Shown here piece after piece: positions 1 through 64,000 of a stretch of 64,000 nucleotides of DNA. Position 1 is the first letter of the stretch, and each line of letters begins with the position of its first letter. The position numbers and the translations under genes are program-made. The notes beneath the pieces were generated by a model. That model was not told where the DNA came from. It did not search any database and saw only the letters and a list, made by a program, of their open reading frames with translations. Source of the DNA: a virus; the IMG/VR virus record IMGVR_UViG_3300032246_001368, positions 1 through 64,000 of that record; one strand, written 5' to 3'.

Positions 1-174
1 ACCACCACCACCGCTCTCCCCCCCACCACCTCCTCCACCACCTACTATTAAAAAATTAAGTACGGGGGTATTTGGTATACTTGTTATAAAATTTAAACTG
101 TTAGCACTACCTGTATTATTATTAATAAAGGAAAAATTATTCGTCCCATCTATACTATTAATAGTTAAATTCAT
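1..174 (-). CDS. glycine-rich virion/tail protein, N-terminal fragment (runs off window start)
   Basis: Not in ORF track; ATG at 174, 2 nt after the upstream stop, open to position 1: MNLTINSIDGTNNFSF...LNFLIVGGGGGGGGESGGGG, the LIVGGGG motif typical of phage Gly-rich tail domains. Confidence 0.7.
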   Translation of the reverse strand, partial: MNLTINSIDGTNNFSFINNNTGSANSLNFITSIPNTPVLNFLIVGGGGGGGGESGGGG

Positions 175-176
175 GT

Positions 177-2795
177 TTAAGCTATTTTTGTAATTTTTCT
201 AAAGCTATTAGCTCCTGGAGTTATCGAACCGGAAGGAGTAGAAGCGTTTAATACAACGGAAACATTATTAGCTCCTGTAGCAATAGTTGCTTTAACCATA
301 TTATAATAATTACTACCAGCAGTCATATTTGAAGTTGCTGGTAAAGCAGCGGTTGGACCAGTAAATGCTGCTAAAGAATTAACCGTACCACCAGAATGAA
401 GAAGGGATCCTAATTGACCCGATGTAAATGTACCGTTGGCTGATAACGTATATGTTACAGAGTTTGAAGTTGTACTTTTTAATACAAATAAATTATATTC
501 TATTTCATATCTACTATTCGGTAATAAAGTATCAATTTGAGTTCCAAAAAAATTACTAGAACCTGAAGTGATTGTACCTCCTGCATTTATTAGATAAAAA
601 TATCGAGGTAAACTATTACTGTATATATTTGGGCTGTATATATTTGTAGCAGATAACGTTCCATTACCACCTACATAAACACCGTTAGAGAAGTTTAATG
701 CTAAAGAATTTGAACCGTTACCTGTATTGTTTGATGAGATACCATCTGAGAGTATAACCTCACTACCTAACCCATAAAAATTATTAGCTGATAAGGAAGG
801 AGCAGATAACCCACCCGTTAAAGTACCACCCGAAAGAGGTAAATAAAGACCTCCTCCACTGGCTGTAATACCTGTTAGATTTGATCCGTCTCCATAAAAA
901 GATGTACTGTATATAGCTTCTTTTGAACTTAAATTATTTACGTATGTAAAATTGTTTCTTGAAGCGCTTAAAGATGTACCTAAGATAAAAACATTAGCAA
1001 ATCCCTTTGTGTCATTAGCAGAACCACCAGCAATAAATGAAAACGGACTATTAATTGTATTTCTAGAACCACCACCTACAGTTGAATATCCATATCCAGA
1101 AACTGTATTATTTTCTCCACCTCCTATATTTGAATATCCATAATAAGCAGAAGCTGTATTATTTCCTAATATAGGTTTGATATCCGTTCCATTTATTGTA
1201 TATGCTTGACTAGAAAGTTTTGAGAATCTTGTATCATTAAATGATACAATAGAAGTAGCTGAGGCAGCTCTCCAAGAAGTAAAAGCACTATTCCAATTAT
1301 TACTATTACCATTAGCACTCCAAATTGTATTGTTTGAACTGATTTGCCCATTAACTGTAAAGTCAACATTAGGTGTTGAGGTTTTAACACCAACATTAGG
1401 AAACGATCCGTTATTACCACCAACGTGTAACACTTCTATGTTTTGGTCAATATCATAGAAAGAAGCAATATCTCCAGTCCCATTATTACCAACCCATAAT
1501 GCAGGACCACTTCCTACATGCACAACACTCAAGGCACTTGTAACTGAAAATATTGTGTTAGCAAACGTGGTTGTTCCGGTAGCTGTTAGATTACCAAAGA
1601 CAGTTAAATTATTATTAATTCTTGTAGCACCTGAAATTGTACCGCCTGTTAAATTTAAGAAATTACTATTAACATAATTATTTGTTGCAAAAATTGTAGG
1701 TAAAGGGTGTGTATGATCTGCTCTTGAAACATACAGACTAATGCCAGCAGATCCTGTTAGCGAATCAACAAGTGGCGTAATATTATACTGTCTTGTTACA
1801 ACAGTATTTGATGGAGTCCAGATAGCTTCCCAAGGATAGGTAGTATTAGATAATGATGAAGCAGCTACTGTCGTAGTAACAGATCCCATTTGATTATCGA
1901 CAGTCTGAATTAATTTCCATGCTGAAACACTACCATTAATTGTCCATGATAAATTAAAATTTGTAATAACTTCTGGATCTTCTCCTCCTCCATTATATCG
2001 AAATTCGTAACTGTATTGTAATTTTCTATTAGATCTAAGAGGCCAGTAACCATTATAATCATCATAGACAATATTAAATTGTTGAGCATTTAATGAGACA
2101 GTATCGTAACCGTTGTAGTATGTAAAAGATGGAACGGTTACAAAAATATTTTGATCATCATTGTCTGGTGCTTGGTAAGGAAGTGGGTGACGGTGATCTG
2201 CTCTTGCAGCCCATTGACTTGTTCCCTCTGTTCCTGTAACTGCTAATGGTTGACCAATAACTCTAACAGCAGAAGCTTTTGTAACTAATGTACCGGAAGG
2301 CCATGTTGCTTGCCAAGGGTATGTAGCACTCGTTAAAGATGTAGTTGTTAAATAGTCTGTACAATCCTCACCACATACTGAATACCAGATTTCCCATAAA
2401 GATTGTTCACTAACTCTTGTTATCCATAATGAATTATTGTTGTTATTTACACTATAATAGTAATTTGAATTAGATTTTGAGTATCTGTAATTATCATAAA
2501 AAACATCGCTTAAATCATCTGCTAAATAGTCTGGATTTGGTTGAAATTTTACCCAAGTTGCTGAGTTAGCACAAAGAGTTGTAAAAGTACTATTCCAATT
2601 ACCAGTGAGTTCCTTTACATCAGTTCCATTGTAAAAACTAATACCAGATAAGTTTGAACCATCCCCAAAAAAGGAATTAGCATAAACCTTATTTGATGCA
2701 CTAATATCACCAACAACCGTTAATGCCTTATTAGGAAAATCAGTCCCAATACCAATGGTAGAAGAAAGAGAAAAGCTATTAATTAAAGTAGGCAT
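177..2795 (-). CDS. tail fibre-like protein, 872 aa
   Basis: Ser/Thr/Gly/Asn-rich; IGIGT..P...LTV.G.IS and FYGDGSNLTGI / YLPLSGGTLTG fibre modules; two RADHxHP motifs; short GGxxN beta-roll-like repeats. Confidence 0.75.
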   Translation of the reverse strand: MPTLINSFSLSSTIGIGTDFPNKALTVVGDISASNKVYANSFFGDGSNLSGISFYNGTDVKELTGNWNSTFTTLCANSATWVKFQPNPDYLADDLSDVFYDNYRYSKSNSNYYYSVNNNNNSLWITRVSEQSLWEIWYSVCGEDCTDYLTTTSLTSATYPWQATWPSGTLVTKASAVRVIGQPLAVTGTEGTSQWAARADHRHPLPYQAPDNDDQNIFVTVPSFTYYNGYDTVSLNAQQFNIVYDDYNGYWPLRSNRKLQYSYEFRYNGGGEDPEVITNFNLSWTINGSVSAWKLIQTVDNQMGSVTTTVAASSLSNTTYPWEAIWTPSNTVVTRQYNITPLVDSLTGSAGISLYVSRADHTHPLPTIFATNNYVNSNFLNLTGGTISGATRINNNLTVFGNLTATGTTTFANTIFSVTSALSVVHVGSGPALWVGNNGTGDIASFYDIDQNIEVLHVGGNNGSFPNVGVKTSTPNVDFTVNGQISSNNTIWSANGNSNNWNSAFTSWRAASATSIVSFNDTRFSKLSSQAYTINGTDIKPILGNNTASAYYGYSNIGGGENNTVSGYGYSTVGGGSRNTINSPFSFIAGGSANDTKGFANVFILGTSLSASRNNFTYVNNLSSKEAIYSTSFYGDGSNLTGITASGGGLYLPLSGGTLTGGLSAPSLSANNFYGLGSEVILSDGISSNNTGNGSNSLALNFSNGVYVGGNGTLSATNIYSPNIYSNSLPRYFYLINAGGTITSGSSNFFGTQIDTLLPNSRYEIEYNLFVLKSTTSNSVTYTLSANGTFTSGQLGSLLHSGGTVNSLAAFTGPTAALPATSNMTAGSNYYNMVKATIATGANNVSVVLNASTPSGSITPGANSFRKITKIA

Positions 2796-2843
2796 ATATT
2801 ATAATATACTTATCATCTTTTTAATGATGAATTAAGAATAATT

Positions 2844-3002
2844 CTAACTATCCAACTTAGTAATAATCTTTTGAACTTCTTCTATTTGATTACCTAAATC
2901 TTCATAAGACACCAAATCTCCTGACTGATAAGACAGATTTCTTTTATTATTAAGATCATTAATCTTATTTGTTAAAATTATTTTTAATTCTTGTATATTC
3001 AT
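2844..3002 (-). CDS. small hypothetical coiled-coil protein (52 aa, MNIQEL...)
   Basis: Track ORF 2844..3047 overlaps the upstream gene; ATG at 3002 lies 4 nt after that gene's stop and is the likelier start. Confidence 0.65.
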   Translation of the reverse strand: MNIQELKIILTNKINDLNNKRNLSYQSGDLVSYEDLGNQIEEVQKIITKLDS

Positions 3003-3006
3003 AAGT

Positions 3007-5919
3007 TTACCAGAACAATAAAGTTCTCCAAAATTCCTGACCTCCATGACGCATTACATAAAGGAATTTTAAATTATCTTCTGTCGTAATAATTTCCATT
3101 CTATTACCAACAATAGCTGTACCCATACCATATGGAACAGTGGAAGAATTTATTATCTGATTTTTTGTTATATCAAAATACATGATACGACCAGTAGCAT
3201 CTTTTTGAATATATATTCTATCTACATCATCATACTGATACATTGAGCCAGTTGTAAATGTTTCAGTTAAAGGTGAATAATATATTGGCTCATACTGCTC
3301 AGTATTAATATTATATCTACCAATTTCGTTTGTTGCACCACCTCTGAATGTATAAATGTATTTATTATTCAATGATGTTTTTGTTGATCCTACGATATTA
3401 AACATCTCTATACCAGCACCTTTAGTTGGAGATTCTAATATAGCATATGTTGATGCTGTATCAGGCTGTGTTGTCCAGTTAGCAGTTAGAGTTAATGCTG
3501 TACCAGTATTACTCTGAATTGTAGCTTCCTGACCCTGACCTGTTCCCGAAGTTATACGAACTCTTTTACCAGAGTGTATATTTGTTGCCCAGTTTTGCGC
3601 AGAATCGGTCAATGAACCCAAACCTGTTGCTGTAGCAACCCCAAAGTTATCCATGATAACATATACACTTGTTTGATCCATTGCTGTAACCTGAGTTGCA
3701 AAATTCAATGTATTAGCTGTATTAGATGTGATTAAGAGTTCGCTTCCCGCATTTGTACCAGATACTATTCTAAGCTTTCTACTTGCACCTGTTGACCAAT
3801 AATTAATAGGCCAATTCTTAGTTGTATCAGTTAATGAACCAGTAGTACCACTCGTTGCAATGCCATTTCTGCCGTTTCCAGTAATAGCACCAAGTGATAA
3901 CTCAGTTGAGAATGGTTTATCATCATGTATTACATATCTTGTTGTACCACCTGCTGGCGTAAAACCTAATGCTGTAGTCCAAGTTAATGAGTTTGATGTG
4001 TTAGATACAATTCTTCTTGTTACAGCTGTTGTCTGAGCACCGTTAATGGTCTGTGTAATTTGAACAAGTTTACCTGTATGTTCATTAGTAATCCAATTTT
4101 TGTTTACATCAAACATCGTTGTTGTACCTTGAGTGTTGAATGTAGCTGGTGTAGCTGGTGTTCCAGTAATTGCATATGCAAAATACACATTCAATGCCGT
4201 AGAAGCTGGTGTAGGTACGCCTAAAATTGTAAAATTGCCATTATAGGCAGTTATTGTAGAACCTGATATTGTGATTGAATCACCTATTCTATATGGATTA
4301 GGTATAGATGTGTTTACAATTGCAACGTCACCAACAGATGTAATATTCAATGTACAACCTGTACCACCAGTAGGTGCTACCGTTGTCGCTTTACCTGTAC
4401 CTGTTGTATAACTACCAGCACCACCAAATGGACCAGTAGATTCAAGAGCTACGGATGTTACAGCACCTGATGAATCTACTGCTGTAATTCTTGCTGTAGC
4501 ACCTGTACCACCAGTTGTTATTGTTAAAATTTGACCAACAGCATAACCTGAACCACCAGCAGTTGGTGATGTTGCAAGACCTGTTACATGGGTAAGGTAT
4601 CTGTTTATAGAGGTAATTGGAATTGGTTCAAAGTTATTTGTAGCCGAAACGGAACCAACTCTTGCTAATCCTTGATCATATCTCTTACCGATAACAGGTT
4701 GATCGATTTCTGCGTCATATTGCCACCATAAAGATGTACCTGCACCACTAATAAAAATTTTGTTTACATCTCTATAAATACCGTACCAAGAAGTGTTATC
4801 TAATGTTATATCCCACGGTCTGGAAGCAATAAATGATGCTGATGTATTTGCAGCAATTGTTCTGAATTGACCTACACCAGTACCGCTTAAAACTCTTACT
4901 TCATAATTTGTATATTGATTAGCACTTAATGTTGGGGATGATATTGTAAACTGTCTTGAGTTTGCAGATGATACATAACCAGATAAAATAGGTGTAGAGG
5001 TCTCTGGCATTTTTTCAATTGCTATATCAGTACCAACTATACCAGTAAAATTACTACCTGTGGCAGTTTTATAATACCAAATATCTGCTAAAACATCATA
5101 ATATTGTATGGAATAAAAAGGCGCACCAGTACCATTTGTAAATAACCAGATACCATCACTTAAAATAACAAAATTAGAAGTGCTATCTGGCTGTGTTGTC
5201 CAGTTAGAATCAACCGTTACTATGTTTGATTCAATCTGATACATGGTCTGAGAACCAACAGTGCTACCTGTCGATGTTGGGGCATATGCACCCCACCACG
5301 GCGTTACTGACTGCCATGTATTTTCAGCGAATGCAAGACCATTATAGTTATTAAATAAAATCGGTCTTACTATTGTAGCTGCTGTTGCACCATATATAAC
5401 TCTTACTTGATAATCTCTATATGCATTAAATCCCCATGTCTTTGTCTGTAAACCTGTTGATGTATTATCAATTATCTGTACCTGACTACCTGTTGTTACA
5501 ACGCCACGATCTTTTATAATTGGATCGGAAACCGCAGTTATGGTTCTTGATTGACCGACACCTGTACCACTTATAATTTTAATGGTTTTACCAACTAAAA
5601 GATCGCCTGTAACAAGTGCTGCCATTTCTATTGTATTAGAACCTCCACCATTTCCTATAGCTCTACCGTAGTGACCATGTGATTTTGTATATGCAGTTTG
5701 TATTAATGTTTGACCAGTTATAGCAAAAGGAGATGCAATCTGATTCCAAGAATCAGTAGTTGTATCATAACGAAAAGCTGAACCTGTACCAATATAATAT
5801 ATGTATCTACCATCAGCAGATGAGCATGTACAGTTAGTAGCAGCTGTAGCAGGCATTGGTCTCATCCATTCCCACACAGGGAGATCGATTTGTTTTTTTA
5901 ATTTTGATGTAACAGGCAT
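3007..5919 (-). CDS. virion/tail protein with Kelch-like termini and about 6 internal beta-rich repeats, 970 aa
   Basis: Kelch-like blades at both ends (DGRYIYYIG...FRYDTTTDSWNQIAS; YIYTFRGG...IGRYNINTEQY); repeated unit LTD..KNW..N...G..VRI.SGTG.GQ...I.SNT...LT...W...PD.TS.Y.I. Confidence 0.65.
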   Translation of the reverse strand: MPVTSKLKKQIDLPVWEWMRPMPATAATNCTCSSADGRYIYYIGTGSAFRYDTTTDSWNQIASPFAITGQTLIQTAYTKSHGHYGRAIGNGGGSNTIEMAALVTGDLLVGKTIKIISGTGVGQSRTITAVSDPIIKDRGVVTTGSQVQIIDNTSTGLQTKTWGFNAYRDYQVRVIYGATAATIVRPILFNNYNGLAFAENTWQSVTPWWGAYAPTSTGSTVGSQTMYQIESNIVTVDSNWTTQPDSTSNFVILSDGIWLFTNGTGAPFYSIQYYDVLADIWYYKTATGSNFTGIVGTDIAIEKMPETSTPILSGYVSSANSRQFTISSPTLSANQYTNYEVRVLSGTGVGQFRTIAANTSASFIASRPWDITLDNTSWYGIYRDVNKIFISGAGTSLWWQYDAEIDQPVIGKRYDQGLARVGSVSATNNFEPIPITSINRYLTHVTGLATSPTAGGSGYAVGQILTITTGGTGATARITAVDSSGAVTSVALESTGPFGGAGSYTTGTGKATTVAPTGGTGCTLNITSVGDVAIVNTSIPNPYRIGDSITISGSTITAYNGNFTILGVPTPASTALNVYFAYAITGTPATPATFNTQGTTTMFDVNKNWITNEHTGKLVQITQTINGAQTTAVTRRIVSNTSNSLTWTTALGFTPAGGTTRYVIHDDKPFSTELSLGAITGNGRNGIATSGTTGSLTDTTKNWPINYWSTGASRKLRIVSGTNAGSELLITSNTANTLNFATQVTAMDQTSVYVIMDNFGVATATGLGSLTDSAQNWATNIHSGKRVRITSGTGQGQEATIQSNTGTALTLTANWTTQPDTASTYAILESPTKGAGIEMFNIVGSTKTSLNNKYIYTFRGGATNEIGRYNINTEQYEPIYYSPLTETFTTGSMYQYDDVDRIYIQKDATGRIMYFDITKNQIINSSTVPYGMGTAIVGNRMEIITTEDNLKFLYVMRHGGQEFWRTLLFW

Positions 5920-5928
5920 ATTATTATA

Positions 5929-6321
5929 TTAAGAAAATTGTAAATTGGATCTAATTGATGTTTGAAAATTTTGTCTTGCAAGTTCTATTGTTCTCCAAAC
6001 ATCTGGAACAGCACCGTATATATTGAATGCATTACTACCGCTTTGATATAAATTTGTATTACCCTCACCTCTTAAAATTACGGCTTGGTTTGATATAAGC
6101 TGTGTTGTAATTGTAGCAGGAGCAGCATCTATAGTTATACGTTGACGTTGCGCAGTATCAACAACTGCTGAAGATTCTGACATTTTAACCAGCTTACCGA
6201 GATAAAAAGCAATTTCTTCCAATGCAACAGTTGCATCGGATACTGTAGTAGGAATAGGCTGAGAAGCACTATTAGATACTATAGAAGAAGTGGGGCTTAC
6301 TAACGAAGACAGTAAAGGCAT
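5929..6321 (-). CDS. hypothetical virion-associated protein, 130 aa
   Basis: ORF in the tail cluster; TATAAATA 6 nt upstream of ATG. Confidence 0.6.
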   Translation of the reverse strand: MPLLSSLVSPTSSIVSNSASQPIPTTVSDATVALEEIAFYLGKLVKMSESSAVVDTAQRQRITIDAAPATITTQLISNQAVILRGEGNTNLYQSGSNAFNIYGAVPDVWRTIELARQNFQTSIRSNLQFS

Positions 6322-6357
6322 TTTATATATTTATACTACAAGGTTATAAATTCAATT

Positions 6358-9300
6358 TTAAAAAAGACGCCATCCATATATACCACCAATAAATATAGTT
6401 TTAAATTTATAACTATTAATATTAGCTGTTAATGATTCATTAAAAGACTCTATTAAATTTCCATTATTATTCAATATAAAAGGTTTTGAGTTCCAGGTTC
6501 CACTAGCATCTTCAAAATCAATAGCATCTCCAATAGAAGGTGACGGGGGTAATGTCCCAACAACAACATTTAAAGAAGTATCTACAAGATATTGCTTAGT
6601 AGCAATTGCATTAAAATTTGAATTTTTAATTTCATATGTTAATCCTCCTCCGCCACCTGATGTTGAAGACAATTTAGCAAAAATAGAAGAATTGTAATCT
6701 GGGTTATTAGTTGCTGAAGTTGAATTCACATAACTATAAACAGAATTCCAATTAGCTGAAGTAGTATTAACTAATGTCGTTATACTATTGGGTATTGGTT
6801 TATTGCTAAGAGTTATAACCGAAAGAGAACTTCCATAACGAGGAATGAAATTTGTAACTACTTTATTGGTACCAGACGAATATATTATGGTATAATCTAA
6901 GTCCGGTACTTGTAAAGAACCATTCATAGACACTATGTAACCAGCTGAATTAGTAAATGGAGATGTGCTACTAAGATTAAAAGTATTAGTAAATCCGTCA
7001 CCTGTGAATAACGCAGAGGTTAATTCTCCATAAGGTGCTAATCCCATGCCCCAAAGAGCGCTATTAGCTGCTACTGTGGTTGTGGTATTATTATACACCG
7101 AACTATTTTGAGAAAATACTGTACTATATGCATAAGCTGTATTCCAAAATGCGCTATTAGAAATAACCAATGAATTAACAGCAGGATTTCCTGAACCTCC
7201 TCCACTAACCCCAGTAGACCACGTAGAACTCAATAAAGAAACTGTTGAATAGGTGGATTGCCAATTACTAGAAGCATTCTGATAAATGCTTATAGGTAAA
7301 AATGTACCGGTTAATGAATGTAAGGTAACATTAGTTACAAATCCACTAGAAGCACTTTGATATGCTGTAGATGTATTATAAGCAATATTCCAAATATTAC
7401 TATTACCACTAGAAGCGTAAACAACTCCCGTAGTAGTTAAATCACCCGTTAAAGTCCCTCCACTCAGAGGCAAATAAATACCGACTGGAGACACAATACC
7501 GGTTAATTTTGAACCATCACCGTAAAAAGTACCACTTAAGGAAGGTGCACTGATAGAAGTAGTGAAAGTTGCTCTAGCAGAATTAGAACTAATCCATGTA
7601 TATGAATTACTCCAATTAGCTGATAAACCATTAACACTGCTGTAAGAAGAATTCCAATTAGCAGACGTTGTATTAACATTACTATAAACAGAATTCCAAT
7701 TACCACTTAAACCATTAACACTGCTGTACGAAGAATTCCAATTAGCTGATAAACCATTAGCATTACTATAAACAGAATTCCAATTACCACTTAAACCATT
7801 GACATTACTATAAACAGAATTCCAATTAGCAGATGTTATATTGACTAAAGTATCTACATTAACAATATTAGAGCTATTAGAATTAACAAAAGACACAACA
7901 GCCTGTTGTTTAATTTCTTGTGAACTGCTTGAATTAACATATGAATAAACAGAATCCCAATTATTGCGATTAGTACCTATGATTTTAGAATCTGAAAGAT
8001 TAACTATCCAAGAAGGATCTGAATACGATATATTTGTATATACACCGCTTGTTACACTACTGGCATTACCAGAAATATTACCAGTTACATTACCAATAAG
8101 AGTTCCTTTAATATTAGCATTTAACGTATCAAACTTAAATGTAGGATCATTCCAATTAATAGATGACAATGGTTCTGATGTTACTCCACTGAATAAAGAC
8201 CATTCATTTATTAAATGATTCCTAACTAATCCTGTATGTTGATATAAACCATCATTAAAATGACCAACGAATCCAAGATCGTTTAAATTACCAATATTAC
8301 CAGTTCCTATGTAAATTAATGGATCATTAACTTCTACGTTTTGAGTGTTTACTGTATAAGAAGAACCTTGAACAAATAAAGTTCCGGATACATTAAGATC
8401 ACCCGGAACTATTATAGAATTCGGTAATGATAAAATTACATTACCATTTGTATTAACGGCATTAATTTGATATATTGTACCGTTTACAGAAGTAACAGAT
8501 TCATATATAGTGCTTAATAATGTTAAATTTGTATATGCTTTATTACCACCTACCCATTCACCAGTAAGAGATTTAATATCCGTGCCTTGATAATTCCAAT
8601 TCACAGCAGAATTGGAATTGACTATATTATAAACTGATATGTTATTAGCCGATTGATTTTGAAAAACATTTGATGTAGATTGCCATCCACCAGACAATGC
8701 CTTTAAATCAGTTCCCTGATAGTTCCAATTTACAGCTGAATTGGTATTAACAATTGTATATACAGAATCCCATTGACCACTATTTGATCTTACTAACGTG
8801 TTTATATTAGCTTGACCAGGCAAAGAAGCTCCTATTAAATTGCTACCATCTCCATAAAAAACACCAGAAAGGGAACCAGCTGATATAGTATTAAAAATAG
8901 CATTACTCGAATTAGTATTAACCCAATTATAAGAATTATTCCAATTACCACTTAATGCTTTTACACTATTATAAACAGAAACATTATTAGCAGACTGAGA
9001 AGCAAATGACGTGTAAACATTATTCCAAAGATTTGAACTTAATCCTCCTATAACAGTATTATAAGCATACTCCCAACGAGAACTATTTGTCAGTACATTT
9101 GAATAAACACTATCCCAATTTGATGAATTACTAGTTACTAAACTTCTTAAGGTCAAGAAGTCAGCCATATCTACCTTCAGATAAAGAGCACTTATAGTTG
9201 CATTAGATAAAGGTTTATTAAGGTCACTAGTATCATCTACATTACAAAGACCAATATCACATTTATCCAATATAACAACTCCATATTTCCCATTAACACT

Positions 9301-9414
9301 GATTACATTAGAATTTGTATCTATGTTTATAGAATCCGATACAGAAGGAGACACATTAATAATAATGGAATCCTGAACCGGAGGATTAGTGTTGATGATA
9401 ATAGTATCGCTCAT
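6358..9414 (-). CDS. tail fibre-like protein with Trp-containing 14-aa repeats, 1018 aa
   Basis: VISVNGKYGVVIL..DIGL.NVD.TSDLNKPLS fibre motif; many SANWNSVYSNVNGL repeats; VEVNDPLI beta-domain; C-terminal YLVDTS....TLP.SPSIGD.I.F.D.SGTW domain resembling T4 gp34/gp9-type N-terminal modules. Confidence 0.75.
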   Translation of the reverse strand: MSDTIIINTNPPVQDSIIINVSPSVSDSINIDTNSNVISVNGKYGVVILDKCDIGLCNVDDTSDLNKPLSNATISALYLKVDMADFLTLRSLVTSNSSNWDSVYSNVLTNSSRWEYAYNTVIGGLSSNLWNNVYTSFASQSANNVSVYNSVKALSGNWNNSYNWVNTNSSNAIFNTISAGSLSGVFYGDGSNLIGASLPGQANINTLVRSNSGQWDSVYTIVNTNSAVNWNYQGTDLKALSGGWQSTSNVFQNQSANNISVYNIVNSNSAVNWNYQGTDIKSLTGEWVGGNKAYTNLTLLSTIYESVTSVNGTIYQINAVNTNGNVILSLPNSIIVPGDLNVSGTLFVQGSSYTVNTQNVEVNDPLIYIGTGNIGNLNDLGFVGHFNDGLYQHTGLVRNHLINEWSLFSGVTSEPLSSINWNDPTFKFDTLNANIKGTLIGNVTGNISGNASSVTSGVYTNISYSDPSWIVNLSDSKIIGTNRNNWDSVYSYVNSSSSQEIKQQAVVSFVNSNSSNIVNVDTLVNITSANWNSVYSNVNGLSGNWNSVYSNANGLSANWNSSYSSVNGLSGNWNSVYSNVNTTSANWNSSYSSVNGLSANWSNSYTWISSNSARATFTTSISAPSLSGTFYGDGSKLTGIVSPVGIYLPLSGGTLTGDLTTTGVVYASSGNSNIWNIAYNTSTAYQSASSGFVTNVTLHSLTGTFLPISIYQNASSNWQSTYSTVSLLSSTWSTGVSGGGSGNPAVNSLVISNSAFWNTAYAYSTVFSQNSSVYNNTTTTVAANSALWGMGLAPYGELTSALFTGDGFTNTFNLSSTSPFTNSAGYIVSMNGSLQVPDLDYTIIYSSGTNKVVTNFIPRYGSSLSVITLSNKPIPNSITTLVNTTSANWNSVYSYVNSTSATNNPDYNSSIFAKLSSTSGGGGGLTYEIKNSNFNAIATKQYLVDTSLNVVVGTLPPSPSIGDAIDFEDASGTWNSKPFILNNNGNLIESFNESLTANINSYKFKTIFIGGIYGWRLF
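7608..7835 (-). repeat. in-frame ~42-bp tandem repeats (about 5 copies) encoding S(A/G)NWNS(V/S)YS..NGL
   Basis: Near-identical units such as aacagaattccaattaccacttaaaccatt and gaattccaattagctgataaaccatt recur on the + strand; boundaries approximate. Confidence 0.85.
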
Positions 9415-9755
9415 CTAGTAATATGTGAAAGGATAGGCCAAGATCCGCTAAGATAAGTTTTTACTTCACCAGAAGAAAGAGTTAATCTTAAATCGTATTT
9501 ATATTTTCCAGGAGGAACATCTATTATTCGTTGTGGTATGTGTACTATACCAGACAAAGCTGGTGTTTGTATGGTAATGCCACTATTTGAAGTGGATAAG
9601 GTTAACACAGAAGGACTATCAAAAGACAAGCGCAAATCCATCTCTAATGATGCACCAGTCAGATCCAAAGCTGACCCACCACGCAGAAATGTTATAGAAC
9701 CTAGCCCATCCCAGGTATCACCAGCTATATGGGAAGTAATGTCATAAGAGATCAT
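9411..9755 (-). CDS. BppU-N-like Ig-fold tail attachment protein, 114 aa
   Basis: GDTW.....F......LDLTGAS....R ... G.YKYDLRLT...G.VKTYLSG pattern of small phage BppU-like proteins. Confidence 0.6.
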   Translation of the reverse strand: MISYDITSHIAGDTWDGLGSITFLRGGSALDLTGASLEMDLRLSFDSPSVLTLSTSNSGITIQTPALSGIVHIPQRIIDVPPGKYKYDLRLTLSSGEVKTYLSGSWPILSHITR

Positions 9756-9790
9756 ATATCAACATTACTTATGTTGAAATATCTTATTTT

Positions 9791-11659
9791 TTAAGCTTCT
9801 GTTGCTGGTGTTTCTGTTTCTGGTGTTTCTGCTTCAGGTGCTACCCCTGCCTCAGGGGTTTCTGGTGCTTCTGCTTCTGGGGTTTCAGGTGTAGCTCCAC
9901 CACCAAATTCTGGTATTTCTGAAGAAGAAGTACTACTACCACCGCCTTCTCCACCACCACCACCTTCTTCTGAAGACACCCCACCAGCCACCTTTTCAGC
10001 TGCTTCTATATGTTCTCTCCAATTAGGACCATTATTTTCAATCTGATTCAATTCCCATTTAAGAGCTGCATCCTTACGAAGCCATTCCATATTCTCACTG
10101 ATTTTACCATCCGAATAATCAAGATAATGTCTTTGAGCAAAAGTATTGGAAATACTTTCGTTATTACTCATATCATTGAAATTCTTTTGTTTAAGCTCAA
10201 ATAATTGCTGTTGTCTTACTGCAAAGAAATTAGAAGGCGGATTGAAGTCCAGGTTAATATAAGATTCATGCATCTTTAACTCTTTCCACCATCCTCTTAA
10301 TTTTAAATGTGTAATAAAGGCTTGTTTAAAACCTTGTGCAAATTGTTGTTGCAGAGAAATAATAAACTTTGCAAATCTTAATTCTTCTCTAAGAATTTCT
10401 GATCCGTCTTTAAACGGCTCATTAGGATTAAGTCTAGTAAGAGGAACCTTAAGACTCTTGTATAATTTGTTAACGAAATACATCAAATCATCCAACTGAC
10501 CCAAATTTGCTCCACCGGGCAACACTTCGACGTCTGATCCTACTTCACCCTGTCTTCTTGCAAACCAATAAGAATCCAACATAGACTGTGGATTATATAT
10601 GTTACCCGTCTTACTTGAAGATGAAGTATCGTTATAAGTCTGCTTAGACCAATACTGCTGCATAAGCTGTTTTACATAAGCTTCTGCTTTAGCAGCTGGC
10701 ATATTACCTACATCGATCTTAAATTTAAGACGCTCTGGCGCTCTGACTAATCGATATATAATAATAGAATCTTCTACAAGAGAAAGTTGCTTGTATGATC
10801 GGCGACAATTCTCTAAAAAGGGAATTCTAATAGACATATCTTCATTCCATAAACCAGAATTTATATATGTTACTTGATTGCCTTGCAATGTGAGTAATTG
10901 TTGTTGTAACGAATTAGTACTCACATTACTTTGAACCTGTGAAAGAGGACCTGCAGGGTTGTTTAAAAGACTGATAGGTTTTTGAAAAATAAAGTTTTCG
11001 ATAACATTATTTTGAATATTATCATATACAGGATTAATGAGTTCGCCTGGGATACTAAGAACACCAATAACTCCATAGTCTTGTTTTTCTTTATGTGTTA
11101 CATTTTCAAAGAATAACTCCCCTTCTGTTAGAAGATGTCTGCAATAACCTTTTCCTTTATGTTCTAAATCATATATGTTAATGAATTTTGAAAACTCCTT
11201 TCTCAGTTCATTCTTTTCTTCTTGGTGAAGATTAGCAAAATTGGAAAATTTCAAATGAACGATTTCATCATTCTCATCTTTGACAATAAACTCATCACAA
11301 ATTTCATCCAAACAATCTGATACTTCTGCAAAAGCAGCCATTCTTCTATATTCTGCTAAACGTCTAATTTTATCAGTATCTATTTGAGCATAGATATAAC
11401 GGTGATAAGCTTGATCTGATCCGAAGGATCCTGGATTATAATAATCACCATGGCCTTTCATGTAAGGACCAGTAATCGCCGATTGCTGCATGAGCCTTAG
11501 TTCTGAACGTTTTGAAAGACGATCAAATAATTCGTATTTTGGATTACCAGAATCCGCATCTACAGCTCCTGCTACATAAGGAAGTCTTTGTAAAATCGAA
11601 CTTACAAAGTTTCTACTTGCGTCTGGAACTCTATTTGCTGTGGGAAGAAGATCGGCCAT
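9791..11659 (-). CDS. gp20: portal vertex protein (T4 gp20-like)
   Basis: QLSLVEDSIIIYRLVRAPERLKFKIDVGNMP..KAE.YV; SMLDSYWFARRQG..GSDVEVLPGG.NLG.LDDL.YF..KLYKSLKVP; ILREELRFAKFI; acidic PETPE tail. Confidence 0.97.
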   Translation of the reverse strand: MADLLPTANRVPDASRNFVSSILQRLPYVAGAVDADSGNPKYELFDRLSKRSELRLMQQSAITGPYMKGHGDYYNPGSFGSDQAYHRYIYAQIDTDKIRRLAEYRRMAAFAEVSDCLDEICDEFIVKDENDEIVHLKFSNFANLHQEEKNELRKEFSKFINIYDLEHKGKGYCRHLLTEGELFFENVTHKEKQDYGVIGVLSIPGELINPVYDNIQNNVIENFIFQKPISLLNNPAGPLSQVQSNVSTNSLQQQLLTLQGNQVTYINSGLWNEDMSIRIPFLENCRRSYKQLSLVEDSIIIYRLVRAPERLKFKIDVGNMPAAKAEAYVKQLMQQYWSKQTYNDTSSSSKTGNIYNPQSMLDSYWFARRQGEVGSDVEVLPGGANLGQLDDLMYFVNKLYKSLKVPLTRLNPNEPFKDGSEILREELRFAKFIISLQQQFAQGFKQAFITHLKLRGWWKELKMHESYINLDFNPPSNFFAVRQQQLFELKQKNFNDMSNNESISNTFAQRHYLDYSDGKISENMEWLRKDAALKWELNQIENNGPNWREHIEAAEKVAGGVSSEEGGGGGEGGGSSTSSSEIPEFGGGATPETPEAEAPETPEAGVAPEAETPETETPATEA

Positions 11660-11758
11660 GATATTATTTTATATTTATTATACTTTACTTACTGTCAACT
11701 TTGTTTTATTTACTAAAATACTTTAAAATGACTATACGAGGCATAAATAATCTATATT

Positions 11759-12085
11759 ATGAGTAAATTTCTTGATTTAGTAAAATCCACTTATCCTTTC
11801 TTAACAGAACAAGAGGATGAAACTCCTTCACCAGACATCGTTCCTACCTCAGATGAAGTAGAAACTGCTTTGCCTAAAGAAATTGACCAAACAGTACGAG
11901 TACAATTGGTAAAACTTGCTGTAGAAACACTTTTCATTGATAAGAACCGTTTAGAGGAAAGTAATCCCTCTGCTAGAACTATTATCAATCAAATTTCAGA
12001 TAAGACACCCATAGATATTACTAATGTAGATATTACTCAAAAGTTATTAGAAGAATTAATAGCTTTGGTTGAAATACCTTCTTAA
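11759..12085 (+). CDS. hypothetical acidic protein, candidate head-internal protein
   Basis: ORF track; TAAATA 9 nt upstream; N-terminus MSKFLDLVKSTYPFLTE. Confidence 0.6.
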   Translation: MSKFLDLVKSTYPFLTEQEDETPSPDIVPTSDEVETALPKEIDQTVRVQLVKLAVETLFIDKNRLEESNPSARTIINQISDKTPIDITNVDITQKLLEELIALVEIPS

Positions 12086-12121
12086 TACGTGCCAAGTACC
12101 CCTCTTACTATAAAGTAGGAT

Positions 12122-12397
12122 ATGGACAATAAAGGTTACGACCTTCATAATTTAACTGAAAATCAAGTTAAATTAATTTTAGAAGCTTTACTTTTCTCTT
12201 GCTCAGTTGATGTTAACAGCTGCTGGTATAAAGAAGAAATAGAAGAAATGGCTGAATTAAGCATTTCTTTGAGAGGGTTATGTTCTGACATACCCTTAAA
12301 CAATATATATCTATGTGATGAAAAATATTTTGACACAACTACAGAAAAAATAGTTGAATATTTCCCAGAACTAATGGATAATAAACCTAATTTATGA
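12122..12397 (+). CDS. hypothetical protein, 91 aa
   Basis: ORF track; 4-nt ATGA overlap with next gene. Confidence 0.7.
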   Translation: MDNKGYDLHNLTENQVKLILEALLFSCSVDVNSCWYKEEIEEMAELSISLRGLCSDIPLNNIYLCDEKYFDTTTEKIVEYFPELMDNKPNL

Positions 12398-13023
12398 AAA
12401 TAGCTGTCTCCGGCACACAATGCGTAGGAAAATCCACTTTTATTAAAGATTTCCTTAAAACCTGGACAATGTATGAGACTCCCAAGGAGTCCTACAGAGA
12501 CCTTATTAAAGAAAAAAATCTACCTCACAGTAGCAAAGGCACTGAAGAAACTCAAAGAATTATATTAGATTTTCTCATTGATCAATGTCAGAAGTATTCT
12601 AAAGACGATAATGTTATATTTGATCGTTGTGTACTAGATAATCTTGCTTATTCTTCTTGGTTAAACCTTAATGGTCAAGTATCAGACAAGTTTTTAGATG
12701 AATCTCGTATTATTATCAGAGAGACACTTAGTATGTTTGATATTATCTTTTTTCTTCCTCTTACGAAGGTTGCTCCGGTCAATTTAGTTGACGATGGTTT
12801 AAGAGATACTGATAACGTCTTTAGAGAAGAAGTCGATAACATTTTTAAGGTATTCCAACAGTCTTATCTACAGGGTGACGGAAGAGTATTTCCAAAGGGT
12901 GATAGCCCTCCGGTCATTGATATTTACGGAAATCCTGAAGAAAGAATAATGCTTACAAGTCTTTATGTGAATAAAGAAGGTAAACATTATGGTGAAGAAG
13001 AAAGCCTAATTAAGACCGCATAA
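12394..13023 (+). CDS. P-loop nucleotide kinase-like protein (AAA_28/NadR-type)
   Basis: Walker A SGTQCVGKST at N-terminus; IFDRCVLDNLAY; FDIIFFLP; DDGLR lid motif. Confidence 0.8.
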   Translation: MKIAVSGTQCVGKSTFIKDFLKTWTMYETPKESYRDLIKEKNLPHSSKGTEETQRIILDFLIDQCQKYSKDDNVIFDRCVLDNLAYSSWLNLNGQVSDKFLDESRIIIRETLSMFDIIFFLPLTKVAPVNLVDDGLRDTDNVFREEVDNIFKVFQQSYLQGDGRVFPKGDSPPVIDIYGNPEERIMLTSLYVNKEGKHYGEEESLIKTA

Positions 13024-13038
13024 CGGTAAGTAAAAGAA

Positions 13039-13848
13039 ATGTCTAAATTTAACTTCCTCGTTGAAAATATGTTAGTTGATCTGAAAGAGGGTAGAATCCC
13101 TAAATCAGCTCAATTCTCTAATATCGAAATAGATGCTTCCTCTTTTGCTGATAAATTAAAGGCAGGGGACATGAACGATCTTATAGATGCCTGGTCTGCT
13201 AAAAAGTGGCTTGGTAATTTACCAGTAGAAAAGATTAGAGAAATCTTATCTTCTCTAGCTGAAGACCTAACAGAATTTCCTCCTCGCTCTTACACAGAAC
13301 TTTGGGCTCAAATAGAGACTAAAGTAAGAGAAGGGGTTCCTACACGTAAAGATTTAGTTCAGAAAATGACTAGAGTAACATCGAATCTTTTAACTGATCC
13401 TTCCTTTGGATTGATTAAAGTAGTAGAGGCTCCAGAGGAAACAGAAGCTCCAAAGAGAGTATCTTCTGTAGAAGACGAAGAAGAGCTTACAGAAGTAGAA
13501 GAGAAAACATTAGATTATATTCGCCAGGCAGAAGAGCCTTCAGAATATAGTGATGTTGTCAAGTATATAACAGGTTCCTTTGCTAAAGAAGAAAATGAGG
13601 CACAGGATGTTATCAAAGACCTTATATCTAAAAAGTTAATAGAAAAACAAGGTGATAATTTGGTAGCCAAGCAAGAATCCGGAACAGCAGTCTTAGAACC
13701 TGATGAAAATCTTTCAACCGGTGATGAGGAACACGATCGTGAATTGGCCAGAGCAGCAGCACTTGAATATGATCCAGAGGTAGAAGCAGCCTATAAGGAA
13801 TACCTCTCTTCTGATTATTCTTCAGACAATTATAGCTACGGAGATTGA
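13039..13848 (+). CDS. hypothetical acidic protein with possible winged-helix region, 269 aa
   Basis: ORF track; TAAGTA 6 nt upstream; LTEVEEKTLDYI...IKDLISKKLIEKQGD resembles a wHTH. Confidence 0.65.
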   Translation: MSKFNFLVENMLVDLKEGRIPKSAQFSNIEIDASSFADKLKAGDMNDLIDAWSAKKWLGNLPVEKIREILSSLAEDLTEFPPRSYTELWAQIETKVREGVPTRKDLVQKMTRVTSNLLTDPSFGLIKVVEAPEETEAPKRVSSVEDEEELTEVEEKTLDYIRQAEEPSEYSDVVKYITGSFAKEENEAQDVIKDLISKKLIEKQGDNLVAKQESGTAVLEPDENLSTGDEEHDRELARAAALEYDPEVEAAYKEYLSSDYSSDNYSYGD

Positions 13849-13873
13849 TATTACCGATAATTTAATGTATAAT
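13845..13873 (+). promoter_or_regulatory. sigma70-type promoter for primase
   Basis: TTGATA (13845-13850), 17 bp, TATAAT (13868-13873); GTG start follows after 6 nt. Confidence 0.7.
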
Positions 13874-13879
13874 ATATAG

Positions 13880-14845
13880 GTGAGACAATTGCCTAGCAGT
13901 TATATTTTAAATAAATTTTACACTTATTCAGGAGCACCTGTATATAATAAATTTACAAATATATACAGTGCTTCCTGTCCTATCTGCAGAGAAGGTAAAA
14001 GCTTCTTAAAGAAGAAAAGGTTATATTTTTATCCTACAAGCAATTCCTTTTTTTGCTTTAATTGTAGTAAATCATGGCAAGCACATAACTGGATAGAAGC
14101 TGTTACTGGTATGTCTCGTGATGAGATAGAATCAGAAGCCATATCCGGAAATACTTCTTTTGATATTACAGATAATATCAAATATAGTAATAAATTTAAA
14201 AAGAAAGAATTACCTTCTTTACCTTTAGATTCTATTAATCTAAATGATCCTCTCCAAAAACAGTATTATGGAGCTAATGTATATTTTCAAAAAGCAGTAG
14301 AGTATATAACAGAAAGAAGATTAGATACAGCTATTAATAGATGCCCCTCTTTCTACATAAGCTTAACAGACTATTTTCATAAAAATAGATTATGTATACC
14401 TTATTTTGATAGGAATAAGAAAGTTGTTTTCTACCAAACAAGATCTTTAGATGGATCAGAACCAAGATACCTTAACAAGGTTGGTTATGATAAAACTATA
14501 TTCGGTATAGAAAGAATAGATATGTCTATTGATACCTTATTCTTATTTGAAGGTCCTATGGACGCAATGTTTGTTAAAAACGGGGTATCTGTGGCAGGAT
14601 TAGTATTAACCGGAGAACAAGAAAAGCAGTTAACGGAATTTGCCTTCTTTGAGAAGATATGGGTATTAGATAACCCTCGTTTTGATGAAGCAGCTAAAGA
14701 AAATATCTTTAAATTAGTATCGAACAAACAAAAAGTCTTTAAATGGCCTACTGATAAACCATATAAAGACTTTAATGAATGGTGTGTTAAAGAAAAATTA
14801 GACGAAATAGATTATAAATTTATATTGCAAAATTTATATTATTAA
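13880..14845 (+). CDS. gp61: DNA primase (T4 gp61-like)
   Basis: Zn finger CPIC...FFCFNC; RLCIPYFD....VFYQTRSL; TOPRIM FEGPMDAMF, WVLDN, KDFNE. Confidence 0.93.
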   Translation: MRQLPSSYILNKFYTYSGAPVYNKFTNIYSASCPICREGKSFLKKKRLYFYPTSNSFFCFNCSKSWQAHNWIEAVTGMSRDEIESEAISGNTSFDITDNIKYSNKFKKKELPSLPLDSINLNDPLQKQYYGANVYFQKAVEYITERRLDTAINRCPSFYISLTDYFHKNRLCIPYFDRNKKVVFYQTRSLDGSEPRYLNKVGYDKTIFGIERIDMSIDTLFLFEGPMDAMFVKNGVSVAGLVLTGEQEKQLTEFAFFEKIWVLDNPRFDEAAKENIFKLVSNKQKVFKWPTDKPYKDFNEWCVKEKLDEIDYKFILQNLYY

Positions 14846-14889
14846 GATAATTTCCGAAGTTTTTTAGGAGCCATGGATAAGTATATTAT

Positions 14890-15546
14890 ATGGCTTTATC
14901 AAAAGAAGAAATAAAAATTAGACGCAAACAATATAGAGATAAAAATCGTCAAAAAATTAAAGAACAGCATCGTCAAGATTATTTAAGAAGAAAAGAAATT
15001 ATAAAAGAAAAGGCTAAACAATATTATTACGATAACAAAGAAAAAGTTTTAAAAAATGTAAAAGAATATACAAACAAAAATAAAGATATCAAAAAACAAT
15101 ATAATAAAGAATATAGAGAGAAAAATTTAGAAAAATTTAAACTCAGAGATAAAGAATATTATTATTTAAATAAAGATAAATTTCGTTCCAAAAGAACAAA
15201 TTATTGGAAAAATAGAAGACATACAGATATACAACACAAAATACGTAAAGATATATCTACACGTATGTCTTTAGCTCTTAGAAAGAATAAAACAATAAAA
15301 AGTTCCAAAACATTAGAATTACTTGGTTGTAATTTAGAAACTTTAATGAAGCATCTTGAATTATTATTTAAACCTGATATGAATTGGGATAATCATGGTT
15401 TATATGGATGGCATATAGATCACATCAAACCATGTGCTTCTTTTAATTTATTAGAGGAAACACAACAAAAACAATGTTTTCACTACACTAATCTTCAACC
15501 TTTATGGGCTAAAGAAAATATTATAAAATCTGATAATATTTTATGA
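14890..15546 (+). CDS. free-standing HNH-type endonuclease with basic N-terminal repeats
   Basis: LLGC...MNWDNHG..GWHIDHIKPCASF...CFHYTNLQPLWAKEN..KS; Lys/Tyr-rich repeats; very low GC. Confidence 0.85.
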   Translation: MALSKEEIKIRRKQYRDKNRQKIKEQHRQDYLRRKEIIKEKAKQYYYDNKEKVLKNVKEYTNKNKDIKKQYNKEYREKNLEKFKLRDKEYYYLNKDKFRSKRTNYWKNRRHTDIQHKIRKDISTRMSLALRKNKTIKSSKTLELLGCNLETLMKHLELLFKPDMNWDNHGLYGWHIDHIKPCASFNLLEETQQKQCFHYTNLQPLWAKENIIKSDNIL

Positions 15547-16164
15547 ATTTGGGGTTTCTAAATCCCTAATTTTCTTTGGAGCTGTGATAATGAAAGAATT
15601 TAATACTTCTTTTAATTTATCCAATTCACCGGTTGTACGTGTAATGTTGTCAGAAGACTTACGCATGATACCACGAAGTAAACTTCCAGCTCTGTCATTG
15701 TCTGATAAAAATTTATGCAATGAATCTATATTAGGATCATTCAACATAGCAGTAAATTCATCCAATTTGAGAGACCATTTCTCAATCTCCTCAATATTCC
15801 TTGTAGCGACCTCAGGTGGAACACCTTCTATTTCATAGGCATCTTTTGGAGTTTCAGGCTCTAAAGCCTTTTCAAAATCCTTTTTATTATCATCTTGTGA
15901 AAATTCAGATGGCTTCTTTGCTTCTCCTTCTGGAGCGACTTCTTCGGCTTCGGAAATTAATGAAGTTAAAAATCTGCTAGCAAATGGAATTTCTGAACTC
16001 TCGTTACAAGAATCACAAGTATCAGCACAATTGCACATAGGGAGATAATTGGAATCTAAAATTCTCTTAACTTCCTTTTCAACTTTAGGATTTCTAGAAG
16101 GTACAGTTGTTTTTACACCATATTTCTTTTTAGTTTTTAATTTGGCTTTTGCTGAATTTCTCAT
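15541..16164 (-). CDS. hypothetical protein, 207 aa
   Basis: ORF track; basic N-terminus, CNCADTCDSC, then LISE and an acidic/helical region; TAAATA 14 nt upstream. Confidence 0.7.
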   Translation of the reverse strand: MRNSAKAKLKTKKKYGVKTTVPSRNPKVEKEVKRILDSNYLPMCNCADTCDSCNESSEIPFASRFLTSLISEAEEVAPEGEAKKPSEFSQDDNKKDFEKALEPETPKDAYEIEGVPPEVATRNIEEIEKWSLKLDEFTAMLNDPNIDSLHKFLSDNDRAGSLLRGIMRKSSDNITRTTGELDKLKEVLNSFIITAPKKIRDLETPNS

Positions 16165-16188
16165 TATAATATATTCTATATTTACCTT

Positions 16189-16905
16189 ATGAATGTCAAA
16201 AACCCTAAATCAATTGTAATTTACAGCGGAGGACTCGATTCTACTTGTTTACTTTACAGAATTAACAAGACGTCAGAGGTTTTGTGTTTAATCTTTAACT
16301 ATGGTCAAAGACATTCCATAGAGATAGAAAGAGCTATTGAAAATTGTATTAAATTAAATGTTCCATATAAGGTGTTGGATATATCCTTTTTTAAAGATAT
16401 AGCATCCTCATCGGCTCTGTTAGATACGAGTTTGGAAATACCTAAAATAAAAGATGTTGCAGGCCATGCACAGCCCTTGTCTCATGTTCCTAACAGAAAT
16501 ATGATATTTTTATCAATTGCAGCAGCCATAGCAGAATCTATTAAAGCTCCAAATATTTACTATGGAGCTGCTGAAGTGGATACACATAGTGGCAATTGGG
16601 ATTGTTCTTTAGATTTTTTAAAATATATTAATCAAACTTTAAATTTAAATAGGTCAAATCAAGCACAGGTTGTTGCACCATATATTACCTTTTCTAAAGC
16701 AGATATTATCAAGGACGGGGTGAAAAATGGAGTAGATTTTACTAAAACGCATACCTGTTACAACGGCAAAAATGAAGGATGCTTAGAATGTTCAGCTTGC
16801 TCTAGTAGAGTACAAGGTTTTATAGAAGCACGGTTAATAGACCCTATCCCCTATATAAAACAAATAGAATGGGCGAAATATAATTGTCAACCAATTATAT
16901 TTTAA
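16189..16905 (+). CDS. queC: 7-cyano-7-deazaguanine synthase QueC
   Basis: PP-loop YSGGLDST; FNYGQRH..E; VPNRNMIFLSIA; WDCS (cf. YPDCR); Zn site THTCY...GCLECSACSSR. Confidence 0.93.
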   Translation: MNVKNPKSIVIYSGGLDSTCLLYRINKTSEVLCLIFNYGQRHSIEIERAIENCIKLNVPYKVLDISFFKDIASSSALLDTSLEIPKIKDVAGHAQPLSHVPNRNMIFLSIAAAIAESIKAPNIYYGAAEVDTHSGNWDCSLDFLKYINQTLNLNRSNQAQVVAPYITFSKADIIKDGVKNGVDFTKTHTCYNGKNEGCLECSACSSRVQGFIEARLIDPIPYIKQIEWAKYNCQPIIF

Positions 16906-16935
16906 ATATATTTTTTTTAAAGGATAAATATTTGC

Positions 16936-17640
16936 ATGACATTTGCAAACACCAACATTAAAAATAATTATTTAATATATAAAATCAATTTTGAAAAGAA
17001 TTATTATTACATAGGGGTTAGTAATAATTTTAAAAGACGTTTAACAGAACACAAATATCATAAAGCACATAAAATATTAAATTATGAATTTTTAGAAATA
17101 AATTTAAGTGAGGAAGAAGCTTATAATAAAGAAAAAAGTATAATTACAGATGATTTAATTAAAGATCCTTTATGTTTAAATCAAACTCGTGGAGGCAGAC
17201 ACCCGTACAATAAAAGATTAAATGTTCCACATTCAAAAGAAACAAAAGAAAAAATTTCCAATACCAAAAAAAGACAAGCTTCATTGGGTTTATTATGGGT
17301 GCAACAAGAAAAAAATAAAAACATTATTAAGGAAAGATGCTTAAGAGGTGATGATAATCCATCACGCCGTCCAGAAGTAAGAGAAAAAATAAGATTATCT
17401 AAATTAGGACCCCTCAATCCTCAATATGGGAAAAGGGGAACTATGTTAGGTAAAAAGGCATCACCTGAAACAAAACATAAGCAATTAATGAAATTAGGAT
17501 TCAAAATAAAAACACCAGTTGGAATTTTTATAGGAGCGGAAACCGCGGCTAAACATTACAAAATAAGATCCAAAACAGTTCTTAGTAGATGTCGTAATCA
17601 AAAATTTCCAGAATGGCAAATTTTAGGAAAAGGTGAATAA
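16936..17640 (+). CDS. GIY-YIG homing endonuclease with NUMOD3-like repeats
   Basis: LIYKI......YYIGVSNN..RR..EH; HSKETKEKIS, RPEVREKIRLSKLG..NP.YGK, SPETKHK; very low GC. Confidence 0.85.
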   Translation: MTFANTNIKNNYLIYKINFEKNYYYIGVSNNFKRRLTEHKYHKAHKILNYEFLEINLSEEEAYNKEKSIITDDLIKDPLCLNQTRGGRHPYNKRLNVPHSKETKEKISNTKKRQASLGLLWVQQEKNKNIIKERCLRGDDNPSRRPEVREKIRLSKLGPLNPQYGKRGTMLGKKASPETKHKQLMKLGFKIKTPVGIFIGAETAAKHYKIRSKTVLSRCRNQKFPEWQILGKGE

Positions 17641-17675
17641 AATATATTTTATAATATAATATCAGATAAAATTCC

Positions 17676-18359
17676 ATGGACAACGTACAATTGCAAACCT
17701 TTATAAAACAACATCATATAGTTTGTGCTACACCTCTCTCATTAGCTGAGTTTAATGAGAAGAGTAAATTAGCAATATTTCTAGACAAGACAGAATATAA
17801 AAACTATACTATTATAGACAATAATACTACTAGTTTATCCAAAGTATATAATTCCTTTATTACAGAAGAAAATAAAGATAAAAATATTATATTCATTCAC
17901 GATGATGTATTAATTGAAGACTTATTTTTTACAGAAAAGCTTGATATAGCTTTTGAAAAGTATGAAATAGTAGGATTAGCAGGAAGTAAGAAGACGGATC
18001 TTACTAAACCAGCAGCATGGCATTTAATGAGTGCCAAAGAAGATATGGTAGGTGAAGTAGGTCATGCATATCAAGGTAAATCATGGACTACAGTATTTGG
18101 ACCTACTAATTCAAGAGCCTTAGTGTTAGACGGATTATTCATAGGAGTAAATGTTTCAAGACTTTTAAAAACAGATACTAGGTTTGATGAAGATTTTGAT
18201 TTCCATCACTATGATATTTCATTTTGTTTAAGAGCTAATAAAAATAAATTAAAAATGGGTGTTGCTCCTATTAAAGTAACTCATTTTGGGTTAGGAGATA
18301 GTATGAATACTCCAGAATGGAATTCCAGTGCCGCAAAGTTCAATCTAAAGTATAATTGA
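17676..18359 (+). CDS. GT-A fold glycosyltransferase (Glyco_tranf_2_5-like)
   Basis: SLSKVYN; IIFIHDDV (DxD equivalent); VGLAGS; VLDGLFI; FDEDFDFHHYDISFCL. Confidence 0.82.
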   Translation: MDNVQLQTFIKQHHIVCATPLSLAEFNEKSKLAIFLDKTEYKNYTIIDNNTTSLSKVYNSFITEENKDKNIIFIHDDVLIEDLFFTEKLDIAFEKYEIVGLAGSKKTDLTKPAAWHLMSAKEDMVGEVGHAYQGKSWTTVFGPTNSRALVLDGLFIGVNVSRLLKTDTRFDEDFDFHHYDISFCLRANKNKLKMGVAPIKVTHFGLGDSMNTPEWNSSAAKFNLKYN

Positions 18360-18362
18360 TAT

Positions 18363-19031
18363 ATGTGTGGAATATACAGCGGTCTATCACCTATAGAATT
18401 TTATCATTTATATAAACATAATCAATCCAGAGGAAGTCATAGTTCTGGGTTTCTTTATATAGAAGATGAAGGATATCAAATTACAAAGACCTCTAAAAAG
18501 GATTACACATTCTTTCCAGATATAAAGAACGGATTTTATCTAGGACATAATAGAGCACCTACTACTAGTGGAGATACTAAAGGGCTTTCTAGTTGTCACC
18601 CATTTTCTTTTGGAAGAGCCATAGCAGCACATAATGGAATATTAACCAATACAGAAGCTCTAGAAAAGGTATATGGAATTAAATTTGATGTTGATAGTCA
18701 ATGGATTCCTTATCTTTATGATATAATGCTTAAAAAAACACATCTAAATCTAAAACCGGAAGAAGCTTTTAGATATGTGTTGGAAGATTTAAAAGGCACA
18801 TATGGAATTTGGCTTTATGATATTGAACAAGGATGTGTGTTTGTAGGTCGTGGTGATAATACAATATACTGGGACGGTAAGAATACTTCCTTCTCATCCA
18901 TTGCAGATGATACATATAAGAATTTAATGCCGGATGGTGCTATCTATATGAAGACCAAATCATCTGAAGTTTTTATTGATATAAATGCAGATAGAAGGTT
19001 GAAAAGAGAACAGAAGTACTTTATGATATAA
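18363..19031 (+). CDS. class II (Ntn) glutamine amidotransferase, stand-alone
   Basis: N-terminal nucleophile MCGI; SRGSHSSG; LGHNRAPT; CHPF; AHNGILTN; VDSQ. Confidence 0.88.
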   Translation: MCGIYSGLSPIEFYHLYKHNQSRGSHSSGFLYIEDEGYQITKTSKKDYTFFPDIKNGFYLGHNRAPTTSGDTKGLSSCHPFSFGRAIAAHNGILTNTEALEKVYGIKFDVDSQWIPYLYDIMLKKTHLNLKPEEAFRYVLEDLKGTYGIWLYDIEQGCVFVGRGDNTIYWDGKNTSFSSIADDTYKNLMPDGAIYMKTKSSEVFIDINADRRLKREQKYFMI

Positions 19032-19034
19032 TAT

Positions 19035-19607
19035 ATGAGTTATTTAAAACAAGACTACAACGGCGATTTGATTCACAAGAGATTTGGATATGAGTATTTC
19101 AAGAAAGAATATAATCCTCTAGGTGTTATTATTGCTTTCCGAGGTAACATGGACGTTACGGATAATTTAATTGATCTAGAAGATAAGCTGAATAATGATT
19201 ACATTTATTCTGAAGATGCATTAAATTTCTGTTGGGAGATTCCTAATATCTGCCCTATTGGAGCAGTCTTCTTCCAGAGACTCTTTGCTCGTTATATTGG
19301 AGATGAATTGGCTTGTGGTTCTTATGGCAAGCTTGATGTTAAGGTAGACGGAGATGATATTATGATTCGTAAGCCAGGAGATGATTCCTTTGGCAAGGCA
19401 AGTGTTAGTATCACTAAGGTCATTGATGGTAATGTAGCTATAGGACATCTTGGTTTGAATATTAATGCAGGGCCTAAAGCACCTTCATTTGCATTCTCAC
19501 TCTTCCTTGATGATGCCACTGCTTCTAATCTTTGCAGACGCGTTAAGGAAATCTATCATGAGACTATAGCAGATTGCTTCATTGCTACTTGCAAAGTGGT
19601 GATATAA
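19035..19607 (+). CDS. DUF366 family protein (biotin/lipoate ligase-like fold)
   Basis: YNG..I...F.Y; IIAFRG.MDV...LIDLED.....IYSEDAL.F..E; QRLF; GDDIM; KASVSI; HLGLNI match the DUF366 pattern as recalled. Confidence 0.8.
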   Translation: MSYLKQDYNGDLIHKRFGYEYFKKEYNPLGVIIAFRGNMDVTDNLIDLEDKLNNDYIYSEDALNFCWEIPNICPIGAVFFQRLFARYIGDELACGSYGKLDVKVDGDDIMIRKPGDDSFGKASVSITKVIDGNVAIGHLGLNINAGPKAPSFAFSLFLDDATASNLCRRVKEIYHETIADCFIATCKVVI

Positions 19608-19633
19608 AACAATCTCGAAGGGTAAGTATATGT

Positions 19634-20269
19634 ATGAATAATACATATTATGGGTTTATATATCTTTGGGAAAATACACATCCAACAGCAGACAAATATA
19701 AAAAATATATAGGTCAGCATGTTGGATGTGTTGAAGATGGATATATAGGTTCTGGAATAATTTTTTTAAAAAAATTTTATTGTAAAAAATATAGAAATTT
19801 TTGGAAAAGAACTATTCTTGAATATTGTCAAGATCAAACCAAATTAGATGAAGCCGAAAATAAATATATAAAAGATAATAATGCTATAGATAGTGAAATT
19901 TTTTGTAATATAAGGCATGGTGGTAGAACAGGTAAATTAAACCCTTCTTCCATTATAAAAATGAAAGAATCTTTAAAAGGCAGAATACCGTGGAATAAAG
20001 GTAAAAAAACAGGTAAACAATCAAAAAAATTAAAAGAAAAAAGGGTAAAGTCTTTAATGGCTAGTAAACAAATTGAAAGAGAAAAAGATTACGAAATAAT
20101 AATTGATTTAATTTCTGAAAAATCTTTTCTTAAAAGAGAAGATTTACAAAACTCATTTAAAAAGTGGAAAGCAACAAAAAGACTTAATGATTTAATCAAA
20201 ATAAATAAACTAAAAATATTTAAAAATAAAAATGGAGAACATTTTTATACTTTGAATAAATCGTTGTAA
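19634..20269 (+). CDS. Seg-like GIY-YIG homing endonuclease
   Basis: YGFIYLWEN.......KKYIGQH......GYIGSG...F.RTILE; GRIPWNKGKK; ATG at 19634 preferred over 19574 (TAAGTA 5 nt upstream, no overlap). Confidence 0.85.
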   Translation: MNNTYYGFIYLWENTHPTADKYKKYIGQHVGCVEDGYIGSGIIFLKKFYCKKYRNFWKRTILEYCQDQTKLDEAENKYIKDNNAIDSEIFCNIRHGGRTGKLNPSSIIKMKESLKGRIPWNKGKKTGKQSKKLKEKRVKSLMASKQIEREKDYEIIIDLISEKSFLKREDLQNSFKKWKATKRLNDLIKINKLKIFKNKNGEHFYTLNKSL

Positions 20270-20291
20270 TAAATTTTATATATAATATAAT
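20264..20291 (+). promoter_or_regulatory. sigma70-type promoter
   Basis: TTGTAA (20264-20269), 16 bp, TATAAT (20286-20291); ATG follows after 6 nt. Confidence 0.55.
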
Positions 20292-20297
20292 CATTTA

Positions 20298-20690
20298 ATG
20301 GTTAAGAAGAATACTATAGATGGTCTGTTTCCTCTATTAGATTGGATTCTTAAAAAGAAGGGAAAGCTTCCGGTAGATTCAACTCTGCCGGGAGTATTTC
20401 TTATTAATAGATGGTTGTCTATGTCTGAGGGATCTGTAGCTCAAATAGTAAATGCTACTTCCAATAGATGGATAAACAAAACAGAATTAGGAAAAGACAA
20501 TTTGTCTATAAGCAAATTCTTTAATGTAGTATTACCTAAATCTTTTAAAAGAATAACCTATATTAAAAAATCTACTAAAGAATCACATCTAGAAGATGTG
20601 TCAAATGTAGCAAATGCTATGGAATGTTCTATTAAAGAAGTAGAATTTTATAATAGAACCCTTGCAGAATTGAAACAAAAACTTAAATAA
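20298..20690 (+). CDS. probable clamp loader small subunit (T4 gp62-like)
   Basis: FLINRWLSM, LPK..KRITYIKK and VANAMECSIKEVEFY resemble gp62 homologues; 130 aa. Confidence 0.55.
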   Translation: MVKKNTIDGLFPLLDWILKKKGKLPVDSTLPGVFLINRWLSMSEGSVAQIVNATSNRWINKTELGKDNLSISKFFNVVLPKSFKRITYIKKSTKESHLEDVSNVANAMECSIKEVEFYNRTLAELKQKLK

Positions 20691-20699
20691 AAACAATAT

Positions 20700-21104
20700 A
20701 TGACAATAGCACGCCCTCAACAGGAAGATAGAATTCATGGATTAGTTCAAATTGAAAACTACAAAAGCAATTCTATGGAATTGGATGAATGGAATTTGAC
20801 CAAAGTATTAGATGATATTATTATGGTTCAATATACTGATGTCAATGAAGATGGAACCGAAGTTAATCGTAATGGTATTTGGTTACCTATTAATGCAGTG
20901 AATCATGTCTGGAGAATAGGCAAAGTTATTTTAGCAGGACCAAATTGTAGAACAGTTAAAGAAGGAGATAATGTAGTATTCCCAAATGATAAAGGAATAC
21001 AAGTTTCAAGTCTTAATGATTTAAAACATATTGTCTTCTTGAACGAAAGCCGCATCTTTGGTGTTTGTGAACCAAAGAAGGCAATCGAAAATAAAAAGAA
21101 ATAG
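20700..21104 (+). CDS. groES: GroES-like co-chaperonin
   Basis: DDIIMVQ...NGIWLP...GKVILAGP...VKEGDNVVFP...LNESRIFGV. Confidence 0.8.
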   Translation: MTIARPQQEDRIHGLVQIENYKSNSMELDEWNLTKVLDDIIMVQYTDVNEDGTEVNRNGIWLPINAVNHVWRIGKVILAGPNCRTVKEGDNVVFPNDKGIQVSSLNDLKHIVFLNESRIFGVCEPKKAIENKKK

Positions 21105-21487
21105 TGAAACTTTCTTTGGGTGGTTTAAAAGCCTTATGCCAAACTAACGTCGTTGAAATTAAGTTTCAACGACGAGTAAAGGTATATAATAAACCATCTT
21201 CTAGGAGAATGTTAGCTACTTTAGATAGATCTATATTAGACTCAAAATTAGGAAGAGAAATTTTAAATTTTAAACAACCAACTAAAACCCCTGCTTATGA
21301 TTCAGCATCAAAAGGGCTATTAACAGTTTGGGATTTATTTTTTCAAAATTGGAGATCAATACCAGTTGCAAGTTGTGAAGTAGTTTCAACAGTACCTACA
21401 AGACCTCCAGAAAAATTTTGGGAATATTTTAATAAATCTATCGGTAATATGTCTGCGGCTCAAAAGGCTTCTTTCATGGACAAATAA
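21104..21487 (+). CDS. WYL_2/SH3-like phage protein
   Basis: VVEIKF.RR....RRMLATL...LLTVWDL....WRSI pattern of a conserved T4-like small-barrel protein. Confidence 0.55.
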   Translation: MKLSLGGLKALCQTNVVEIKFQRRVKVYNKPSSRRMLATLDRSILDSKLGREILNFKQPTKTPAYDSASKGLLTVWDLFFQNWRSIPVASCEVVSTVPTRPPEKFWEYFNKSIGNMSAAQKASFMDK

Positions 21488-21490
21488 AAA

Positions 21491-21850
21491 ATGAGCATAA
21501 ATGGAACAATCATAGAAGCCGCTTGCAAATCTTTGTTACAAAAAAAGGTAACATTAGAATTTGGAAACAAAGTATATAAACAAGGAAAATTAATTCTTTT
21601 CTATCAAAAGAATTTTTATATTATGTTTATAATGGACACTCCTCGCAAGGAAAGAGAAAAAATAGAAATTCCTATTCCTTATGGAGTTGAAATTCATGAA
21701 GAAGATGATTTAATATATTTTGATTATAGAATCAAAACTTTAGCAAAACATGCTCCAGAGATTGAAAATTATCTTAGAGTATATCCCTCTAAGACATCTA
21801 ACAATAGATTCTGGGATTCAATTTTAACCATAAACGCAAGCAATGAATAA
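21491..21850 (+). CDS. hypothetical protein, 119 aa
   Basis: ORF track; tightly packed operon. Confidence 0.7.
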   Translation: MSINGTIIEAACKSLLQKKVTLEFGNKVYKQGKLILFYQKNFYIMFIMDTPRKEREKIEIPIPYGVEIHEEDDLIYFDYRIKTLAKHAPEIENYLRVYPSKTSNNRFWDSILTINASNE

Positions 21851-22091
21851 AATGTTAATATACAGTGCCTTTTCAGGCACCTTTTACGAGATACCAGAAT
21901 CAGACTATCCACTATTAGATCCTGGCCAGTTGCCTCTTAATAAGAAGCCACAACAGAATTGTAATAAATGTTTTGGAAGAGGGCATTTAGGCAAAGACAA
22001 ACAGACATACACATACGCTATTTGTAATTGTGTACGAAAAGTAATAAACCTTGATTTAATTAAAAGAACAGAAGAACAAATACTGAAGTGA
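21843..22091 (+). CDS. small zinc-ribbon protein
   Basis: CNKCFGRG (DnaJ-like CxxCxGxG) ... ICNCV. Confidence 0.65.
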   Translation: MNKMLIYSAFSGTFYEIPESDYPLLDPGQLPLNKKPQQNCNKCFGRGHLGKDKQTYTYAICNCVRKVINLDLIKRTEEQILK

Positions 22092-22711
22092 GTACTTTTT
22101 ATATAGATTCAACAGACATTACAACGGATTTATGCAGTATTGGTGGAAAACACAATACTGACAAATCACCGTTTGCACAAAATAGTGTTTGTTGTGGTCA
22201 CCGGAAAGGGTATACCGCCGTATATTCTTTATTATTAGCTCAGTATGATTCTGTACCCTTTAATTTTGCAGAAATAGGAATTGAACAAGGTAGTAGTTTA
22301 TTAATGTGGTCTGAAAAATACCCATTAGCAAACATTAGTGCATTTGAATACTATGATGAAAAAATTCAAACATGTCAAAATCTTAATCTGCCTAACGTAA
22401 AAATATATAAAACAGATGTATCTAATAAAGAAATTTTTAATGAGTCTTTTACAAAAGCTAATACGTTATTTGATGTCATAATAGATGATTCTTCTCATGT
22501 CTTAGAACATGAAAATATAATCATTGAGAATAGTCACAAGTATCTTAAACAGGGTGGTATGCTTATTATAGAAGATATAGAAAGGTCTACAAACATTGAT
22601 CAATTTAAAATTGATTCCAGTGTCTGGAGTTTTACAACGTTTATTATATGTCATCATAATAATAGAAATTGTACAGACAATGATAAAATCTTGGTCTTAA
22701 TCAAAAGATAG
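22088..22711 (+). CDS. class I SAM-dependent methyltransferase (sugar O-methyltransferase-like)
   Basis: TDK...Y..VY; AEIGIEQGSSL.MW; FDVIIDDSSH; LKQGGMLIIEDI. Confidence 0.82.
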   Translation: MSTFYIDSTDITTDLCSIGGKHNTDKSPFAQNSVCCGHRKGYTAVYSLLLAQYDSVPFNFAEIGIEQGSSLLMWSEKYPLANISAFEYYDEKIQTCQNLNLPNVKIYKTDVSNKEIFNESFTKANTLFDVIIDDSSHVLEHENIIIENSHKYLKQGGMLIIEDIERSTNIDQFKIDSSVWSFTTFIICHHNNRNCTDNDKILVLIKR

Positions 22712-22713
22712 AC

Positions 22714-22742
22714 TTGAGATACCTCGTAATCTTTATTATAAT
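22714..22742 (+). promoter_or_regulatory. sigma70-type promoter for helicase
   Basis: TTGAGA (22714-22719), 17 bp, TATAAT (22737-22742); GTG start follows after 5 nt. Confidence 0.7.
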
Positions 22743-22747
22743 AAAGA

Positions 22748-24418
22748 GTGCAGAAATTATTTAGTTCTAAATTTTTACAATCCTTTAAAGGAACACCTCG
22801 CCCTCAACAAGAGGAGGCTCTAGATAAAATAGAAAGAGCCTTCAATGCAGGGAAAAAATATGTGATAGCCTGTTTGCCCACTGGCTCAGGAAAATCCCAT
22901 ATAGGATTAGCTGTAGCAGCATCTACTAGAAATATAGATCCAGAAAGAAAACATATCCTCGAAAGTTACGGTATATATAAAAGGGATCGTAATGGTGGAT
23001 ATGCATATGAAGATGATTTTAATAGTAAACCTTCATATGGAAGTTACATATTAACTGTTACAAGGTCTCTTCAAGACCAGTATCAATCATTATTCAATGA
23101 TGTTATCTTGGCTAAAGGCAAAAACAATTATATTTGTGATGTAGATAAGAATCTTACAGTAGACTTTGCTCCTTGCTTGTTCTCTGCCAATTTAAGAGAA
23201 GATTGCTTCGAGAAGAATAGGTGTCCTTATTACAAAACCAAGAATGATGCTCTAATGGCACAGTACTCAGTTTTGAACTATAGGTACCTGACTAATCTTC
23301 CTCCCTTCTTAAGAAAGAGAGAGATATTCGTATGTGATGAAGCAAGTCAGATAGAAGATGAATTGGTGGGTCAATATTCTGTCTCTCTTTCGTATTCATT
23401 TTTAGCTTCAGAGAATATACAATTTAAAAAATTGATTTCAGATGACTCAGATGAAGCCGGAAGATGGCTTCAAGATATTTATATACAGCTCAAAGACGAA
23501 CTTGCTGATCTCAAGCATAAGGTATCATTGATGTCTCAGAAAAGTAATTCTTTTTCAGGCATTCAATTTAAGCAAATGCAAAGACTGAGTAAGATGTCTG
23601 GCGTTGTTAATACTTTAGGAGATGTAGTTGAGTCGTGGAGAGAATGTGAGTATATGGTTGAGAAGAAGGATTCGGAGTTCGTTACCTTTACTCCTTACGA
23701 CATCAAACCATTAGCCAAGCGAATATTTGATCATGCTGATAAAGTGTTGATGATGTCAGCCACAATCAGTAATCCAAAAGAATTTGCCAAGAGTTTGGGA
23801 ATTGGAGAAGACGAATATGAATATATTGAAGTTAAATCTTCCTTTGATCCTCAGAAATCTCCTATATATTGTTCCACAAAATTTAGTTTATCGTATGCTA
23901 ATATGGCTAAGGATCTCCCCAAGGTTCTAGATCTTGCATTAGCTATTTGTGAAAAGCATAAAGGTGAGAAAGGTATCATTCACACACATACTAATCAGAT
24001 TACTGAATCATTAAAGAAGAAAACAAGAAATATCCAACGTCAATTTCTTTTCAGAGAAGTAGGAGTATCTAATGAAGATATTGTTAAGGCTCATAAAGAC
24101 GAAACTGATAATGATACAATTCTAGTAAGCCCTTCTCTTGATACCGGATTAAGCTTAGATGATGAATTAGGCAGATTTCAAATTATTATTAAAGCACCCT
24201 ATCTTCCGTTAGGTTCTAAGAGAATTAAAAAGCTTTTTGAAAAGAATAAAGAACACTATTCAATGAAAATGCTTGATTCTATTATTCAAATGGCTGGAAG
24301 ATGTACGCGTTCTGTAGATGACCATTCAGTGACTTATATATTAGACGGATCTGCAGTAAAGGCGGTCATGATGAATAAACGCAATTTACCCAAACACTTT
24401 TTAGAACGATTTGTCTAA
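22748..24418 (+). CDS. DinG/Rad3(XPD)-family SF2 helicase with putative 4Fe-4S cluster
   Basis: Q motif PRPQQ; LPTGSGKS; LQDQY; KGKNNYIC..APC..EDC..RCPYY (4 Cys); CDEAS; MSATI; QIIIKAPY; QMAGRCTRSVDD; YILD. Confidence 0.9.
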   Translation: MQKLFSSKFLQSFKGTPRPQQEEALDKIERAFNAGKKYVIACLPTGSGKSHIGLAVAASTRNIDPERKHILESYGIYKRDRNGGYAYEDDFNSKPSYGSYILTVTRSLQDQYQSLFNDVILAKGKNNYICDVDKNLTVDFAPCLFSANLREDCFEKNRCPYYKTKNDALMAQYSVLNYRYLTNLPPFLRKREIFVCDEASQIEDELVGQYSVSLSYSFLASENIQFKKLISDDSDEAGRWLQDIYIQLKDELADLKHKVSLMSQKSNSFSGIQFKQMQRLSKMSGVVNTLGDVVESWRECEYMVEKKDSEFVTFTPYDIKPLAKRIFDHADKVLMMSATISNPKEFAKSLGIGEDEYEYIEVKSSFDPQKSPIYCSTKFSLSYANMAKDLPKVLDLALAICEKHKGEKGIIHTHTNQITESLKKKTRNIQRQFLFREVGVSNEDIVKAHKDETDNDTILVSPSLDTGLSLDDELGRFQIIIKAPYLPLGSKRIKKLFEKNKEHYSMKMLDSIIQMAGRCTRSVDDHSVTYILDGSAVKAVMMNKRNLPKHFLERFV

Positions 24419-24429
24419 GTATAAGGTAG

Positions 24430-25119
24430 ATGCGCAATTATACCTTTAACTTTGAAATACAAACAATATTAGAACAATTTGTATCAGCTTTTAATGACAT
24501 TATCATTAAAAGATATGATAACAATAAGAATACATTACCACCTCTTTCTGGGAATCCGGTCAGATTTGTATATGCACCAAAGCAAAGAGTATATGAAGCA
24601 TTAACTACACCAGCACCGGGTGGCATACAGGTACCTGTTGTATCTGTTACTATATCCAGTATATCGAGAGACAATTCAAGAGTCTTTAATAAACTGGATG
24701 GATTTTTTGTTGATAATCCTTCAGCGGATGGAAGTTTAGTACAAAAAATGGGTCAACCAGTACCAGTCAATATTGGAGTTAACATGACTATTGTAACTAA
24801 ATTCCAATCAGACATGGACCAGATACTGACCAATTTTATTCCTTACTGTGATCCTTATATTATAATATCTTGGAAATTGCCAACTTCATCCACCACTACA
24901 TATGAATTAAGAACTGAAGTGCTGTGGAATGGGAATATTAATGTATCATATCCAACAGAATTAAACAATACCGATGCTCAACGGCTTGTTTCAGAGACCT
25001 CATTCACTATAAAGGGATGGATGTTTAAATCTTCTGGAGAAACTATTAAGAAAATTTATAGCATAGAATCTATCTACCAAACAGATGATAAAAATGATTC
25101 TATCTTCACAACTTTGTAA
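24430..25119 (+). CDS. gp15: tail terminator / sheath stabiliser (T4 gp15-like)
   Basis: F.SAFNDIIIKR; YAPKQR; ISRD.SR.FNK; PVPVNI....I.TK.Q.DMDQIL.NFIPY.DP; FTIKGWMF. Confidence 0.85.
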   Translation: MRNYTFNFEIQTILEQFVSAFNDIIIKRYDNNKNTLPPLSGNPVRFVYAPKQRVYEALTTPAPGGIQVPVVSVTISSISRDNSRVFNKLDGFFVDNPSADGSLVQKMGQPVPVNIGVNMTIVTKFQSDMDQILTNFIPYCDPYIIISWKLPTSSTTTYELRTEVLWNGNINVSYPTELNNTDAQRLVSETSFTIKGWMFKSSGETIKKIYSIESIYQTDDKNDSIFTTL

Positions 25120-25149
25120 ACATCAGTCGAACCTTATAAGTATAATTCA

Positions 25150-26064
25150 ATGAATTCCGTCTTACCTAATAAATTTCATGGTTCTTTAACCTTTGCTCCT
25201 AAGATTACTACATATGATCTTCTTGCACAAAGAGTAAGGAGAGCTTTAGGTGAGCCTTTAATTCAAATTGAAATCAGCAGTGAACAGATGTATGAAATTA
25301 TTGACACTGCTTGTGAATACTTTACTAAATTTGCTGGTACTACAGAAGAATTTTTAATTTTTAGATCTGATCTTTATATACCTGGCACTGGTCTTCCAGT
25401 AGGAAAGATGCTTAATATAACACCAGATCAAATTAGTTCATCTACAGAAGCCCCTAGTGCTGGATGGGATTTCGATATGAATTCTTTCCGAAGAGTTGTT
25501 GATGTTTATTCCTTTGCAGAAGGAAACAACACCGGTGTTAATACGCTATTCACAATAGAGCATACAATAGCTCAACAAGCTTATTTTGGTCACCTTTTAG
25601 GTAATGTAGGATATGATCTTGTTACTTGGCAGGCAATGAAAACCTGGTTAGATACTCGTGATAAAGTATTAGCCCTTACTCCTTATATTCGCTTTGATCC
25701 TTATACACAAATAATGAAGCTCATTCCCGAGCCTCAAATATTACCACCATATTATGGCCTTGTTGGTTGTCATATGCAATTAGCTATTAAAGATATCGTA
25801 AGTCAATTATGGGTTTATAGATATACATTAGCATTGGCAAAGATTAATATAGGTCATGTAAGAAGCAAATATAGTGGTACTAATCTTTTTGGTGGTCAAA
25901 CGGTTAATGCCATAGACTTGTTCAGACAAGGCGAAGCAGAAAAGGCAGCACTAGAAGAAGAAATCACAAAGAACTTTATTGATGCCACACCTCCCAAGTT
26001 CTTCGTAGGTGTTATAACTGGTTTAATGGCAATTGGATCTATGTTTTTAAGCCTAGGTTGTTAA
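25150..26064 (+). CDS. gp13: neck protein (T4 gp13-like)
   Basis: RALGEPLIQIEI...Q....ID.A..YF; WVYRYTLALAK..IG..RSKY.G..LFGG.TVN......GE.EK..LEEEI. Confidence 0.85.
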   Translation: MNSVLPNKFHGSLTFAPKITTYDLLAQRVRRALGEPLIQIEISSEQMYEIIDTACEYFTKFAGTTEEFLIFRSDLYIPGTGLPVGKMLNITPDQISSSTEAPSAGWDFDMNSFRRVVDVYSFAEGNNTGVNTLFTIEHTIAQQAYFGHLLGNVGYDLVTWQAMKTWLDTRDKVLALTPYIRFDPYTQIMKLIPEPQILPPYYGLVGCHMQLAIKDIVSQLWVYRYTLALAKINIGHVRSKYSGTNLFGGQTVNAIDLFRQGEAEKAALEEEITKNFIDATPPKFFVGVITGLMAIGSMFLSLGC

Positions 26065-26116
26065 TTGAGTTGATAATTTTCCAGCAAACTTTTCTATTAT
26101 AGCGGTAAATATAAAT

Positions 26117-27172
26117 ATGCCGCGACAACACAACACAACACAAATTATAGAAGACTACAAAAATCTAAAATCTACTTATAAAGTAGCCCCTTTACATAAT
26201 ATAACAGCAAATACAGTAAGAAATATATTATTAAAAGAAGGTGTTCATTTGTCTAGTATTAATGATAAACATAAACATCTTATTCCGGTTGCTTTAGAAG
26301 AATATAAAAATGGTGTTTCTATGAAACAAATAGAATTAAAATATGGAATAACAAATTCTTATTTTAAAAAAATTTTAAAAGAAAACGGATTAGAATATAT
26401 TAACAGATCTAAAAATCCTTCTTCCGGTCCTATAGTATACATTAAAAATAACCTAAAAGATTTAATAGAAGATTATAAAATAACTAAAAACATTTCACTC
26501 GTAGCAAAAAAACATAAAATTAAATTCGAACCTCTTTATAGGCATTTCTCAGAAAATAATTTATTGATTCGTAAACACCAACAAATAGAAATAACTCAAG
26601 AAGAAATAAAATGTTTGTATAAAATGTATGTGAAAGATTTAATAAACGTACAAGATATATCTAAAATAAAAAAAATAACACCTTACAATATTAAAAAGAT
26701 TTTAATAAACAATTTTGGAAAAGAAATATTGAGACCAAAAGAAGAAATTACAAGACAAATGAACTACAGTGTAGGGTTTCAAGAAAATGCTCTTTCCAAA
26801 AGTTACTACAATAAAACTTATACTTTACCTTCTGGCAAAATTATAAAAGTAATGGGATACGAAGACCATTTTTTAAATTTTATTTTTAATAAAAAAATTT
26901 TTAAAGAAGAAGATTTTGATTTTACAAACAATTTTAAAATAAATTATATGGATGGTAATAAGAAAAGAAAATATTATCCAGATTTTTTTATACCAAAAAA
27001 GAATTTAATTATAGAAATAAAGTCTTTATATATTTTGAATAAACAAAAACATTTAAACGATCTTAAATTTGAAGCTGCTAAAAAAGCCGGATACAATTTT
27101 ATATGCATAGTAGACAAAAATTATGAAGAATTTTTAAACATTTATGAAGATACCTATCAAAAAGAAAAGTAG
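26117..27172 (+). CDS. free-standing PD-(D/E)XK endonuclease with N-terminal HTH-like repeats (probable homing endonuclease)
   Basis: Y.LPSGK.IKVMGYE; KYYPDFFIPKKNLIIEIKS; very low GC; own TAAATA; overlaps gp4 by 29 nt. Confidence 0.75.
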   Translation: MPRQHNTTQIIEDYKNLKSTYKVAPLHNITANTVRNILLKEGVHLSSINDKHKHLIPVALEEYKNGVSMKQIELKYGITNSYFKKILKENGLEYINRSKNPSSGPIVYIKNNLKDLIEDYKITKNISLVAKKHKIKFEPLYRHFSENNLLIRKHQQIEITQEEIKCLYKMYVKDLINVQDISKIKKITPYNIKKILINNFGKEILRPKEEITRQMNYSVGFQENALSKSYYNKTYTLPSGKIIKVMGYEDHFLNFIFNKKIFKEEDFDFTNNFKINYMDGNKKRKYYPDFFIPKKNLIIEIKSLYILNKQKHLNDLKFEAAKKAGYNFICIVDKNYEEFLNIYEDTYQKEK

Positions 27173-27605
27173 GAAATATCTTCAGGGAATTTTTAATCCT
27201 TTACATCCTCAAAAATATAAAGGATCTACTCCTATCATTTACCGCAGTAGTTTGGAATTAAAATGTTTTAGATGGATGGATAATAATTCTAACATAATAA
27301 CATGGGGGTCTGAGTCTGTTATTATTCCCTACACGTCTCCCTTAGACGGTAAAATACATAGATACTTTGTAGACATAGTTTCTCAGTTAAAAGACAAAGA
27401 GGGCAACCTTAAAAAATTACTAATAGAAATTAAACCTTCTAAATTTACCATTAAACCAACGTTATCAGAACGTAAAAGTAGTAAGACTATAATATACGAA
27501 CAAACCCAATATGCAGTCAATCAAGCCAAGTGGCAGGCTGCAACCGCCTGGTCTAAAACCAAAGGTTATGTGTTTTTAATTTTAACAGAAAGAGATTTAG
27601 TTTAG
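27144..27605 (+). CDS. gp4: head completion nuclease (T4 gp4-like)
   Basis: G.F.P..PQKYKG...IIYRSSLE...WGSE...IPY.SPLDGKIHRYFVD; LIEIKP; NQAKW.AA; F.ILTE. Confidence 0.93.
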   Translation: MKIPIKKKSRKYLQGIFNPLHPQKYKGSTPIIYRSSLELKCFRWMDNNSNIITWGSESVIIPYTSPLDGKIHRYFVDIVSQLKDKEGNLKKLLIEIKPSKFTIKPTLSERKSSKTIIYEQTQYAVNQAKWQAATAWSKTKGYVFLILTERDLV

Positions 27606-27649
27606 TGATTGTGACTCTTTGAAGTATAAATATTTGCAGTAATATTATT

Positions 27650-28324
27650 ATGAGCCAAAATGTCTATAGCCTTTTAGTCGAAGAACCCGTATATGAAGTC
27701 AAGTATTTAATCGAAGAAAAAAATAGAAATACACCTTCCATCCTTCATATCGAAGGTGATTTTTTAATGGCTGATACGCCAAATAAAAATAAGAGAGTAT
27801 ACCCATTAGAAGAAATGGTTAAAGAGGTTGATCGTTATCAGAACGAAATGATCAAAACTAATAGAGCAACTGGTGAGTTAAATCACCCTTCTTCTCCCGA
27901 AGTAAATTTAGAAAGAATTTGTCACATGGTGACAGACTTAAAACAAGAAGGTAATATTTTTAAAGGCAAGTCCAGAGTGCTCTCCACTCCTATGGGTCAA
28001 ATAGTTCGTTCATTAATAATGGATGGAGTAAGACTCGGTGTATCAAGTAGAGCATTAGGTGCTCTTACACCAGACGGTGGTGGAACCAATAGAGTTTCAG
28101 ATTTTAGATTAGTAGCAGTTGACGTTGTTGCTGATCCTTCCGTACCTACAGCATTTGTAAATGGTATCTTAGAATCTAAACAATGGATTTTAAATGACCA
28201 CGGTGAGTTTGCACCACTCTTTGATAAGTTTGAAAAGAATATAGCTTCCTTACCGAAGAAATTCACAGACAATTATCTTAAAGAACAAGTCATTAATTTT
28301 ATTAATGCTTTAAAAACTCTTTAA
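27650..28324 (+). CDS. gp21: prohead core protease (T4 gp21-like)
   Basis: IEG.FL.AD..NKNKRVYP; RATGELNHP; NLERICH; STPMGQIV; GVSSRALG; DVVADPSVP.AFVNGILE. Confidence 0.95.
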   Translation: MSQNVYSLLVEEPVYEVKYLIEEKNRNTPSILHIEGDFLMADTPNKNKRVYPLEEMVKEVDRYQNEMIKTNRATGELNHPSSPEVNLERICHMVTDLKQEGNIFKGKSRVLSTPMGQIVRSLIMDGVRLGVSSRALGALTPDGGGTNRVSDFRLVAVDVVADPSVPTAFVNGILESKQWILNDHGEFAPLFDKFEKNIASLPKKFTDNYLKEQVINFINALKTL

Positions 28325-28358
28325 TTTGTCACACACAGAGATAAATAAATAAACAAAC

Positions 28359-28637
28359 ATGAGTATTCGTTCAATAATTTCAAAATTCGTAGCACAAATA
28401 TGTGAGAAGGATTACAAGGCAGCTAATTCAACATTAGACACCATTGTATCCGAAAAAGTAAAAACACGTATCAAAGAGACTGTTGAGTCTCAGAAATCAA
28501 AGAAACAAAAAGCAATCGGCAAGACCATTTCAAAGGAAGTAAAGAAGGGTCATCCTCAAAAACAAGCCATTGCAATAGCATTTTCTAAAGCCGGTAATAA
28601 AAAAACCGTGAAAAAGGGCTCCAAGGCGAGTAAGTAA
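28359..28637 (+). CDS. small basic prohead-core-like protein
   Basis: Between protease and scaffold; helical N-half, then Lys-rich KKGHPQKQAIAIAFSKAG. Confidence 0.6.
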   Translation: MSIRSIISKFVAQICEKDYKAANSTLDTIVSEKVKTRIKETVESQKSKKQKAIGKTISKEVKKGHPQKQAIAIAFSKAGNKKTVKKGSKASK

Positions 28638-28653
28638 TTGCAACAATAAAAAT

Positions 28654-29541
28654 ATGGATCTCTCATCTATCCTCAAAAACATCGACAGTAATATTTTAAA
28701 TGAAGAAACAGCAACAGCAATTGCTGAAGCATTTAAAAGCGCAGTTGAAGAAAAGGTTTCTTCAAGAGTAACACTCGAACTTGAAAGTGCTCTTAGCAAA
28801 CAAGACGAAGATCACGCTTTAAAATTAGAAAATCTTTTAGAAGCTATTGATACAGATCACTCTGCTAAGTTAGAAACTGTTGTAAAGGCTATCAATGAGA
28901 GTCACACAGGTAAGTTAGCCAAGCTTGTTGAATACTATCGCGGTGCTCTTAATGAGAAAGCCGAATCATTCAGCAATAAGGTCGTTGAAGAGCTTAGTAA
29001 CTTTATTGATCTCTATATCGAAAAGGCTATTCCTCAAACACAATTAGAGGAAGCAGTTTCCAACACAACAGCGAAACAGCAGCTTGAGCAAATTAAGCAA
29101 ATCCTTTCTTTTGATCCTTCTTCTTTAAATGAAGATGTAAAATCCCTTATCTCACAAGGTAAATCAAAGATTGATGAGCTTCAAACACAGCTCAGTGAGT
29201 CCTATAAAGAGAATTTAACTCTTAGTGAACAACTCACCCATGCAAAGTCATCACTTCTTATTGAAGAGAAGACAAAGGGAATGCGTTCAGCTAAAAAGAA
29301 TTTCATTACTAAAATATTGAGCGACAAGAATCCAGAGTATATCTCTGAGAATTTTAACTATGTCGTTGAGATGTTCGAAAGAGAAGACAAAGAAACAGCA
29401 GCATCACTTGTTGAAGAGGCAAAAGAATCTTCAATATCAAAAGGAGCCAAGGTTCCTGTTGCGACAGTTGTTTCAGAGTCAGCTAAGACAGAAGTCAATA
29501 GCCCAGTCTCCGGATATCTTACAGCTTTAAAAGAGGCCTAA
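28654..29541 (+). CDS. gp22: prohead scaffolding protein (T4 gp22-like)
   Basis: Glu-rich coiled coil; AF.SAVEEKV; immediately upstream of major capsid gene; ends GYLTALKEA. Confidence 0.85.
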   Translation: MDLSSILKNIDSNILNEETATAIAEAFKSAVEEKVSSRVTLELESALSKQDEDHALKLENLLEAIDTDHSAKLETVVKAINESHTGKLAKLVEYYRGALNEKAESFSNKVVEELSNFIDLYIEKAIPQTQLEEAVSNTTAKQQLEQIKQILSFDPSSLNEDVKSLISQGKSKIDELQTQLSESYKENLTLSEQLTHAKSSLLIEEKTKGMRSAKKNFITKILSDKNPEYISENFNYVVEMFEREDKETAASLVEEAKESSISKGAKVPVATVVSESAKTEVNSPVSGYLTALKEA

Positions 29542-29615
29542 GCCACTTTTTACCGATTGGAGAAGAGCATCCAGCACTTCCCGAACTCTATTCAAAATAG
29601 GAGAACTATATTAAT

Positions 29616-31061
29616 ATGAACAATGTCAAACCAGCCCCTGGTTTCATCGATCGCTCTCGCGCAACACAACTCTTAGAGAAGTGGGCCCCCGTCCTTGATT
29701 ATACAAGCGACAAGGTATCACCTATCGAAGACGAGCACGCACGTCTTTCAACAGCAATGTTGATGGAAAACCAAGAGCGTTGGTGCTTAGAGGAAAGTGG
29801 TAATTCTTACACAGGTGGAGCCCTCGGCTCTGCTTCAGGTGGAAGTATCTACAATCCTCCAGGCTCCGTGACTTCGAGTGATTCATACGCAGCTAATGAT
29901 GCTCGCTTACCAAAGGTATTAATCCCAATGGTACGCCGTACATTCCCTGAGTTAATCACAAACGAGATCGTCGGTGTACAACCAATGAGTGGCCCAGTCG
30001 GACTTGCGTTCGCATTACGTTATCGCTATGAGGCAGACAGTCTTGGAGCCAATGGAGTCGATGGATATAGCACAGGCGCTACCCAACAGAGTAACACGTA
30101 CGTAAGTCGTGCTGCCGCTGATGGTCAAGAGCTTGGCTACCAATACCTCGACACTCGCTTTACAGGTACTTCAGCCGCATCCCTCTCCGGAAACAGTAGC
30201 TTCAGTGTTATTGGTGCCGATCAGGGTGTCGCTGCATTACTCAGTCAATTCGAGTTAACTGGCAACATTCCACAGGTCACTGTAGAGTTCAGCAAGACAG
30301 CAGTTGAAGCCGGCACACGCCGTCTCGCAGCTCGCTGGTCGGTTGAGCTTGAGCAGGATCTTAAGAACATGAACGGTCTTGATATCGACTCTGAATTAAC
30401 AAACGCTATGTCGTATGAAATTCAGGCCGAAATCGATCGTGAAATGGTCATCAGAATGATCCAAACTTCACTCAATGCAGGACCCGTAAATGGTTATAGC
30501 TTCTGGTACGCCGCATCAGCTGACGCCCGTTGGCTTGGTGAGCGTAATCGTGACTTCTACTCCAAGGTGATCGTCGAGGCTAACCGCATCGCGATCCGTA
30601 ACCGCAGAGGCAGCGCTAATTTCATTATCGCTACACCTCGCGTTTGCGCAATCCTTGAGATGTTACCCGAGTTCCAATGGATGCCTGTTAACGGCAACAT
30701 CAACACCCAACCCACTGGCATTGCCAAGGTTGGTACACTTGGTGGTCGTTTCACAGTCTACCGTGACACTCGTACAGATGCTCAATACCTCGCAGGACAA
30801 CGCAATAGTGCGCTGGAATACGCCCTCTTAGGTTACAAGGGTACCGAGTATTACGATACCGGTATCGTTTATTGCCCATACATCCCTGTCATGATTCAGA
30901 GAACAGTCGGACCTAACGACTTCAGCCCACGTGTTGGACTGATGACCCGTTACGGAGTCGTAGATTATATCTTCGGCGCTTCCCTCTACTATCACGTAAT
31001 CATCGTCAGTGGTCTTGGCGTAGACAACGTAGCCCAGACAAGCGGACGTCTCTATCTCTGA
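29616..31061 (+). CDS. gp23: major capsid protein (T4 gp23-like)
   Basis: LLEKWAPVL; LMENQE; LIPMVRRTFP.LI..EIVGVQPMSGP.GL.FALR; RRL.ARWS.EL.QDLK; EIQAEIDRE; GYKG...YDTG.VYCPYIP; F.PRVGLMTRYG. Confidence 0.98.
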   Translation: MNNVKPAPGFIDRSRATQLLEKWAPVLDYTSDKVSPIEDEHARLSTAMLMENQERWCLEESGNSYTGGALGSASGGSIYNPPGSVTSSDSYAANDARLPKVLIPMVRRTFPELITNEIVGVQPMSGPVGLAFALRYRYEADSLGANGVDGYSTGATQQSNTYVSRAAADGQELGYQYLDTRFTGTSAASLSGNSSFSVIGADQGVAALLSQFELTGNIPQVTVEFSKTAVEAGTRRLAARWSVELEQDLKNMNGLDIDSELTNAMSYEIQAEIDREMVIRMIQTSLNAGPVNGYSFWYAASADARWLGERNRDFYSKVIVEANRIAIRNRRGSANFIIATPRVCAILEMLPEFQWMPVNGNINTQPTGIAKVGTLGGRFTVYRDTRTDAQYLAGQRNSALEYALLGYKGTEYYDTGIVYCPYIPVMIQRTVGPNDFSPRVGLMTRYGVVDYIFGASLYYHVIIVSGLGVDNVAQTSGRLYL

Positions 31062-31085
31062 TAAAGACTAAGCTTAGGAAAGTTT

Positions 31086-31130
31086 TGCCTACCTGGATTG
31101 CTCTGGGTAGGCATTTTTCTTGTCTTTTTT
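31086..31130 (+). terminator. intrinsic terminator after the major capsid gene
   Basis: 12-bp stem TGCCTACCTGGA / TCTGGGTAGGCA (two G-U pairs), loop TTGC, followed by TTTTTCTTGTCTTTTTT. Confidence 0.88.
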
Positions 31131-31167
31131 TATTGTATTATCCGTAAATCTGGGATAATATATCTAT

Positions 31168-31713
31168 ATGAAATACGCTTTAACTGGATCTCATGGTGTA
31201 GGTAAGACTACTATAATCAATGAATTATGTGATTATCTTGAATCTAGTGATATTAGTCCAATTATTAATAGCAGTAATGCTAGAAAGATCAAGCAATCAG
31301 GAAGAACTATCAATGATTCCGGAGACGATATTGTCCAGATGATTGTTGAATGTAGTCATGTTAGTAAATTCTGCGAGGATAATTGGTTTGCTGATCGTAG
31401 TGTTTTGGATGGATATGCTTATACGAAATATCTTCATACATCTGGTAAGGTTTCAGATGAGGTTATGAATGTTGTTCATAAATTAATGTCTACCTTTGTT
31501 AAGCTTTATGATGTAATATTCTATATACCAGTAGAATTTGATATGATTAAAGATGGAGTGAGAAAAGAAGACGGGCAATTCCAGAAGGATATCGATAAGA
31601 TTATCTTTAATACGATGTACGACAATAATGTAAATTTTCATACTATTACTGGTTCAATAGAAGAAAGAGTAGAGAAGATTAAAAGTATTATTCACCCTCA
31701 CTTTGATTTTTAA
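31168..31713 (+). CDS. second P-loop nucleotide kinase-like protein (AAA_28/NadR-type)
   Basis: TGSHGVGKTT; ADRSVLDGYAY; YDVIFYIP; KDGVR; ITGSIEERV. Confidence 0.8.
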   Translation: MKYALTGSHGVGKTTIINELCDYLESSDISPIINSSNARKIKQSGRTINDSGDDIVQMIVECSHVSKFCEDNWFADRSVLDGYAYTKYLHTSGKVSDEVMNVVHKLMSTFVKLYDVIFYIPVEFDMIKDGVRKEDGQFQKDIDKIIFNTMYDNNVNFHTITGSIEERVEKIKSIIHPHFDF

Positions 31714-31724
31714 GTAACTCTAAT

Positions 31725-32180
31725 ATGATGACATTTTTACCATATCCCGATTTTGCTAAGTCTGTTAAGTGCCTAGATATGAGACGTCTGGGTAAACAAA
31801 GAGCAGAAGTATATGGATTACTTCGTTCATTTGAAATGGATCCTGAACAAGATAAAAAGCTTGGTTTTAGAGATCCTAATAAGTGGATGTGGTGGGGACA
31901 CTTTAATCAATTGATTGAATATGGTATTGTTGCATGCGATGAATGGATTTCAAGAGGATATAAAGATACCTGCAGAGAGAAGATAGCTGCTTATAAGGAC
32001 GTATTTTCAAAGAATAATGAACTTCCTTTCTGGTTTGGTAATGCAAAAGTGCATTACTCACATCAGTGTGTTTTACTTAAAAAGGCTCCAGAGCATTACA
32101 GTAAGCATTTTCCTTTTGCTGATCCTAATCTAGGATATGTATGGCCAGATTGTCGTCATAACTTCTATTGGCATAAGTAA
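31725..32180 (+). CDS. pyrimidine-dimer DNA glycosylase-like protein (DenV/MSMEG_6728 type)
   Basis: MTFLPYPDF..S...LD.RRLGKQR.E; MW.G; EW..RGYKDT; P.WFG...VH.SHQ..LL.K.PEHY; YVWP. Confidence 0.85.
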   Translation: MMTFLPYPDFAKSVKCLDMRRLGKQRAEVYGLLRSFEMDPEQDKKLGFRDPNKWMWWGHFNQLIEYGIVACDEWISRGYKDTCREKIAAYKDVFSKNNELPFWFGNAKVHYSHQCVLLKKAPEHYSKHFPFADPNLGYVWPDCRHNFYWHK

Positions 32181-32190
32181 ATAATATATA

Positions 32191-32637
32191 ATGAACTTTA
32201 AAGACTTCTATACCGTGAATGAAAATGTAAACAAATTTGATATTGGGTGGCAAGTAGTACGTACTGACGCAAGAGACATTAAAGATGTGCCTAAGAAAAT
32301 TTCTTTTGTTCTACATTTTTTAAACTCTCATCCTACTAAGGAAAATTATGGCAGAGTACATAATTGGCTTAGAATGGCTAAACTCGGCTATAAATCAGAA
32401 CCTGAAAAAGCACAAGATTTTGAACATGCTTTAGATCAAATAGAAAATCACAAAGAGAAATACTCTTCAGAAGAAACCTCTGAAGGAGATTTATCATCTA
32501 TTAGTAATGATAAATTACAAAAGGTTTATAAAGACCTTAAGAAAAGAAAATACGGATTCCAAATCAAAACAGTACCTAAAGCACATACTGAATTCTTACA
32601 CAAATTAGAAAAAGAATTGAGTAAGAGAAAAATTTAA
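32191..32637 (+). CDS. hypothetical protein, candidate head-internal protein
   Basis: ORF track; TAAATA 7 nt upstream; N-terminus MNFKDFYTVNE. Confidence 0.65.
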   Translation: MNFKDFYTVNENVNKFDIGWQVVRTDARDIKDVPKKISFVLHFLNSHPTKENYGRVHNWLRMAKLGYKSEPEKAQDFEHALDQIENHKEKYSSEETSEGDLSSISNDKLQKVYKDLKKRKYGFQIKTVPKAHTEFLHKLEKELSKRKI

Positions 32638-32639
32638 TA

Positions 32640-33116
32640 TTATTCCTGTTCAATATCAGGAAGTAATTCTACTCTTTCTCTCTTTGGTTTGTCATAAATC
32701 TTTGACATAATCTCATCTCTTGTTGCGATTAACACATTAGTAGTTGGTGGCTTAATACTCTTGACAGCCGACACTTCCATCTCTTTGAGCTGAATACTAT
32801 TCTTAATATTTTTATTCTGCATATTAAGTTTATTGAGACTATCAATTGCTTTTGTGGTCGCATTAATTAAAGAAGCAAGTGCACCTATCTCCATAGGATT
32901 CTGACCAGTTATAATAATATCTTTTAAAGAATTAACTGCATCTAAACTTGCTTCAATATTCTCCGTTGTTTTTCGAATAACATATTCATTGATATTCTCA
33001 TCATTGACATCTGGTATGATTATTGCCTCATTATCTGTCGCAGTTAGTTTACTTGAAGATACAGAATCTGCCTTGAGCTGTTCTACTATAGCATCTATTT
33101 CGTTATTTGATTCCAT
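32640..33116 (-). CDS. probable terminase small subunit (T4 gp16-like)
   Basis: Helical hairpin NPMEIGALASLINATTKAIDSLNKL and C-terminal TTNVLIATRDEIM resemble gp16 homologues (P...E....LI...; TNNALFVGST.EL); 158 aa. Confidence 0.55.
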   Translation of the reverse strand: MESNNEIDAIVEQLKADSVSSSKLTATDNEAIIIPDVNDENINEYVIRKTTENIEASLDAVNSLKDIIITGQNPMEIGALASLINATTKAIDSLNKLNMQNKNIKNSIQLKEMEVSAVKSIKPPTTNVLIATRDEIMSKIYDKPKRERVELLPDIEQE

Positions 33117-33151
33117 GTTGAATTTTTATATAAATCATTTATTATATATGT

Positions 33152-33328
33152 ATGACTACTAGAATACTTATAGAAAATGTCGGAGAATTCCACCTTCAGC
33201 CAGAACTCGTACCTTCCTTGATAGGTTGGCTTAACTCTAATCAAGCAGTTAAGGGCCAGAAACCAGATGATAATATCAAAGAAATTATCAATATACAATT
33301 TCCTGGAAAAGAGTTAATTAACGGTTAA
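33152..33328 (+). CDS. small hypothetical protein (58 aa, MTTRILIENVGEFHLQPEL...KELING)
   Basis: Below the ORF-track cutoff; ATG 33152 to TAA 33328 fills the gap and ends 9 nt before dUTPase on the same strand. Confidence 0.6.
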   Translation: MTTRILIENVGEFHLQPELVPSLIGWLNSNQAVKGQKPDDNIKEIINIQFPGKELING

Positions 33329-33337
33329 TATAAAAAT

Positions 33338-33775
33338 ATGATAGAGCCAATTAAAATCCATTTTGTTAAGACACATCCAGATGCAATTCTTCCTTCTAAG
33401 AAGAATATCAGTGATACTGGATACGATCTCACAGCAGTTGAGAATGTAAAGATTCCAGCTAAAGACAGTGCAATAATTCCTACTGGGTTGCAAGTAGCTA
33501 AGACAGAAAAGGGTCTTTGGTATTTAATTCTCCCACGTTCTGGAATGGGTTTCAAGCATGGAATACAACCACATTTAGGAGTTATAGATAATTCCTACAG
33601 AGGTGATTTAGCAGTCAAGCTTTACAACTTTTCAGACGTTGAATATAATGTCCTTAAAGGTGATAGAATAGCTCAAATAGCATACTTTCCTCTTCTGTGT
33701 GTTGAACCTACTTGGACAGAAGAAATAGAAGAAACAAATAGAGGTTCTAATGGATTTGGTAGCTCTGGAAACTAA
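33338..33775 (+). CDS. dut: trimeric dUTPase
   Basis: Five motifs: TGYDL, PRSG, GVIDNSYRG, GDRIAQ, RGSNGFGSSG. Confidence 0.97.
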   Translation: MIEPIKIHFVKTHPDAILPSKKNISDTGYDLTAVENVKIPAKDSAIIPTGLQVAKTEKGLWYLILPRSGMGFKHGIQPHLGVIDNSYRGDLAVKLYNFSDVEYNVLKGDRIAQIAYFPLLCVEPTWTEEIEETNRGSNGFGSSGN

Positions 33776-34710
33776 TGGACAATCATTACGAGAGATTATG
33801 GTGTGAAAAGTACCGCCCAAAGACTCTGAAAGATATTCTTCTTTCAGAAGATAATCGAGCACACTTTTCTACATTAAATGAAGATACACCCAATATTCTT
33901 TTCTATGGATCTCCAGGCACAGGTAAAAGTACCTTGGCTAAGATCATAGTTAATGATATTCTCAAGTGCCAGTATCTGTATATCAATGCTTCTGATGAAA
34001 GCGGCATTGATACTATCAGAAATAAAGTCATTAGCTTTGCTCAAACTAGATCAATTGATAGTAAGAAGAAAGTAGTCATCTTGGAAGAGGCTGATGGTCT
34101 TACTGGTGATGCATTGCGCATCCTTCGTAATGTAATGGAGGAATACGTTGACACCACTCGGTTTATTCTTACAGCCAATTACCTGAATAAGATAATTGAA
34201 CCTATCAGATCTCGTTGTATGCTTTTTAGATTACAGCCGGATATACTTGGATGTATTAGTAGAATTGTAGAAATTCTCAAAGCAGAAAACATTAAGATTG
34301 ATGCTTCTACAAAAGATAAACTCAGTGAATGGATTGCAGACAGGTATCCGGATCTTAGACGCATCATTAATGACCTTCAGAGATATTCAGTTACAGGTAC
34401 ATTAATATTTCCAGAAGAAAATTTAGTAACTGATCTAGTAGGCTATATAATCAAGGGATTAACTGTAGCAAAAATATCTGCTTTAGATATTAGAAAAAAG
34501 GTTATTGAATCTGAAAAGACATTCAATAATGATTATCAACAACTCCTTAAAGAGATGTTTGATTTTGTTTACGACTCTGATCTTCCAGAGAAGGTGAAGA
34601 AAGTTCTTCTAGTAGATATAGGAGAGCACATGTACCGAGACGTCTTTGTGCTTGACCACGAGATTAATTTTTTCTGTGCTCTCCTATCTATTGAATCTTC
34701 TTTAAATTAA
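33775..34710 (+). CDS. gp44: sliding clamp loader large subunit (T4 gp44 / RFC-like)
   Basis: LWCEKYRP; GSPGTGKST; INASDE.GIDTIR; ILEEADGL; LRNVMEE; FILTANY; IRSRC; PDLRRIIN.LQ. Confidence 0.93.
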   Translation: MDNHYERLWCEKYRPKTLKDILLSEDNRAHFSTLNEDTPNILFYGSPGTGKSTLAKIIVNDILKCQYLYINASDESGIDTIRNKVISFAQTRSIDSKKKVVILEEADGLTGDALRILRNVMEEYVDTTRFILTANYLNKIIEPIRSRCMLFRLQPDILGCISRIVEILKAENIKIDASTKDKLSEWIADRYPDLRRIINDLQRYSVTGTLIFPEENLVTDLVGYIIKGLTVAKISALDIRKKVIESEKTFNNDYQQLLKEMFDFVYDSDLPEKVKKVLLVDIGEHMYRDVFVLDHEINFFCALLSIESSLN

Positions 34711-35246
34711 GACTTAGAGATCTTTACGTTCTTAGTTGGTAAAGAATCGTCCTTTGGTCTATTATTTAAAATATCAAACTCATTCTTCAGTTCAGTTGGT
34801 TTAGTGCCAACGGGGCGTTCGTATTTGTTAGGAACACCCTGAACTGGAGGAAGGTTATTACCGAAGTTTAACACTTCGACATATTCATAATTTCCAGGAA
34901 CATTGAATTCATTGAATTCTGTAGGCCATTGAACTGTTCTTGGATCTGTCTTGAGAGTAAGCATGATGCTTGAACCACCGGCTAAGTCAACAGCGTCTTT
35001 AGAACTGCCATTTACAGAATTACTTGCGACATCATGAATAAAGAAGAACGTATCAGGATTTGCATCTAAGATACTTTTAATCCAAGCATCAAAGACACCA
35101 TCTTTTTGATATCTCTCTTTATAGAAAGATGACTTAAAAAAAGCTGGCAAAAGCTTTACGGGAGAATTAGTGCGAAACCCACCATTTGAAAAATGGGTAA
35201 ATGCCTTCTCGCACAAGGTTTCAAATTTGTTGTATTTTTGACTCAT
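34707..35246 (-). CDS. hypothetical protein, 179 aa
   Basis: ORF track; convergent with gp44, divergent from gp25. Confidence 0.7.
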   Translation of the reverse strand: MSQKYNKFETLCEKAFTHFSNGGFRTNSPVKLLPAFFKSSFYKERYQKDGVFDAWIKSILDANPDTFFFIHDVASNSVNGSSKDAVDLAGGSSIMLTLKTDPRTVQWPTEFNEFNVPGNYEYVEVLNFGNNLPPVQGVPNKYERPVGTKPTELKNEFDILNNRPKDDSLPTKNVKISKS

Positions 35247-35264
35247 ATATATAGTAGTTGGACC

Positions 35265-35274
35265 TAAATATTTA
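35265..35274. promoter_or_regulatory. palindromic TAAATATTTA, candidate bidirectional late promoter
   Basis: Perfect 10-bp palindrome giving TAAATA on both strands between divergent starts at 35246 (-) and 35282 (+). Confidence 0.5.
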
Positions 35275-35281
35275 CCTCCAC

Positions 35282-35788
35282 ATGGCTACAATTTACCTGG
35301 ATAATTTAATAAACCCGCGCCAAACCAATTCTTCTGCCACTACCGTGTCCAAAGAAACCCCCTCTACTGGACCAATTTATACAGATTTACACCTTGATTT
35401 AGTAATAGCAAAAAACGCTGGGGTGGGATTGAATGCTCATGATTCTGATGATATTGAGATAGATGAAGATACTGCAGCCATTAAAAATTCTTTATATAAC
35501 ATATTTTCCACTATACCAGGACAGAAGTTATTAACACCTTCCTTTGGAGCCTCTTTAGATCAATATGTATTTGAGTCTGTAGATACAATGAGAGGCAAAA
35601 TCATCGGTGAAGACATCTTAAGAGCAATAACAACCTTTGAACCTAGGATCCAAGTCCTAAATATAGAAGTATATCCTAAACCAGACGAATTAATGTACTA
35701 CATTATTTTAGTATATCAATTAGTAGGTCTTAATAAGGTATACAGAAATCAAATACAAGTAGAATCTAATAATATCAAAGTAATATGA
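35282..35788 (+). CDS. gp25: baseplate wedge subunit (T4 gp25-like)
   Basis: YTDLHLD; AIKNSLYNIFSTIPGQKLL.PSFG.SL..YVFE; AITTFEPRI; ATG at 35282 preferred over TTG 35258. Confidence 0.9.
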   Translation: MATIYLDNLINPRQTNSSATTVSKETPSTGPIYTDLHLDLVIAKNAGVGLNAHDSDDIEIDEDTAAIKNSLYNIFSTIPGQKLLTPSFGASLDQYVFESVDTMRGKIIGEDILRAITTFEPRIQVLNIEVYPKPDELMYYIILVYQLVGLNKVYRNQIQVESNNIKVI

Positions 35789-37584
35789 GCGATAATTTCT
35801 TTAATTCCAATACATATGTAACTTTTGACGGAACAAGTCTGAGAGATTTAATAATCAATCGACTTAATCAAGGTCAAGTGTTCACTGATCAAAACTATCA
35901 AGGGTCTAATTTCTCTGCATTAATAGATGTTATTAGTTATTCTTTTAGTACTCTTTTATTTTATTTAAATAAAACGTCTTCTGAAAGCACATTTTCAGAT
36001 GCACAGGTTTATGAAAACATGAACCGCATTGTTAAGCTTTTAAATTATAAGCCAGTTGGAAGATTAACCCAAAATGTTCCCTTTGATCTATCTATTAACA
36101 GTAGTCTGTCACAAGGAAATTATTTTATCCCTAGATATAGTTATGTTAATGTAGGTGGAACAACATTTTCATTCAATCAAGATGTTAATTTTTCTAAATT
36201 AACAAACGGACAAGAATCAATAGCCGATATTTCAAATAACTATTTGCTCTATCAAGGAACATTCCAAGAATATCCATTATATTCTGCAGCTGGAATAGAT
36301 AACGAAGTATTGTTCCTGTCTCTTTCAGATAATACATATATTGATCACTTCAATATCCATGTTTATGTAAAACCTCAAAACACTACATCATGGAAGCGCT
36401 GGAGTAATGTAACAGAATTATTTTTACACGGATCAGTTGATGAGGTTTATGAAACTAGATTTAACGAAAACAAAAAATATGAAATTAAATTTGGTGACAA
36501 CATCAACGGTAAGAAATTAAATCAAGGTGATCAAATAGCTGTTTATTATTTAAAGATAGACCCCACAGCCACGGGCATAGGAGCCAATTCATTAAATGGT
36601 AATCCTATAGTAAAATTTAATTCTGTTCAATATAATACTATATTAACTGACACAAACTCAACTTATGAAAATGCTCTTTCTCCTGCTCAGTTAAAGGATC
36701 TTACATTATCTAATGTTTTCCCTTCTACTTCTTACTCTTCAGAAGAAACCGTAGACGATATAAGACAAAATGCCCCTAAGAATTTCAGATCCCAGTATCG
36801 TCTTGTTACAATACCTGATTATGAAACCTTTGTTAAAACCAATTATGCTAATTTATTAGCAGACGTGAAAGTTGTGCCTAATGACGACTATCTCAAAGGA
36901 CATATAAGATACCTCTACGATATAGGGTTAAACAACCCACAGCTCCAAAATCAAATATTGTTTAATCAGATAAAATTTGCTAACAGCTGTAACTTTAACA
37001 ACTTATATGTTTACTGTGTACCTAAAAATGTTTATCAGGAATATTTGTCAGCTCCTCAAAAAGAAATAATTTTAAACGGATTACAAGATTCCAAAACCAT
37101 TACGACACAAATAGTTCCTATTGACCCGGTTTATGTTTATATGGATTTTTATGTTGCAGCTCCTAATGTTCCATTGGCTCTCTCTGACATAAACAATAGT
37201 AAACTTCGCATAATCAAAACTGCAAATACCCGCAGAGCAGATTCTTCTATTTTGAATGATGTAAAAAATGTATTTTCTTCAACCTTTAATAGAACAACAT
37301 CTAAACTAGGACAATTAATCAATATGTATCAATTATCTATTGACCTTTTAAATATAGATGGAATACAAGCAGTTCAAACATACAGAGCGGATGTAGGAGC
37401 TTACGTCAACGGTGTATCTTTAGTGTTGTGGAATAATTTATATCCTACTCAAGACATTTCATTACACACTCAAAATGTAATATTAGAAAATTTCAAATAT
37501 CCTATATTTAATAATATTTCAGATTTATCTTCTCGCATAGAAGTAGTGGATAACTTCTCATCTGTCAAGGCTGTAGAATTTTAA
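35785..37584 (+). CDS. gp6: baseplate wedge subunit (T4 gp6-like)
   Basis: FTDQNYQGSNFSALID; ESTFSDAQ; LLNYKP; YEIKFGD...GKKL; ETVDDIRQNAP..FRSQYRLVT..DY. Confidence 0.9.
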   Translation: MSDNFFNSNTYVTFDGTSLRDLIINRLNQGQVFTDQNYQGSNFSALIDVISYSFSTLLFYLNKTSSESTFSDAQVYENMNRIVKLLNYKPVGRLTQNVPFDLSINSSLSQGNYFIPRYSYVNVGGTTFSFNQDVNFSKLTNGQESIADISNNYLLYQGTFQEYPLYSAAGIDNEVLFLSLSDNTYIDHFNIHVYVKPQNTTSWKRWSNVTELFLHGSVDEVYETRFNENKKYEIKFGDNINGKKLNQGDQIAVYYLKIDPTATGIGANSLNGNPIVKFNSVQYNTILTDTNSTYENALSPAQLKDLTLSNVFPSTSYSSEETVDDIRQNAPKNFRSQYRLVTIPDYETFVKTNYANLLADVKVVPNDDYLKGHIRYLYDIGLNNPQLQNQILFNQIKFANSCNFNNLYVYCVPKNVYQEYLSAPQKEIILNGLQDSKTITTQIVPIDPVYVYMDFYVAAPNVPLALSDINNSKLRIIKTANTRRADSSILNDVKNVFSSTFNRTTSKLGQLINMYQLSIDLLNIDGIQAVQTYRADVGAYVNGVSLVLWNNLYPTQDISLHTQNVILENFKYPIFNNISDLSSRIEVVDNFSSVKAVEF

Positions 37585-37590
37585 CGCATC

Positions 37591-40500
37591 ATGCAATCAT
37601 CCTTAGTCAATAATCTTTTAGCATATTGGAAATTAAACGAAACTAGTGGAACGAGATTAGATTCTACTGGTAATAATCATTCCATATCAGAGGCAAACGG
37701 AACCGTTAATAGTGCTAGTGGTCTTTTATCCAAAGCTGCTTACATTTCTAACGGAAATACAAATTCTTGGTTAAAATTACCCCCCGGAATTTGTGATGTA
37801 GGAAACGGGCAAAAAACATTTTCTATATGGTTTAAAATAAATCAGACAAATATAGGATATCAATGGATATGGATGAATGGGTATACTGGAGGTTCTAATG
37901 ATATAGGTATTTGTTATATTGAAAATGGCAGTTATTTAAATTCTTTATTCGTAACAAATACAGAAAGTCATTGGGATGCATACAATCTTGGAGGAAATAT
38001 AGTTCCTACAGCAAATGTTTGGCATCATTTTGTTTGCACATTTAGTGGAGATACATACACTGCCTATTATGACGGGGAACAGATAGCTCAATTTGGTTAT
38101 AGTGGTACAGTTATATCCAGCGGCACGGAATATACATTAGGCCATTATAATCAAGCTCCTACCCTTGGTGCTTTCAAGGGAGCACTGGATGAAGTAGGTA
38201 TATGGAATAGAGTTTTATCACCAGCCGAAATAACCAATTTATACAACAATAGATTAGGAGATTCTTATCCCTTTTATGGTCCATCAAATTTTGTCGTAGA
38301 CTTAAATAGAGGATATGCAGGAGTTACAGAATTCAATTTTAATTCCTATATAAATCCTGCATATGAAGTAACCGCTGTATTATGGGGATTTGGTGATGGA
38401 TCAACCAGCAGAGAGTTAAATCCTAAACACACATACTACGTTCCAGGCAATTATACGGTTTATTTTAATATATACACATCTTCAACAGAAGTTATTAGTT
38501 TAACTAGTAATGTAAACATAGATGTATATTTAAATGAATCAATATATTTTGATTTTGTTCCTCCTCCTACTTTTGCCGGTCATTACAACAGATACCCATT
38601 TAAAATTAATATTACATCAAGTAATACTGGTCCTCATTATATTGATCTTGGAGCCCAATTCTCAAGATCTTATCAATCACAAAATCCATCTAATAAATGG
38701 TCTTTCCTCAGACCACAATGGAGATTTTTAGATTTAGACGGTAATGTCATAACATCAGTTAAAACAAAAGATACAATTATTAAGATTAATAATAGCAATG
38801 CTATAGATCCCACAGGTTTTGTGGCTGGTGTAACAGGAACTGCAGAATTTTATTTCGTTGATGATATATACAATTCAGATTTAGTTGTATCCAGACAACC
38901 TTATACAACACTCATAGCAACTCTTCAAACAAGTGCTATAAGATCTTTTAAAGATGGTATAAACACAGATAAAGAATTGCCTAGTTTTAGTAATAGTTTA
39001 GCAATAGCCACCAGTCCTTATATGGTATTGTGGAGAACACCAGAGAATATCAAAATAACCGAGAACGGCATTAGACAGCACAGTAATCCAAGATGGAATG
39101 GCGTTAATAATAGTCTCATAGTAAACACAGATTTTAGAGAATATGCATACCCTGATGAATGGGTAGATGGTAAGGGAGTGGAGATAGCATCCCCTGAAGA
39201 TTTTTTCATACACAATTTTCCGTTATCCAATTCTGAAGAAATAAAATTAAATGTAGGTGTTGTGGGATTAAGTGCTAATTTTACACCCCAACCCACAGAA
39301 ATGGTTTGGATAGACGAAACCGGTTATAAGGTTCCAGGATATTATAAAGGAAGATTTGAAACGTCTCATGTAGATACTTTAGGTGCTACAATTACTGCTA
39401 ATACCACCATTACGATGCCTCCAATGTCTAGTAATTTCTTCAATCCTGTGTTATGGGTGTCTAATCCAGAAGCTGGAATGTTGGCTACTGTACAATACAA
39501 ATACCAACCCAATTTATCTGACGCAACGACCTCTAATTTAGATGTTGCACAAATCTTTACTTTTGACGTTCCTATATTAAATGACGATGTTGATTTTGTA
39601 AAAGATCCCATGGCGTTATCAGGGTTCCACGGCATTAATAGTTTTGCAGCTTTGCCATCACCCAATTATCATGCATGGGCATCTGATTCAGAATTAAATT
39701 ATCTTTATAGATTTTCTTCCAACGGTCAAATTCTTTGTGCTGTAGATATTAATAAAATTATTACAGATAATAAATTAGGATTTTCAGTTCCTAAACAATG
39801 CTCACCAGTGTCTATTGCTCTTGATGGCAATCGCAATATATGGATGACTCTTTACGATACTGTATCTACATTAAAATTTGATAGTATGGGTAATTTCTTA
39901 TTTGCAGTTAGCCCATTATCAGCTACTGGTTATCCTTTACCTCCTAACATTTCTCCAGATTGGTTCGGAGAGTCTTCATATTATGATGCTAATGATTATC
40001 CTCCTTCTGGAAACGGTGATAATAATTTCGTAGAACCTACTGGTCTGGATACTGACACCAAAGACAATGTTTGGGTATCATATTCTAATTATGCTAGTGG
40101 ATATCTTGTAAAATATAGCTCCTCTGGCGGTTTATTAAATTCTCTAACATTTCCTCTTTGTTCTTGTCCTCAAGAAATTGTAGTAGATAAAAATGACGAT
40201 GTATGGTTAGCATTATCCAACCATATTTGGAATGGTCCTAGTTATATTGTAAAATTAAATTCTAATGGTCAAACATTAAGTTCTTTTGGTCCTTATAATG
40301 GTGTTAATCATTTAACAATAGACGTAAATCAGAATCTCTGGTTTACCTATAGTTATCAATGGATTGGTAATATAAACAACCTAACAGCGGATGTAACTAC
40401 ATTAGAAGTATCAGGAAATAATGTAACATCCAATATTCCAAATTGGTGGGACCCTAATTTAAATACAGATGAAACTGCTCTCGAAGGCATTGCAACCGAT

Positions 40501-41577
40501 TTAAGAGGATTTGTTTATGTTATTAATTCCGTAGAGAACCAGATATATGTTATAGATAGTTATAATAACGTTTTACAAAACAGATTCTACATTAATCCGC
40601 AAGGGTTTAATCATGTGATGGACGATCAAGAATCTCCTACAAAATTAATATACAATGTTTGGAATAAATCTGCTCAGGCAAGTGGAGACTGGTCTGGGTG
40701 GAAGTGGATTAACAAATTCAGAGATAGATTACCTTATTATACAGAAAAAACTACTACCAAATATCTTACAGGTGCAACAAACCCCTTGGATTTTTACAAT
40801 AATGATCCTTACGAAATTTTTAAAATAAATGAAGATCATGATTTAGCTGAGCAGATGAAATCGGTATCGTTTCAACCCATCTTAGCAAATAGTAATACAT
40901 TATTTGATGAATTCCTCGGCCCTATATTCGGACAATATCCTTTTGAAGCAGATGACCTCGGTGTTTCTTCATATGAAAAAATAGCAAACTTTGTTTCAAA
41001 TATATCAGATGCTGATTATTGTAACATAGATGAATTGTATAATATTTCGGATATGGTCGACTTGGATTTTGATAACTTCAAATTAACATATCCTACTTTA
41101 ATAAAGAGGCTTTTAAATTTTGCCAGTGTTAATCAATCAAGATTATGGGGTTCTAGATTATTAAATCAAGATAATTTCAAAAAACCCAGTGGAATGGGAA
41201 CTCTTAACAGAGGAGATTTGATAACATCGACATATTATACAATCACAGCAGGTGAACCAGTTGTATTAAAAACCAAATCACTTAACTCTTATCAGTTAAT
41301 ACCAACCGGTGAAATTAATGGTAATAATATCTATTCTCTCAATGATTTAGCAACATCTATAGGATTAGAAAATTATAATTGGCCTCAGTTCTATGAATTC
41401 TATGAATTTATACCTTCTTATGACAATACACAAATAGAAGGTTTAATTGATTGGAGTAATCCTCAAACGACTTTAAATGAGACACTATCAACATCTAATG
41501 ATTGGATGGGAAATGAAGGTATATTAGAAACTTTATTTTCTCACAAGTTGTATAAGGGTTTAGGATTAATAGATTAA
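37591..41577 (+). CDS. large baseplate/virion protein: LamG + PKD + beta-propeller, 1328 aa
   Basis: LLAYWKLNE.SG...WHHFVCT...FKGALDEVGIWNRVLS.AEI (LamG); WGFGDGSTS..LNPKHTY..PG.YTV (PKD); repeated P..I..D....VW blades; follows gp6. Confidence 0.75.
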   Translation: MQSSLVNNLLAYWKLNETSGTRLDSTGNNHSISEANGTVNSASGLLSKAAYISNGNTNSWLKLPPGICDVGNGQKTFSIWFKINQTNIGYQWIWMNGYTGGSNDIGICYIENGSYLNSLFVTNTESHWDAYNLGGNIVPTANVWHHFVCTFSGDTYTAYYDGEQIAQFGYSGTVISSGTEYTLGHYNQAPTLGAFKGALDEVGIWNRVLSPAEITNLYNNRLGDSYPFYGPSNFVVDLNRGYAGVTEFNFNSYINPAYEVTAVLWGFGDGSTSRELNPKHTYYVPGNYTVYFNIYTSSTEVISLTSNVNIDVYLNESIYFDFVPPPTFAGHYNRYPFKINITSSNTGPHYIDLGAQFSRSYQSQNPSNKWSFLRPQWRFLDLDGNVITSVKTKDTIIKINNSNAIDPTGFVAGVTGTAEFYFVDDIYNSDLVVSRQPYTTLIATLQTSAIRSFKDGINTDKELPSFSNSLAIATSPYMVLWRTPENIKITENGIRQHSNPRWNGVNNSLIVNTDFREYAYPDEWVDGKGVEIASPEDFFIHNFPLSNSEEIKLNVGVVGLSANFTPQPTEMVWIDETGYKVPGYYKGRFETSHVDTLGATITANTTITMPPMSSNFFNPVLWVSNPEAGMLATVQYKYQPNLSDATTSNLDVAQIFTFDVPILNDDVDFVKDPMALSGFHGINSFAALPSPNYHAWASDSELNYLYRFSSNGQILCAVDINKIITDNKLGFSVPKQCSPVSIALDGNRNIWMTLYDTVSTLKFDSMGNFLFAVSPLSATGYPLPPNISPDWFGESSYYDANDYPPSGNGDNNFVEPTGLDTDTKDNVWVSYSNYASGYLVKYSSSGGLLNSLTFPLCSCPQEIVVDKNDDVWLALSNHIWNGPSYIVKLNSNGQTLSSFGPYNGVNHLTIDVNQNLWFTYSYQWIGNINNLTADVTTLEVSGNNVTSNIPNWWDPNLNTDETALEGIATDLRGFVYVINSVENQIYVIDSYNNVLQNRFYINPQGFNHVMDDQESPTKLIYNVWNKSAQASGDWSGWKWINKFRDRLPYYTEKTTTKYLTGATNPLDFYNNDPYEIFKINEDHDLAEQMKSVSFQPILANSNTLFDEFLGPIFGQYPFEADDLGVSSYEKIANFVSNISDADYCNIDELYNISDMVDLDFDNFKLTYPTLIKRLLNFASVNQSRLWGSRLLNQDNFKKPSGMGTLNRGDLITSTYYTITAGEPVVLKTKSLNSYQLIPTGEINGNNIYSLNDLATSIGLENYNWPQFYEFYEFIPSYDNTQIEGLIDWSNPQTTLNETLSTSNDWMGNEGILETLFSHKLYKGLGLID

Positions 41578-41633
41578 TCTTAAACGTAATAAATCCATTG
41601 CACAAAAGGATTTTGTTCTAAATATTAGAAGAC

Positions 41634-44600
41634 ATGGCGATCACGGATCCAGCATTTTTTATTAAAACGGTAGGCTCCTGGCCTAATGAAGTCTATCAGA
41701 TAGCTCCATCAGCTCAACTTATTAATCCTAGCTTAGGATTTTTACCTGCTGAAAATCTTTTAAGGTATCAAAATAATCCAATCAATGAAACAGATAATTT
41801 AGCAGATTTTCAATATTCAAATACCAATTATTATCTCAACGCAGACACAGGACAATATAATATAGATACAAATAATAATGCTACCATTCAATGGAATGTA
41901 TCTAGCATGAGATACAAATATAATATTGGTCCCCAACTTAATTATTTTTATATAAACATCGATCAAAGTAGTTCTGTCAGAAACTACTACGCATATTTAT
42001 TATATCCCTATAAGCTTTCATTAAAGCCTACAGGCAAACCAACTAAAGTAGGTAATAACTGGAGTCTTACAACAACAACAGTTCTTGTAAATCCTTCAAG
42101 CTTTTTCTTTTATACTTCCTCTCCAGGAGCTGTTGGTTATGATCAGCATACAAAGTATCTCATAGATAATCCAGTAACAGGGCCATTAGGAATATCATCA
42201 AGCAATTATTCAATAGTATATAATCTTTGTGCTTGTCGAACACGAGTAGACGTGCCGATTGTTAAATTTACTAATACATATAATCCTTATTTTATAAACA
42301 CAGTCTTAGAGCCTAATGGTGCTAGCATAAGACCAGATTCTACATTTGTATCTTTCAACGTAAAATATCTCAGCACAAGTAAAACAGTTACTACACTTGG
42401 GCAAGATTTACCTGACGAGACACCAGGTCAACATCATGGATTTAAATCTAGTTATATATTGAAATATGATCCTACCGTATCTAACACACAAATATTCCAG
42501 TTAATTCAAAACAAACCAAAGAATGATACAAGAGATTTATTAGACCCCAATCTTTGTGTATTGAGTGCAACTATTAATTTAGATACTACCAACTTTAGAT
42601 ATTTTAGTAATTACTACTTTGTAAACAATACTACTATCATAAACAATATAACCGGAACTCCAGGTTCTTATATTGGTTTTAGATATATAGCGGACTGCCC
42701 CACTCTACAATATACCGGAGAAACATGGCAAAGTACTGTAGTAAGTTTTAACAATACGGGCGGCGCACAATTAGGAAAGCCTATTAATACTAATGTATCA
42801 GGATATGATTCCACAACATGGACAACCAAATACCCACCGCATTATTATTCTTTCAAAGCTTCATTATCTTCATCAACACAACTGCCGTTACTAGACACTG
42901 CTAGCTTAACCTTTTATCTATATTCTTCTGCGATTAATACATCTTTAACAACTGCTACTTTATCTACATATATAAAGTCGGATTTTAATTTTATTAAATA
43001 TGATCTTTGGACTTATAGTCAAAATGACTATATCAAATTCTCTCCGATCAATACAGATTCTTTATTACTGTCTTCTATATATTGCTATTATGGAAACAAT
43101 CAGGATATACCGTATTCATTGTTAACATCTCCTTGGATACCCGCATCTTCTGCAAACACATTTTTAGTTACCTATCCTGGTATTCCTTACGGTGAAATAG
43201 ACTTGACCCTTAGGCCAACACTTTGTTCTGTTGCTGGTTATTTAGATGCATATGAAGCCATAAACTTAAAAATGGCTCAAGGTTATAAACAACCAAATCC
43301 AGGCAATCCCATATTTTTAAATTTACTAGAAGAAGGCCAAGATTATATAAGTGTAAATTCATCATTCATGATCTCTGAAAGTGCTTGGCCTACTAGAGAT
43401 TTAAGAGATTCTTATATATCTTGGTCTGTATACCCTTCAGGAAATACTGTATCCATTAATGCTATCGACACCACAGGGGCATATATAACCAATATACAAC
43501 CAAATTCAGCAGTATTGTTTAATACTAATACTTGGTCAGTTATGGTATCTGGTTATGGACCACAAACAACCTTTATATATCTTTCTTCTCAAAAATATAA
43601 TGAGACAACTTCTCTCACGAGTAATTCAGCTCTATTTGATTATTTTGCAGAAAATCAATTCATAGTAGGACCTTCAATAGGGCTTAATAACCTTAACCAA
43701 ACTCGAACCATTCAATTGACAGCGGTAGTTCCTTATAAGGGTAGAATTTACAGTGTACCAAGCAGCACACCTATTTACTGGTATTGGACCTACGATGATA
43801 TCGATGATGCTTCTCTTCAGCCTATAGAAGCGTCTTATAAAGATTACACAAATTACGATTATGGCATAACAGATAATGCTTCCACTCTTAGTGCTCTTAA
43901 TTTAAGAATAACCCCCCCCTCTGTTATACAATCACCCAACGTACACAGTATTAAAGTATTTGTAGTATCGTATACAAAGATGCCTCCAATATCTGGTTCT
44001 TATCAATTCTATGTTGATGATTTTCCATCTTCAAGTGTATTCAACACCAATTTTACAACTTCATATACTTCATATCCTCTAACAACTATATCCGATAATA
44101 GCTCTGGAAGAACCGTTGTAACTCGTCCAGATAATGGTACCAATTTATTCACATTATCAGCTAATACAAACTCAGTACCTTTCTTAGATCCTACAAGTAT
44201 TGTTTGGGTATTAAGTTCAACAAATGGCAGTTCCCAAACACTATCAAATAGTGCTAATCCTTTTAGTATAAATCTTTCATCACCAGCAACCACAAATGTT
44301 TCTCTTTGTGCTTTAAATTGCATAGTGCCGGGATGGATAAGTGCTCATAATACACAAGCATCCGCTGTGTTTTATATAATGTCACAAAATGACTTTTTTA
44401 ACCCTTTAAAAATAATAACATTCCCTTCAGAATCCTGGTTGCAGCGCACTCAATACCTCACATTTTTAGATCAGAATAATTACACTTTATTCGGAGCATC
44501 GACTGCATATGCTAATAAAAAGACATCATCCCAAATTTTCTATCTATCTGCTAATAAATCAGATTTTAATGAATACATATATACAGTAGGATCTAAAAAT

Positions 44601-47294
44601 CTAGTAACTCCTTTAATAGACTCAAACAACTATTTTGATAGTGCAGACATACCTTATAGAAGTGAATTATTTTCTGCGACAGGATTAAAAATTAGTCTCA
44701 CAGCTTTCAATGAAAAATTTACAAAAGAAAATGGATTGAATTATATAGCTCCTGTAGGCAGCACTCTTCGTACATTATATTTCAATATAACATCATCAAC
44801 CATACCTTCACAAAGTGCAGGATTAACTGGTTTTAATGTAAATCCTAAACTTGTACCTTATAATGATGTATCCTTTAGTTTTAATGTTAATAACAGTTCT
44901 TTAAATTTAGATTTTAATAGACTTATATCAGTCACTCAAACAATATCTACTTCACCTTACTTTGGGCCAGCATTTCCCACTACAAATGGAACTATAACAT
45001 ATACCCTATATACTGATTCATGGTCAAAGAATATAATTGTACCAGCTGTAAACGGCACAATTAATTTACCTTCTCTCAAAATAGGAGATCCTTTTGAAAC
45101 TGGATTTGTCGGTAATGACTCAACGGTTTTACATGTAAAAGCATCTGCCAGTCTCGTAAAACAAATACCTCAAACTACATTTGATAACTATACATTATTT
45201 GATTATAATGGTAATAGGGATTTATGGACTCCAGTTACTCAAAACATATCCTCATATGGTAGCCCAGTAACCATTGTAGCGTATATCACTGCTATTAATC
45301 CTGAAATATATATTTCTTCCTTTTATAATCTTTCTGGATATGATTTATCGCTTCAATATAAAACCCCTACAAATTCTAGTGGTTATTATATAACTCAATA
45401 TGTAACAGATTTCAAAGAACCTAACGGAGTAAAATATTCGTTACCAGAAGACACTATAAATTATGCATATAGTTCGGTAGGAACATTCTATATTTCTTAT
45501 AGTGCAATATATAATGACGGATCAATTAAAACATTTGATGTGTCTAACCCTATCATAGTTAAGTCTTCCTGGGTTTCTTATGATCAAGAAGACATAAGAA
45601 TGTTAAACGAAACTGAATTATTATTTCCTTATAACTTAAATGACATATTGATTCAACCTAATGAGTGGGGCGATGCTGATATCTTTAATACAGCCATTAC
45701 GCGTATCCAAGATAACCTAGATTATCTTAAATCCAATTCTCAGACCATTAACACGGATTCACCTACTGTATATTTCGGATGGCTTGGATGTAACAGAAGT
45801 AACAAATATGACGGTATTCGTTGGTATAGCAGAGAGTATGGATCTGATTATTTCGAAAATGCTAATTTTGCAATTTCATCAGGCAATTCATATTTTACAA
45901 ATCTTAAGAGCATTGCTCAAAGTGATTCTCATATATTTGTTTTAGATGGTACCTCCATAAGAGTATTCACTAATGATAAAAATCCTCAAGAGTTACTCTT
46001 CCCTAATATAGATGAACTCAATAAGATGTTGGATAATCCAGTTGACATATCAATAGACAGTACAGGAACTATATTGTTTGTTCTCGATTCTTCAAAAAAT
46101 AGAATATACAGATTTGATTTAGATTTATCCTCTCAACCTTACATCAATATTACGTTAAGTGTAGGAGGGTTTGGTAAGATAACTGATCCTAATAAATTCA
46201 ATACTCCGACTCAAATGTCTTTCGGAGGAGATAACCTATTTGTATTGGATTATAACAATAGATGTGTTAAAGAATACAATAGCTATTTAAATTGGATACA
46301 TACATATAACATAGATTCCTTCGACATTGACAGACCGGTAGACGTAGCAGCACATGATTCTTCTATAGTTTACGTATTAACAGAAAAACGTGATGTTTAT
46401 GTATTTGACAATGCCAATAATGTACCATTGAAAATGTTTTCTGTTACAGAGACATTTGGTGGTGGTAACGTGGTTGAAATGTTTTTTGACGAACCGGGAG
46501 AATTCTTATATATAGTTACAGAGAAATTTATATACAAATATTCAGCCATTGGTTATTATATATCCATTTTAACTATCCCTAATAATGGGTTGCTTTCATA
46601 TACGGCAGCTAACAAATCACCTGCTAGAAGTTTAATATTCTCAACTGCAAGAGGCATAATCAAAGTTCAAGATCTTGTTGATATCTTTAGAATAGGAGAT
46701 GGTAATGCTAAGCAATATTGGTCTACTGATCAATTAAAAATCCAAAGAAAAGAATTAGCACATGATTTTAATTATAATAAATCATTAACTAGAATGGCTC
46801 AGAATTTAAAGACCTTTAGAAATTCTATTAATGCTATATTCACTTTAGTAACAGAACAAACTAATACAGGCACCGTCACCTATTTCTCACTACAACCTTT
46901 ACTCAAAGAAAGCAGACCAGTATTTGATCCGTATGTTGAAGCTGAAAAATTATACATAGGTGTTAATGAATTGCATATACCGCAAGTTATCAATAGAGAA
47001 TTAGAAAGATTATACAATGCAGTAGAATCTTTGAGAATTACTCTTAATATGTCTGACTTGAATATAGTAAACAATAGTTCAAGTGGAACAAACACTTGCC
47101 AGGGTGTGTTTTGTTGGTCTTGGTCTTCTATGGGTTCCTATAATTTAACATTACCTCTTATAAGAATATGTAATGTTAATCCTATAACATACGATGAGCT
47201 CAAAACTCAATTCCCAGTGAATTATGCACCTTCTAAAATTTGGGCTAATGCTACTTCTGAATGTTGTAATCAATATGAAAATCCTTTACCCTAA
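41634..47294 (+). CDS. very large virion structural protein with C-terminal NHL-like propeller, 1886 aa
   Basis: S/T/N/Y-rich beta domains; NPVDISIDS.G..LFVLDS.KNRIYRF and GGFG......FNTP......LFVLDYNN.CVK NHL-like repeats; Cys-rich C-terminus. Confidence 0.65.
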   Translation: MAITDPAFFIKTVGSWPNEVYQIAPSAQLINPSLGFLPAENLLRYQNNPINETDNLADFQYSNTNYYLNADTGQYNIDTNNNATIQWNVSSMRYKYNIGPQLNYFYINIDQSSSVRNYYAYLLYPYKLSLKPTGKPTKVGNNWSLTTTTVLVNPSSFFFYTSSPGAVGYDQHTKYLIDNPVTGPLGISSSNYSIVYNLCACRTRVDVPIVKFTNTYNPYFINTVLEPNGASIRPDSTFVSFNVKYLSTSKTVTTLGQDLPDETPGQHHGFKSSYILKYDPTVSNTQIFQLIQNKPKNDTRDLLDPNLCVLSATINLDTTNFRYFSNYYFVNNTTIINNITGTPGSYIGFRYIADCPTLQYTGETWQSTVVSFNNTGGAQLGKPINTNVSGYDSTTWTTKYPPHYYSFKASLSSSTQLPLLDTASLTFYLYSSAINTSLTTATLSTYIKSDFNFIKYDLWTYSQNDYIKFSPINTDSLLLSSIYCYYGNNQDIPYSLLTSPWIPASSANTFLVTYPGIPYGEIDLTLRPTLCSVAGYLDAYEAINLKMAQGYKQPNPGNPIFLNLLEEGQDYISVNSSFMISESAWPTRDLRDSYISWSVYPSGNTVSINAIDTTGAYITNIQPNSAVLFNTNTWSVMVSGYGPQTTFIYLSSQKYNETTSLTSNSALFDYFAENQFIVGPSIGLNNLNQTRTIQLTAVVPYKGRIYSVPSSTPIYWYWTYDDIDDASLQPIEASYKDYTNYDYGITDNASTLSALNLRITPPSVIQSPNVHSIKVFVVSYTKMPPISGSYQFYVDDFPSSSVFNTNFTTSYTSYPLTTISDNSSGRTVVTRPDNGTNLFTLSANTNSVPFLDPTSIVWVLSSTNGSSQTLSNSANPFSINLSSPATTNVSLCALNCIVPGWISAHNTQASAVFYIMSQNDFFNPLKIITFPSESWLQRTQYLTFLDQNNYTLFGASTAYANKKTSSQIFYLSANKSDFNEYIYTVGSKNLVTPLIDSNNYFDSADIPYRSELFSATGLKISLTAFNEKFTKENGLNYIAPVGSTLRTLYFNITSSTIPSQSAGLTGFNVNPKLVPYNDVSFSFNVNNSSLNLDFNRLISVTQTISTSPYFGPAFPTTNGTITYTLYTDSWSKNIIVPAVNGTINLPSLKIGDPFETGFVGNDSTVLHVKASASLVKQIPQTTFDNYTLFDYNGNRDLWTPVTQNISSYGSPVTIVAYITAINPEIYISSFYNLSGYDLSLQYKTPTNSSGYYITQYVTDFKEPNGVKYSLPEDTINYAYSSVGTFYISYSAIYNDGSIKTFDVSNPIIVKSSWVSYDQEDIRMLNETELLFPYNLNDILIQPNEWGDADIFNTAITRIQDNLDYLKSNSQTINTDSPTVYFGWLGCNRSNKYDGIRWYSREYGSDYFENANFAISSGNSYFTNLKSIAQSDSHIFVLDGTSIRVFTNDKNPQELLFPNIDELNKMLDNPVDISIDSTGTILFVLDSSKNRIYRFDLDLSSQPYINITLSVGGFGKITDPNKFNTPTQMSFGGDNLFVLDYNNRCVKEYNSYLNWIHTYNIDSFDIDRPVDVAAHDSSIVYVLTEKRDVYVFDNANNVPLKMFSVTETFGGGNVVEMFFDEPGEFLYIVTEKFIYKYSAIGYYISILTIPNNGLLSYTAANKSPARSLIFSTARGIIKVQDLVDIFRIGDGNAKQYWSTDQLKIQRKELAHDFNYNKSLTRMAQNLKTFRNSINAIFTLVTEQTNTGTVTYFSLQPLLKESRPVFDPYVEAEKLYIGVNELHIPQVINRELERLYNAVESLRITLNMSDLNIVNNSSSGTNTCQGVFCWSWSSMGSYNLTLPLIRICNVNPITYDELKTQFPVNYAPSKIWANATSECCNQYENPLP

Positions 47295-47304
47295 GGGATA
47301 AGTA

Positions 47305-47376
47305 ATATTACATTCAAGAATAGTAACCCTTAGTAATAAGCGGTTCCTGATAAAATCAGAGACTTGAGAATAATAT
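47305..47376 (+). promoter_or_regulatory. structured 5' leader (predicted three-way junction) downstream of a TAAGTA late promoter
   Basis: TAAGTA 47299-47304; P1 TTCAAG 47313-18 / CTTGAG 47363-68; P2 AACC-CTTA-GTAA-TAAG-C-GGTT 47325-45; P3 CTGAT-AAA-ATCAG 47347-59. Confidence 0.5.
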
Positions 47377-50300
47377 GAGCAATAGATTTCACCCCAAATG
47401 GCATAGAAAAAACCACCACACATACGGCAACGACAATAACCCAGACGCAAGTCATGATCCTATTGCTAGTCGTGAACAGCCCTTTAGAGGAGACTTCATC
47501 TTAAAAGGTTCATTAAGTGCTGTTGCATCCTTAAGTGCATTTGCAGCTTTCTTTTATAGCAGCAATACAGCTATCAGCGCCATAGCAGGTAAAAGAGGAG
47601 CTTACATTTATAGCACAGGGGATTTGGGAATTGAAGTACAAAGCACAGCTCGTACAGCTATTAGTGCTTATGGAGATTATATAGGCGTAGAAGCTACAAG
47701 TGAGACTATAGCTATTTCTGCCAATGCTCCTTCTTTTGGTATTATAGTTAGTTCTGCATCAAGAGCAATTTCGGCTTATGGTGGATTAATTGGTTTAGAA
47801 GTAGGATCTCGTAATATAGCCCTTAGTGCTGCCGCTAACAATATTGGTGCTGTAGTATTTTCTCGTAATATAGGGTTAAGTGCTCTTGCCGATTCTGTGG
47901 GTATTTCTACTGCCTCGCCAAATATTGCATTAAGTGCATTTGGAACCAGAATTGGTATAGCCGCGACATCACCAACCGTTGCATTAAGTGCTTTCGGTAA
48001 TGGTTTAGGAATTACAACTTCTTCCCCTAATGTTGCATTAAGTGCTTTTGGTAATAATATTGCTATAGCATCTACATCACCAAATATTTCATTAAGTGCA
48101 TTCGGTAATAATTTAGGAGGCACTATATCATCTCCTAATATTGCGTTGAGTGCATTTGGTAATAATATTGGTATATCTACAACATCTCCCAATATCTCTC
48201 TAAGTGCCTTTGGTAATAATATAGGTATCTCTACCTCATCTCCCAATATTGCATTAAGTGCATTTGGTAATAATATAGCGTCAGTATTAAATTCTCCCAA
48301 TATAGCATTAAGTGCATTCGGTAATAATATCGCCGGTGTGTTCCTTAGTAATACAGTATGTCTATCAACTAATGGCGGAATTACAGATGCTTACCCGGTT
48401 AAAAATAATCCTTACTACGGACCAAATTATATATCAAAAAATGTTTTAAATAACAGAACTGGTATCTTTACAGAAAATCCGTTATCAGCATTCCATGTTA
48501 CTGGTGGATCTCTTTTTGATGGTCATATGACTATTACCGGCAACCTTTCAGTTGCCGGTGATCTTACACGTTTTGATACATATGTTTATATAACTAGTAG
48601 TGTTGAAATCAATGTACAAAATAATTCAAATACCACACCAGCATTGTATGTAATAAATAGAGGTAACAATAAAGTTATAGCTGCTTATGATGGTGATGTC
48701 AATAATCCAGGTCTTATAGTAGATGGCGATTCATCGCGTCCGGGATATGTTGGTATGGGTGTAACAAACCCTGAAGTACGATTAGATATTTATAATAATG
48801 CTACAGGCACACCACAATCAGCATCGGCTGCTACTGGTACAGTGGTGCATGTATCTCAAGCTGATGCGTCTCCAAGTAGAATATTAGTAGATTCTTTCGG
48901 TGTAGCATCAGCAGCCAGACCTTCATTTACCGGAAGACATAGTAATGGTACAGCTGCAGCACCTACCGCTGTACAGGGTAATGATGTTCTTTGTGAATTT
49001 ACAGGACAAGGCTATGGAACATCTGCATATAGTACCACTTCAAGAGGTAGAATGAAAATCAATGCTGATGAAGCATGGACTAATTCAGCACAAGGAACTT
49101 ATCTATCTTTTGAAACTACTCAGCGTGGTGGTCTTATCACGTCAGAGGTAATGAAAATTTCTAGCAACGGTTTCGTTGGTATTAATACAACAGTACCTAA
49201 TGAAAGATTAACTGTTGCAGGTAGTATCAGTGCTCAGAATAATCTTTCAGCGGTTTACATTCACGTAGCCCCTGGCATGAATGTAAATTATCCTTCATAT
49301 CCCAATGTGAGAGCATCCTTTGTTTCCTTTATAGACGGATATGCTCAGGTAAATGCTCAGAATTTAAATTCTGGCAATGCAGCATCTACAGATATCATTC
49401 TCACAAGTGATAACGGATCAGATACAGCCAATTATCTTGATCTTGGTATTAACAGCAGTACATATAACCAAGCCGCATTTAATATAACTGGAGTAGGTGA
49501 CGGTTATTTATATGTACAGAATAATGATTTAACAATCGGTACCGCTGGTGCCGCAGACACAACCAATGATCTTATCTTCCATACTGGAGGAACGACAACT
49601 TCACAAGAAAGAATCCGTATTACCAAAACTGGTGTTACTACAATTAACAATGTTACAAATGCTAATGTATCTATTAATAACGCTTCTTCAGGAACAGGTA
49701 CCACCAGCATACATAACAATACTACCAACACTGCAGCATTAGCAATAGGAAATACAGCCGCTCCTGCCACTGTAGGTGCTAGCACATTAGGTATAACCAC
49801 AACCGGTCAAGTAGACTTAAATTCAAGTACAGCAAAAACTTCTAACATTAATACTGGTAGCGGTGCTGTTACAACAACTATTGGTAATGCAGGTACAGTA
49901 GCTATTAACGGAACAACAAACGTTACAGGTACCACAACAATTGCTGGTAATTCTACAATCGCCAACACAGCCGGTAACACTTTAACAATAGGTAATAGTA
50001 CAGGAGCAGTAACAGCCAATGCTAGTACATATGGATTAACTGCTGCCAGCACCTTAGATTTAACAAGTGGTGGTACTTTAACCATTAATGCCACAACTGG
50101 AAGAACATCGAACATTAACACCGGTAGTGGTGCGGTAACAACTACAATAGGTAATAATACAGCTTCTAATGTAACAGTAGTAAACAGTCAAAGTGTAACT
50201 GCTCCTAATCAAACATATGTAGATGGTACATCTGTTATAACAGGGTCATTAGGTGATGCCAGATATGGTCAACAACTTAAATATTTCCGTACTTCAGATT

Positions 50301-50722
50301 TAAGTCGCTTATCTACAACAACTCTTGCTAATGATGATGTATTAATCATTCCTGCGGCTTCTCTATTAGCTAATAAAACATATTCAATAGAATGTGTTCT
50401 TAATTTCTCAAGTGCTGTCATAACTAATGGTGCTAGAATAGCCTTTAGTGATGCTAGTGGTAGTGTTACCAATGTTTCTATAACAGATATATATGGTGCT
50501 AATGGTACAGCAAGTGTTGCTGGTTATACCTCTTTTGTTGCTGCAAATAATACCACTATTGTAGTCACAGGAACAACTCCTATAACATTTACAAGAAAAG
50601 GAACTTTCAGAACAGGAGCTTCACCCGGCAATATAACTCTTCAATGGGCTCAAGGTACAAGTATAGCCACAAATACCACTCTTAAGGCTGGTAGTTATTT
50701 AGCCGCAACACTTTTAGGATAA
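47375..50722 (+). CDS. long tail fibre-like protein, 1115 aa
   Basis: His/Arg-rich N-terminus; 20-aa beta-helix-like repeats; GYVGMGVTNP..RLDI and GFVGINTT.PNERLTVAG fibre modules; Thr/Gly-rich shaft; C-terminal ITLQWAQ....TTLKAGSYL head domain. Confidence 0.8.
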   Translation: MSNRFHPKWHRKNHHTYGNDNNPDASHDPIASREQPFRGDFILKGSLSAVASLSAFAAFFYSSNTAISAIAGKRGAYIYSTGDLGIEVQSTARTAISAYGDYIGVEATSETIAISANAPSFGIIVSSASRAISAYGGLIGLEVGSRNIALSAAANNIGAVVFSRNIGLSALADSVGISTASPNIALSAFGTRIGIAATSPTVALSAFGNGLGITTSSPNVALSAFGNNIAIASTSPNISLSAFGNNLGGTISSPNIALSAFGNNIGISTTSPNISLSAFGNNIGISTSSPNIALSAFGNNIASVLNSPNIALSAFGNNIAGVFLSNTVCLSTNGGITDAYPVKNNPYYGPNYISKNVLNNRTGIFTENPLSAFHVTGGSLFDGHMTITGNLSVAGDLTRFDTYVYITSSVEINVQNNSNTTPALYVINRGNNKVIAAYDGDVNNPGLIVDGDSSRPGYVGMGVTNPEVRLDIYNNATGTPQSASAATGTVVHVSQADASPSRILVDSFGVASAARPSFTGRHSNGTAAAPTAVQGNDVLCEFTGQGYGTSAYSTTSRGRMKINADEAWTNSAQGTYLSFETTQRGGLITSEVMKISSNGFVGINTTVPNERLTVAGSISAQNNLSAVYIHVAPGMNVNYPSYPNVRASFVSFIDGYAQVNAQNLNSGNAASTDIILTSDNGSDTANYLDLGINSSTYNQAAFNITGVGDGYLYVQNNDLTIGTAGAADTTNDLIFHTGGTTTSQERIRITKTGVTTINNVTNANVSINNASSGTGTTSIHNNTTNTAALAIGNTAAPATVGASTLGITTTGQVDLNSSTAKTSNINTGSGAVTTTIGNAGTVAINGTTNVTGTTTIAGNSTIANTAGNTLTIGNSTGAVTANASTYGLTAASTLDLTSGGTLTINATTGRTSNINTGSGAVTTTIGNNTASNVTVVNSQSVTAPNQTYVDGTSVITGSLGDARYGQQLKYFRTSDLSRLSTTTLANDDVLIIPAASLLANKTYSIECVLNFSSAVITNGARIAFSDASGSVTNVSITDIYGANGTASVAGYTSFVAANNTTIVVTGTTPITFTRKGTFRTGASPGNITLQWAQGTSIATNTTLKAGSYLAATLLG
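47810..48335 (+). repeat. in-frame 60-bp tandem repeats (about 9 copies) encoding SPNIALSAFGNNIGISTT-like units
   Basis: aatattgcattaagtgcattyggtaataatat recurs at 60-nt intervals; more degenerate copies extend upstream to about 47570; boundaries approximate. Confidence 0.9.
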
Positions 50723-50762
50723 TATAGTCTTTAAAATTGAAACTTTACATTAAATATTATTA

Positions 50763-51416
50763 ATGGCATACTCAGCTACTGTATCATTAACCTCTACAAA
50801 TTTTATATCCTTAAGTGGGGTATCACCTTTTGAGTTGACCATAGACCCAAAAAATATTGATGTGCCTAATAAAATAAGACGCATTGAATATGATTTTGAT
50901 GACGGCACAATCATTACACAATCCTTGTTTGGCCCAGAAGTTGTAGGCTCCACGGAAACCAATGATCCTAGAAATTTTTCCAAAACAAATTTTTATAATC
51001 TTGTTGATGAATACAGAAAAACATTTACAGTAAAAACAAAGGTATATCAATTGGGTTTCGAATCTCCTACAATTTTTACAATATCTCTCAACCTTACAGT
51101 ACCTACACTAGAGGGATTAGATGGAGGATATTTTGAAAAATTACATTTAATATCCACACGTATGTTTGGACCTAATAATGATATGGTCTATGTTTTCGAA
51201 AGTGAAAACCCTTATTATATTTTACCGGTTTTAGTTAATTGGAAATCCAGACCTATAGAACCTATTATACCAATTATAAATACTCCATACAGACCTTACA
51301 AATTATTAGCACCTTTTGAGGATGAAAGAAGTACCTCTATAGGAACTAGTGGACAAATAGATACAGTAACGGATACACCCGCACCTCCGGGAGTAACAGA
51401 CACAGGAGTATATTAA
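50763..51416 (+). CDS. hypothetical virion protein with PKD-like segment, 217 aa
   Basis: SGVSPFELT..P...IEYDFDDGT; TAAATA 6 nt upstream. Confidence 0.65.
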   Translation: MAYSATVSLTSTNFISLSGVSPFELTIDPKNIDVPNKIRRIEYDFDDGTIITQSLFGPEVVGSTETNDPRNFSKTNFYNLVDEYRKTFTVKTKVYQLGFESPTIFTISLNLTVPTLEGLDGGYFEKLHLISTRMFGPNNDMVYVFESENPYYILPVLVNWKSRPIEPIIPIINTPYRPYKLLAPFEDERSTSIGTSGQIDTVTDTPAPPGVTDTGVY

Positions 51417-51417
51417 T

Positions 51418-52167
51418 ATGAGTAACTATAACACTGTATTATCACCAGGCGAACTCTGGTTAAGAAACGCGGCAGGGGTTTTAGACTCTGCTAATAATTC
51501 ATTATCGACTGTCTTCATAAAATATAAAGATGCCAATGCTAATTTTTATTCAGAATTATCATCTAATAATATAACTAGATTTGATGTTTTTTATGATTGT
51601 ATTTTCGTTGAAACACGTTCTGGTTATATCTTTGAAAAAATATACATAGAAGATTCTACCATTAAACCTTTCAATTATAGAAATAATTTCACACAAAGAG
51701 CTCGTGCAGCAGTAGATTATTGGTTTGATGAAAGAAAAAATAGAATTCATTTTACTCAAATACAAACATTAACTCAAACCCAAAGCGCTTTTGATTTTTA
51801 TCTAGATATTAAAACATTTGATTGTTATGAGAGTTCTATAACAACTTCTAGTATTAACCAAGTACATCTAGCCTTTTTAAAATCTTTCAATTGGTCTGTA
51901 TCTTGTTATCAATTAGAAACTCCTAAAATAACATATAACCCTGATAACAAATATTATAATGTGTCTTTTGTCTTTAGAAACTCTTCTGAAGAAATGTCTT
52001 TAGCCAGTATTAATTTATTCGAAGAATCTAATTTAAAAATCAAAGAAATAAACACCTATATACCATTTGCAGAATTGGATAATAACAATTCATTCAATAT
52101 AGAAATAACCTCCGGTCCTTTGTATGATATATTAGTATCAACAAATTACAATATCATATTAAGCTAA
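51418..52167 (+). CDS. hypothetical virion protein, 249 aa
   Basis: ORF track; 1 nt after previous stop; beta-rich. Confidence 0.65.
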   Translation: MSNYNTVLSPGELWLRNAAGVLDSANNSLSTVFIKYKDANANFYSELSSNNITRFDVFYDCIFVETRSGYIFEKIYIEDSTIKPFNYRNNFTQRARAAVDYWFDERKNRIHFTQIQTLTQTQSAFDFYLDIKTFDCYESSITTSSINQVHLAFLKSFNWSVSCYQLETPKITYNPDNKYYNVSFVFRNSSEEMSLASINLFEESNLKIKEINTYIPFAELDNNNSFNIEITSGPLYDILVSTNYNIILS

Positions 52168-52210
52168 AAATAGTAGAGGTATATTTGTACTTTCTTTCTA
52201 AATATTATAA

Positions 52211-55200
52211 ATGTCCTCACCTATTTATTCCCAGCCACTTTCTTCGATTTACTGGCTACCGATAGAATTTAATATAGTAGGAGAGGAATTTTCTACAGTT
52301 AATACACCATTACTATTCAGTAATGGAATGTCGTTTAATCTCCATGACTGTTTAAAGGATTATAATGACGTTTCCTTTAATAGAAGAACTGGAATGTTCT
52401 TAACAAACATATATAACTATAATTCTATATTAAAAAATAACACATCACCGAATTACAAAGAAGACCTCACAGAAATAAAAAGTCCTTTAGCTACATTAGA
52501 TTCCTTAATAATATCATTATCCACAGGTTCTAATGGGTTATTCAAATCTGATAGATACGAAGTAAGTTCTGAAGATAATTTAACCTTCACATTTAATTCT
52601 GATGATAAAGTATTAATAGAAGCCCCTGATAAAACAGTATTGACTGGAACATCCACTGGTCAAGGAGGTCTTTCTTTCCAATTAAAAATATCGCCTCCAG
52701 ACAGCAGTCAATTATTCGATTACTTGTTAGGCCCTGACACGATAGTACTATTTAAATCTGGTACATCATTTTCTCAGATAGTAGAAAGAAATGGAAATGC
52801 CTATCAACTTTCAACCATTAATTATGGAATAAATACGAATCTCCCAGAGACAGTAATTTTTAAACTTGCATCTTATACAGGTCAAGGTGAATTGTTACCT
52901 GACATAAAAAATAGTACACTCATAAGATATTTAACCAATCCACTATCAGACCAAAAATCACTAAAAGTAGATTCTGATATATTATCAACCGGATATGCAC
53001 AAAATTATCTTGGAGTATTCCCTTATGAATACCCACAGATAAACGACAAAACCGCTAGTTATGCATTACAAATGCATGGTCTTAAAAATTATCAAACACC
53101 TGAATACAATTATAGTTTCGGACAGGAATATGTAGCAGGTCAAAAGGGTATAAGGAGAATCTATGATAGAATATTCACCGGTACCAATCAAGAAAAGGGT
53201 TTGAATAATGTATATCTAGGATTCCAGGCAAATACATCTCAAATAATATTTAAAAGAGATCTAGATACTCCTTTCTATTTTCCTCCTTCAACTAAAAGAA
53301 CTGCTTTGAGTTCTGCTGGTATAATTGAAGATGGGGGAATTGCTAGTGGTTCACCTTATACCTCTGATAGAATTTATATAAAACAAATAGATTATACAGA
53401 AAAAACGCCTGGAGTGCCTCAACCACCTTCAGTTACTCGTTATAGCAATGTCTGGCTTTGTTCTTGGTTATCAGGAGACAATAACGGAAATGCCGCTTGG
53501 ATGGATCGTTTTTACAATTCTGCTTATTATACAATAGATCAAGCTCTTTCAGCCAAGTCACTATTTTATCATCATAAAACAATAGCAGACCAAGAATTTA
53601 CATTTGATGTTCCTTCTACAATGGTTTTAGAACCTGGTGTACTCTATAGATATCACAGGGTAGGTCCTAATGTTAGTTCTTCATTCGTAACTCATTTAGA
53701 TGCAGACCCAGGCAATGCTTTGGGTTCTAAGGTATTACATATCAGTGCTTGGGACTCTTCGCCTTTACAAGATTTATCAAAATATAATAATGACGGATTA
53801 ATATTCTTTAACAACTCACAAAATTTAAAAGATCAATACTGGATTTTAGACGGAACTAATCATGCCGTATTCCCAGCTAAAAATTCTTTATTAGAATCAA
53901 CAAGAATGACAGTATCTTTATGGATCAACGTCGATGATTGGGCTAATATAAATGGCGGACAAATCTTTGGTAACTATTATGATAGTGGTTTTGGTTTAAT
54001 AAATGATTCCGCCTTAACAGCACCGTTATTTTCTTTAGTAAATAATATATCATCAGCATCCTACGATATAAATTATAGACTCAATGTAGTAAACTCAAAT
54101 AACATTCCTTCATTACCGTTGAGTAATAATAACATTGTAGTACGTTTACCCGATTTTAGTACATGGGTATTTGATTCTTATAATATAATAGGTAGAAAAT
54201 TCAATACATACGGACGTATAGAACATACAACATCTCCTTCAGTATCAGCTTTTATATATAACATAGATCAAGTAGAAGTAGACGGAAATGGCAATTTATT
54301 CATATTCGATATTGCTAATCACAAATTAGTAAAAACAGATTCTAACGGAAATTATATAACAAATTATTCTTTAGTGTCCAGTGCAAAACGTTTCGAATTA
54401 GATTTAGAGAATACGGTAATCCCTATTTACGGCAATGCGTCCGTAATAGACAATTCAAATAATATTTGGGAGTCTATAGGTAGCAATCTCTATAAGAATA
54501 GAGTTATATATGCAAATATAGGACCTATACAACAATTAAGTTGTGATGCAAGTAATAACATATGGATATTACACGACCAAGATAGTGTTACAAAATTAAA
54601 TGCAGATTCGGGAGTATTTGTTTTTAACTTAAGAATAGGTGAAAATTCAGACTTATCTATTAATTCTTGCAACAAACCCACTACACAGACAAGATTTTTA
54701 AATTTCTTAAGAACACCGAATCTCAATCAAACATTATGTTCTTCTTCAAAATCTTCAACAGAAGATTTGGCAGTATTAATTGACAATGATAATGACCAAG
54801 TATATATATTAGATGTAAGTGGTAATCTTTTGACAAAACTCAATTTAAATACATTAAGCAATGGTGATTCTTCAGACTTTGTAGCTAAGGGAGATTTTTC
54901 AGGATATCAGTATCTAAGAAAGTATAGTGCATTGACTAAAAACTTAAGTTGGAAATTTAAAATATCCAATCCTGATGGTTCTAATAGCCAATACCTTTCT
55001 TTAAATTATGGTGTAAGTTCATTACCCAATGGATGGCATAATTTTGCTTTCGTATTTGATTCCACAAAAGGCATAGCCGAATATTATATAGATTCGTTGA
55101 AAGTAGACCAAGTGGATTTCACAGCCAACAAATACCAACTCTATTATGACTATAGGTCTTCTTTACTCTTAGGCGCCGCTTCAATGAAGAATAGTACTTT

Positions 55201-55561
55201 AAATGATATTATTGGTATAGATGATGCTTATAAATTCATAGGTAAGGTTGCGGATCTTCGTATGTATAATAAGTCTTTATCTCCGGGTGAGATCGAGCAA
55301 ATATACTTTGCAGCTCCCTTCAATGAAGGTAGACAAGATTTAGCCTGGAATACTTCCGTAGGTAATTGCAACTTCATTGAAGAAATTCAACATTGGTTCC
55401 AAATGCAATTACCAGGTAGTAAAAGTAAATATTATAACATTAATATACACAATCTTAATGTGACAGATGAAATTAAAAAATTAATAGAAAATGCTTTGAA
55501 AAATAATATTCAAAAGATATCTCCGGCTCAAGCCTCTCTATATAAAATAAATTGGATGTAA
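52211..55561 (+). CDS. virion protein with a split LamG domain enclosing a beta-propeller, 1116 aa
   Basis: LDGTNHA...MTVSLWINVDDW, then about 350 aa of propeller-like D..NNIW repeats, then GWHNFAFVFD...YYID...FIGKVADLRMYNKSLS..EI. Confidence 0.7.
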   Translation: MSSPIYSQPLSSIYWLPIEFNIVGEEFSTVNTPLLFSNGMSFNLHDCLKDYNDVSFNRRTGMFLTNIYNYNSILKNNTSPNYKEDLTEIKSPLATLDSLIISLSTGSNGLFKSDRYEVSSEDNLTFTFNSDDKVLIEAPDKTVLTGTSTGQGGLSFQLKISPPDSSQLFDYLLGPDTIVLFKSGTSFSQIVERNGNAYQLSTINYGINTNLPETVIFKLASYTGQGELLPDIKNSTLIRYLTNPLSDQKSLKVDSDILSTGYAQNYLGVFPYEYPQINDKTASYALQMHGLKNYQTPEYNYSFGQEYVAGQKGIRRIYDRIFTGTNQEKGLNNVYLGFQANTSQIIFKRDLDTPFYFPPSTKRTALSSAGIIEDGGIASGSPYTSDRIYIKQIDYTEKTPGVPQPPSVTRYSNVWLCSWLSGDNNGNAAWMDRFYNSAYYTIDQALSAKSLFYHHKTIADQEFTFDVPSTMVLEPGVLYRYHRVGPNVSSSFVTHLDADPGNALGSKVLHISAWDSSPLQDLSKYNNDGLIFFNNSQNLKDQYWILDGTNHAVFPAKNSLLESTRMTVSLWINVDDWANINGGQIFGNYYDSGFGLINDSALTAPLFSLVNNISSASYDINYRLNVVNSNNIPSLPLSNNNIVVRLPDFSTWVFDSYNIIGRKFNTYGRIEHTTSPSVSAFIYNIDQVEVDGNGNLFIFDIANHKLVKTDSNGNYITNYSLVSSAKRFELDLENTVIPIYGNASVIDNSNNIWESIGSNLYKNRVIYANIGPIQQLSCDASNNIWILHDQDSVTKLNADSGVFVFNLRIGENSDLSINSCNKPTTQTRFLNFLRTPNLNQTLCSSSKSSTEDLAVLIDNDNDQVYILDVSGNLLTKLNLNTLSNGDSSDFVAKGDFSGYQYLRKYSALTKNLSWKFKISNPDGSNSQYLSLNYGVSSLPNGWHNFAFVFDSTKGIAEYYIDSLKVDQVDFTANKYQLYYDYRSSLLLGAASMKNSTLNDIIGIDDAYKFIGKVADLRMYNKSLSPGEIEQIYFAAPFNEGRQDLAWNTSVGNCNFIEEIQHWFQMQLPGSKSKYYNINIHNLNVTDEIKKLIENALKNNIQKISPAQASLYKINWM

Positions 55562-55562
55562 T

Positions 55563-56348
55563 ATGGCCACAGTAACATTACCTATCAAATCAGACGAGAC
55601 TTGTTCTAATATATTTTTATTAGATGAACGTCTCTGTTTAGATGTTTCTCTGGATGTTATTAATTTTAATTTTAACCAATTACAATCCAATTTAAATGTT
55701 ATTAACAATTATGGACAACAATGGAATAATTTGTTCACAGTATTTGCTAATAATAGTTCTAGATGGTTTACTTCATCAACTAATGTTTATTCTCTCAGCT
55801 CTAAATGGGTTAATACATATCAAACAATTAATTCTTTAAGTGCTACTTGGTGTAAAGAATTTTCTTTATATTATCCCACTATCTTAGAAATCAATTCATG
55901 GTATGCTTTAAATACCAATGCCAAGAACAGTATAGCAACTAACTGGTTGAATTTAAACTTCCCAGCATCATCCTTCCCAAAAAATCAAATCATATCCTTT
56001 TATATAAATTTATATCAACAGAAGCCATTTACTTTTAGTTTCATGAGATCCCTCTATGAACCATGTACACCCAATGGTGGAGGAGCATCTGTTAGTTGTG
56101 GTCAGTGCCCAACACCTTCAAGAGGATGCAATCATCACGGAGGAAGGGCTGGTTATGGACCATGTACAAATGCTTATGATGGATGTTCTAAACAAACAAC
56201 TGGATATGGTACACAATCATTTTCTTGTAGAGCAAATGGATATAAAACATTAGTGATTGGTAAGACCCAAAATTATGTAGACACTAGCACCGCTAGAGTT
56301 ATAAGACTAAGGTTTCAAAATATCAATAATAACTGGAGCGCAATATAA
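55563..56348 (+). CDS. virion protein, paralogue 1 of 3, with Cys-rich insert
   Basis: SL..IN.NF coiled coil, NSSRW/LSSKW repeats, W..EFS.YYP, WL..NFP; 7-Cys insert. Confidence 0.7.
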   Translation: MATVTLPIKSDETCSNIFLLDERLCLDVSLDVINFNFNQLQSNLNVINNYGQQWNNLFTVFANNSSRWFTSSTNVYSLSSKWVNTYQTINSLSATWCKEFSLYYPTILEINSWYALNTNAKNSIATNWLNLNFPASSFPKNQIISFYINLYQQKPFTFSFMRSLYEPCTPNGGGASVSCGQCPTPSRGCNHHGGRAGYGPCTNAYDGCSKQTTGYGTQSFSCRANGYKTLVIGKTQNYVDTSTARVIRLRFQNINNNWSAI

Positions 56349-57127
56349 TGCCTTATAATATTACCAATATACAATCAAATACTACTATAGGAGACTCACT
56401 CTCTTCTATGAACAGTAATTATGCAGTTCTTGAGACCTGGGTCAACAATATTCAATTAAGTGCTACGAATCTTTGGATACCACTTACAGAATTCTATAAT
56501 GCATATTCAGCATTTTTTAAATCTGCAAATACCACGAGCCAGCAATATTCAGCTTCTTGGGTAAGCATGTCTACCACCGTAGAAACCAATAGTGCCAAGT
56601 GGATAAAACCTATAACTATTTTTTATCCCCAAATATTTCCGTATCCATTTACTAACAATAATACAAACACCGTATATAATTGGCTAACAAATAATTTCCC
56701 AGTATCAGGTACTACAGTTACCAAACCAAGTTACGTAGAAAATCAACAAATCATTATTTATGCACATACATATACACAGAATGTACAACCTGACACGGTA
56801 TATAACCTCATGGATATGGCACAATGTTCAACCTACGATGGTAATATTTGTGCATATTGCACAACTAGTTATTATGGATATGTATATTGCAGTAATGGAG
56901 ATTTCTCATGCGGAGGATCTTCTTCATGCAGTCAATGTGCCACCGTCAATTGTTATTATACCGGATACCCGTATGTCAATTTAACAAATAGAGGTAGATC
57001 AGCTCAAAGTTATATATCAGCTGCCGTGACGATGGGCTTCTCCGAAAGACAAGAAGTCAAACAAATCAAAGCAATATCCTATAAAGTAAAAAATTGTAAT
57101 TGGGTATTTGATAAATTTATAAACTAA
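56348..57127 (+). CDS. virion protein, paralogue 2 of 3, with Cys-rich insert
   Basis: IGDSL..MN.NY, NSAKW, I.IFYP, WL.NNFP; 8-Cys insert; TAATG coupling to previous gene. Confidence 0.7.
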   Translation: MPYNITNIQSNTTIGDSLSSMNSNYAVLETWVNNIQLSATNLWIPLTEFYNAYSAFFKSANTTSQQYSASWVSMSTTVETNSAKWIKPITIFYPQIFPYPFTNNNTNTVYNWLTNNFPVSGTTVTKPSYVENQQIIIYAHTYTQNVQPDTVYNLMDMAQCSTYDGNICAYCTTSYYGYVYCSNGDFSCGGSSSCSQCATVNCYYTGYPYVNLTNRGRSAQSYISAAVTMGFSERQEVKQIKAISYKVKNCNWVFDKFIN

Positions 57128-57128
57128 T

Positions 57129-57767
57129 ATGGCTACAAATAATTTAACATTTGAAATTTTTAATGAAGACTACGTAGGTGATTCTATAGGCAAACATAAT
57201 TATAATGCTTTATCACTTGACACGTCAATTTGTAATTTGTCGTCTATGTTATTTAATGATGCGGATAACATATATGTTACGCTTGCAGATTTAGCATATA
57301 ATATTAACAAATTTAATCAAACCGCTAGTTTGTTTGTTGATCCTTCACGATATGATACATGTTCTTCTGCTACATCATTATTAAGTTCTTACTGGAGCCA
57401 ACATGAATTTTCTGTTCATTATCCTATTAACATATCCACTATTAATAATTTAGCAATCGACGCTCCGGTGTATAATTCCCCAGAAGCAAGATTAACCTCT
57501 TTAGCACTTGCCTATCTTAATGCTAATTTCAAGGCGAATGTCTTTACACAAGGGACCAAAGCTAATGTCATATTCTTTTTGTATAATGTAGGTATTAATC
57601 CATCAGATCCAAATAATTTAATGCATGTATCATTCTCCCCAGAAATATCATTTGTTAACAGGTATATGTCAGCGTCTTATAAAAGGGATGACGCCCATTT
57701 TACAAATGGTAAAATAATAAAATTCGTGCAAACCAATGGTACCTGGGTTAAAATAAGTTCATTATAA
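57129..57767 (+). CDS. virion protein, paralogue 3 of 3, lacking the Cys insert
   Basis: VGDSI..HNYN, LSSYW..HEFSVHYP, YL.ANF, C-terminal IIKF....G.W.KI shared with the two preceding genes. Confidence 0.7.
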   Translation: MATNNLTFEIFNEDYVGDSIGKHNYNALSLDTSICNLSSMLFNDADNIYVTLADLAYNINKFNQTASLFVDPSRYDTCSSATSLLSSYWSQHEFSVHYPINISTINNLAIDAPVYNSPEARLTSLALAYLNANFKANVFTQGTKANVIFFLYNVGINPSDPNNLMHVSFSPEISFVNRYMSASYKRDDAHFTNGKIIKFVQTNGTWVKISSL

Positions 57768-58213
57768 TGTTAGTACTTTTTAACAAAGATAAGCAATTTA
57801 TAGGATTTAGTCCGGATCTTCCACAAGAAGCTCTGGAAAATTTTTATACCAAAGAAGTACCAGAGTCACAAGCCGATTTTACTAAATGGAGGTGGGATGG
57901 GGATTATGAATCTGGGAGAATGGTATCGATAGTAGAGGATGGATATCCGATAGAAGAATTAGAGTTAGAAAGACAATTATTTGAAAAGATAGATCAAAAA
58001 TATCCATTGGGAGTACAGTTGGTTAATATTATCAGACAATTGAAATTACTATCTAATGAAGGAGAAGCCGATTATAGATTTACGGATATGGCAGACACAA
58101 TATTAGATGCAGTGGAAAAACATGATAGTAGAATTAAATATTATCAGTCGCGTAACAAACTTTTAAATAAAGAAGATGCACAACAACAATTTACAAACAC
58201 TTTCGGAAAATAA
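57767..58213 (+). CDS. hypothetical protein, possible tail-fibre assembly chaperone
   Basis: TAATG-coupled to the triplet; beta N-half (KWRWDGD) plus helical C-half (IDQKYP...Q), a layout reminiscent of Tfa-type chaperones. Confidence 0.5.
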   Translation: MLVLFNKDKQFIGFSPDLPQEALENFYTKEVPESQADFTKWRWDGDYESGRMVSIVEDGYPIEELELERQLFEKIDQKYPLGVQLVNIIRQLKLLSNEGEADYRFTDMADTILDAVEKHDSRIKYYQSRNKLLNKEDAQQQFTNTFGK

Positions 58214-58643
58214 AAACCCAAGCCTTAAATGTAGATATGCTAAAGGACTAGGAGATTTAGTGGCATGTATTTTACACGGGCCCCTTTCTTGGTTAACATT
58301 TGCTATCACCAAGAAAAGAATACCTTGTTCTAAATGCTCTTTAAGAGCAGAAGCCCTTAATACGTTAGTACCCATTCCTTTTTGGAAATTATTTTACGAT
58401 AGTATAGATGAGTTGTTAAAGGATTTATCACAGGAAATGGTTAGTGCTGGTTATAAAGTATCTTTAACAGAAGATGGAAAGGGTATTAGTTCATCTAAAT
58501 TCTCAGAGACTCTACCTCCTTTACAATCCTCACACATGCCTAATATACCTTCAAGTGATATAGAAGATTATAATCTCATCAGTAGCGGAGATAACATAAT
58601 GGGAGATTTTATTGTTAGAGTTCAAATTTTTAAACGTAAATAG
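58176..58643 (+). CDS. hypothetical CxxC protein with GLGD motif, 155 aa
   Basis: CRYAKGLGDLVAC..H...PCSKCSLRAEALN.LVP. Confidence 0.65.
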   Translation: MHNNNLQTLSENKNPSLKCRYAKGLGDLVACILHGPLSWLTFAITKKRIPCSKCSLRAEALNTLVPIPFWKLFYDSIDELLKDLSQEMVSAGYKVSLTEDGKGISSSKFSETLPPLQSSHMPNIPSSDIEDYNLISSGDNIMGDFIVRVQIFKRK

Positions 58644-58647
58644 TTCC

Positions 58648-59112
58648 ATGGATATTCAAGTCATAGCAGTAACCCCTATAGAGTGTTCTTTAGACACTAC
58701 AAGAGAATTCGGAATACTTCTCTCCAAAGCCATTTCAATCATTCATATGGTTCATTGGTATGCACCTAATTATGATGCGCATGTTATTTTAGGTGATTTG
58801 TATGAGACTCTTGATGGGTTATTTGACAAGCTTCAAGAAGAGATCATAGGAACATCCAAGCTTCAAAACCAACAATTTCCTTCTCTCGGTCCAGTTGTTC
58901 TAGACCTAGACTATATTAATCAATATAGATCAGAAGGTAATAATGTCATGGGCACATACACCAAGACATATCAAACAATTGTTAATATACTGTCCTCATT
59001 AGAATTTACTTCTTATGTTGATAATGTTCAGTCAGGCCTCAATAACACTAAGGAAGATATCCTTTCCTCGTTTAATAAGGCCAATTATCTGTTGTCTTTA
59101 GTTAAGATTTAA
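58648..59112 (+). CDS. phage Dps/ferritin-like four-helix protein (DUF5856-like)
   Basis: HMVHW....YDAHVILGDLYETLDGLFDKLQEEIIG and terminal NKANYLLSL; ATG 58648 preferred over 58612 (TAAATA 5 nt upstream). Confidence 0.75.
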   Translation: MDIQVIAVTPIECSLDTTREFGILLSKAISIIHMVHWYAPNYDAHVILGDLYETLDGLFDKLQEEIIGTSKLQNQQFPSLGPVVLDLDYINQYRSEGNNVMGTYTKTYQTIVNILSSLEFTSYVDNVQSGLNNTKEDILSSFNKANYLLSLVKI

Positions 59113-59118
59113 ACAGTT

Positions 59119-59215
59119 ACGAGATAGTCTCGTGCATCTACCTTAGATTGGAGAGATCTAATCTATAGATTTAAGATTTACCAACGAGCCTTCTCTAATA
59201 ATGAGAAGACTCGTT
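59119..59215. terminator. three tandem hairpins between convergent genes (probable bidirectional terminator or structured RNA)
   Basis: ACGAGA-TAG-TCTCGT 59119-33; TAGATTGGA-GAGA-TCTAATCTA 59144-65; AACGAGcCTTCTC-TAATAAT-GAGAAGaCTCGTT 59183-215. Confidence 0.55.
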
Positions 59216-59218
59216 AGA

Positions 59219-62200
59219 TCAACTAAATGTGACTGTCAATTCCACACCACCACAATACCCATAGATATCATATCCGGTTATTCTAAATGTTTCTTTAGGG
59301 CCTACAGTAATTGAGTAATTAATAGGACCAGCAGCACAAGTAGCGGTTTCTCCACCTGCTCTCAACCAGATATTCCCACCAGTATATTCTAATAAGGCAT
59401 CATCATCTGCACTACCAACTATTGTTACATTAGAGGTTCTATTAAAAGGATTAATGAAAACTTTACTTGCAATGAAATTATAAGGAGGTTGACATCCAGT
59501 GCCTGGGTATATACAACCATTATTTTGAATTAAATATTGAACCGCGGCGGGAGGTTCATTATCCAATATGCAATAATACCCTAATTTATCACCATCGGTC
59601 GTAGTCACTAATGTAGAATTACATATAGCGCCTGAACCCACACATTCACACCAGGTAGGGCTTGATGCATATCCATAATATTCTACAGTACTAGGATCAC
59701 TCGAAGTAGGAGTTGCACAGCCAGCGCAACCAGTTATAGATGTATCACCTGCTCCGCCCGGGCCGTCCGGTATAGATGGTACACACCCACCGTTGATATA
59801 ATACCAAGGATTATCACCTAATCCCTGACATGCAGATACAGACACTAATGTCGAATCTGCACATGGACCTGAAAGCTTATATAAATTAGTTTTATATAAA
59901 CCATAATCATTACCGAATATATCACTACTCCAATGATCTAATACACCTTTATTGATTAATAATTTTTCTATTCTCTTGAGATAAGAAGAAGATAATAATT
60001 CATTTCTAAAAGTAAGAGGATATTTTTCTGGTGAATTCCAAACGCCTGGATCAGCTGGGTTCCAGAATTGGAAATTATCAGCTTCGCCTTGTCTAAAGAG
60101 ACCGTGTATATTTTTACCCATTATTTCATATCTAGATTGATATGGTGTAAATTTTTGATTCTCTTGAGTGCCTATTATAACTCCAGCCTTGATACCAGCA
60201 CTATAAGGCTCCATAACCCATCGATTGTCTATATCGGTAATAGTTACCGGAGTTATCTGATCCTTTTTAGTAAGGCCTCTATTACGAGGTCCATACTTTT
60301 GTGTATCAAAGAATATTCTTTCTGCACTTAGAGAATCTATACTCTCTAATGTACCGCCATCTACTTCAATAGTATAACCTCTTCCTCTGTAAGAGGAGGC
60401 GCCTAATTTCTCTGGTAACATATACTCACCTAATTGTCTTTCAGAAACAGTCAATTGGGGATATGAAACAGTAGCTACTGTAGGGTAAAATTTATTATCT
60501 AAATTCGCATAAGGTTCTGAGGGTGAAATGATAGCACCAGTATTAAAGACTACGAAAGTCGAAGGACATCTTGAAACATAATATAAATTTTGTTGATAGT
60601 TAAATGCATTACGTGCAAAGTAATTGTAACGAGAAGGTCGGAATTGTGAGAAGCTTTCTAATAAAATATCACTATCCTCATCAGATCCATAACCAATAAG
60701 ATCTAAAGTTCCAGTTCTTAATATATCTGCTAGATTGGAATAATCCTTATAGAAAACCATTTTCTTCCAACGATTGGATGAAAGAGTTACTTCTAATGAA
60801 ACTGGTTGATTCCAATCAAGAGTCTTATAATCCTTTCTTGAATATTGAATAAAGTCACCATTTGTTAATACTAACGGTGAAATCTCTGGTTGATGGACCG
60901 GTACATAATCATCAAAGAATCTTACTTGTCCACCGAAAGATGAAGTCTCTTTATTGAATTCATTGTTAGTGTCAGGAGAATTATAAACTTTGCCCCAGAA
61001 AGGTTTAGCACCAAAGGAAGAACCTTCTGCAGAGGTTATAAAGGTATTGCTAGTATAATCCCAACCATCTAATTTAAAATTAGCCGTGAATGAAATTGCT
61101 GGTTGTGTGAAGCTAGAACTATTATTTGGTGATATATAACTAATACCGTCCCTGTGAACATATATCAAATAGTCTCCAGGATATATATTCATATCAGATA
61201 TATCATCAGTTGATACCCAATCACCATTAACACCTCTTACAGCTTTATACCAGGTTGCTGCAAAGTTACCACAACCTGCGATTCTTCGAGATATAAGTTG
61301 TGAGAATGTAGGTTCATCACCATCCCCAGAAGTAAGATATCTTTGAAGATTAAAATAGGTAGATGGAGATGAAGCCATCTCTTCCATCAAGGTATTGTTG
61401 ACAGACAATAAACCAATATCAACAGTATTAATTTCTACACCCTTATTGGTTAATATTTTAGCACGAGGAAGTGCTGCACCTATATTTTCATTTTCAGCTC
61501 CGTCACTGAATATAACAATTTTTTTATTACACCCTTCTTGTGGATTGTTTAAAATCTTAACTGCTTTGGACTGAGATATAATAGTAGTATTTAAATTTTT
61601 ACAAAGATCAAAGAAATTAAAATTGTTAACAGTAGCACTAGTAGGGATCTGATTGTAAAGAATAGAATCAGCTAATATTAAAGCGTTTTCTATATTCGTT
61701 CTAAAATTAGGATAACCACTATCGATTTGTATTTGACTTATATATAAATCAATAGTAGCCGGATCATTAGACAGATATGTTATAGTAGATGCTTCATTGT
61801 CAAAAGTAATAATAGATATCTGAGCAGACACACCGCCGGTGCTTAAAATAGCATCAGTAATATTCTTTAAAGAATTTTTAACACTTTGTAGATCTAAACT
61901 TTGTGATTTACTGATATCAATGATTAATACTACATCCATACACCCCGAGGCATTACAATTACCCTTTATTCTTTTATATGGATAATTGACAACAATATAA
62001 GGAGAAGCAATTTCTGTAGTCTTAGCCACATCTTTTCTTAAAGAAGAACGATAATAGGTATAACGTCTTCCAGTTTTAAAAACCATGCGTGAACCGTCTC
62101 CGGTTTTCCATTTACCCGGGCCCCATCCTATTTCCTTATCTCCGTCTCCTCCCGTCTGTAATTGATAGAAAGCAAACTGAGGACTATTGAATGGAGTATA

Positions 62201-64000
62201 TCCTCTAGTATCAGTCCAGCTGTTTATCGCAAAGTCAGCTCCTAAACCATCCGGATCAGCAAAAAGATAATCAGCAACTCCATTATAATCTAAAAGATTC
62301 TCTCCAGCATGCCCTATAGGAGAATACTTTAAAGAACGGCATGTACATGTCTTCCAAGCATCTAAAGAATTAATGGGTGTAGGATTTAAATAATCTTGAT
62401 TACTGTAATAATCATGAGGAAGGTTTTTACCATATGCACAATCAGCACTATGCTCATAGTATTTTATAACTTCATCTGCATAGGTATCTTCGTCCATCCA
62501 TATAAAGGATATCTTATCAGACGGATCAACCTTTATAGATAAAGCACCTTGTATAGGTCCATCAATAAACTGAGCACATTTAATAGCCGGTGTGGAGTAG
62601 ACCGGAATACTATTCGTAAATAAATCTAAATTGGTAATTGAACCTGAACCAAGCCAAGCCGCTTCTACCGGTTCTGACGTACGATTATTAAGTCTGTATA
62701 TAACATCTGAGGAATTGAAGTCAGTTCCTGCTATGGCACCTGGTACGGTATTGGAAGGATTAGTATAAGATAAACCTAACGGCAAACATTGATCCTTTTT
62801 GATAGTAATGGGTATATTATTAACTTCATCAAATACTTCTATAGGCCAATATATTTGATTAGATCCTTGAGCCAAAGGCAAATCAGTTCTATCAAATTTG
62901 AAAGCATATGCTTGTTCGGTTTCACCTAAGAGCGAATCACTGTATATAGATAATACACTATTACTACTCAGTCTCTTAGTAAGAACATCAGCTTCATCAG
63001 AAAATTTAGCAGCGAATGCTCCAGAGTCTATTAAATTAGTTTGGTTAATATATAAAGGCTTACTAGCAGAAATGGGCAATGATTGTGTATAATACTGTTC
63101 TAGGATGAGTCTTTGTATGCTTCCATCCAACGTATTGAATAGAGGAATATAACTTTGATCAAAAGTATAACCACCCCAACTTAAATTTTTTGAATTTAAA
63201 TTAAAACCCACATAAGGAAAGATAAACTCTTTTATTAAACCAGGCTTGAATGATATAGAAACATTAGCACTTGTATTTAAAAGATAAGTTCCTTTTAACC
63301 AGGCTCCCTCTATCGTACCATTTTTCTCTGTAAAGATTAAATCCGAATTAGAATACTCAGTCCCTGCCGTAGCACTACATGCTACAAAATTAGAATCGTT
63401 TATATAAATTGGAGAGAATATATCATTGAATAAAGTAGTATCAAATACTCTATCTCCGCTCGGCCACAAGAACCAATTATTACCAGGTTCCATTCCTATG
63501 TTTAATACTTGATCTGGTACATTATATTCACTTAAACGTACAGCAGTTAATCCATAAACAGTCTCCCCAAGATATTTTTGGGCAGCGGCTGTTTTATTAT
63601 AAACATCTTGAAAAGCCGTTGAAGATAATGAAGCAGTTGAAAGGGTGGGTATAGATGTCAAATATTGTTTAAATATTTGTGATAAAGGAGTCTCTGCTAC
63701 CTTAGGTAAAAATCTAGTAGCAAGTATTGCATTGATTTCCTCTTCTGTTAAAGGGTCTCCCTCATCCACAAAAGGTATTTCATTTTCTACATCTGATAGA
63801 CTAACATATTCATTTATATTAACTGAAGGATCGGAATCGTGATAAGAAGAAGGATCATATAATTCCTCAACCTCTATGAAGAAATTATCCTTTACTGATG
63901 TCAAATCAGGGAATACACTTTGAACCACCAATGCAGGTACCTGTACCGTAGAATCTTCTTTCTTCGTAAATCCCTTTAATACATATTCATAAAGGAGTCT
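59219..64000 (-). CDS. very large virion protein with vWA domain and Cys-rich C-terminus (5' end outside window)
   Basis: Frame stays open from 63931 to 64000 (RLLYEYVLKG...); vWA MIDAS DVVLIIDISKSQS, TNIENAL..A, IVIFSDG; 13 Cys in the last ~215 aa. Confidence 0.75.
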   Translation of the reverse strand, partial: RLLYEYVLKGFTKKEDSTVQVPALVVQSVFPDLTSVKDNFFIEVEELYDPSSYHDSDPSVNINEYVSLSDVENEIPFVDEGDPLTEEEINAILATRFLPKVAETPLSQIFKQYLTSIPTLSTASLSSTAFQDVYNKTAAAQKYLGETVYGLTAVRLSEYNVPDQVLNIGMEPGNNWFLWPSGDRVFDTTLFNDIFSPIYINDSNFVACSATAGTEYSNSDLIFTEKNGTIEGAWLKGTYLLNTSANVSISFKPGLIKEFIFPYVGFNLNSKNLSWGGYTFDQSYIPLFNTLDGSIQRLILEQYYTQSLPISASKPLYINQTNLIDSGAFAAKFSDEADVLTKRLSSNSVLSIYSDSLLGETEQAYAFKFDRTDLPLAQGSNQIYWPIEVFDEVNNIPITIKKDQCLPLGLSYTNPSNTVPGAIAGTDFNSSDVIYRLNNRTSEPVEAAWLGSGSITNLDLFTNSIPVYSTPAIKCAQFIDGPIQGALSIKVDPSDKISFIWMDEDTYADEVIKYYEHSADCAYGKNLPHDYYSNQDYLNPTPINSLDAWKTCTCRSLKYSPIGHAGENLLDYNGVADYLFADPDGLGADFAINSWTDTRGYTPFNSPQFAFYQLQTGGDGDKEIGWGPGKWKTGDGSRMVFKTGRRYTYYRSSLRKDVAKTTEIASPYIVVNYPYKRIKGNCNASGCMDVVLIIDISKSQSLDLQSVKNSLKNITDAILSTGGVSAQISIITFDNEASTITYLSNDPATIDLYISQIQIDSGYPNFRTNIENALILADSILYNQIPTSATVNNFNFFDLCKNLNTTIISQSKAVKILNNPQEGCNKKIVIFSDGAENENIGAALPRAKILTNKGVEINTVDIGLLSVNNTLMEEMASSPSTYFNLQRYLTSGDGDEPTFSQLISRRIAGCGNFAATWYKAVRGVNGDWVSTDDISDMNIYPGDYLIYVHRDGISYISPNNSSSFTQPAISFTANFKLDGWDYTSNTFITSAEGSSFGAKPFWGKVYNSPDTNNEFNKETSSFGGQVRFFDDYVPVHQPEISPLVLTNGDFIQYSRKDYKTLDWNQPVSLEVTLSSNRWKKMVFYKDYSNLADILRTGTLDLIGYGSDEDSDILLESFSQFRPSRYNYFARNAFNYQQNLYYVSRCPSTFVVFNTGAIISPSEPYANLDNKFYPTVATVSYPQLTVSERQLGEYMLPEKLGASSYRGRGYTIEVDGGTLESIDSLSAERIFFDTQKYGPRNRGLTKKDQITPVTITDIDNRWVMEPYSAGIKAGVIIGTQENQKFTPYQSRYEIMGKNIHGLFRQGEADNFQFWNPADPGVWNSPEKYPLTFRNELLSSSYLKRIEKLLINKGVLDHWSSDIFGNDYGLYKTNLYKLSGPCADSTLVSVSACQGLGDNPWYYINGGCVPSIPDGPGGAGDTSITGCAGCATPTSSDPSTVEYYGYASSPTWCECVGSGAICNSTLVTTTDGDKLGYYCILDNEPPAAVQYLIQNNGCIYPGTGCQPPYNFIASKVFINPFNRTSNVTIVGSADDDALLEYTGGNIWLRAGGETATCAAGPINYSITVGPKETFRITGYDIYGYCGGVELTVTFS

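What the first reader, a model, noticed from the sequence alone, without database searches (positions are those of the whole stretch)
16189..19607. QueC + glycosyltransferase + Ntn amidotransferase + DUF366: candidate new 7-deazaguanine modification system
Seen: ignoring the inserted GIY-YIG gene, four co-oriented genes encode intact QueC, a GT-A glycosyltransferase, a stand-alone class II GATase (MCGI) and a DUF366 protein; the last three are spaced 3 nt apart. Established: QueC adenylates CDG to make preQ0; Gat-QueC fusions make archaeosine-type bases in archaea and phages; phages place 7-deazaguanines in DNA via DpdA; QueC homologues in QatABCD and type IV CBASS act with protein partners. 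DUF366 has no assigned function and, as recalled, a biotin/lipoate-ligase-like fold, which normally transfers adenylated carboxylates to amines. Inference: a split Gat/QueC plus a ligase-fold protein and a GT could build an amidated and/or glycosylated deazaguanine on DNA, tRNA or protein that is not among described phage modifications. No dpdA/tgt, folE, queD or queE is visible in this window.
Basis: partly seen in the sequence, partly recalled or inferred. Interest (0 to 1): 0.9.

Follow-up and report, generated by a model that had tools for sequence, protein, structure and literature searches.

The report
Phage deazaguanine genes with DUF366 partner
Three of these four phage genes (QueC, a separate glutaminase and the unstudied DUF366 protein) are the local part of a scattered system of a known kind that swaps guanine in phage DNA for a 7-deazaguanine; the sugar transferase is kept by relatives that lack that system, so a sugar-bearing new base is unlikely.

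Summary
QueC, a GT-A glycosyltransferase, a class II (Ntn) glutamine amidotransferase and a DUF366 protein lie co-oriented at 16189-19607. Two GIY-YIG homing endonucleases are inserted here; close relatives lack both.

The 111 kb contig (about 52% complete) has no DpdA, FolE, QueD or QueE. Related phages with this cluster, including two complete genomes, do carry a DpdA3-type DNA transglycosylase plus QueD and QueE.

QueC, GATase, DUF366, DpdA3 and QueD are present together or absent together. Eleven relatives, three of them complete or nearly so, have none of the five. They still keep the glycosyltransferase at the same locus.

The GATase is homologous to the Gat half of phage Gat-QueC fusions, so this is a split Gat-QueC. 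DUF366 has the PH0223 / biotin-lipoate-ligase-like fold. In 49 of 55 informative metagenome loci it sits directly behind queC or a DpdA3-like gene.

Verdict: a new variant of the known DpdA3-type 7-deazaguanine DNA modification. The base is probably at the preQ0/G+ stage and not glycosylated. DUF366 is the real new lead. This scan reached the same reading before on at least six other genomes.

The parts
16142..16170 (+). sigma-70-like promoter match (TTGGCT-17-TATAAT) 19 nt before the queC start
   Evidence: This is a consensus match only; the count of such sites in the region is not above the shuffled controls.
16189..16905 (+). QueC, 7-cyano-7-deazaguanine (preQ0) synthase, 238 aa
   Evidence: PF06508 1.6e-56; TIGR00364 above cut-off; PP-loop and Cys4 zinc motif intact.
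16936..17640 (+). GIY-YIG/NUMOD3 homing endonuclease, inserted into the former queC 3' end / GT 5' overlap; not part of the pathway
   Evidence: It is absent from relatives. A remnant of the old queC 3' end (ATATCAGATAAAATTCCATGG) is kept in front of the GT gene.
17676..18359 (+). GT-A glycosyltransferase (PF13712), 227 aa; a resident gene of this locus, probably not part of the deazaguanine pathway
   Evidence: Pfam 3.2e-11. Model pLDDT 92.1; best fold match is majastridin with UDP (2qgi, TM 0.69). Relatives without the pathway keep it.
18363..19031 (+). stand-alone class II (Ntn) glutamine amidotransferase, 222 aa; the split-off Gat half of Gat-QueC
   Evidence: hhalign to the Gat domain of a Gat-QueC fusion: 96%, E 4.7e-9. 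It co-varies with QueC.
19035..19607 (+). DUF366 (PF04017) protein, 190 aa, PH0223-like / biotin-lipoate-ligase-like fold; candidate unrecognised member of 7-deazaguanine pathways
   Evidence: Pfam 2e-19. Profile match to 2DDZ at 1e-6. Model pLDDT 90.7. Foldseek: 2DDZ TM 0.76-0.79, then BPL/LplA TM 0.45-0.57. Gene-neighbourhood and co-variation evidence.
19634..20269 (+). second GIY-YIG/NUMOD3 homing endonuclease, inserted between DUF366 and the next gene (20298-20690)
   Evidence: In relatives the DUF366 stop overlaps the start of that next gene (TAATG).

Best explanation
The locus is the local part of a scattered DpdA3-type 7-deazaguanine DNA modification system of an uncultured, roughly 210 kb T4-like phage.

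Shown: QueC is an intact preQ0 synthase. The neighbouring class II GATase is homologous to the Gat domain of phage Gat-QueC fusions. QueC, GATase, DUF366, a DpdA3 transglycosylase and QueD are inherited together or lost together in this phage lineage.

Inferred: FolE (host or phage), QueD and QueE make CDG. QueC, fed with ammonia from glutamine by the GATase, converts CDG to preQ0 and possibly on to the amidine G+. DpdA3 exchanges guanine in phage DNA for that base, which protects the DNA from restriction.

The closest complete relative has no QueF, so the base should stay at the preQ0/ADG/G+ stage.

DUF366 probably acts on or hands over the C7-carboxylate, amide or nitrile intermediate (CDG, ADG or preQ0). 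One possibility is adenylate chemistry, as in the biotin/lipoate ligases and AsnA. This step is a guess from fold and gene neighbourhood.

The glycosyltransferase is a resident gene with a function of its own.
For: Families and motifs.

DpdA3: the reference protein from Flavobacterium phage immuto_13-6C (annotated DpdA within a que cluster) matches cluster-bearing relatives G003 (2.5e-72), G002 (6.6e-52), G004 and G001. All five relatives have QueC, DUF366 and PTPS/QueD. A QueE-like gene sits in G002.

Contig ends: in G002, DpdA3 lies between polB and UvsX. This contig has none of polB, UvsX or the DnaB-type helicase. The QueD-PRTase pair maps just past its right end.

Co-variation: 11 relatives that carry only the GT at this locus (three of them 92-100% complete) have 0 QueC, 0 DUF366, 0 DpdA3 and 0 PTPS. 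The six of them that were searched for the GATase have 0 GATase. A core-gene tree places a 13-member GT-only clade next to this phage's clade.

Split Gat-QueC: hhalign 96%, E 4.7e-9, over residues 1-209 of a 468-aa GATase_7+QueC fusion.

DUF366: of 55 metagenome loci with enough upstream sequence, 31 have queC and 18 a DpdA3-like gene directly upstream and co-oriented. Some are clearly cellular, for example queC-DUF366-queE-folE.

QueF is absent from G001, G002 and G004.

Literature: DpdA3 gives complete G replacement. Gat-QueC is one of the interchangeable enzymes for preQ0 to G+, and phage 9g encodes it (PMC10516641).
Against: This contig itself shows no DpdA, QueD or QueE. Their presence is inferred from relatives and synteny.

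No DNA chemistry was measured.

In the distant clade (G003, G005) a homologue of the GT (37-39% identity) again lies within two or three genes of QueC and the GATase, at a different locus between UvsX and the DnaB helicase. This is odd for a pure bystander.

The GATase also occurs beside QueC in phages that have QueF (G003; Vibrio phage 2.275.O). That fits an ammonia donor for preQ0 synthesis better than a G+ synthase, so the final base is unresolved.

Studied DpdA3 phages (immuto, phiST, CP220) have no DUF366, so DUF366 is not needed for DpdA3 action as such.
Confidence: 0.6

Rival explanations
1. The four genes form one pathway that builds a glycosylated, or amidated and glycosylated, 7-deazaguanine in DNA. 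The GT would add a sugar to the base or to a precursor.
For: GT, GAT and DUF366 are 3 nt apart. In the distant clade a GT homologue is again close to QueC and the GATase at another locus. The GT is a genuine GT-A with a DxD motif and a UDP-binding fold match.
Against: About 70 of 78 related loci have primase / 207-aa gene / GT / next genes with no QueC, GAT or DUF366. Eleven such genomes, three of them 92-100% complete, lack QueC, DUF366, DpdA3 and QueD yet keep the GT at 55-69% identity; the six searched for the GATase lack it too. So the GT works without any deazaguanine. Cellular and other viral DUF366/queC clusters carry no such GT.
Confidence: 0.08
2. The genes are auxiliary metabolic genes that raise the host's preQ0/queuosine supply for tRNA, with no DNA modification.
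For: No DpdA in the held contig. Vibrio phage 2.275.O has QueF, a YhhQ-like transporter gene, QueC, an Ntn GATase and FolE together, which looks like precursor supply. In cells DUF366 sits in ordinary preQ0 operons.
Against: Relatives with the cluster encode DpdA3, four of five including both complete genomes, and DpdA3 is lost together with QueC and DUF366. According to PMC10516641, all viruses with deazaguanine synthesis genes examined there encode a DpdA. The polB/UvsX region that holds DpdA3 in G002 is missing from this contig for reasons of completeness.
Confidence: 0.1
3. DUF366 is the enzyme that decides the product. As a ligase-fold enzyme it would adenylate CDG and join it to ammonia (from the GATase) or another amine, giving ADG or an N-substituted 7-amido-7-deazaguanine that has not been described.
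For: BPL/LplA-like fold. Family-wide conserved polar residues include K121 in a G-K-x-S-V-S-I strand, plus E68, Q81, R82, GDD 106-108, H138, N142 and K187. Eighteen viral loci have DpdA3-like/DUF366 with QueE nearby and no QueC within 6 kb, which suggests action on CDG. The distant-clade QueC has lost three of its four zinc cysteines.
Against: No ATP-binding or biotin-ligase signature was detected by sequence: no BPL_LplA_LipB Pfam match. E. coli and B. subtilis QueC need no such partner. Those viral loci are short, so QueC may lie elsewhere. Nothing was tested biochemically.
Confidence: 0.15

Closest known systems
DpdA3-type phage 7-deazaguanine DNA modification (Flavobacterium phage vB_FspM_immuto, Cellulophaga phage phiST, Campylobacter phage CP220; NAR 2023, PMC10516641)
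   Same: Relatives of this phage encode a DpdA3 homologue (43-50% identity to the immuto protein) together with QueC, QueD and QueE. A phosphoribosyltransferase also lies in the que cluster, as in immuto.
   Different: The genes are scattered over the genome. A stand-alone GATase and DUF366 travel with the pathway here and are missing from the studied DpdA3 phages. In this clade there is no QueF, DpdL-type set or DpdN-like formyltransferase beside them. The modified base is unknown.
Gat-QueC of Enterobacteria phage 9g / Queuovirinae and Crenarchaeota (preQ0 to archaeosine, dG+ in DNA)
   Same: Both halves are present and homologous. The GATase aligns with residues 1-209 of the Gat-QueC of Alteromonas phage vB_AcoS-R7M, starting at the N-terminal Cys. 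QueC matches the C-terminal half (phrog_10428 positions 255-460).
   Different: There are two separate genes, here with another gene between them. They are paired with DpdA3, not DpdA1. The same split pair occurs in phages that also have QueF, so it may simply make QueC glutamine-dependent.
PH0223 of Pyrococcus horikoshii (PDB 2DDZ), the only solved DUF366 / PF04017 member
   Same: Same family and fold: profile E 1e-6, TM 0.76-0.79. Same length, with no extra domains.
   Different: 22-23% identity. PH0223 has no assigned function; the only mention found in the paper library lists it in the tables of a Pyrococcus protein-interaction screen (PMC1414084).
Biotin protein ligase / lipoate protein ligase (BirA, LplA) catalytic domain
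   Same: Related fold (Foldseek E 3e-5 and weaker, TM 0.45-0.57). A conserved lysine sits in a beta-strand motif.
   Different: No sequence-level membership. About 190 aa with no accessory domains. Substrate and chemistry unknown.
Vibrio phage 2.275.O._10N.286.54.E11 (MG592671) que cluster
   Same: QueC is directly followed by a stand-alone Ntn GATase homologous to the one here.
   Different: It has QueF, a YhhQ-like transporter gene and FolE alongside. It has no DUF366.

Membership tests
QueC (TIGR00364 / PF06508) | PP-loop SGGxDS ATP site and Cys4 zinc site; score above the curated cut-off | tested here: met
   172.5 bits against a cut-off of 150.3. SGGLDS and C190-X8-C-X2-C-X2-C are present.
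Gat-QueC | class II GATase domain homologous to the Gat domain, with an N-terminal Cys nucleophile | tested here: met
   MCGI N-terminus, with R23/G24, HNG and D111 invariant. hhalign 96%, E 4.7e-9.
Gat-QueC | GATase and QueC fused in one polypeptide | tested here: not met
   They are separate ORFs. Here a homing endonuclease and the GT lie between them; in L011-L013 they are adjacent genes.
DpdA-dependent phage 7-deazaguanine DNA modification | a DpdA-family transglycosylase encoded by the same genome | tested here: inconclusive
   None in the held 111 kb, which is about 52% complete. Present in four of five cluster-bearing relatives, including both complete ones. Its neighbours polB and UvsX are also off this contig.
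DpdA-dependent phage 7-deazaguanine DNA modification | CDG/preQ0 synthesis genes (QueD, QueE, QueC) | tested here: inconclusive
   QueC is here. QueD and QueE are found only in relatives.
DpdA-dependent phage 7-deazaguanine DNA modification | a 7-deazaguanine nucleoside in virion DNA | not testable with these tools
   Uncultured phage; no DNA chemistry is available.
DUF366 (PF04017) | Pfam score above the gathering cut-off and the PH0223 fold | tested here: met
   70.2 bits against a cut-off of 29.9. 2DDZ TM 0.76-0.79.
Biotin/lipoate protein ligase family (BPL_LplA_LipB) | sequence membership and adenylate-forming active-site motifs | tested here: not met
   No Pfam BPL_LplA_LipB match. Only fold-level similarity. 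Residue-level superposition of the catalytic lysine was not done.
GT-A glycosyltransferase (PF13712) | DxD motif and GT-A fold with a nucleotide-sugar site | tested here: met
   HDD 75-77 is invariant. pLDDT 92.1; majastridin-UDP TM 0.69.
GT as a member of the deazaguanine system | inherited and lost together with QueC, DpdA3 and DUF366 | tested here: not met
   It is kept in 11 genomes with none of these genes.
QatABCD / type IV CBASS QueC-like proteins | match to the QatC or Cap9 models, with QatA/B/D or CD-NTase neighbours | tested here: not met
   PADLOC gives only the generic QueC model (73.8 bits) and nothing for the other three proteins. The neighbours are phage replication genes.

The most novel reading that the evidence does not exclude
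DUF366 is a missing enzyme of 7-deazaguanine metabolism, in cells and in phages. It would activate the C7 carboxylate of CDG, and in this phage, together with the glutaminase, give a DNA base not yet described (an amide-linked derivative or, with the GT, a sugar-bearing one).
Probability: 0.15. Interest if true: 0.85.

Novelty: new variant of a known kind. Interest (0 to 1): 0.55.

Why it matters
7-Deazaguanine DNA modifications are a major way for phages to escape restriction, and the preQ0 pathway is regarded as fully known. Two proteins here always travel with the pathway and are missing from every studied phage system: a free-standing glutaminase, and DUF366, a conserved ligase-fold family with a solved structure but no function. 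DUF366 also sits directly behind queC or a DpdA3-like gene in 49 of 55 informative environmental loci, cellular ones included. No paper in the searched library mentions the family. This gives a testable function for an orphan family. It may also explain why DpdA3 systems have not been reconstituted in E. coli.

Tried and rejected
- Co-fold of QueC with DUF366 (complex prediction): no answer (score 0.00, controls not run). This is not evidence either way.
Contexts of cellular DUF366 genes were obtained through a metagenome scan instead.
- Pfam TGT, PTPS, GTP cyclohydrolase I and Radical_SAM searches of the own contig: nothing. Pfam TGT also misses the DpdA3 genes of relatives, so that negative result was uninformative until a DpdA3 reference protein was used.
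- blastn of the locus against isolate phages: no match.
- tblastn of DUF366 against isolate phages: only 'Microcystis phage MaAM05', whose context looks bacterial.
- tblastn of the GT against isolate phages: no match.
- The 323-aa gene upstream of DUF366 in G003 was tested as a DpdA candidate and rejected: it matches only Synechococcus phage S-SKS1 hypothetical proteins.
- Genome-contig scan with the viral DUF366 alignment: one short MAG contig only.
- DUF366 in 400 sampled Pseudomonadota genomes: none.
- Two diverse DUF366 alignments were too variable for the metagenome scan.
- Literature searches for DUF366, PF04017, COG2029 and PH0223: no functional study found.
- No supplementary tables were held for the NAR 2023 paper.
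- Defence-system (Qat / type IV CBASS) reading: rejected.
Full report
**Observation.** The window is the first 64 kb of a 111,583-bp IMG/VR viral contig that CheckV rates about 52% complete.
- QueC scores 1.6e-56 and is above the TIGR00364 cut-off. Its SGGLDS PP-loop and CX8CX2CX2C zinc motif are intact.
- The inserted gene is a GIY-YIG/NUMOD3 endonuclease.
- The GT is a PF13712 GT-A glycosyltransferase with an invariant HDD motif.
- The class II glutamine amidotransferase keeps its N-terminal Cys, R23/G24, HNG and D111 across relatives.
- The last gene is a DUF366 protein (2e-19).

GT, GAT and DUF366 are 3 nt apart. A second GIY-YIG gene follows DUF366 and probably starts at ATG 19634. Close relatives (74-87% protein identity) lack both endonucleases. 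In them queC overlaps the GT gene, and the DUF366 stop overlaps the next start.

**The phage.** No isolate phage is close. The best helicase identity is under 30%, and the locus gives no blastn match. IMG/VR nevertheless holds hundreds of related contigs: 446 with DUF366 and 416 with the GT. Among them are complete genomes of about 203-212 kb with T4-like replication genes.

**The rest of the pathway.** The contig has no TGT, PTPS, GTP cyclohydrolase I or radical-SAM match. Notes from earlier runs of this scan on other genomes pointed to DpdA3, a transglycosylase subfamily that Pfam TGT does not detect (PMC10516641).

I took the annotated DpdA from Flavobacterium phage vB_FspM_immuto_13-6C as reference. 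It lies in a cluster of QueD, QueE, PRTase, FolE, MazG, DpdA, formyltransferase, kinase and QueF. It matches cluster-bearing relatives G003 (100% complete, 2.5e-72), G002 (99% complete, 6.6e-52), G004 and G001. It does not match this contig.

All five cluster-bearing relatives also have PTPS/QueD. G002 has a QueE-like gene and a QueD-phosphoribosyltransferase pair.

In G002 the gene order is QueE-like, 435 aa, polB, DpdA3, ThyX, 136 aa, UvsX, QueD, DnaB-type helicase. This contig has no polB, UvsX or DnaB-type helicase at all, so the block lies in the missing half. The QueD-PRTase pair maps just beyond the right end. The absence of dpdA, queD and queE here is therefore a matter of completeness.

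**Which genes belong together.** The GT search gave the clearest result. About 70 of 78 related loci read primase, 207-aa gene, GT, then the genes that here follow DUF366. They have no QueC, GATase or DUF366.

| Group of relatives | QueC | DUF366 | DpdA3 | PTPS/QueD | GATase |
|---|---|---|---|---|---|
| GT-only at this locus (11 records; three 92-100% complete) | 0/11 | 0/11 | 0/11 | 0/11 | 0/6 |
| Cluster-bearing (G001-G005) | 5/5 | 5/5 | 4/5 | 5/5 | 4/4 |

The same DpdA3 and GATase queries hit the cluster-bearing genomes, which serves as the positive control.

A quick tree of primase plus two downstream core proteins has 57 rows. It places a 13-member GT-only clade beside this phage's clade, inside a grade of system-bearing phages. 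That tree is a quick search, and only one change of state is forced by well-supported branches.

So QueC, GATase, DUF366, DpdA3 and QueD behave as one unit, and the GT is kept without them.

One caveat remains. In the distant clade (G003, G005) DUF366 lies about 37-40 kb from QueC. There a GT homologue (37-39% identity) again sits two or three genes from QueC and the GATase, between UvsX and the DnaB helicase. I take this as the main evidence against a pure bystander. It does not outweigh the retention of the GT in pathway-free genomes.

**The GATase.** Its profile aligns with residues 1-209 of the 468-aa Gat-QueC fusion (GATase_7 plus QueC) of Alteromonas phage vB_AcoS-R7M. The alignment starts at the Cys nucleophile, with 96% probability and E 4.7e-9. 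That fusion sits in a QueE, Gat-QueC, QueD, FolE, TGT cluster of the phage 9g type.

Gat-QueC is one of the interchangeable enzymes for the preQ0-to-archaeosine step, and phage 9g encodes it together with DpdA1 (PMC10516641).

However, the same split pair occurs with QueF in G003 and in the isolate Vibrio phage 2.275.O, where the order is QueF, YhhQ-like gene, QueC, Ntn GATase, FolE. This fits a glutaminase that feeds ammonia to QueC for preQ0 synthesis.

G001, G002 and G004 have no QueF. In this clade the base should therefore stay at the preQ0, ADG or G+ stage. I cannot tell which.

**DUF366.**
- The AlphaFold model is confident (pLDDT 90.7).
- It matches PH0223 (2DDZ) at TM 0.76-0.79, then biotin and lipoate protein ligases at TM 0.45-0.57. 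The family profile finds 2DDZ at 1e-6.
- The family is small: 363 clusters at 50% identity among 1.84 billion representatives. Full-length members among the 150 listed hits are single-domain proteins of about 170-240 aa, mostly near 190 aa.
- Conserved polar residues are E68, Q81, R82, GDD 106-108, K121 in a G-K-x-S-V-S-I strand, H138, N142 and K187.
- No paper in the library mentions DUF366 or PF04017. PH0223 appears only in the tables of a Pyrococcus interaction screen.

To test the link with que genes independently, I scanned metagenome contigs with a cellular-type DUF366 alignment. Fifty-five loci had at least 750 bp of upstream sequence. In 31 of them queC lies directly upstream and co-oriented, and in 18 a DpdA3-like gene does. 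Six have something else.
- Some contigs are clearly cellular: queC-DUF366-riboflavin synthase on a 206 kb contig, and queC-DUF366-queE-folE...surE at 56% GC.
- Others are viral: QueD...QueE-PRTase-QueC-DUF366, or intein-bearing QueE...DpdA3-like-DUF366.

DUF366 is thus a recurrent but undescribed member of 7-deazaguanine gene sets. Its chemistry is open. My best guess is action on, or hand-over of, the C7 carboxylate, amide or nitrile intermediate. Studied DpdA3 phages lack it, so it is not needed for base exchange itself.

**The GT.** The model is confident (pLDDT 92.1). It is a GT-A fold, closest to majastridin with bound UDP (TM 0.69). The acceptor is unknown.

**Verdict.** The locus belongs to a known kind of system, DpdA3-type 7-deazaguanine DNA modification. 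It is a new variant, with a split Gat-QueC and a DUF366 partner. A glycosylated base is unlikely (about 0.08). This scan reached the same reading on at least six other genomes. I re-tested its main claims here and they held.

Noticed in passing
L084:1408-2160 (G003) and L085:1420-2169 (G005): QueC of the distant phage clade keeps the PP-loop but has lost three of the four zinc-binding cysteines (TWTCYS...ADADTPSSSLR). This clade also has QueF, and its DUF366 lies 37-40 kb away from QueC.
   Followed up: no
L086:939-1409 (G002), L106:10924-11319 (immuto_13-6C), L200:4506-4973: A small type I phosphoribosyltransferase (PF00156) recurs inside 7-deazaguanine clusters: QueD-PRTase in G002, QueE..PRTase-FolE in the immuto phage, and QueE-PRTase-QueC-DUF366 in metagenome loci L198-L202. 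It recalls ToyH of toyocamycin synthesis (from memory) and hints at a nucleotide-level branch.
   Followed up: partly
L203-L228, L237, L238 (metagenome loci): Eighteen viral-looking loci have a 240-250 aa DpdA3-like gene (25-32% identity to the immuto DpdA3, no Pfam match) directly followed by DUF366. QueE, sometimes split by an intein, and an AAA ATPase lie upstream. No QueC is seen within 6 kb.
   Followed up: partly
window 31168-31713 (+): A 181-aa dNMP-kinase-like ORF is 30% identical (2.8e-16) to the thymidylate kinase that lies two genes downstream of DpdA3 in Flavobacterium phage immuto_13-6C. In G003 its homologue directly follows DpdA3.
   Followed up: no
window 16905-17676: The first GIY-YIG gene sits exactly where queC and the GT gene overlap in relatives. 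queC here has a different C-terminus, and a remnant of the old queC end (codons ISDKIPW) survives just before the GT start.
   Followed up: partly
L096:3679-7962 (G003): In the distant clade, DUF366 is preceded by an island of GT47-like, GT4 and GT1-like glycosyltransferases, a class I methyltransferase, and a 323-aa gene shared only with Synechococcus phage S-SKS1. A GNAT acetyltransferase lies between the GATase and the GT at the QueC locus.
   Followed up: no
L103 (MW495066.1, 'Microcystis phage MaAM05', 108417-124929): The only isolate 'phage' record with a DUF366 gene carries it among secF, glyS, mtgA, fabI and fliM. This stretch looks like bacterial DNA.
   Followed up: no
L278 (Vibrio phage 2.275.O, MG592671, 333209-337242): This isolate jumbo phage has QueF, a YhhQ-like transporter gene, QueC, a stand-alone Ntn GATase and FolE in a row. 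It is a culturable system in which the split QueC/GATase pair could be tested.
   Followed up: partly

Follow-up and report, generated by a model that had tools for sequence, protein, structure and literature searches.

A predicted tail-fibre tip gene cluster with two cysteine-rich paralogues and a Dps-like gene in an uncultured T4-like phage

The six tightly packed ORFs at 55563-59112 on the + strand of the 64,000-nt window (the whole stretch of viral DNA that was analysed) probably constitute, as judged from sequence comparisons, the distal end of a tail-fibre (receptor-binding) gene cluster, in which three paralogues, p1 to p3, would encode fibre-tip proteins and the heads of p1 and p2 would be cysteine knots. 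The context genes are T4-like (clamp-loader genes and those for a gp23-like capsid protein, gp25 and gp6), and the region is predicted to belong to the baseplate and fibre genes of an uncultured T4-like myovirus that branches deeply. ORF calling recovered all six ORFs of the initial annotation at its coordinates, and they are listed here with the two flanking genes:

52211-55561, + strand: up1116 (the LamG gene), fibre-like, 1116 aa, ending in a Laminin_G_3 (ConA-like) domain (Pfam E 3.5e-9)
55563-56348, + strand: p1, predicted fibre-tip paralogue 1, 261 aa (ORF call)
56348-57127, + strand: p2, predicted fibre-tip paralogue 2, 259 aa (ORF call)
57129-57767, + strand: p3, predicted fibre-tip paralogue 3, short form, 212 aa (ORF call)
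57767-58213, + strand: o4, 148 aa, acidic and helical, putative assembly chaperone (from position)
58176-58643, + strand: o5, 155 aa, GLGD/CxxC module and variable C-terminal domain (ORF call)
58648-59112, + strand: o6, predicted Dps-family mini-ferritin, DUF5856, 154 aa from the ATG (Pfam and profile against PDB)
59219-63931, - strand: convergent VWA giant protein, at least 1570 aa, its frame being open to the window end (Pfam VWA E 1.5e-9)

Junctions of 0-4 nt had been claimed throughout, and this is so for p1/p2 (1-nt overlap), p2/p3 (1-nt gap), p3/o4 (1-nt overlap) and o5/o6 (4-nt gap), but o4 and o5 overlap by 38 nt. A similar o4/o5 overlap is found in relatives, and all relatives begin o6 at the ATG equivalent to 58648.

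The paralogy of p1, p2 and p3 was borne out well beyond chance, both by BLASTP and by alignment of family profiles with hhalign. The p1-p2 pair gave a BLASTP E value of 1e-8, whereas the pairwise matches of p3 to its two paralogues were marginal (0.002 and 0.056); with family profiles, the values were 1.6e-19 over 228 columns for p1-p2, and 8.9e-15 for p3-p1 and 3.3e-8 for p3-p2, each over about 140 columns. The part common to the three proteins is about 140 aa, and consists of a long amphipathic helix of 14-residue Trp repeats, each equal to two heptads, and a small alpha/beta neck. The tryptophan repeats noted earlier have a genuine 14-residue periodicity (p1 Trp at 54, 68, 82 and 96), and the same repeat is present in a 1018-aa repeat protein of this phage. 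Given a hydrophobic period of 3.5 in p1 and 3.55-3.6 in p2 and p3, which is of the heptad type, the helix is predicted to be a coiled-coil repeat. In the AF2 models, which are of monomers only, p2 has a helix at residues 14-81 (68 residues, pLDDT 83-95) followed by the alpha/beta neck and then by the beta-rich head; the pLDDT is 83.6 for the full-length model and 89.0 for the head. Structure searches with the p2 head detected no relative among solved folds, none of p1, p2 and p3 matched a Pfam family, p1 likewise had no PHROG match, and p2 had 19 relatives in a set of 5.8 billion proteins. Through the Trp-repeat helix and neck the chains would be joined in a coiled-coil stalk. The distal ends differ, with a beta-rich Cys-knot head on p1 and p2 and a gp38-type adhesin on the p3 of most relatives.

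The suggestion that the triplet has a fibre or receptor-binding role is supported by GP38 fusions on p3 or p2 of relatives, by a chaperone in the next gene slot and by the coiled-coil repeat helix. A Pfam GP38 match was obtained for 10 of 23 p3 orthologues (best E 2.2e-14); these orthologues are mostly 410-536 aa long, compared to 212 aa here, and most of them end in a gp38-type adhesin domain. In locus L020, it is p2 that carries GP38 (PF05268, E 5e-22 at 79.2 bits, covering positions 5-217 of the 218 in the profile), and its p3 is long as well. Insertions of Phage_tail_APC, Collar and Gly_rich_2 ORFs are also seen in the triplet region of relatives. In the phage studied here, p1, p2 and p3 gave no GP38 profile match in Pfam, the whole 111.6-kb contig gave no match to PF05268 in what was an insensitive search, and an HMM of the gp38-like extensions of relatives gave none on the contig at E<=10. 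Because its own p3 and contig are without a gp38-like domain, it is through orthology that this phage's triplet is assigned to a fibre, and the gp38-type polyglycine adhesin of p3 appears to have been lost.

The cysteine strings described in the initial annotation for p1 and p2 are exact, and p3 has none in the corresponding region. The p1 cluster has 7 Cys, arranged as C168-x10-C179-x2-C182-x6-C189(NHH)-x11-C201-x6-C208-x13-C222, with an additional N-terminal pair, C14 and C25; the p2 cluster has 8, arranged as C160-x7-C168-x2-C171-x9-C181-x6-C188-x5-C194-x2-C197-x4-C202, with C250 in addition. Both clusters are situated in the added beta-rich head, and conservation of the Cys positions in relatives held down to about 20-25% identity. 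In the p1 orthologue alignment, C14, C25, C168, C189, C208 and C222 are invariant, and C179, C182 and C201 are present in at least 90%; in that of p2, C160, C171, C188, C202 and C250 are invariant, C194 is present in 27 of 31 sequences (30 of 33 in a wider locus set) and C181 in 24 of 31 (26 of 33). The p2 residues C168 and C197 covary perfectly (both in 14, neither in 17 and never one alone, n=31), and this pattern requires from 3 independent events on the tree, forced by well-supported branches, to about 7. The VWA giant protein also has a Cys-rich C terminus (13 Cys in the last ~215 aa), for which no homology to the p1 and p2 heads was found.

The accessory Cys are gained and lost strictly in pairs, and therefore disulfides are favoured; we lean slightly toward a knot in p1 and p2 that is mainly stapled by disulfides, which would form as the proteins leave the reducing cytoplasm or later. 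The other reading, that the clusters are metal sites of the Zn(Cys)4 or Fe-S type that fold in the reducing cytoplasm, seems less likely, although Cys clusters in proteins folding in such an environment usually serve for zinc, and p2 of this phage has two near-symmetric CxxC pairs resembling a zinc ribbon, for which C168 and C197 could be jointly gained or lost outer ligands. However, neither CxxC of p2 is kept as a pair, and where C168 and C197 are absent (17 of 31) their places are taken not by other ligands but by a mixture of residues (H, Y, S, A, K, T, N or V). Invariance is moreover limited to Cys, with the His residues of the p1 CNHH motif varying, and the joint loss of C182 and C201 from p1 of locus L029 is, like the two-at-a-time changes in p2, what is expected of disulfide partners. 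The core Cys counts are odd (9 in p1 and 7 in p2), and therefore not every Cys can pair within one chain; this is hard to reconcile with intrachain disulfides alone, a point in favour of metal, and it would also suit links between different chains.

Such links bear on how the tip proteins assemble. That p1, p2 and p3 form one 1:1:1 heterotrimer is a reading we hold tentatively, and it would place a single adhesin at the tip, as in T2 and S16. About equally likely are three separate homotrimeric fibres or spikes, a multi-receptor set whose shared N-terminal module would be the common anchor to one docking site on the upstream LamG fibre or on the baseplate. The extra p3 copies in loci L053, L056 and L072 are harder to fit to a strict 1:1:1 complex, L020 combines GP38 on p2 with a long p3, and the differing distal domains are as separate specificities would predict; phage receptor-binding proteins are, in addition, mostly homotrimers (PMC12032242). 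Against separate homotrimers, essentially every complete locus has all three of p1, p2 and p3, in one order, and gp38-type adhesins are monomeric caps, Gp38 being located on the tip of trimeric Gp37 (PMC12032242), whereas a homotrimeric p3 would bear three. It is improbable that the triplet is a set of the baseplate periphery and not a distal fibre tip, even though it is downstream of the gp25 and gp6 homologues of the baseplate region. In T4, gp10, gp11 and gp12 are likewise adjacent genes with a common fold, but T4 baseplate proteins were not among the listed PDB-profile or structure-search matches, although a distant relationship may exist; also, between gp6 and p1 there are some 18 kb of giant fibre-like genes, and the sole identifiable fused domain, GP38, is a long-tail-fibre tip adhesin.

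The description of o4 as chaperone-like stood as far as its position is concerned, directly after the tip genes and co-inherited with them (it moves with the triplet in the rearranged locus L078), but no chaperone homology was found. Comparison of o4 with Pfam and PDB chains gave no chaperone family and nothing in PDB. In the clade of L034-L042, the o4 slot is occupied by a Pfam Phage_tail_APC protein (E 3e-16), to which the o4 profile had no detectable homology by hhalign (E 0.58). By its position, o4 is a putative fibre assembly chaperone.

The protein o5 consists of an N-terminal module, GLGD...LH...PC-x2-C-x2-R-x3-LN, and a variable C-terminal domain. Residues G24, G26, D27, L33, H34, C51, C54, R57, L61, N62, P66 and W70 are invariant in the orthologue alignment, including the C51-x2-C54 CxxC in 21 orthologues. 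The thiol-oxidoreductase activity envisaged for o5 found no backing, as no similarity to any thiol oxidoreductase was detectable in Pfam (no family at E<=0.1) or PDB (no sequence relative at E<=5). Membership of the thioredoxin, glutaredoxin, DsbA or Erv families was not supported by sequence, with the module occurring alone in proteins of 54-104 aa, too small for a thioredoxin fold; it also occurs fused to an unrelated enzyme, a metallophosphoesterase. The Atlas model of o5 is poor (pLDDT 0.58), and its structural neighbours are unrelated or unnamed. The linkage of o5 to the triplet was upheld, with o5 staying adjacent to it through rearrangements (L078, G003 and G004). We infer a role for o5 in the fibre-tip unit, as a factor for assembly or as an accessory protein.

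The assignment of o6 as ferritin-like, with HW, H, D and E ligands, was confirmed and narrowed to the Dps family. With the ATG at 58648 as the start, o6 scored 34.9 bits against Pfam DUF5856 (PF19174; cut-off 34.6), a family matched by 23 of 23 o6 orthologues (best E 1e-10), and it matched phrog_858 with an E of 5e-12. The o6 profile found in PDB the HP-NAP chain 1ji4 (5.8e-6), 2d5k (2.5e-5), 2pyb (3.2e-5) and Listeria Dps 1qgh (5.6e-5), and the alignment with 2pyb is near end to end (profile positions 24-146 against chain 16-140). All 23 orthologues have H36, H45, D60 and E64, and at least 90% have W37; H36/W37/H45/D60/E64 align with H25/W26/H37/D52/E56 of HP-NAP, of which H25, H37, D52 and E56 are the ferroxidase-centre ligands and W26 the adjacent Trp. 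The contig has one copy of o6, and this is by prediction a genuine mini-ferritin of the Dps type, encoded on the same late strand. No HxH iron motif was found in any neighbouring fibre protein, and o6 probably does not load the triplet with metal; its likeliest task would be to handle iron or oxidative stress during infection, or to serve another virion component.

The gene order up249 - up1116 - p1 - p2 - p3 - (o4) - (o5) - o6 was observed in 41 p2-anchored loci. Among 67 o6-anchored loci, 49 had the full order and 10 more were cut by contig ends but consistent with it, whereas in 7, o6 was apart from the triplet, a separation found in a subclade. The initial annotation had held that its proposal of a fibre supplied with its own redox or metal-handling helpers would fall if these genes were unlinked from the triplet in relatives, and for o6 this is in part what was found. 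The LamG gene is directly upstream of p1 in about 40 loci, and always so in the canonical arrangement; in the rearranged L078, the LamG gene is followed directly by o6, and in L078, L056 and L077, o6 is bracketed by the LamG and VWA giant genes. The position of o6 is thus tied to these two genes rather than to the triplet.

It comes close to an even call that o5 and o6 are simply passengers, o6 as an auxiliary Dps for DNA protection or for the control of iron and peroxide in the infected cell and o5 as a generic small phage module protein, with their adjacency a matter of late-gene order. A gene order kept inside one phage clade says little about functional coupling, and the retention of o6 between the LamG and VWA genes when parted from the triplet, the lack of HxH motifs in the fibre proteins and the occurrence of the o5 module alone or fused to an enzyme all fit with passengers. 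Phage Dps-like genes elsewhere, known from Lactobacillus and gut phages, have been read as oxidative-stress helpers (PMC8008677), and o5 is missing from two lineages (incomplete contigs), one of which keeps Cys-rich p1 and p2. On the other hand, o5, with o4, remains adjacent to the triplet through at least 2 different rearrangements, and in every case o6 lies inside the late fibre cluster, on the strand of the structural genes, with no instance among early or metabolic genes. Full-length o5 proteins also form a small family: a set of 1.84 billion proteins gave 68 representatives at E<=1e-10, these being matches without genomic context.

Several known systems resemble parts of this module. In poxviruses, the E10R-A2.5L-G4L pathway makes the disulfides of virion proteins in the reducing cytoplasm by means of small CxxC/CxxxC proteins; the analogy to o5 is functional only, as o5 has no detectable similarity to Erv1/ALR, glutaredoxin or thioredoxin families and no flavin-binding oxidase is evident in the module. 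The T4 gp10-gp11-gp12 set and p1-p3 are both runs of three neighbouring structural genes, paralogous but diverged, in the tail-fibre/baseplate region, but the domain content here is a Trp-repeat coiled coil, a Cys knot and GP38, with no similarity among the listed sequence and structure matches. Fibre chaperones (Phage_tail_APC, T4 gp38/gp57A and Mu/P2 Tfa) are comparable to o4 in occupying the slot straight after the tip genes, where L034-L042 have APC, and differ in that o4 lacks detectable similarity to APC, Pfam families or solved chaperones. The o6 protein is like the Dps/HP-NAP mini-ferritins in its length class (154 aa), its near end-to-end profile match and its ferroxidase ligands, whereas it has 3 residues fewer in the loop that links HW to the second His, and its gene belongs to the late tail-fibre genes of a T4-like phage.

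The Gp38 system of T2/T6/S16-type Straboviridae (PF05268) differs in that its adhesin is a separate polypeptide of ~260 aa docked on Gp37, whereas here the adhesin of relatives is fused to a coiled-coil scaffold that exists in three paralogues, of which p1 and p2 have a Cys-knot head instead, and the phage studied here is without GP38. In common are a full-length GP38 match with Gly-rich motifs at the end of p3 of relatives, and also of p2 in L020/L055-type genomes, and a location where the fibre cluster ends, with a chaperone slot next in line. If each tip here bore a single adhesin, this would match the monomeric Gp38 cap (PMC12032242).

The six-gene block was found to comprise open reading frames on a single strand at the positions given in the initial annotation, and our results support its identification as a tail-fibre tip module, a known kind of system in which a gp38-type adhesin is accompanied by a chaperone. 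The genes are as follows:

55563-56348, + strand, p1, first gene of the paralogous triplet
56348-57127, + strand, p2, second gene of the triplet
57129-57767, + strand, p3, third gene of the triplet, a short form of 212 aa
57767-58213, + strand, o4, in the putative chaperone slot
58176-58643, + strand, o5, a GLGD...CxxC protein
58648-59112, + strand, o6, from the ATG at 58648, a Dps-like DUF5856 protein

The cysteine strings previously read in p1 and p2 were exact on re-checking. The junctions had been described as gaps or overlaps of 0-4 nt, which holds for a 1-nt overlap, a 1-nt gap, a 1-nt overlap and a 4-nt gap, but o4 and o5 overlap by 38 nt, with a comparable overlap in relatives.

The window corresponds to the first 64 kb of an IMG/VR record that is 111.6 kb long and has an estimated completeness of about 52%. 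Judged by its gp23, Portal_T4, clamp loader, helicase, gp25 and gp6-like genes, the phage is a T4-like myovirus, and its gp23-type major head protein is about 36% identical to that of the nearest cultured phages, which are cyanomyoviruses. The baseplate genes are located as follows:

35258-35788, gp25
35785-37584, gp6-like wedge protein

Giant fibre-like genes encoding proteins of 1328 aa, 1886 aa and 1115 aa lie 3′ of gp6. The 1328-aa protein (37591-41577, directly 3′ of the gp6-like gene) has an N-terminal Laminin_G_3 domain (E 7e-19) and PKD domains, a make-up that is unusual at the gp7 position of a T4-like baseplate. Genes for proteins of 217 aa and 249 aa and for a 1116-aa Laminin_G_3 (LamG) protein lie between the 1115-aa giant and the six genes, upon which a giant VWA-domain gene converges from the opposite strand (59219-63931, − strand, frame open through the window end, at least 1570 aa). 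The VWA domain is at residues ~666-750, with a MIDAS-like DISKS motif, and the C terminus is Cys-rich, with 13 Cys in the final ~215 aa; this C terminus was tested as a relative of the p1 and p2 Cys-rich heads and was unrelated. The T4 late-promoter TATAAATA is absent within the six-gene block and under-represented across the window.

When 50,697 cultured-phage records were searched at the DNA and protein level, the 3.5-kb region, p2 and o6 had no match, and so the block has no cultured relative in this set. There were 19 relatives of p2 in a 5.8-billion-protein set; a scan of IMG/VR with the single p2 sequence gave no match, and an alignment-based scan gave 41 loci. The genomic context of the triplet was taken from IMG/VR loci only.

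The paralogy of p1, p2 and p3 was detected by BLASTP (p1-p2, E 1e-8; p1-p3, 0.002; p2-p3, 0.056) and is unambiguous at the level of sequence profiles once those of the orthologues are used, as shown by the following hhalign results:

p1-p2, E 1.6e-19, 228 columns, the whole length including the Cys region and the C-terminal hairpin
p3-p1, E 8.9e-15, 140 columns, N-terminal only
p3-p2, E 3.3e-8, 137 columns, N-terminal only

Because p3 aligns with the other two only N-terminally, the common scaffold is an N-terminal module. The single scaffold initially ascribed to all three proteins is therefore confined to this module, and p1 and p2 have the distal head in common in addition. An AlphaFold2 model of p2 (pLDDT 83.6) contained a single unbroken helix spanning residues 14-81, followed by an alpha/beta neck and then by the head, which consists of long beta-hairpins; as modelled, this helix is too long to stand alone. 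The family-averaged hydrophobicity period peaked at 3.5 in p1 and at 3.55-3.6 in p2 and p3, and the helix is built of 14-residue (two-heptad) repeats, with Trp at positions 54, 68, 82 and 96 of p1. A fold search with the full p2 model gave generic coiled coils only (best Z 5.9, including a monocin side fibre and the SU10 fibre), and Foldseek with this model found nothing.

The repeat unit of the p1 helix, S-x-N-W-N-S-x-Y-S-x-V-N, was also found in long tandem arrays in a further protein of the phage, whose gene is separated from the T4-type portal gene (9791-11659) by a single small gene (9411-9755):

6358-9414, − strand, 1018-aa repeat protein, no Pfam family

In this protein, which resembles a very long fibre of the coiled-coil or whisker type, the unit (S-[AG]-N-W-N-S-x-Y-S-x-V-N-x-x, common to the p1 and p2 helices) recurs so regularly that nine Trp-Trp spacings in a row are exactly 14. 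The p1 profile matches it because of this common unit, and it was rejected as a fourth paralogue since the similarity is of the 14-residue repeats and not of the full domain.

A receptor-binding, tail-fibre role of the triplet, which was initially read as a fibre or spike, is supported by four lines of evidence: the long helix, the Trp repeats, GP38 domains in relatives, and a chaperone slot. Most p3 orthologues are 410-536 aa long, compared to 212 aa in the window. They are extended C-terminally by a Gly-rich region, and in 10 of 23 orthologues it matches Pfam GP38 (best E 2e-14), the family of the T2/T6/S16-type tail-fibre adhesin. In one locus (L020), a full-length GP38 match is on p2 instead (79 bits, E 5e-22, profile positions 5-217 of 218). 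Gp38 is monomeric and caps the trimeric Gp37 tip, with hypervariable loops on a polyglycine sandwich (PMC12032242). No gp38-like domain was found anywhere on the contig of the window's phage, and so its tip would be formed by the p1 and p2 heads, or receptors would be bound by other fibres.

The surroundings of the triplet vary among relatives in their fibre and chaperone genes. In the most divergent clade, L034-L042, a Phage_tail_APC chaperone (E 3e-16) occupies the o4 slot. Some members of this clade insert ORFs of 168-273 aa between p2 and p3, L034 has an additional 144-aa ORF, and a conserved ORF of ~190 aa (MANKTFGDLP...) lies 3′ of p3 and 5′ of the APC chaperone; none of these (examples are L034:8906-9858, L035:10227-10802 and L037:2897-3718) matched a Pfam family. 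In L030 and L032, a Gly_rich_2 giant and a tail-Collar-domain ORF are inserted between p3 and o4; the extra Gly-rich protein is of 970-1258 aa (L030:9724-14104, L032:9614-13106; Gly_rich_2 E 6e-21), and p1 is enlarged to 624-627 aa. These insertions and the enlarged p1 indicate a hot spot for the swapping of receptor-binding modules.

The initial annotation had linked helper genes to the triplet. Essentially all of the 41 p2-anchored loci have the order 249-aa gene, 1116-aa LamG gene, p1, p2, p3, (o4), (o5), o6, convergent giant. A set of 67 loci anchored on o6 comprised 49 with the full order, 10 cut by contig ends yet consistent with it, 1 uninformative, and 7 rearranged (L056, L063, L070, L072, L074, L077 and L078). 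In L078 the order is 249-aa gene, LamG gene, o6, giant (reverse strand), a 194-aa gene, p1, p2, p3, o4, o5. L056 and L077 have the triplet in inverted orientation, with the giant gene between it and o6, and o5 is found just past the triplet on the same strand (contigs G003 and G004), whereas the triplet, o4 and o5 were all missing from the fetched flanks of o6 in L063, L070 and L074. Therefore, p1-p2-p3-(o4)-o5 behaves as one cohesive unit to which o6 does not belong: the proposed linkage stands for o5 through the rearrangements and is broken for o6, which, in the rearranged loci where both neighbours were visible (L078, L056 and L077), was still flanked by the LamG gene and the VWA giant. In two lineages with incomplete contigs (L026/L092 and L029/L090), o5 is missing from those contigs, and p1 and p2 of L026 are still Cys-rich. 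The o5 homologue on the L056 contig (G003:C1:7867-8310) has an in-frame TAA, and L086 has two ORFs, of 93 and 53 aa, in place of an intact o5; either case could reflect gene decay or an assembly error.

The o4 protein is conserved, acidic and helical (114-150 aa in the family) and matched no family in Pfam or among PDB chains. It had no detectable similarity to the APC proteins of the divergent clade, and so was rejected as a diverged Phage_tail_APC; it is a putative chaperone by gene position only. In o5, residues G24, G26, D27, L33, H34, C51, C54, R57, L61, N62, P66 and W70 are invariant. It belongs to no Pfam, PDB or Atlas family; two Atlas searches gave unnamed small phage proteins only, and its profile retrieved only 68 of 1.84 billion representatives at E ≤ 1e-10. 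Short proteins of 54-104 aa match only its ~50-aa N-terminal module (GLGD...LH...PCxxCxxRxxxLN), which one calcineurin-like metallophosphoesterase (P0098, 344 aa) carries at the C terminus; the stand-alone module proteins P0088-P0119, from weak Atlas leads, are mostly of phage. As a small domain that recurs without a name, the module may merit its own family. It is too small for a thioredoxin-type enzyme, and o5 as a whole is not recognisable as one. Residues D27, H34, C51 and C54 could form a small metal site, and His34 is not universal among the stand-alone proteins. The sole functional clue for o5 is its co-inheritance with the triplet.

The ferritin-like character initially assigned to o6 was confirmed as Dps-like. 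The o6 protein matches DUF5856 (34.9 bits, gathering threshold 34.6), as do all 23 orthologues, and in the PDB the family profile matched HP-NAP (1ji4, E 5.8e-6), Listeria Dps (1qgh) and, over almost the entire length, 2pyb. The invariant residues H36-W37, H45, D60 and E64 align with H25-W26, H37, D52 and E56 of HP-NAP, which are its ferroxidase-centre residues; a loop is three residues shorter in o6. These matches and aligned residues point to a mini-ferritin of the Dps-like kind whose ferroxidase site is intact, and on this sequence evidence DUF5856 can be read as a Dps-like family, which gives it a likely functional identity. It is odd for a Dps gene to lie within a late fibre cluster, as o6 does in all of the genomes examined. 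Dps-like genes have been described in phages of Lactobacillus and of the gut and read as oxidative-stress helpers (PMC8008677). The ‘Ferrojan horse’ idea rests on T4 gp37-type HxH iron motifs (PMC11705849), and none was found in the 13 cluster proteins checked, which together with the broken linkage argues against o6 as a metal loader for the triplet. Thus, of the redox or metal helpers originally envisaged, o5 retains its linkage and the case for o6 is weakened, and no enzymology can be inferred.

The Cys positions were found to be conserved among relatives down to ~20-25% sequence identity. In p1, C14, C25, C168, C189, C208 and C222 are invariant in orthologues, and C179, C182 and C201 reach 90% conservation or more; in p2, C160, C171, C188, C202 and C250 are invariant, with C194 present in 27 and C181 in 24 of 31 sequences. 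By profile alignment, the two clusters are homologous. The p2 pair C168/C197 is present in 14 sequences and absent from 17, a single one never being found, and the maximum-likelihood tree gives ~7 concerted changes (bootstrap range 6-8), at least 3 of which are forced by well-supported branches. Similarly, extra Cys at 178 and 217 of p1 occur together in the same six sequences, and p1 of L029 has lost both C182 and C201. Gain and loss in twos is the signature of disulfide partners, and we give disulfide stapling somewhat better than an even chance. A metal site is the less likely alternative: a Zn ribbon on the two CxxC pairs of p2 is not conserved among relatives, and where C168/C197 are missing, variable residues and not alternative metal ligands are found. 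The odd number of core Cys (9 in p1 and 7 in p2) nevertheless strains an all-disulfide picture, and so at least one Cys per chain would be free, linked between chains, or metal-ligating. The p2 head modelled alone had a pLDDT of 89.0 (68-69 in part of the Cys loop) and no convincing relative in the PDB and BFVD (Foldseek E ≥ 0.02; best VIA Z 4.6), which is not proof of a new fold.

We propose that p1, p2 and p3 associate through their N-terminal Trp-repeat helices to form a coiled-coil stalk, which would dock on a proximal fibre or baseplate component, the obvious candidate being the 1116-aa LamG protein encoded directly upstream, with the distal heads forming the tip. One copy of each chain is the arrangement that we tentatively prefer, with a little less than even confidence, because all three genes are kept in fixed order in nearly every complete locus, because the N-terminal bundling module alone is common to all three, and because a single monomeric gp38-type adhesin would be naturally presented. 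Three separate homotrimers are nearly as likely. If the heterotrimer is correct, gene triplication would explain how a monomeric adhesin is placed on a three-fold fibre. In the proposed mechanism, o4 would assist folding, o5 would act upon the triplet unit, and the Cys knot would stiffen the exposed head once outside the cell.

What is unexplained in this module is the triplication of the paralogues, the Cys-knot head, for which no fold relative was found, the CxxC module that travels with the triplet, and the presence of a Dps gene among the fibre genes. Phage host range is set by receptor-binding tips, about which almost nothing is known in uncultured T4-like phages; the module is a cheap and concrete test case of whether tailed phages have disulfide- or metal-stapled receptor-binding domains with helpers. 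No sequence relatives of the triplet scaffold family were detected outside the clade. In T2 and S16, Gp38 is a separate adhesin, whereas in relatives of the window's phage it is fused to scaffold proteins, which extends the T2/S16 principle far beyond enterobacterial Straboviridae, and the conserved Cys-knot head would be an alternative tip without a detectable solved fold relative. It is improbable, although conceivable, that the block p1-p2-p3-o4-o5 constitutes an assembly line, complete in itself, for a heterotrimeric tip with a disulfide- or metal-knotted head of unseen fold, in which the GLGD-CxxC protein o5 is a phage-specific thiol-disulfide or metal-insertion factor and o6 controls iron or peroxide at that time. 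If so, o5 would enable tailed phages of this kind to make virion proteins stapled by cystines although the cytoplasm is reducing, in the manner of poxviruses.
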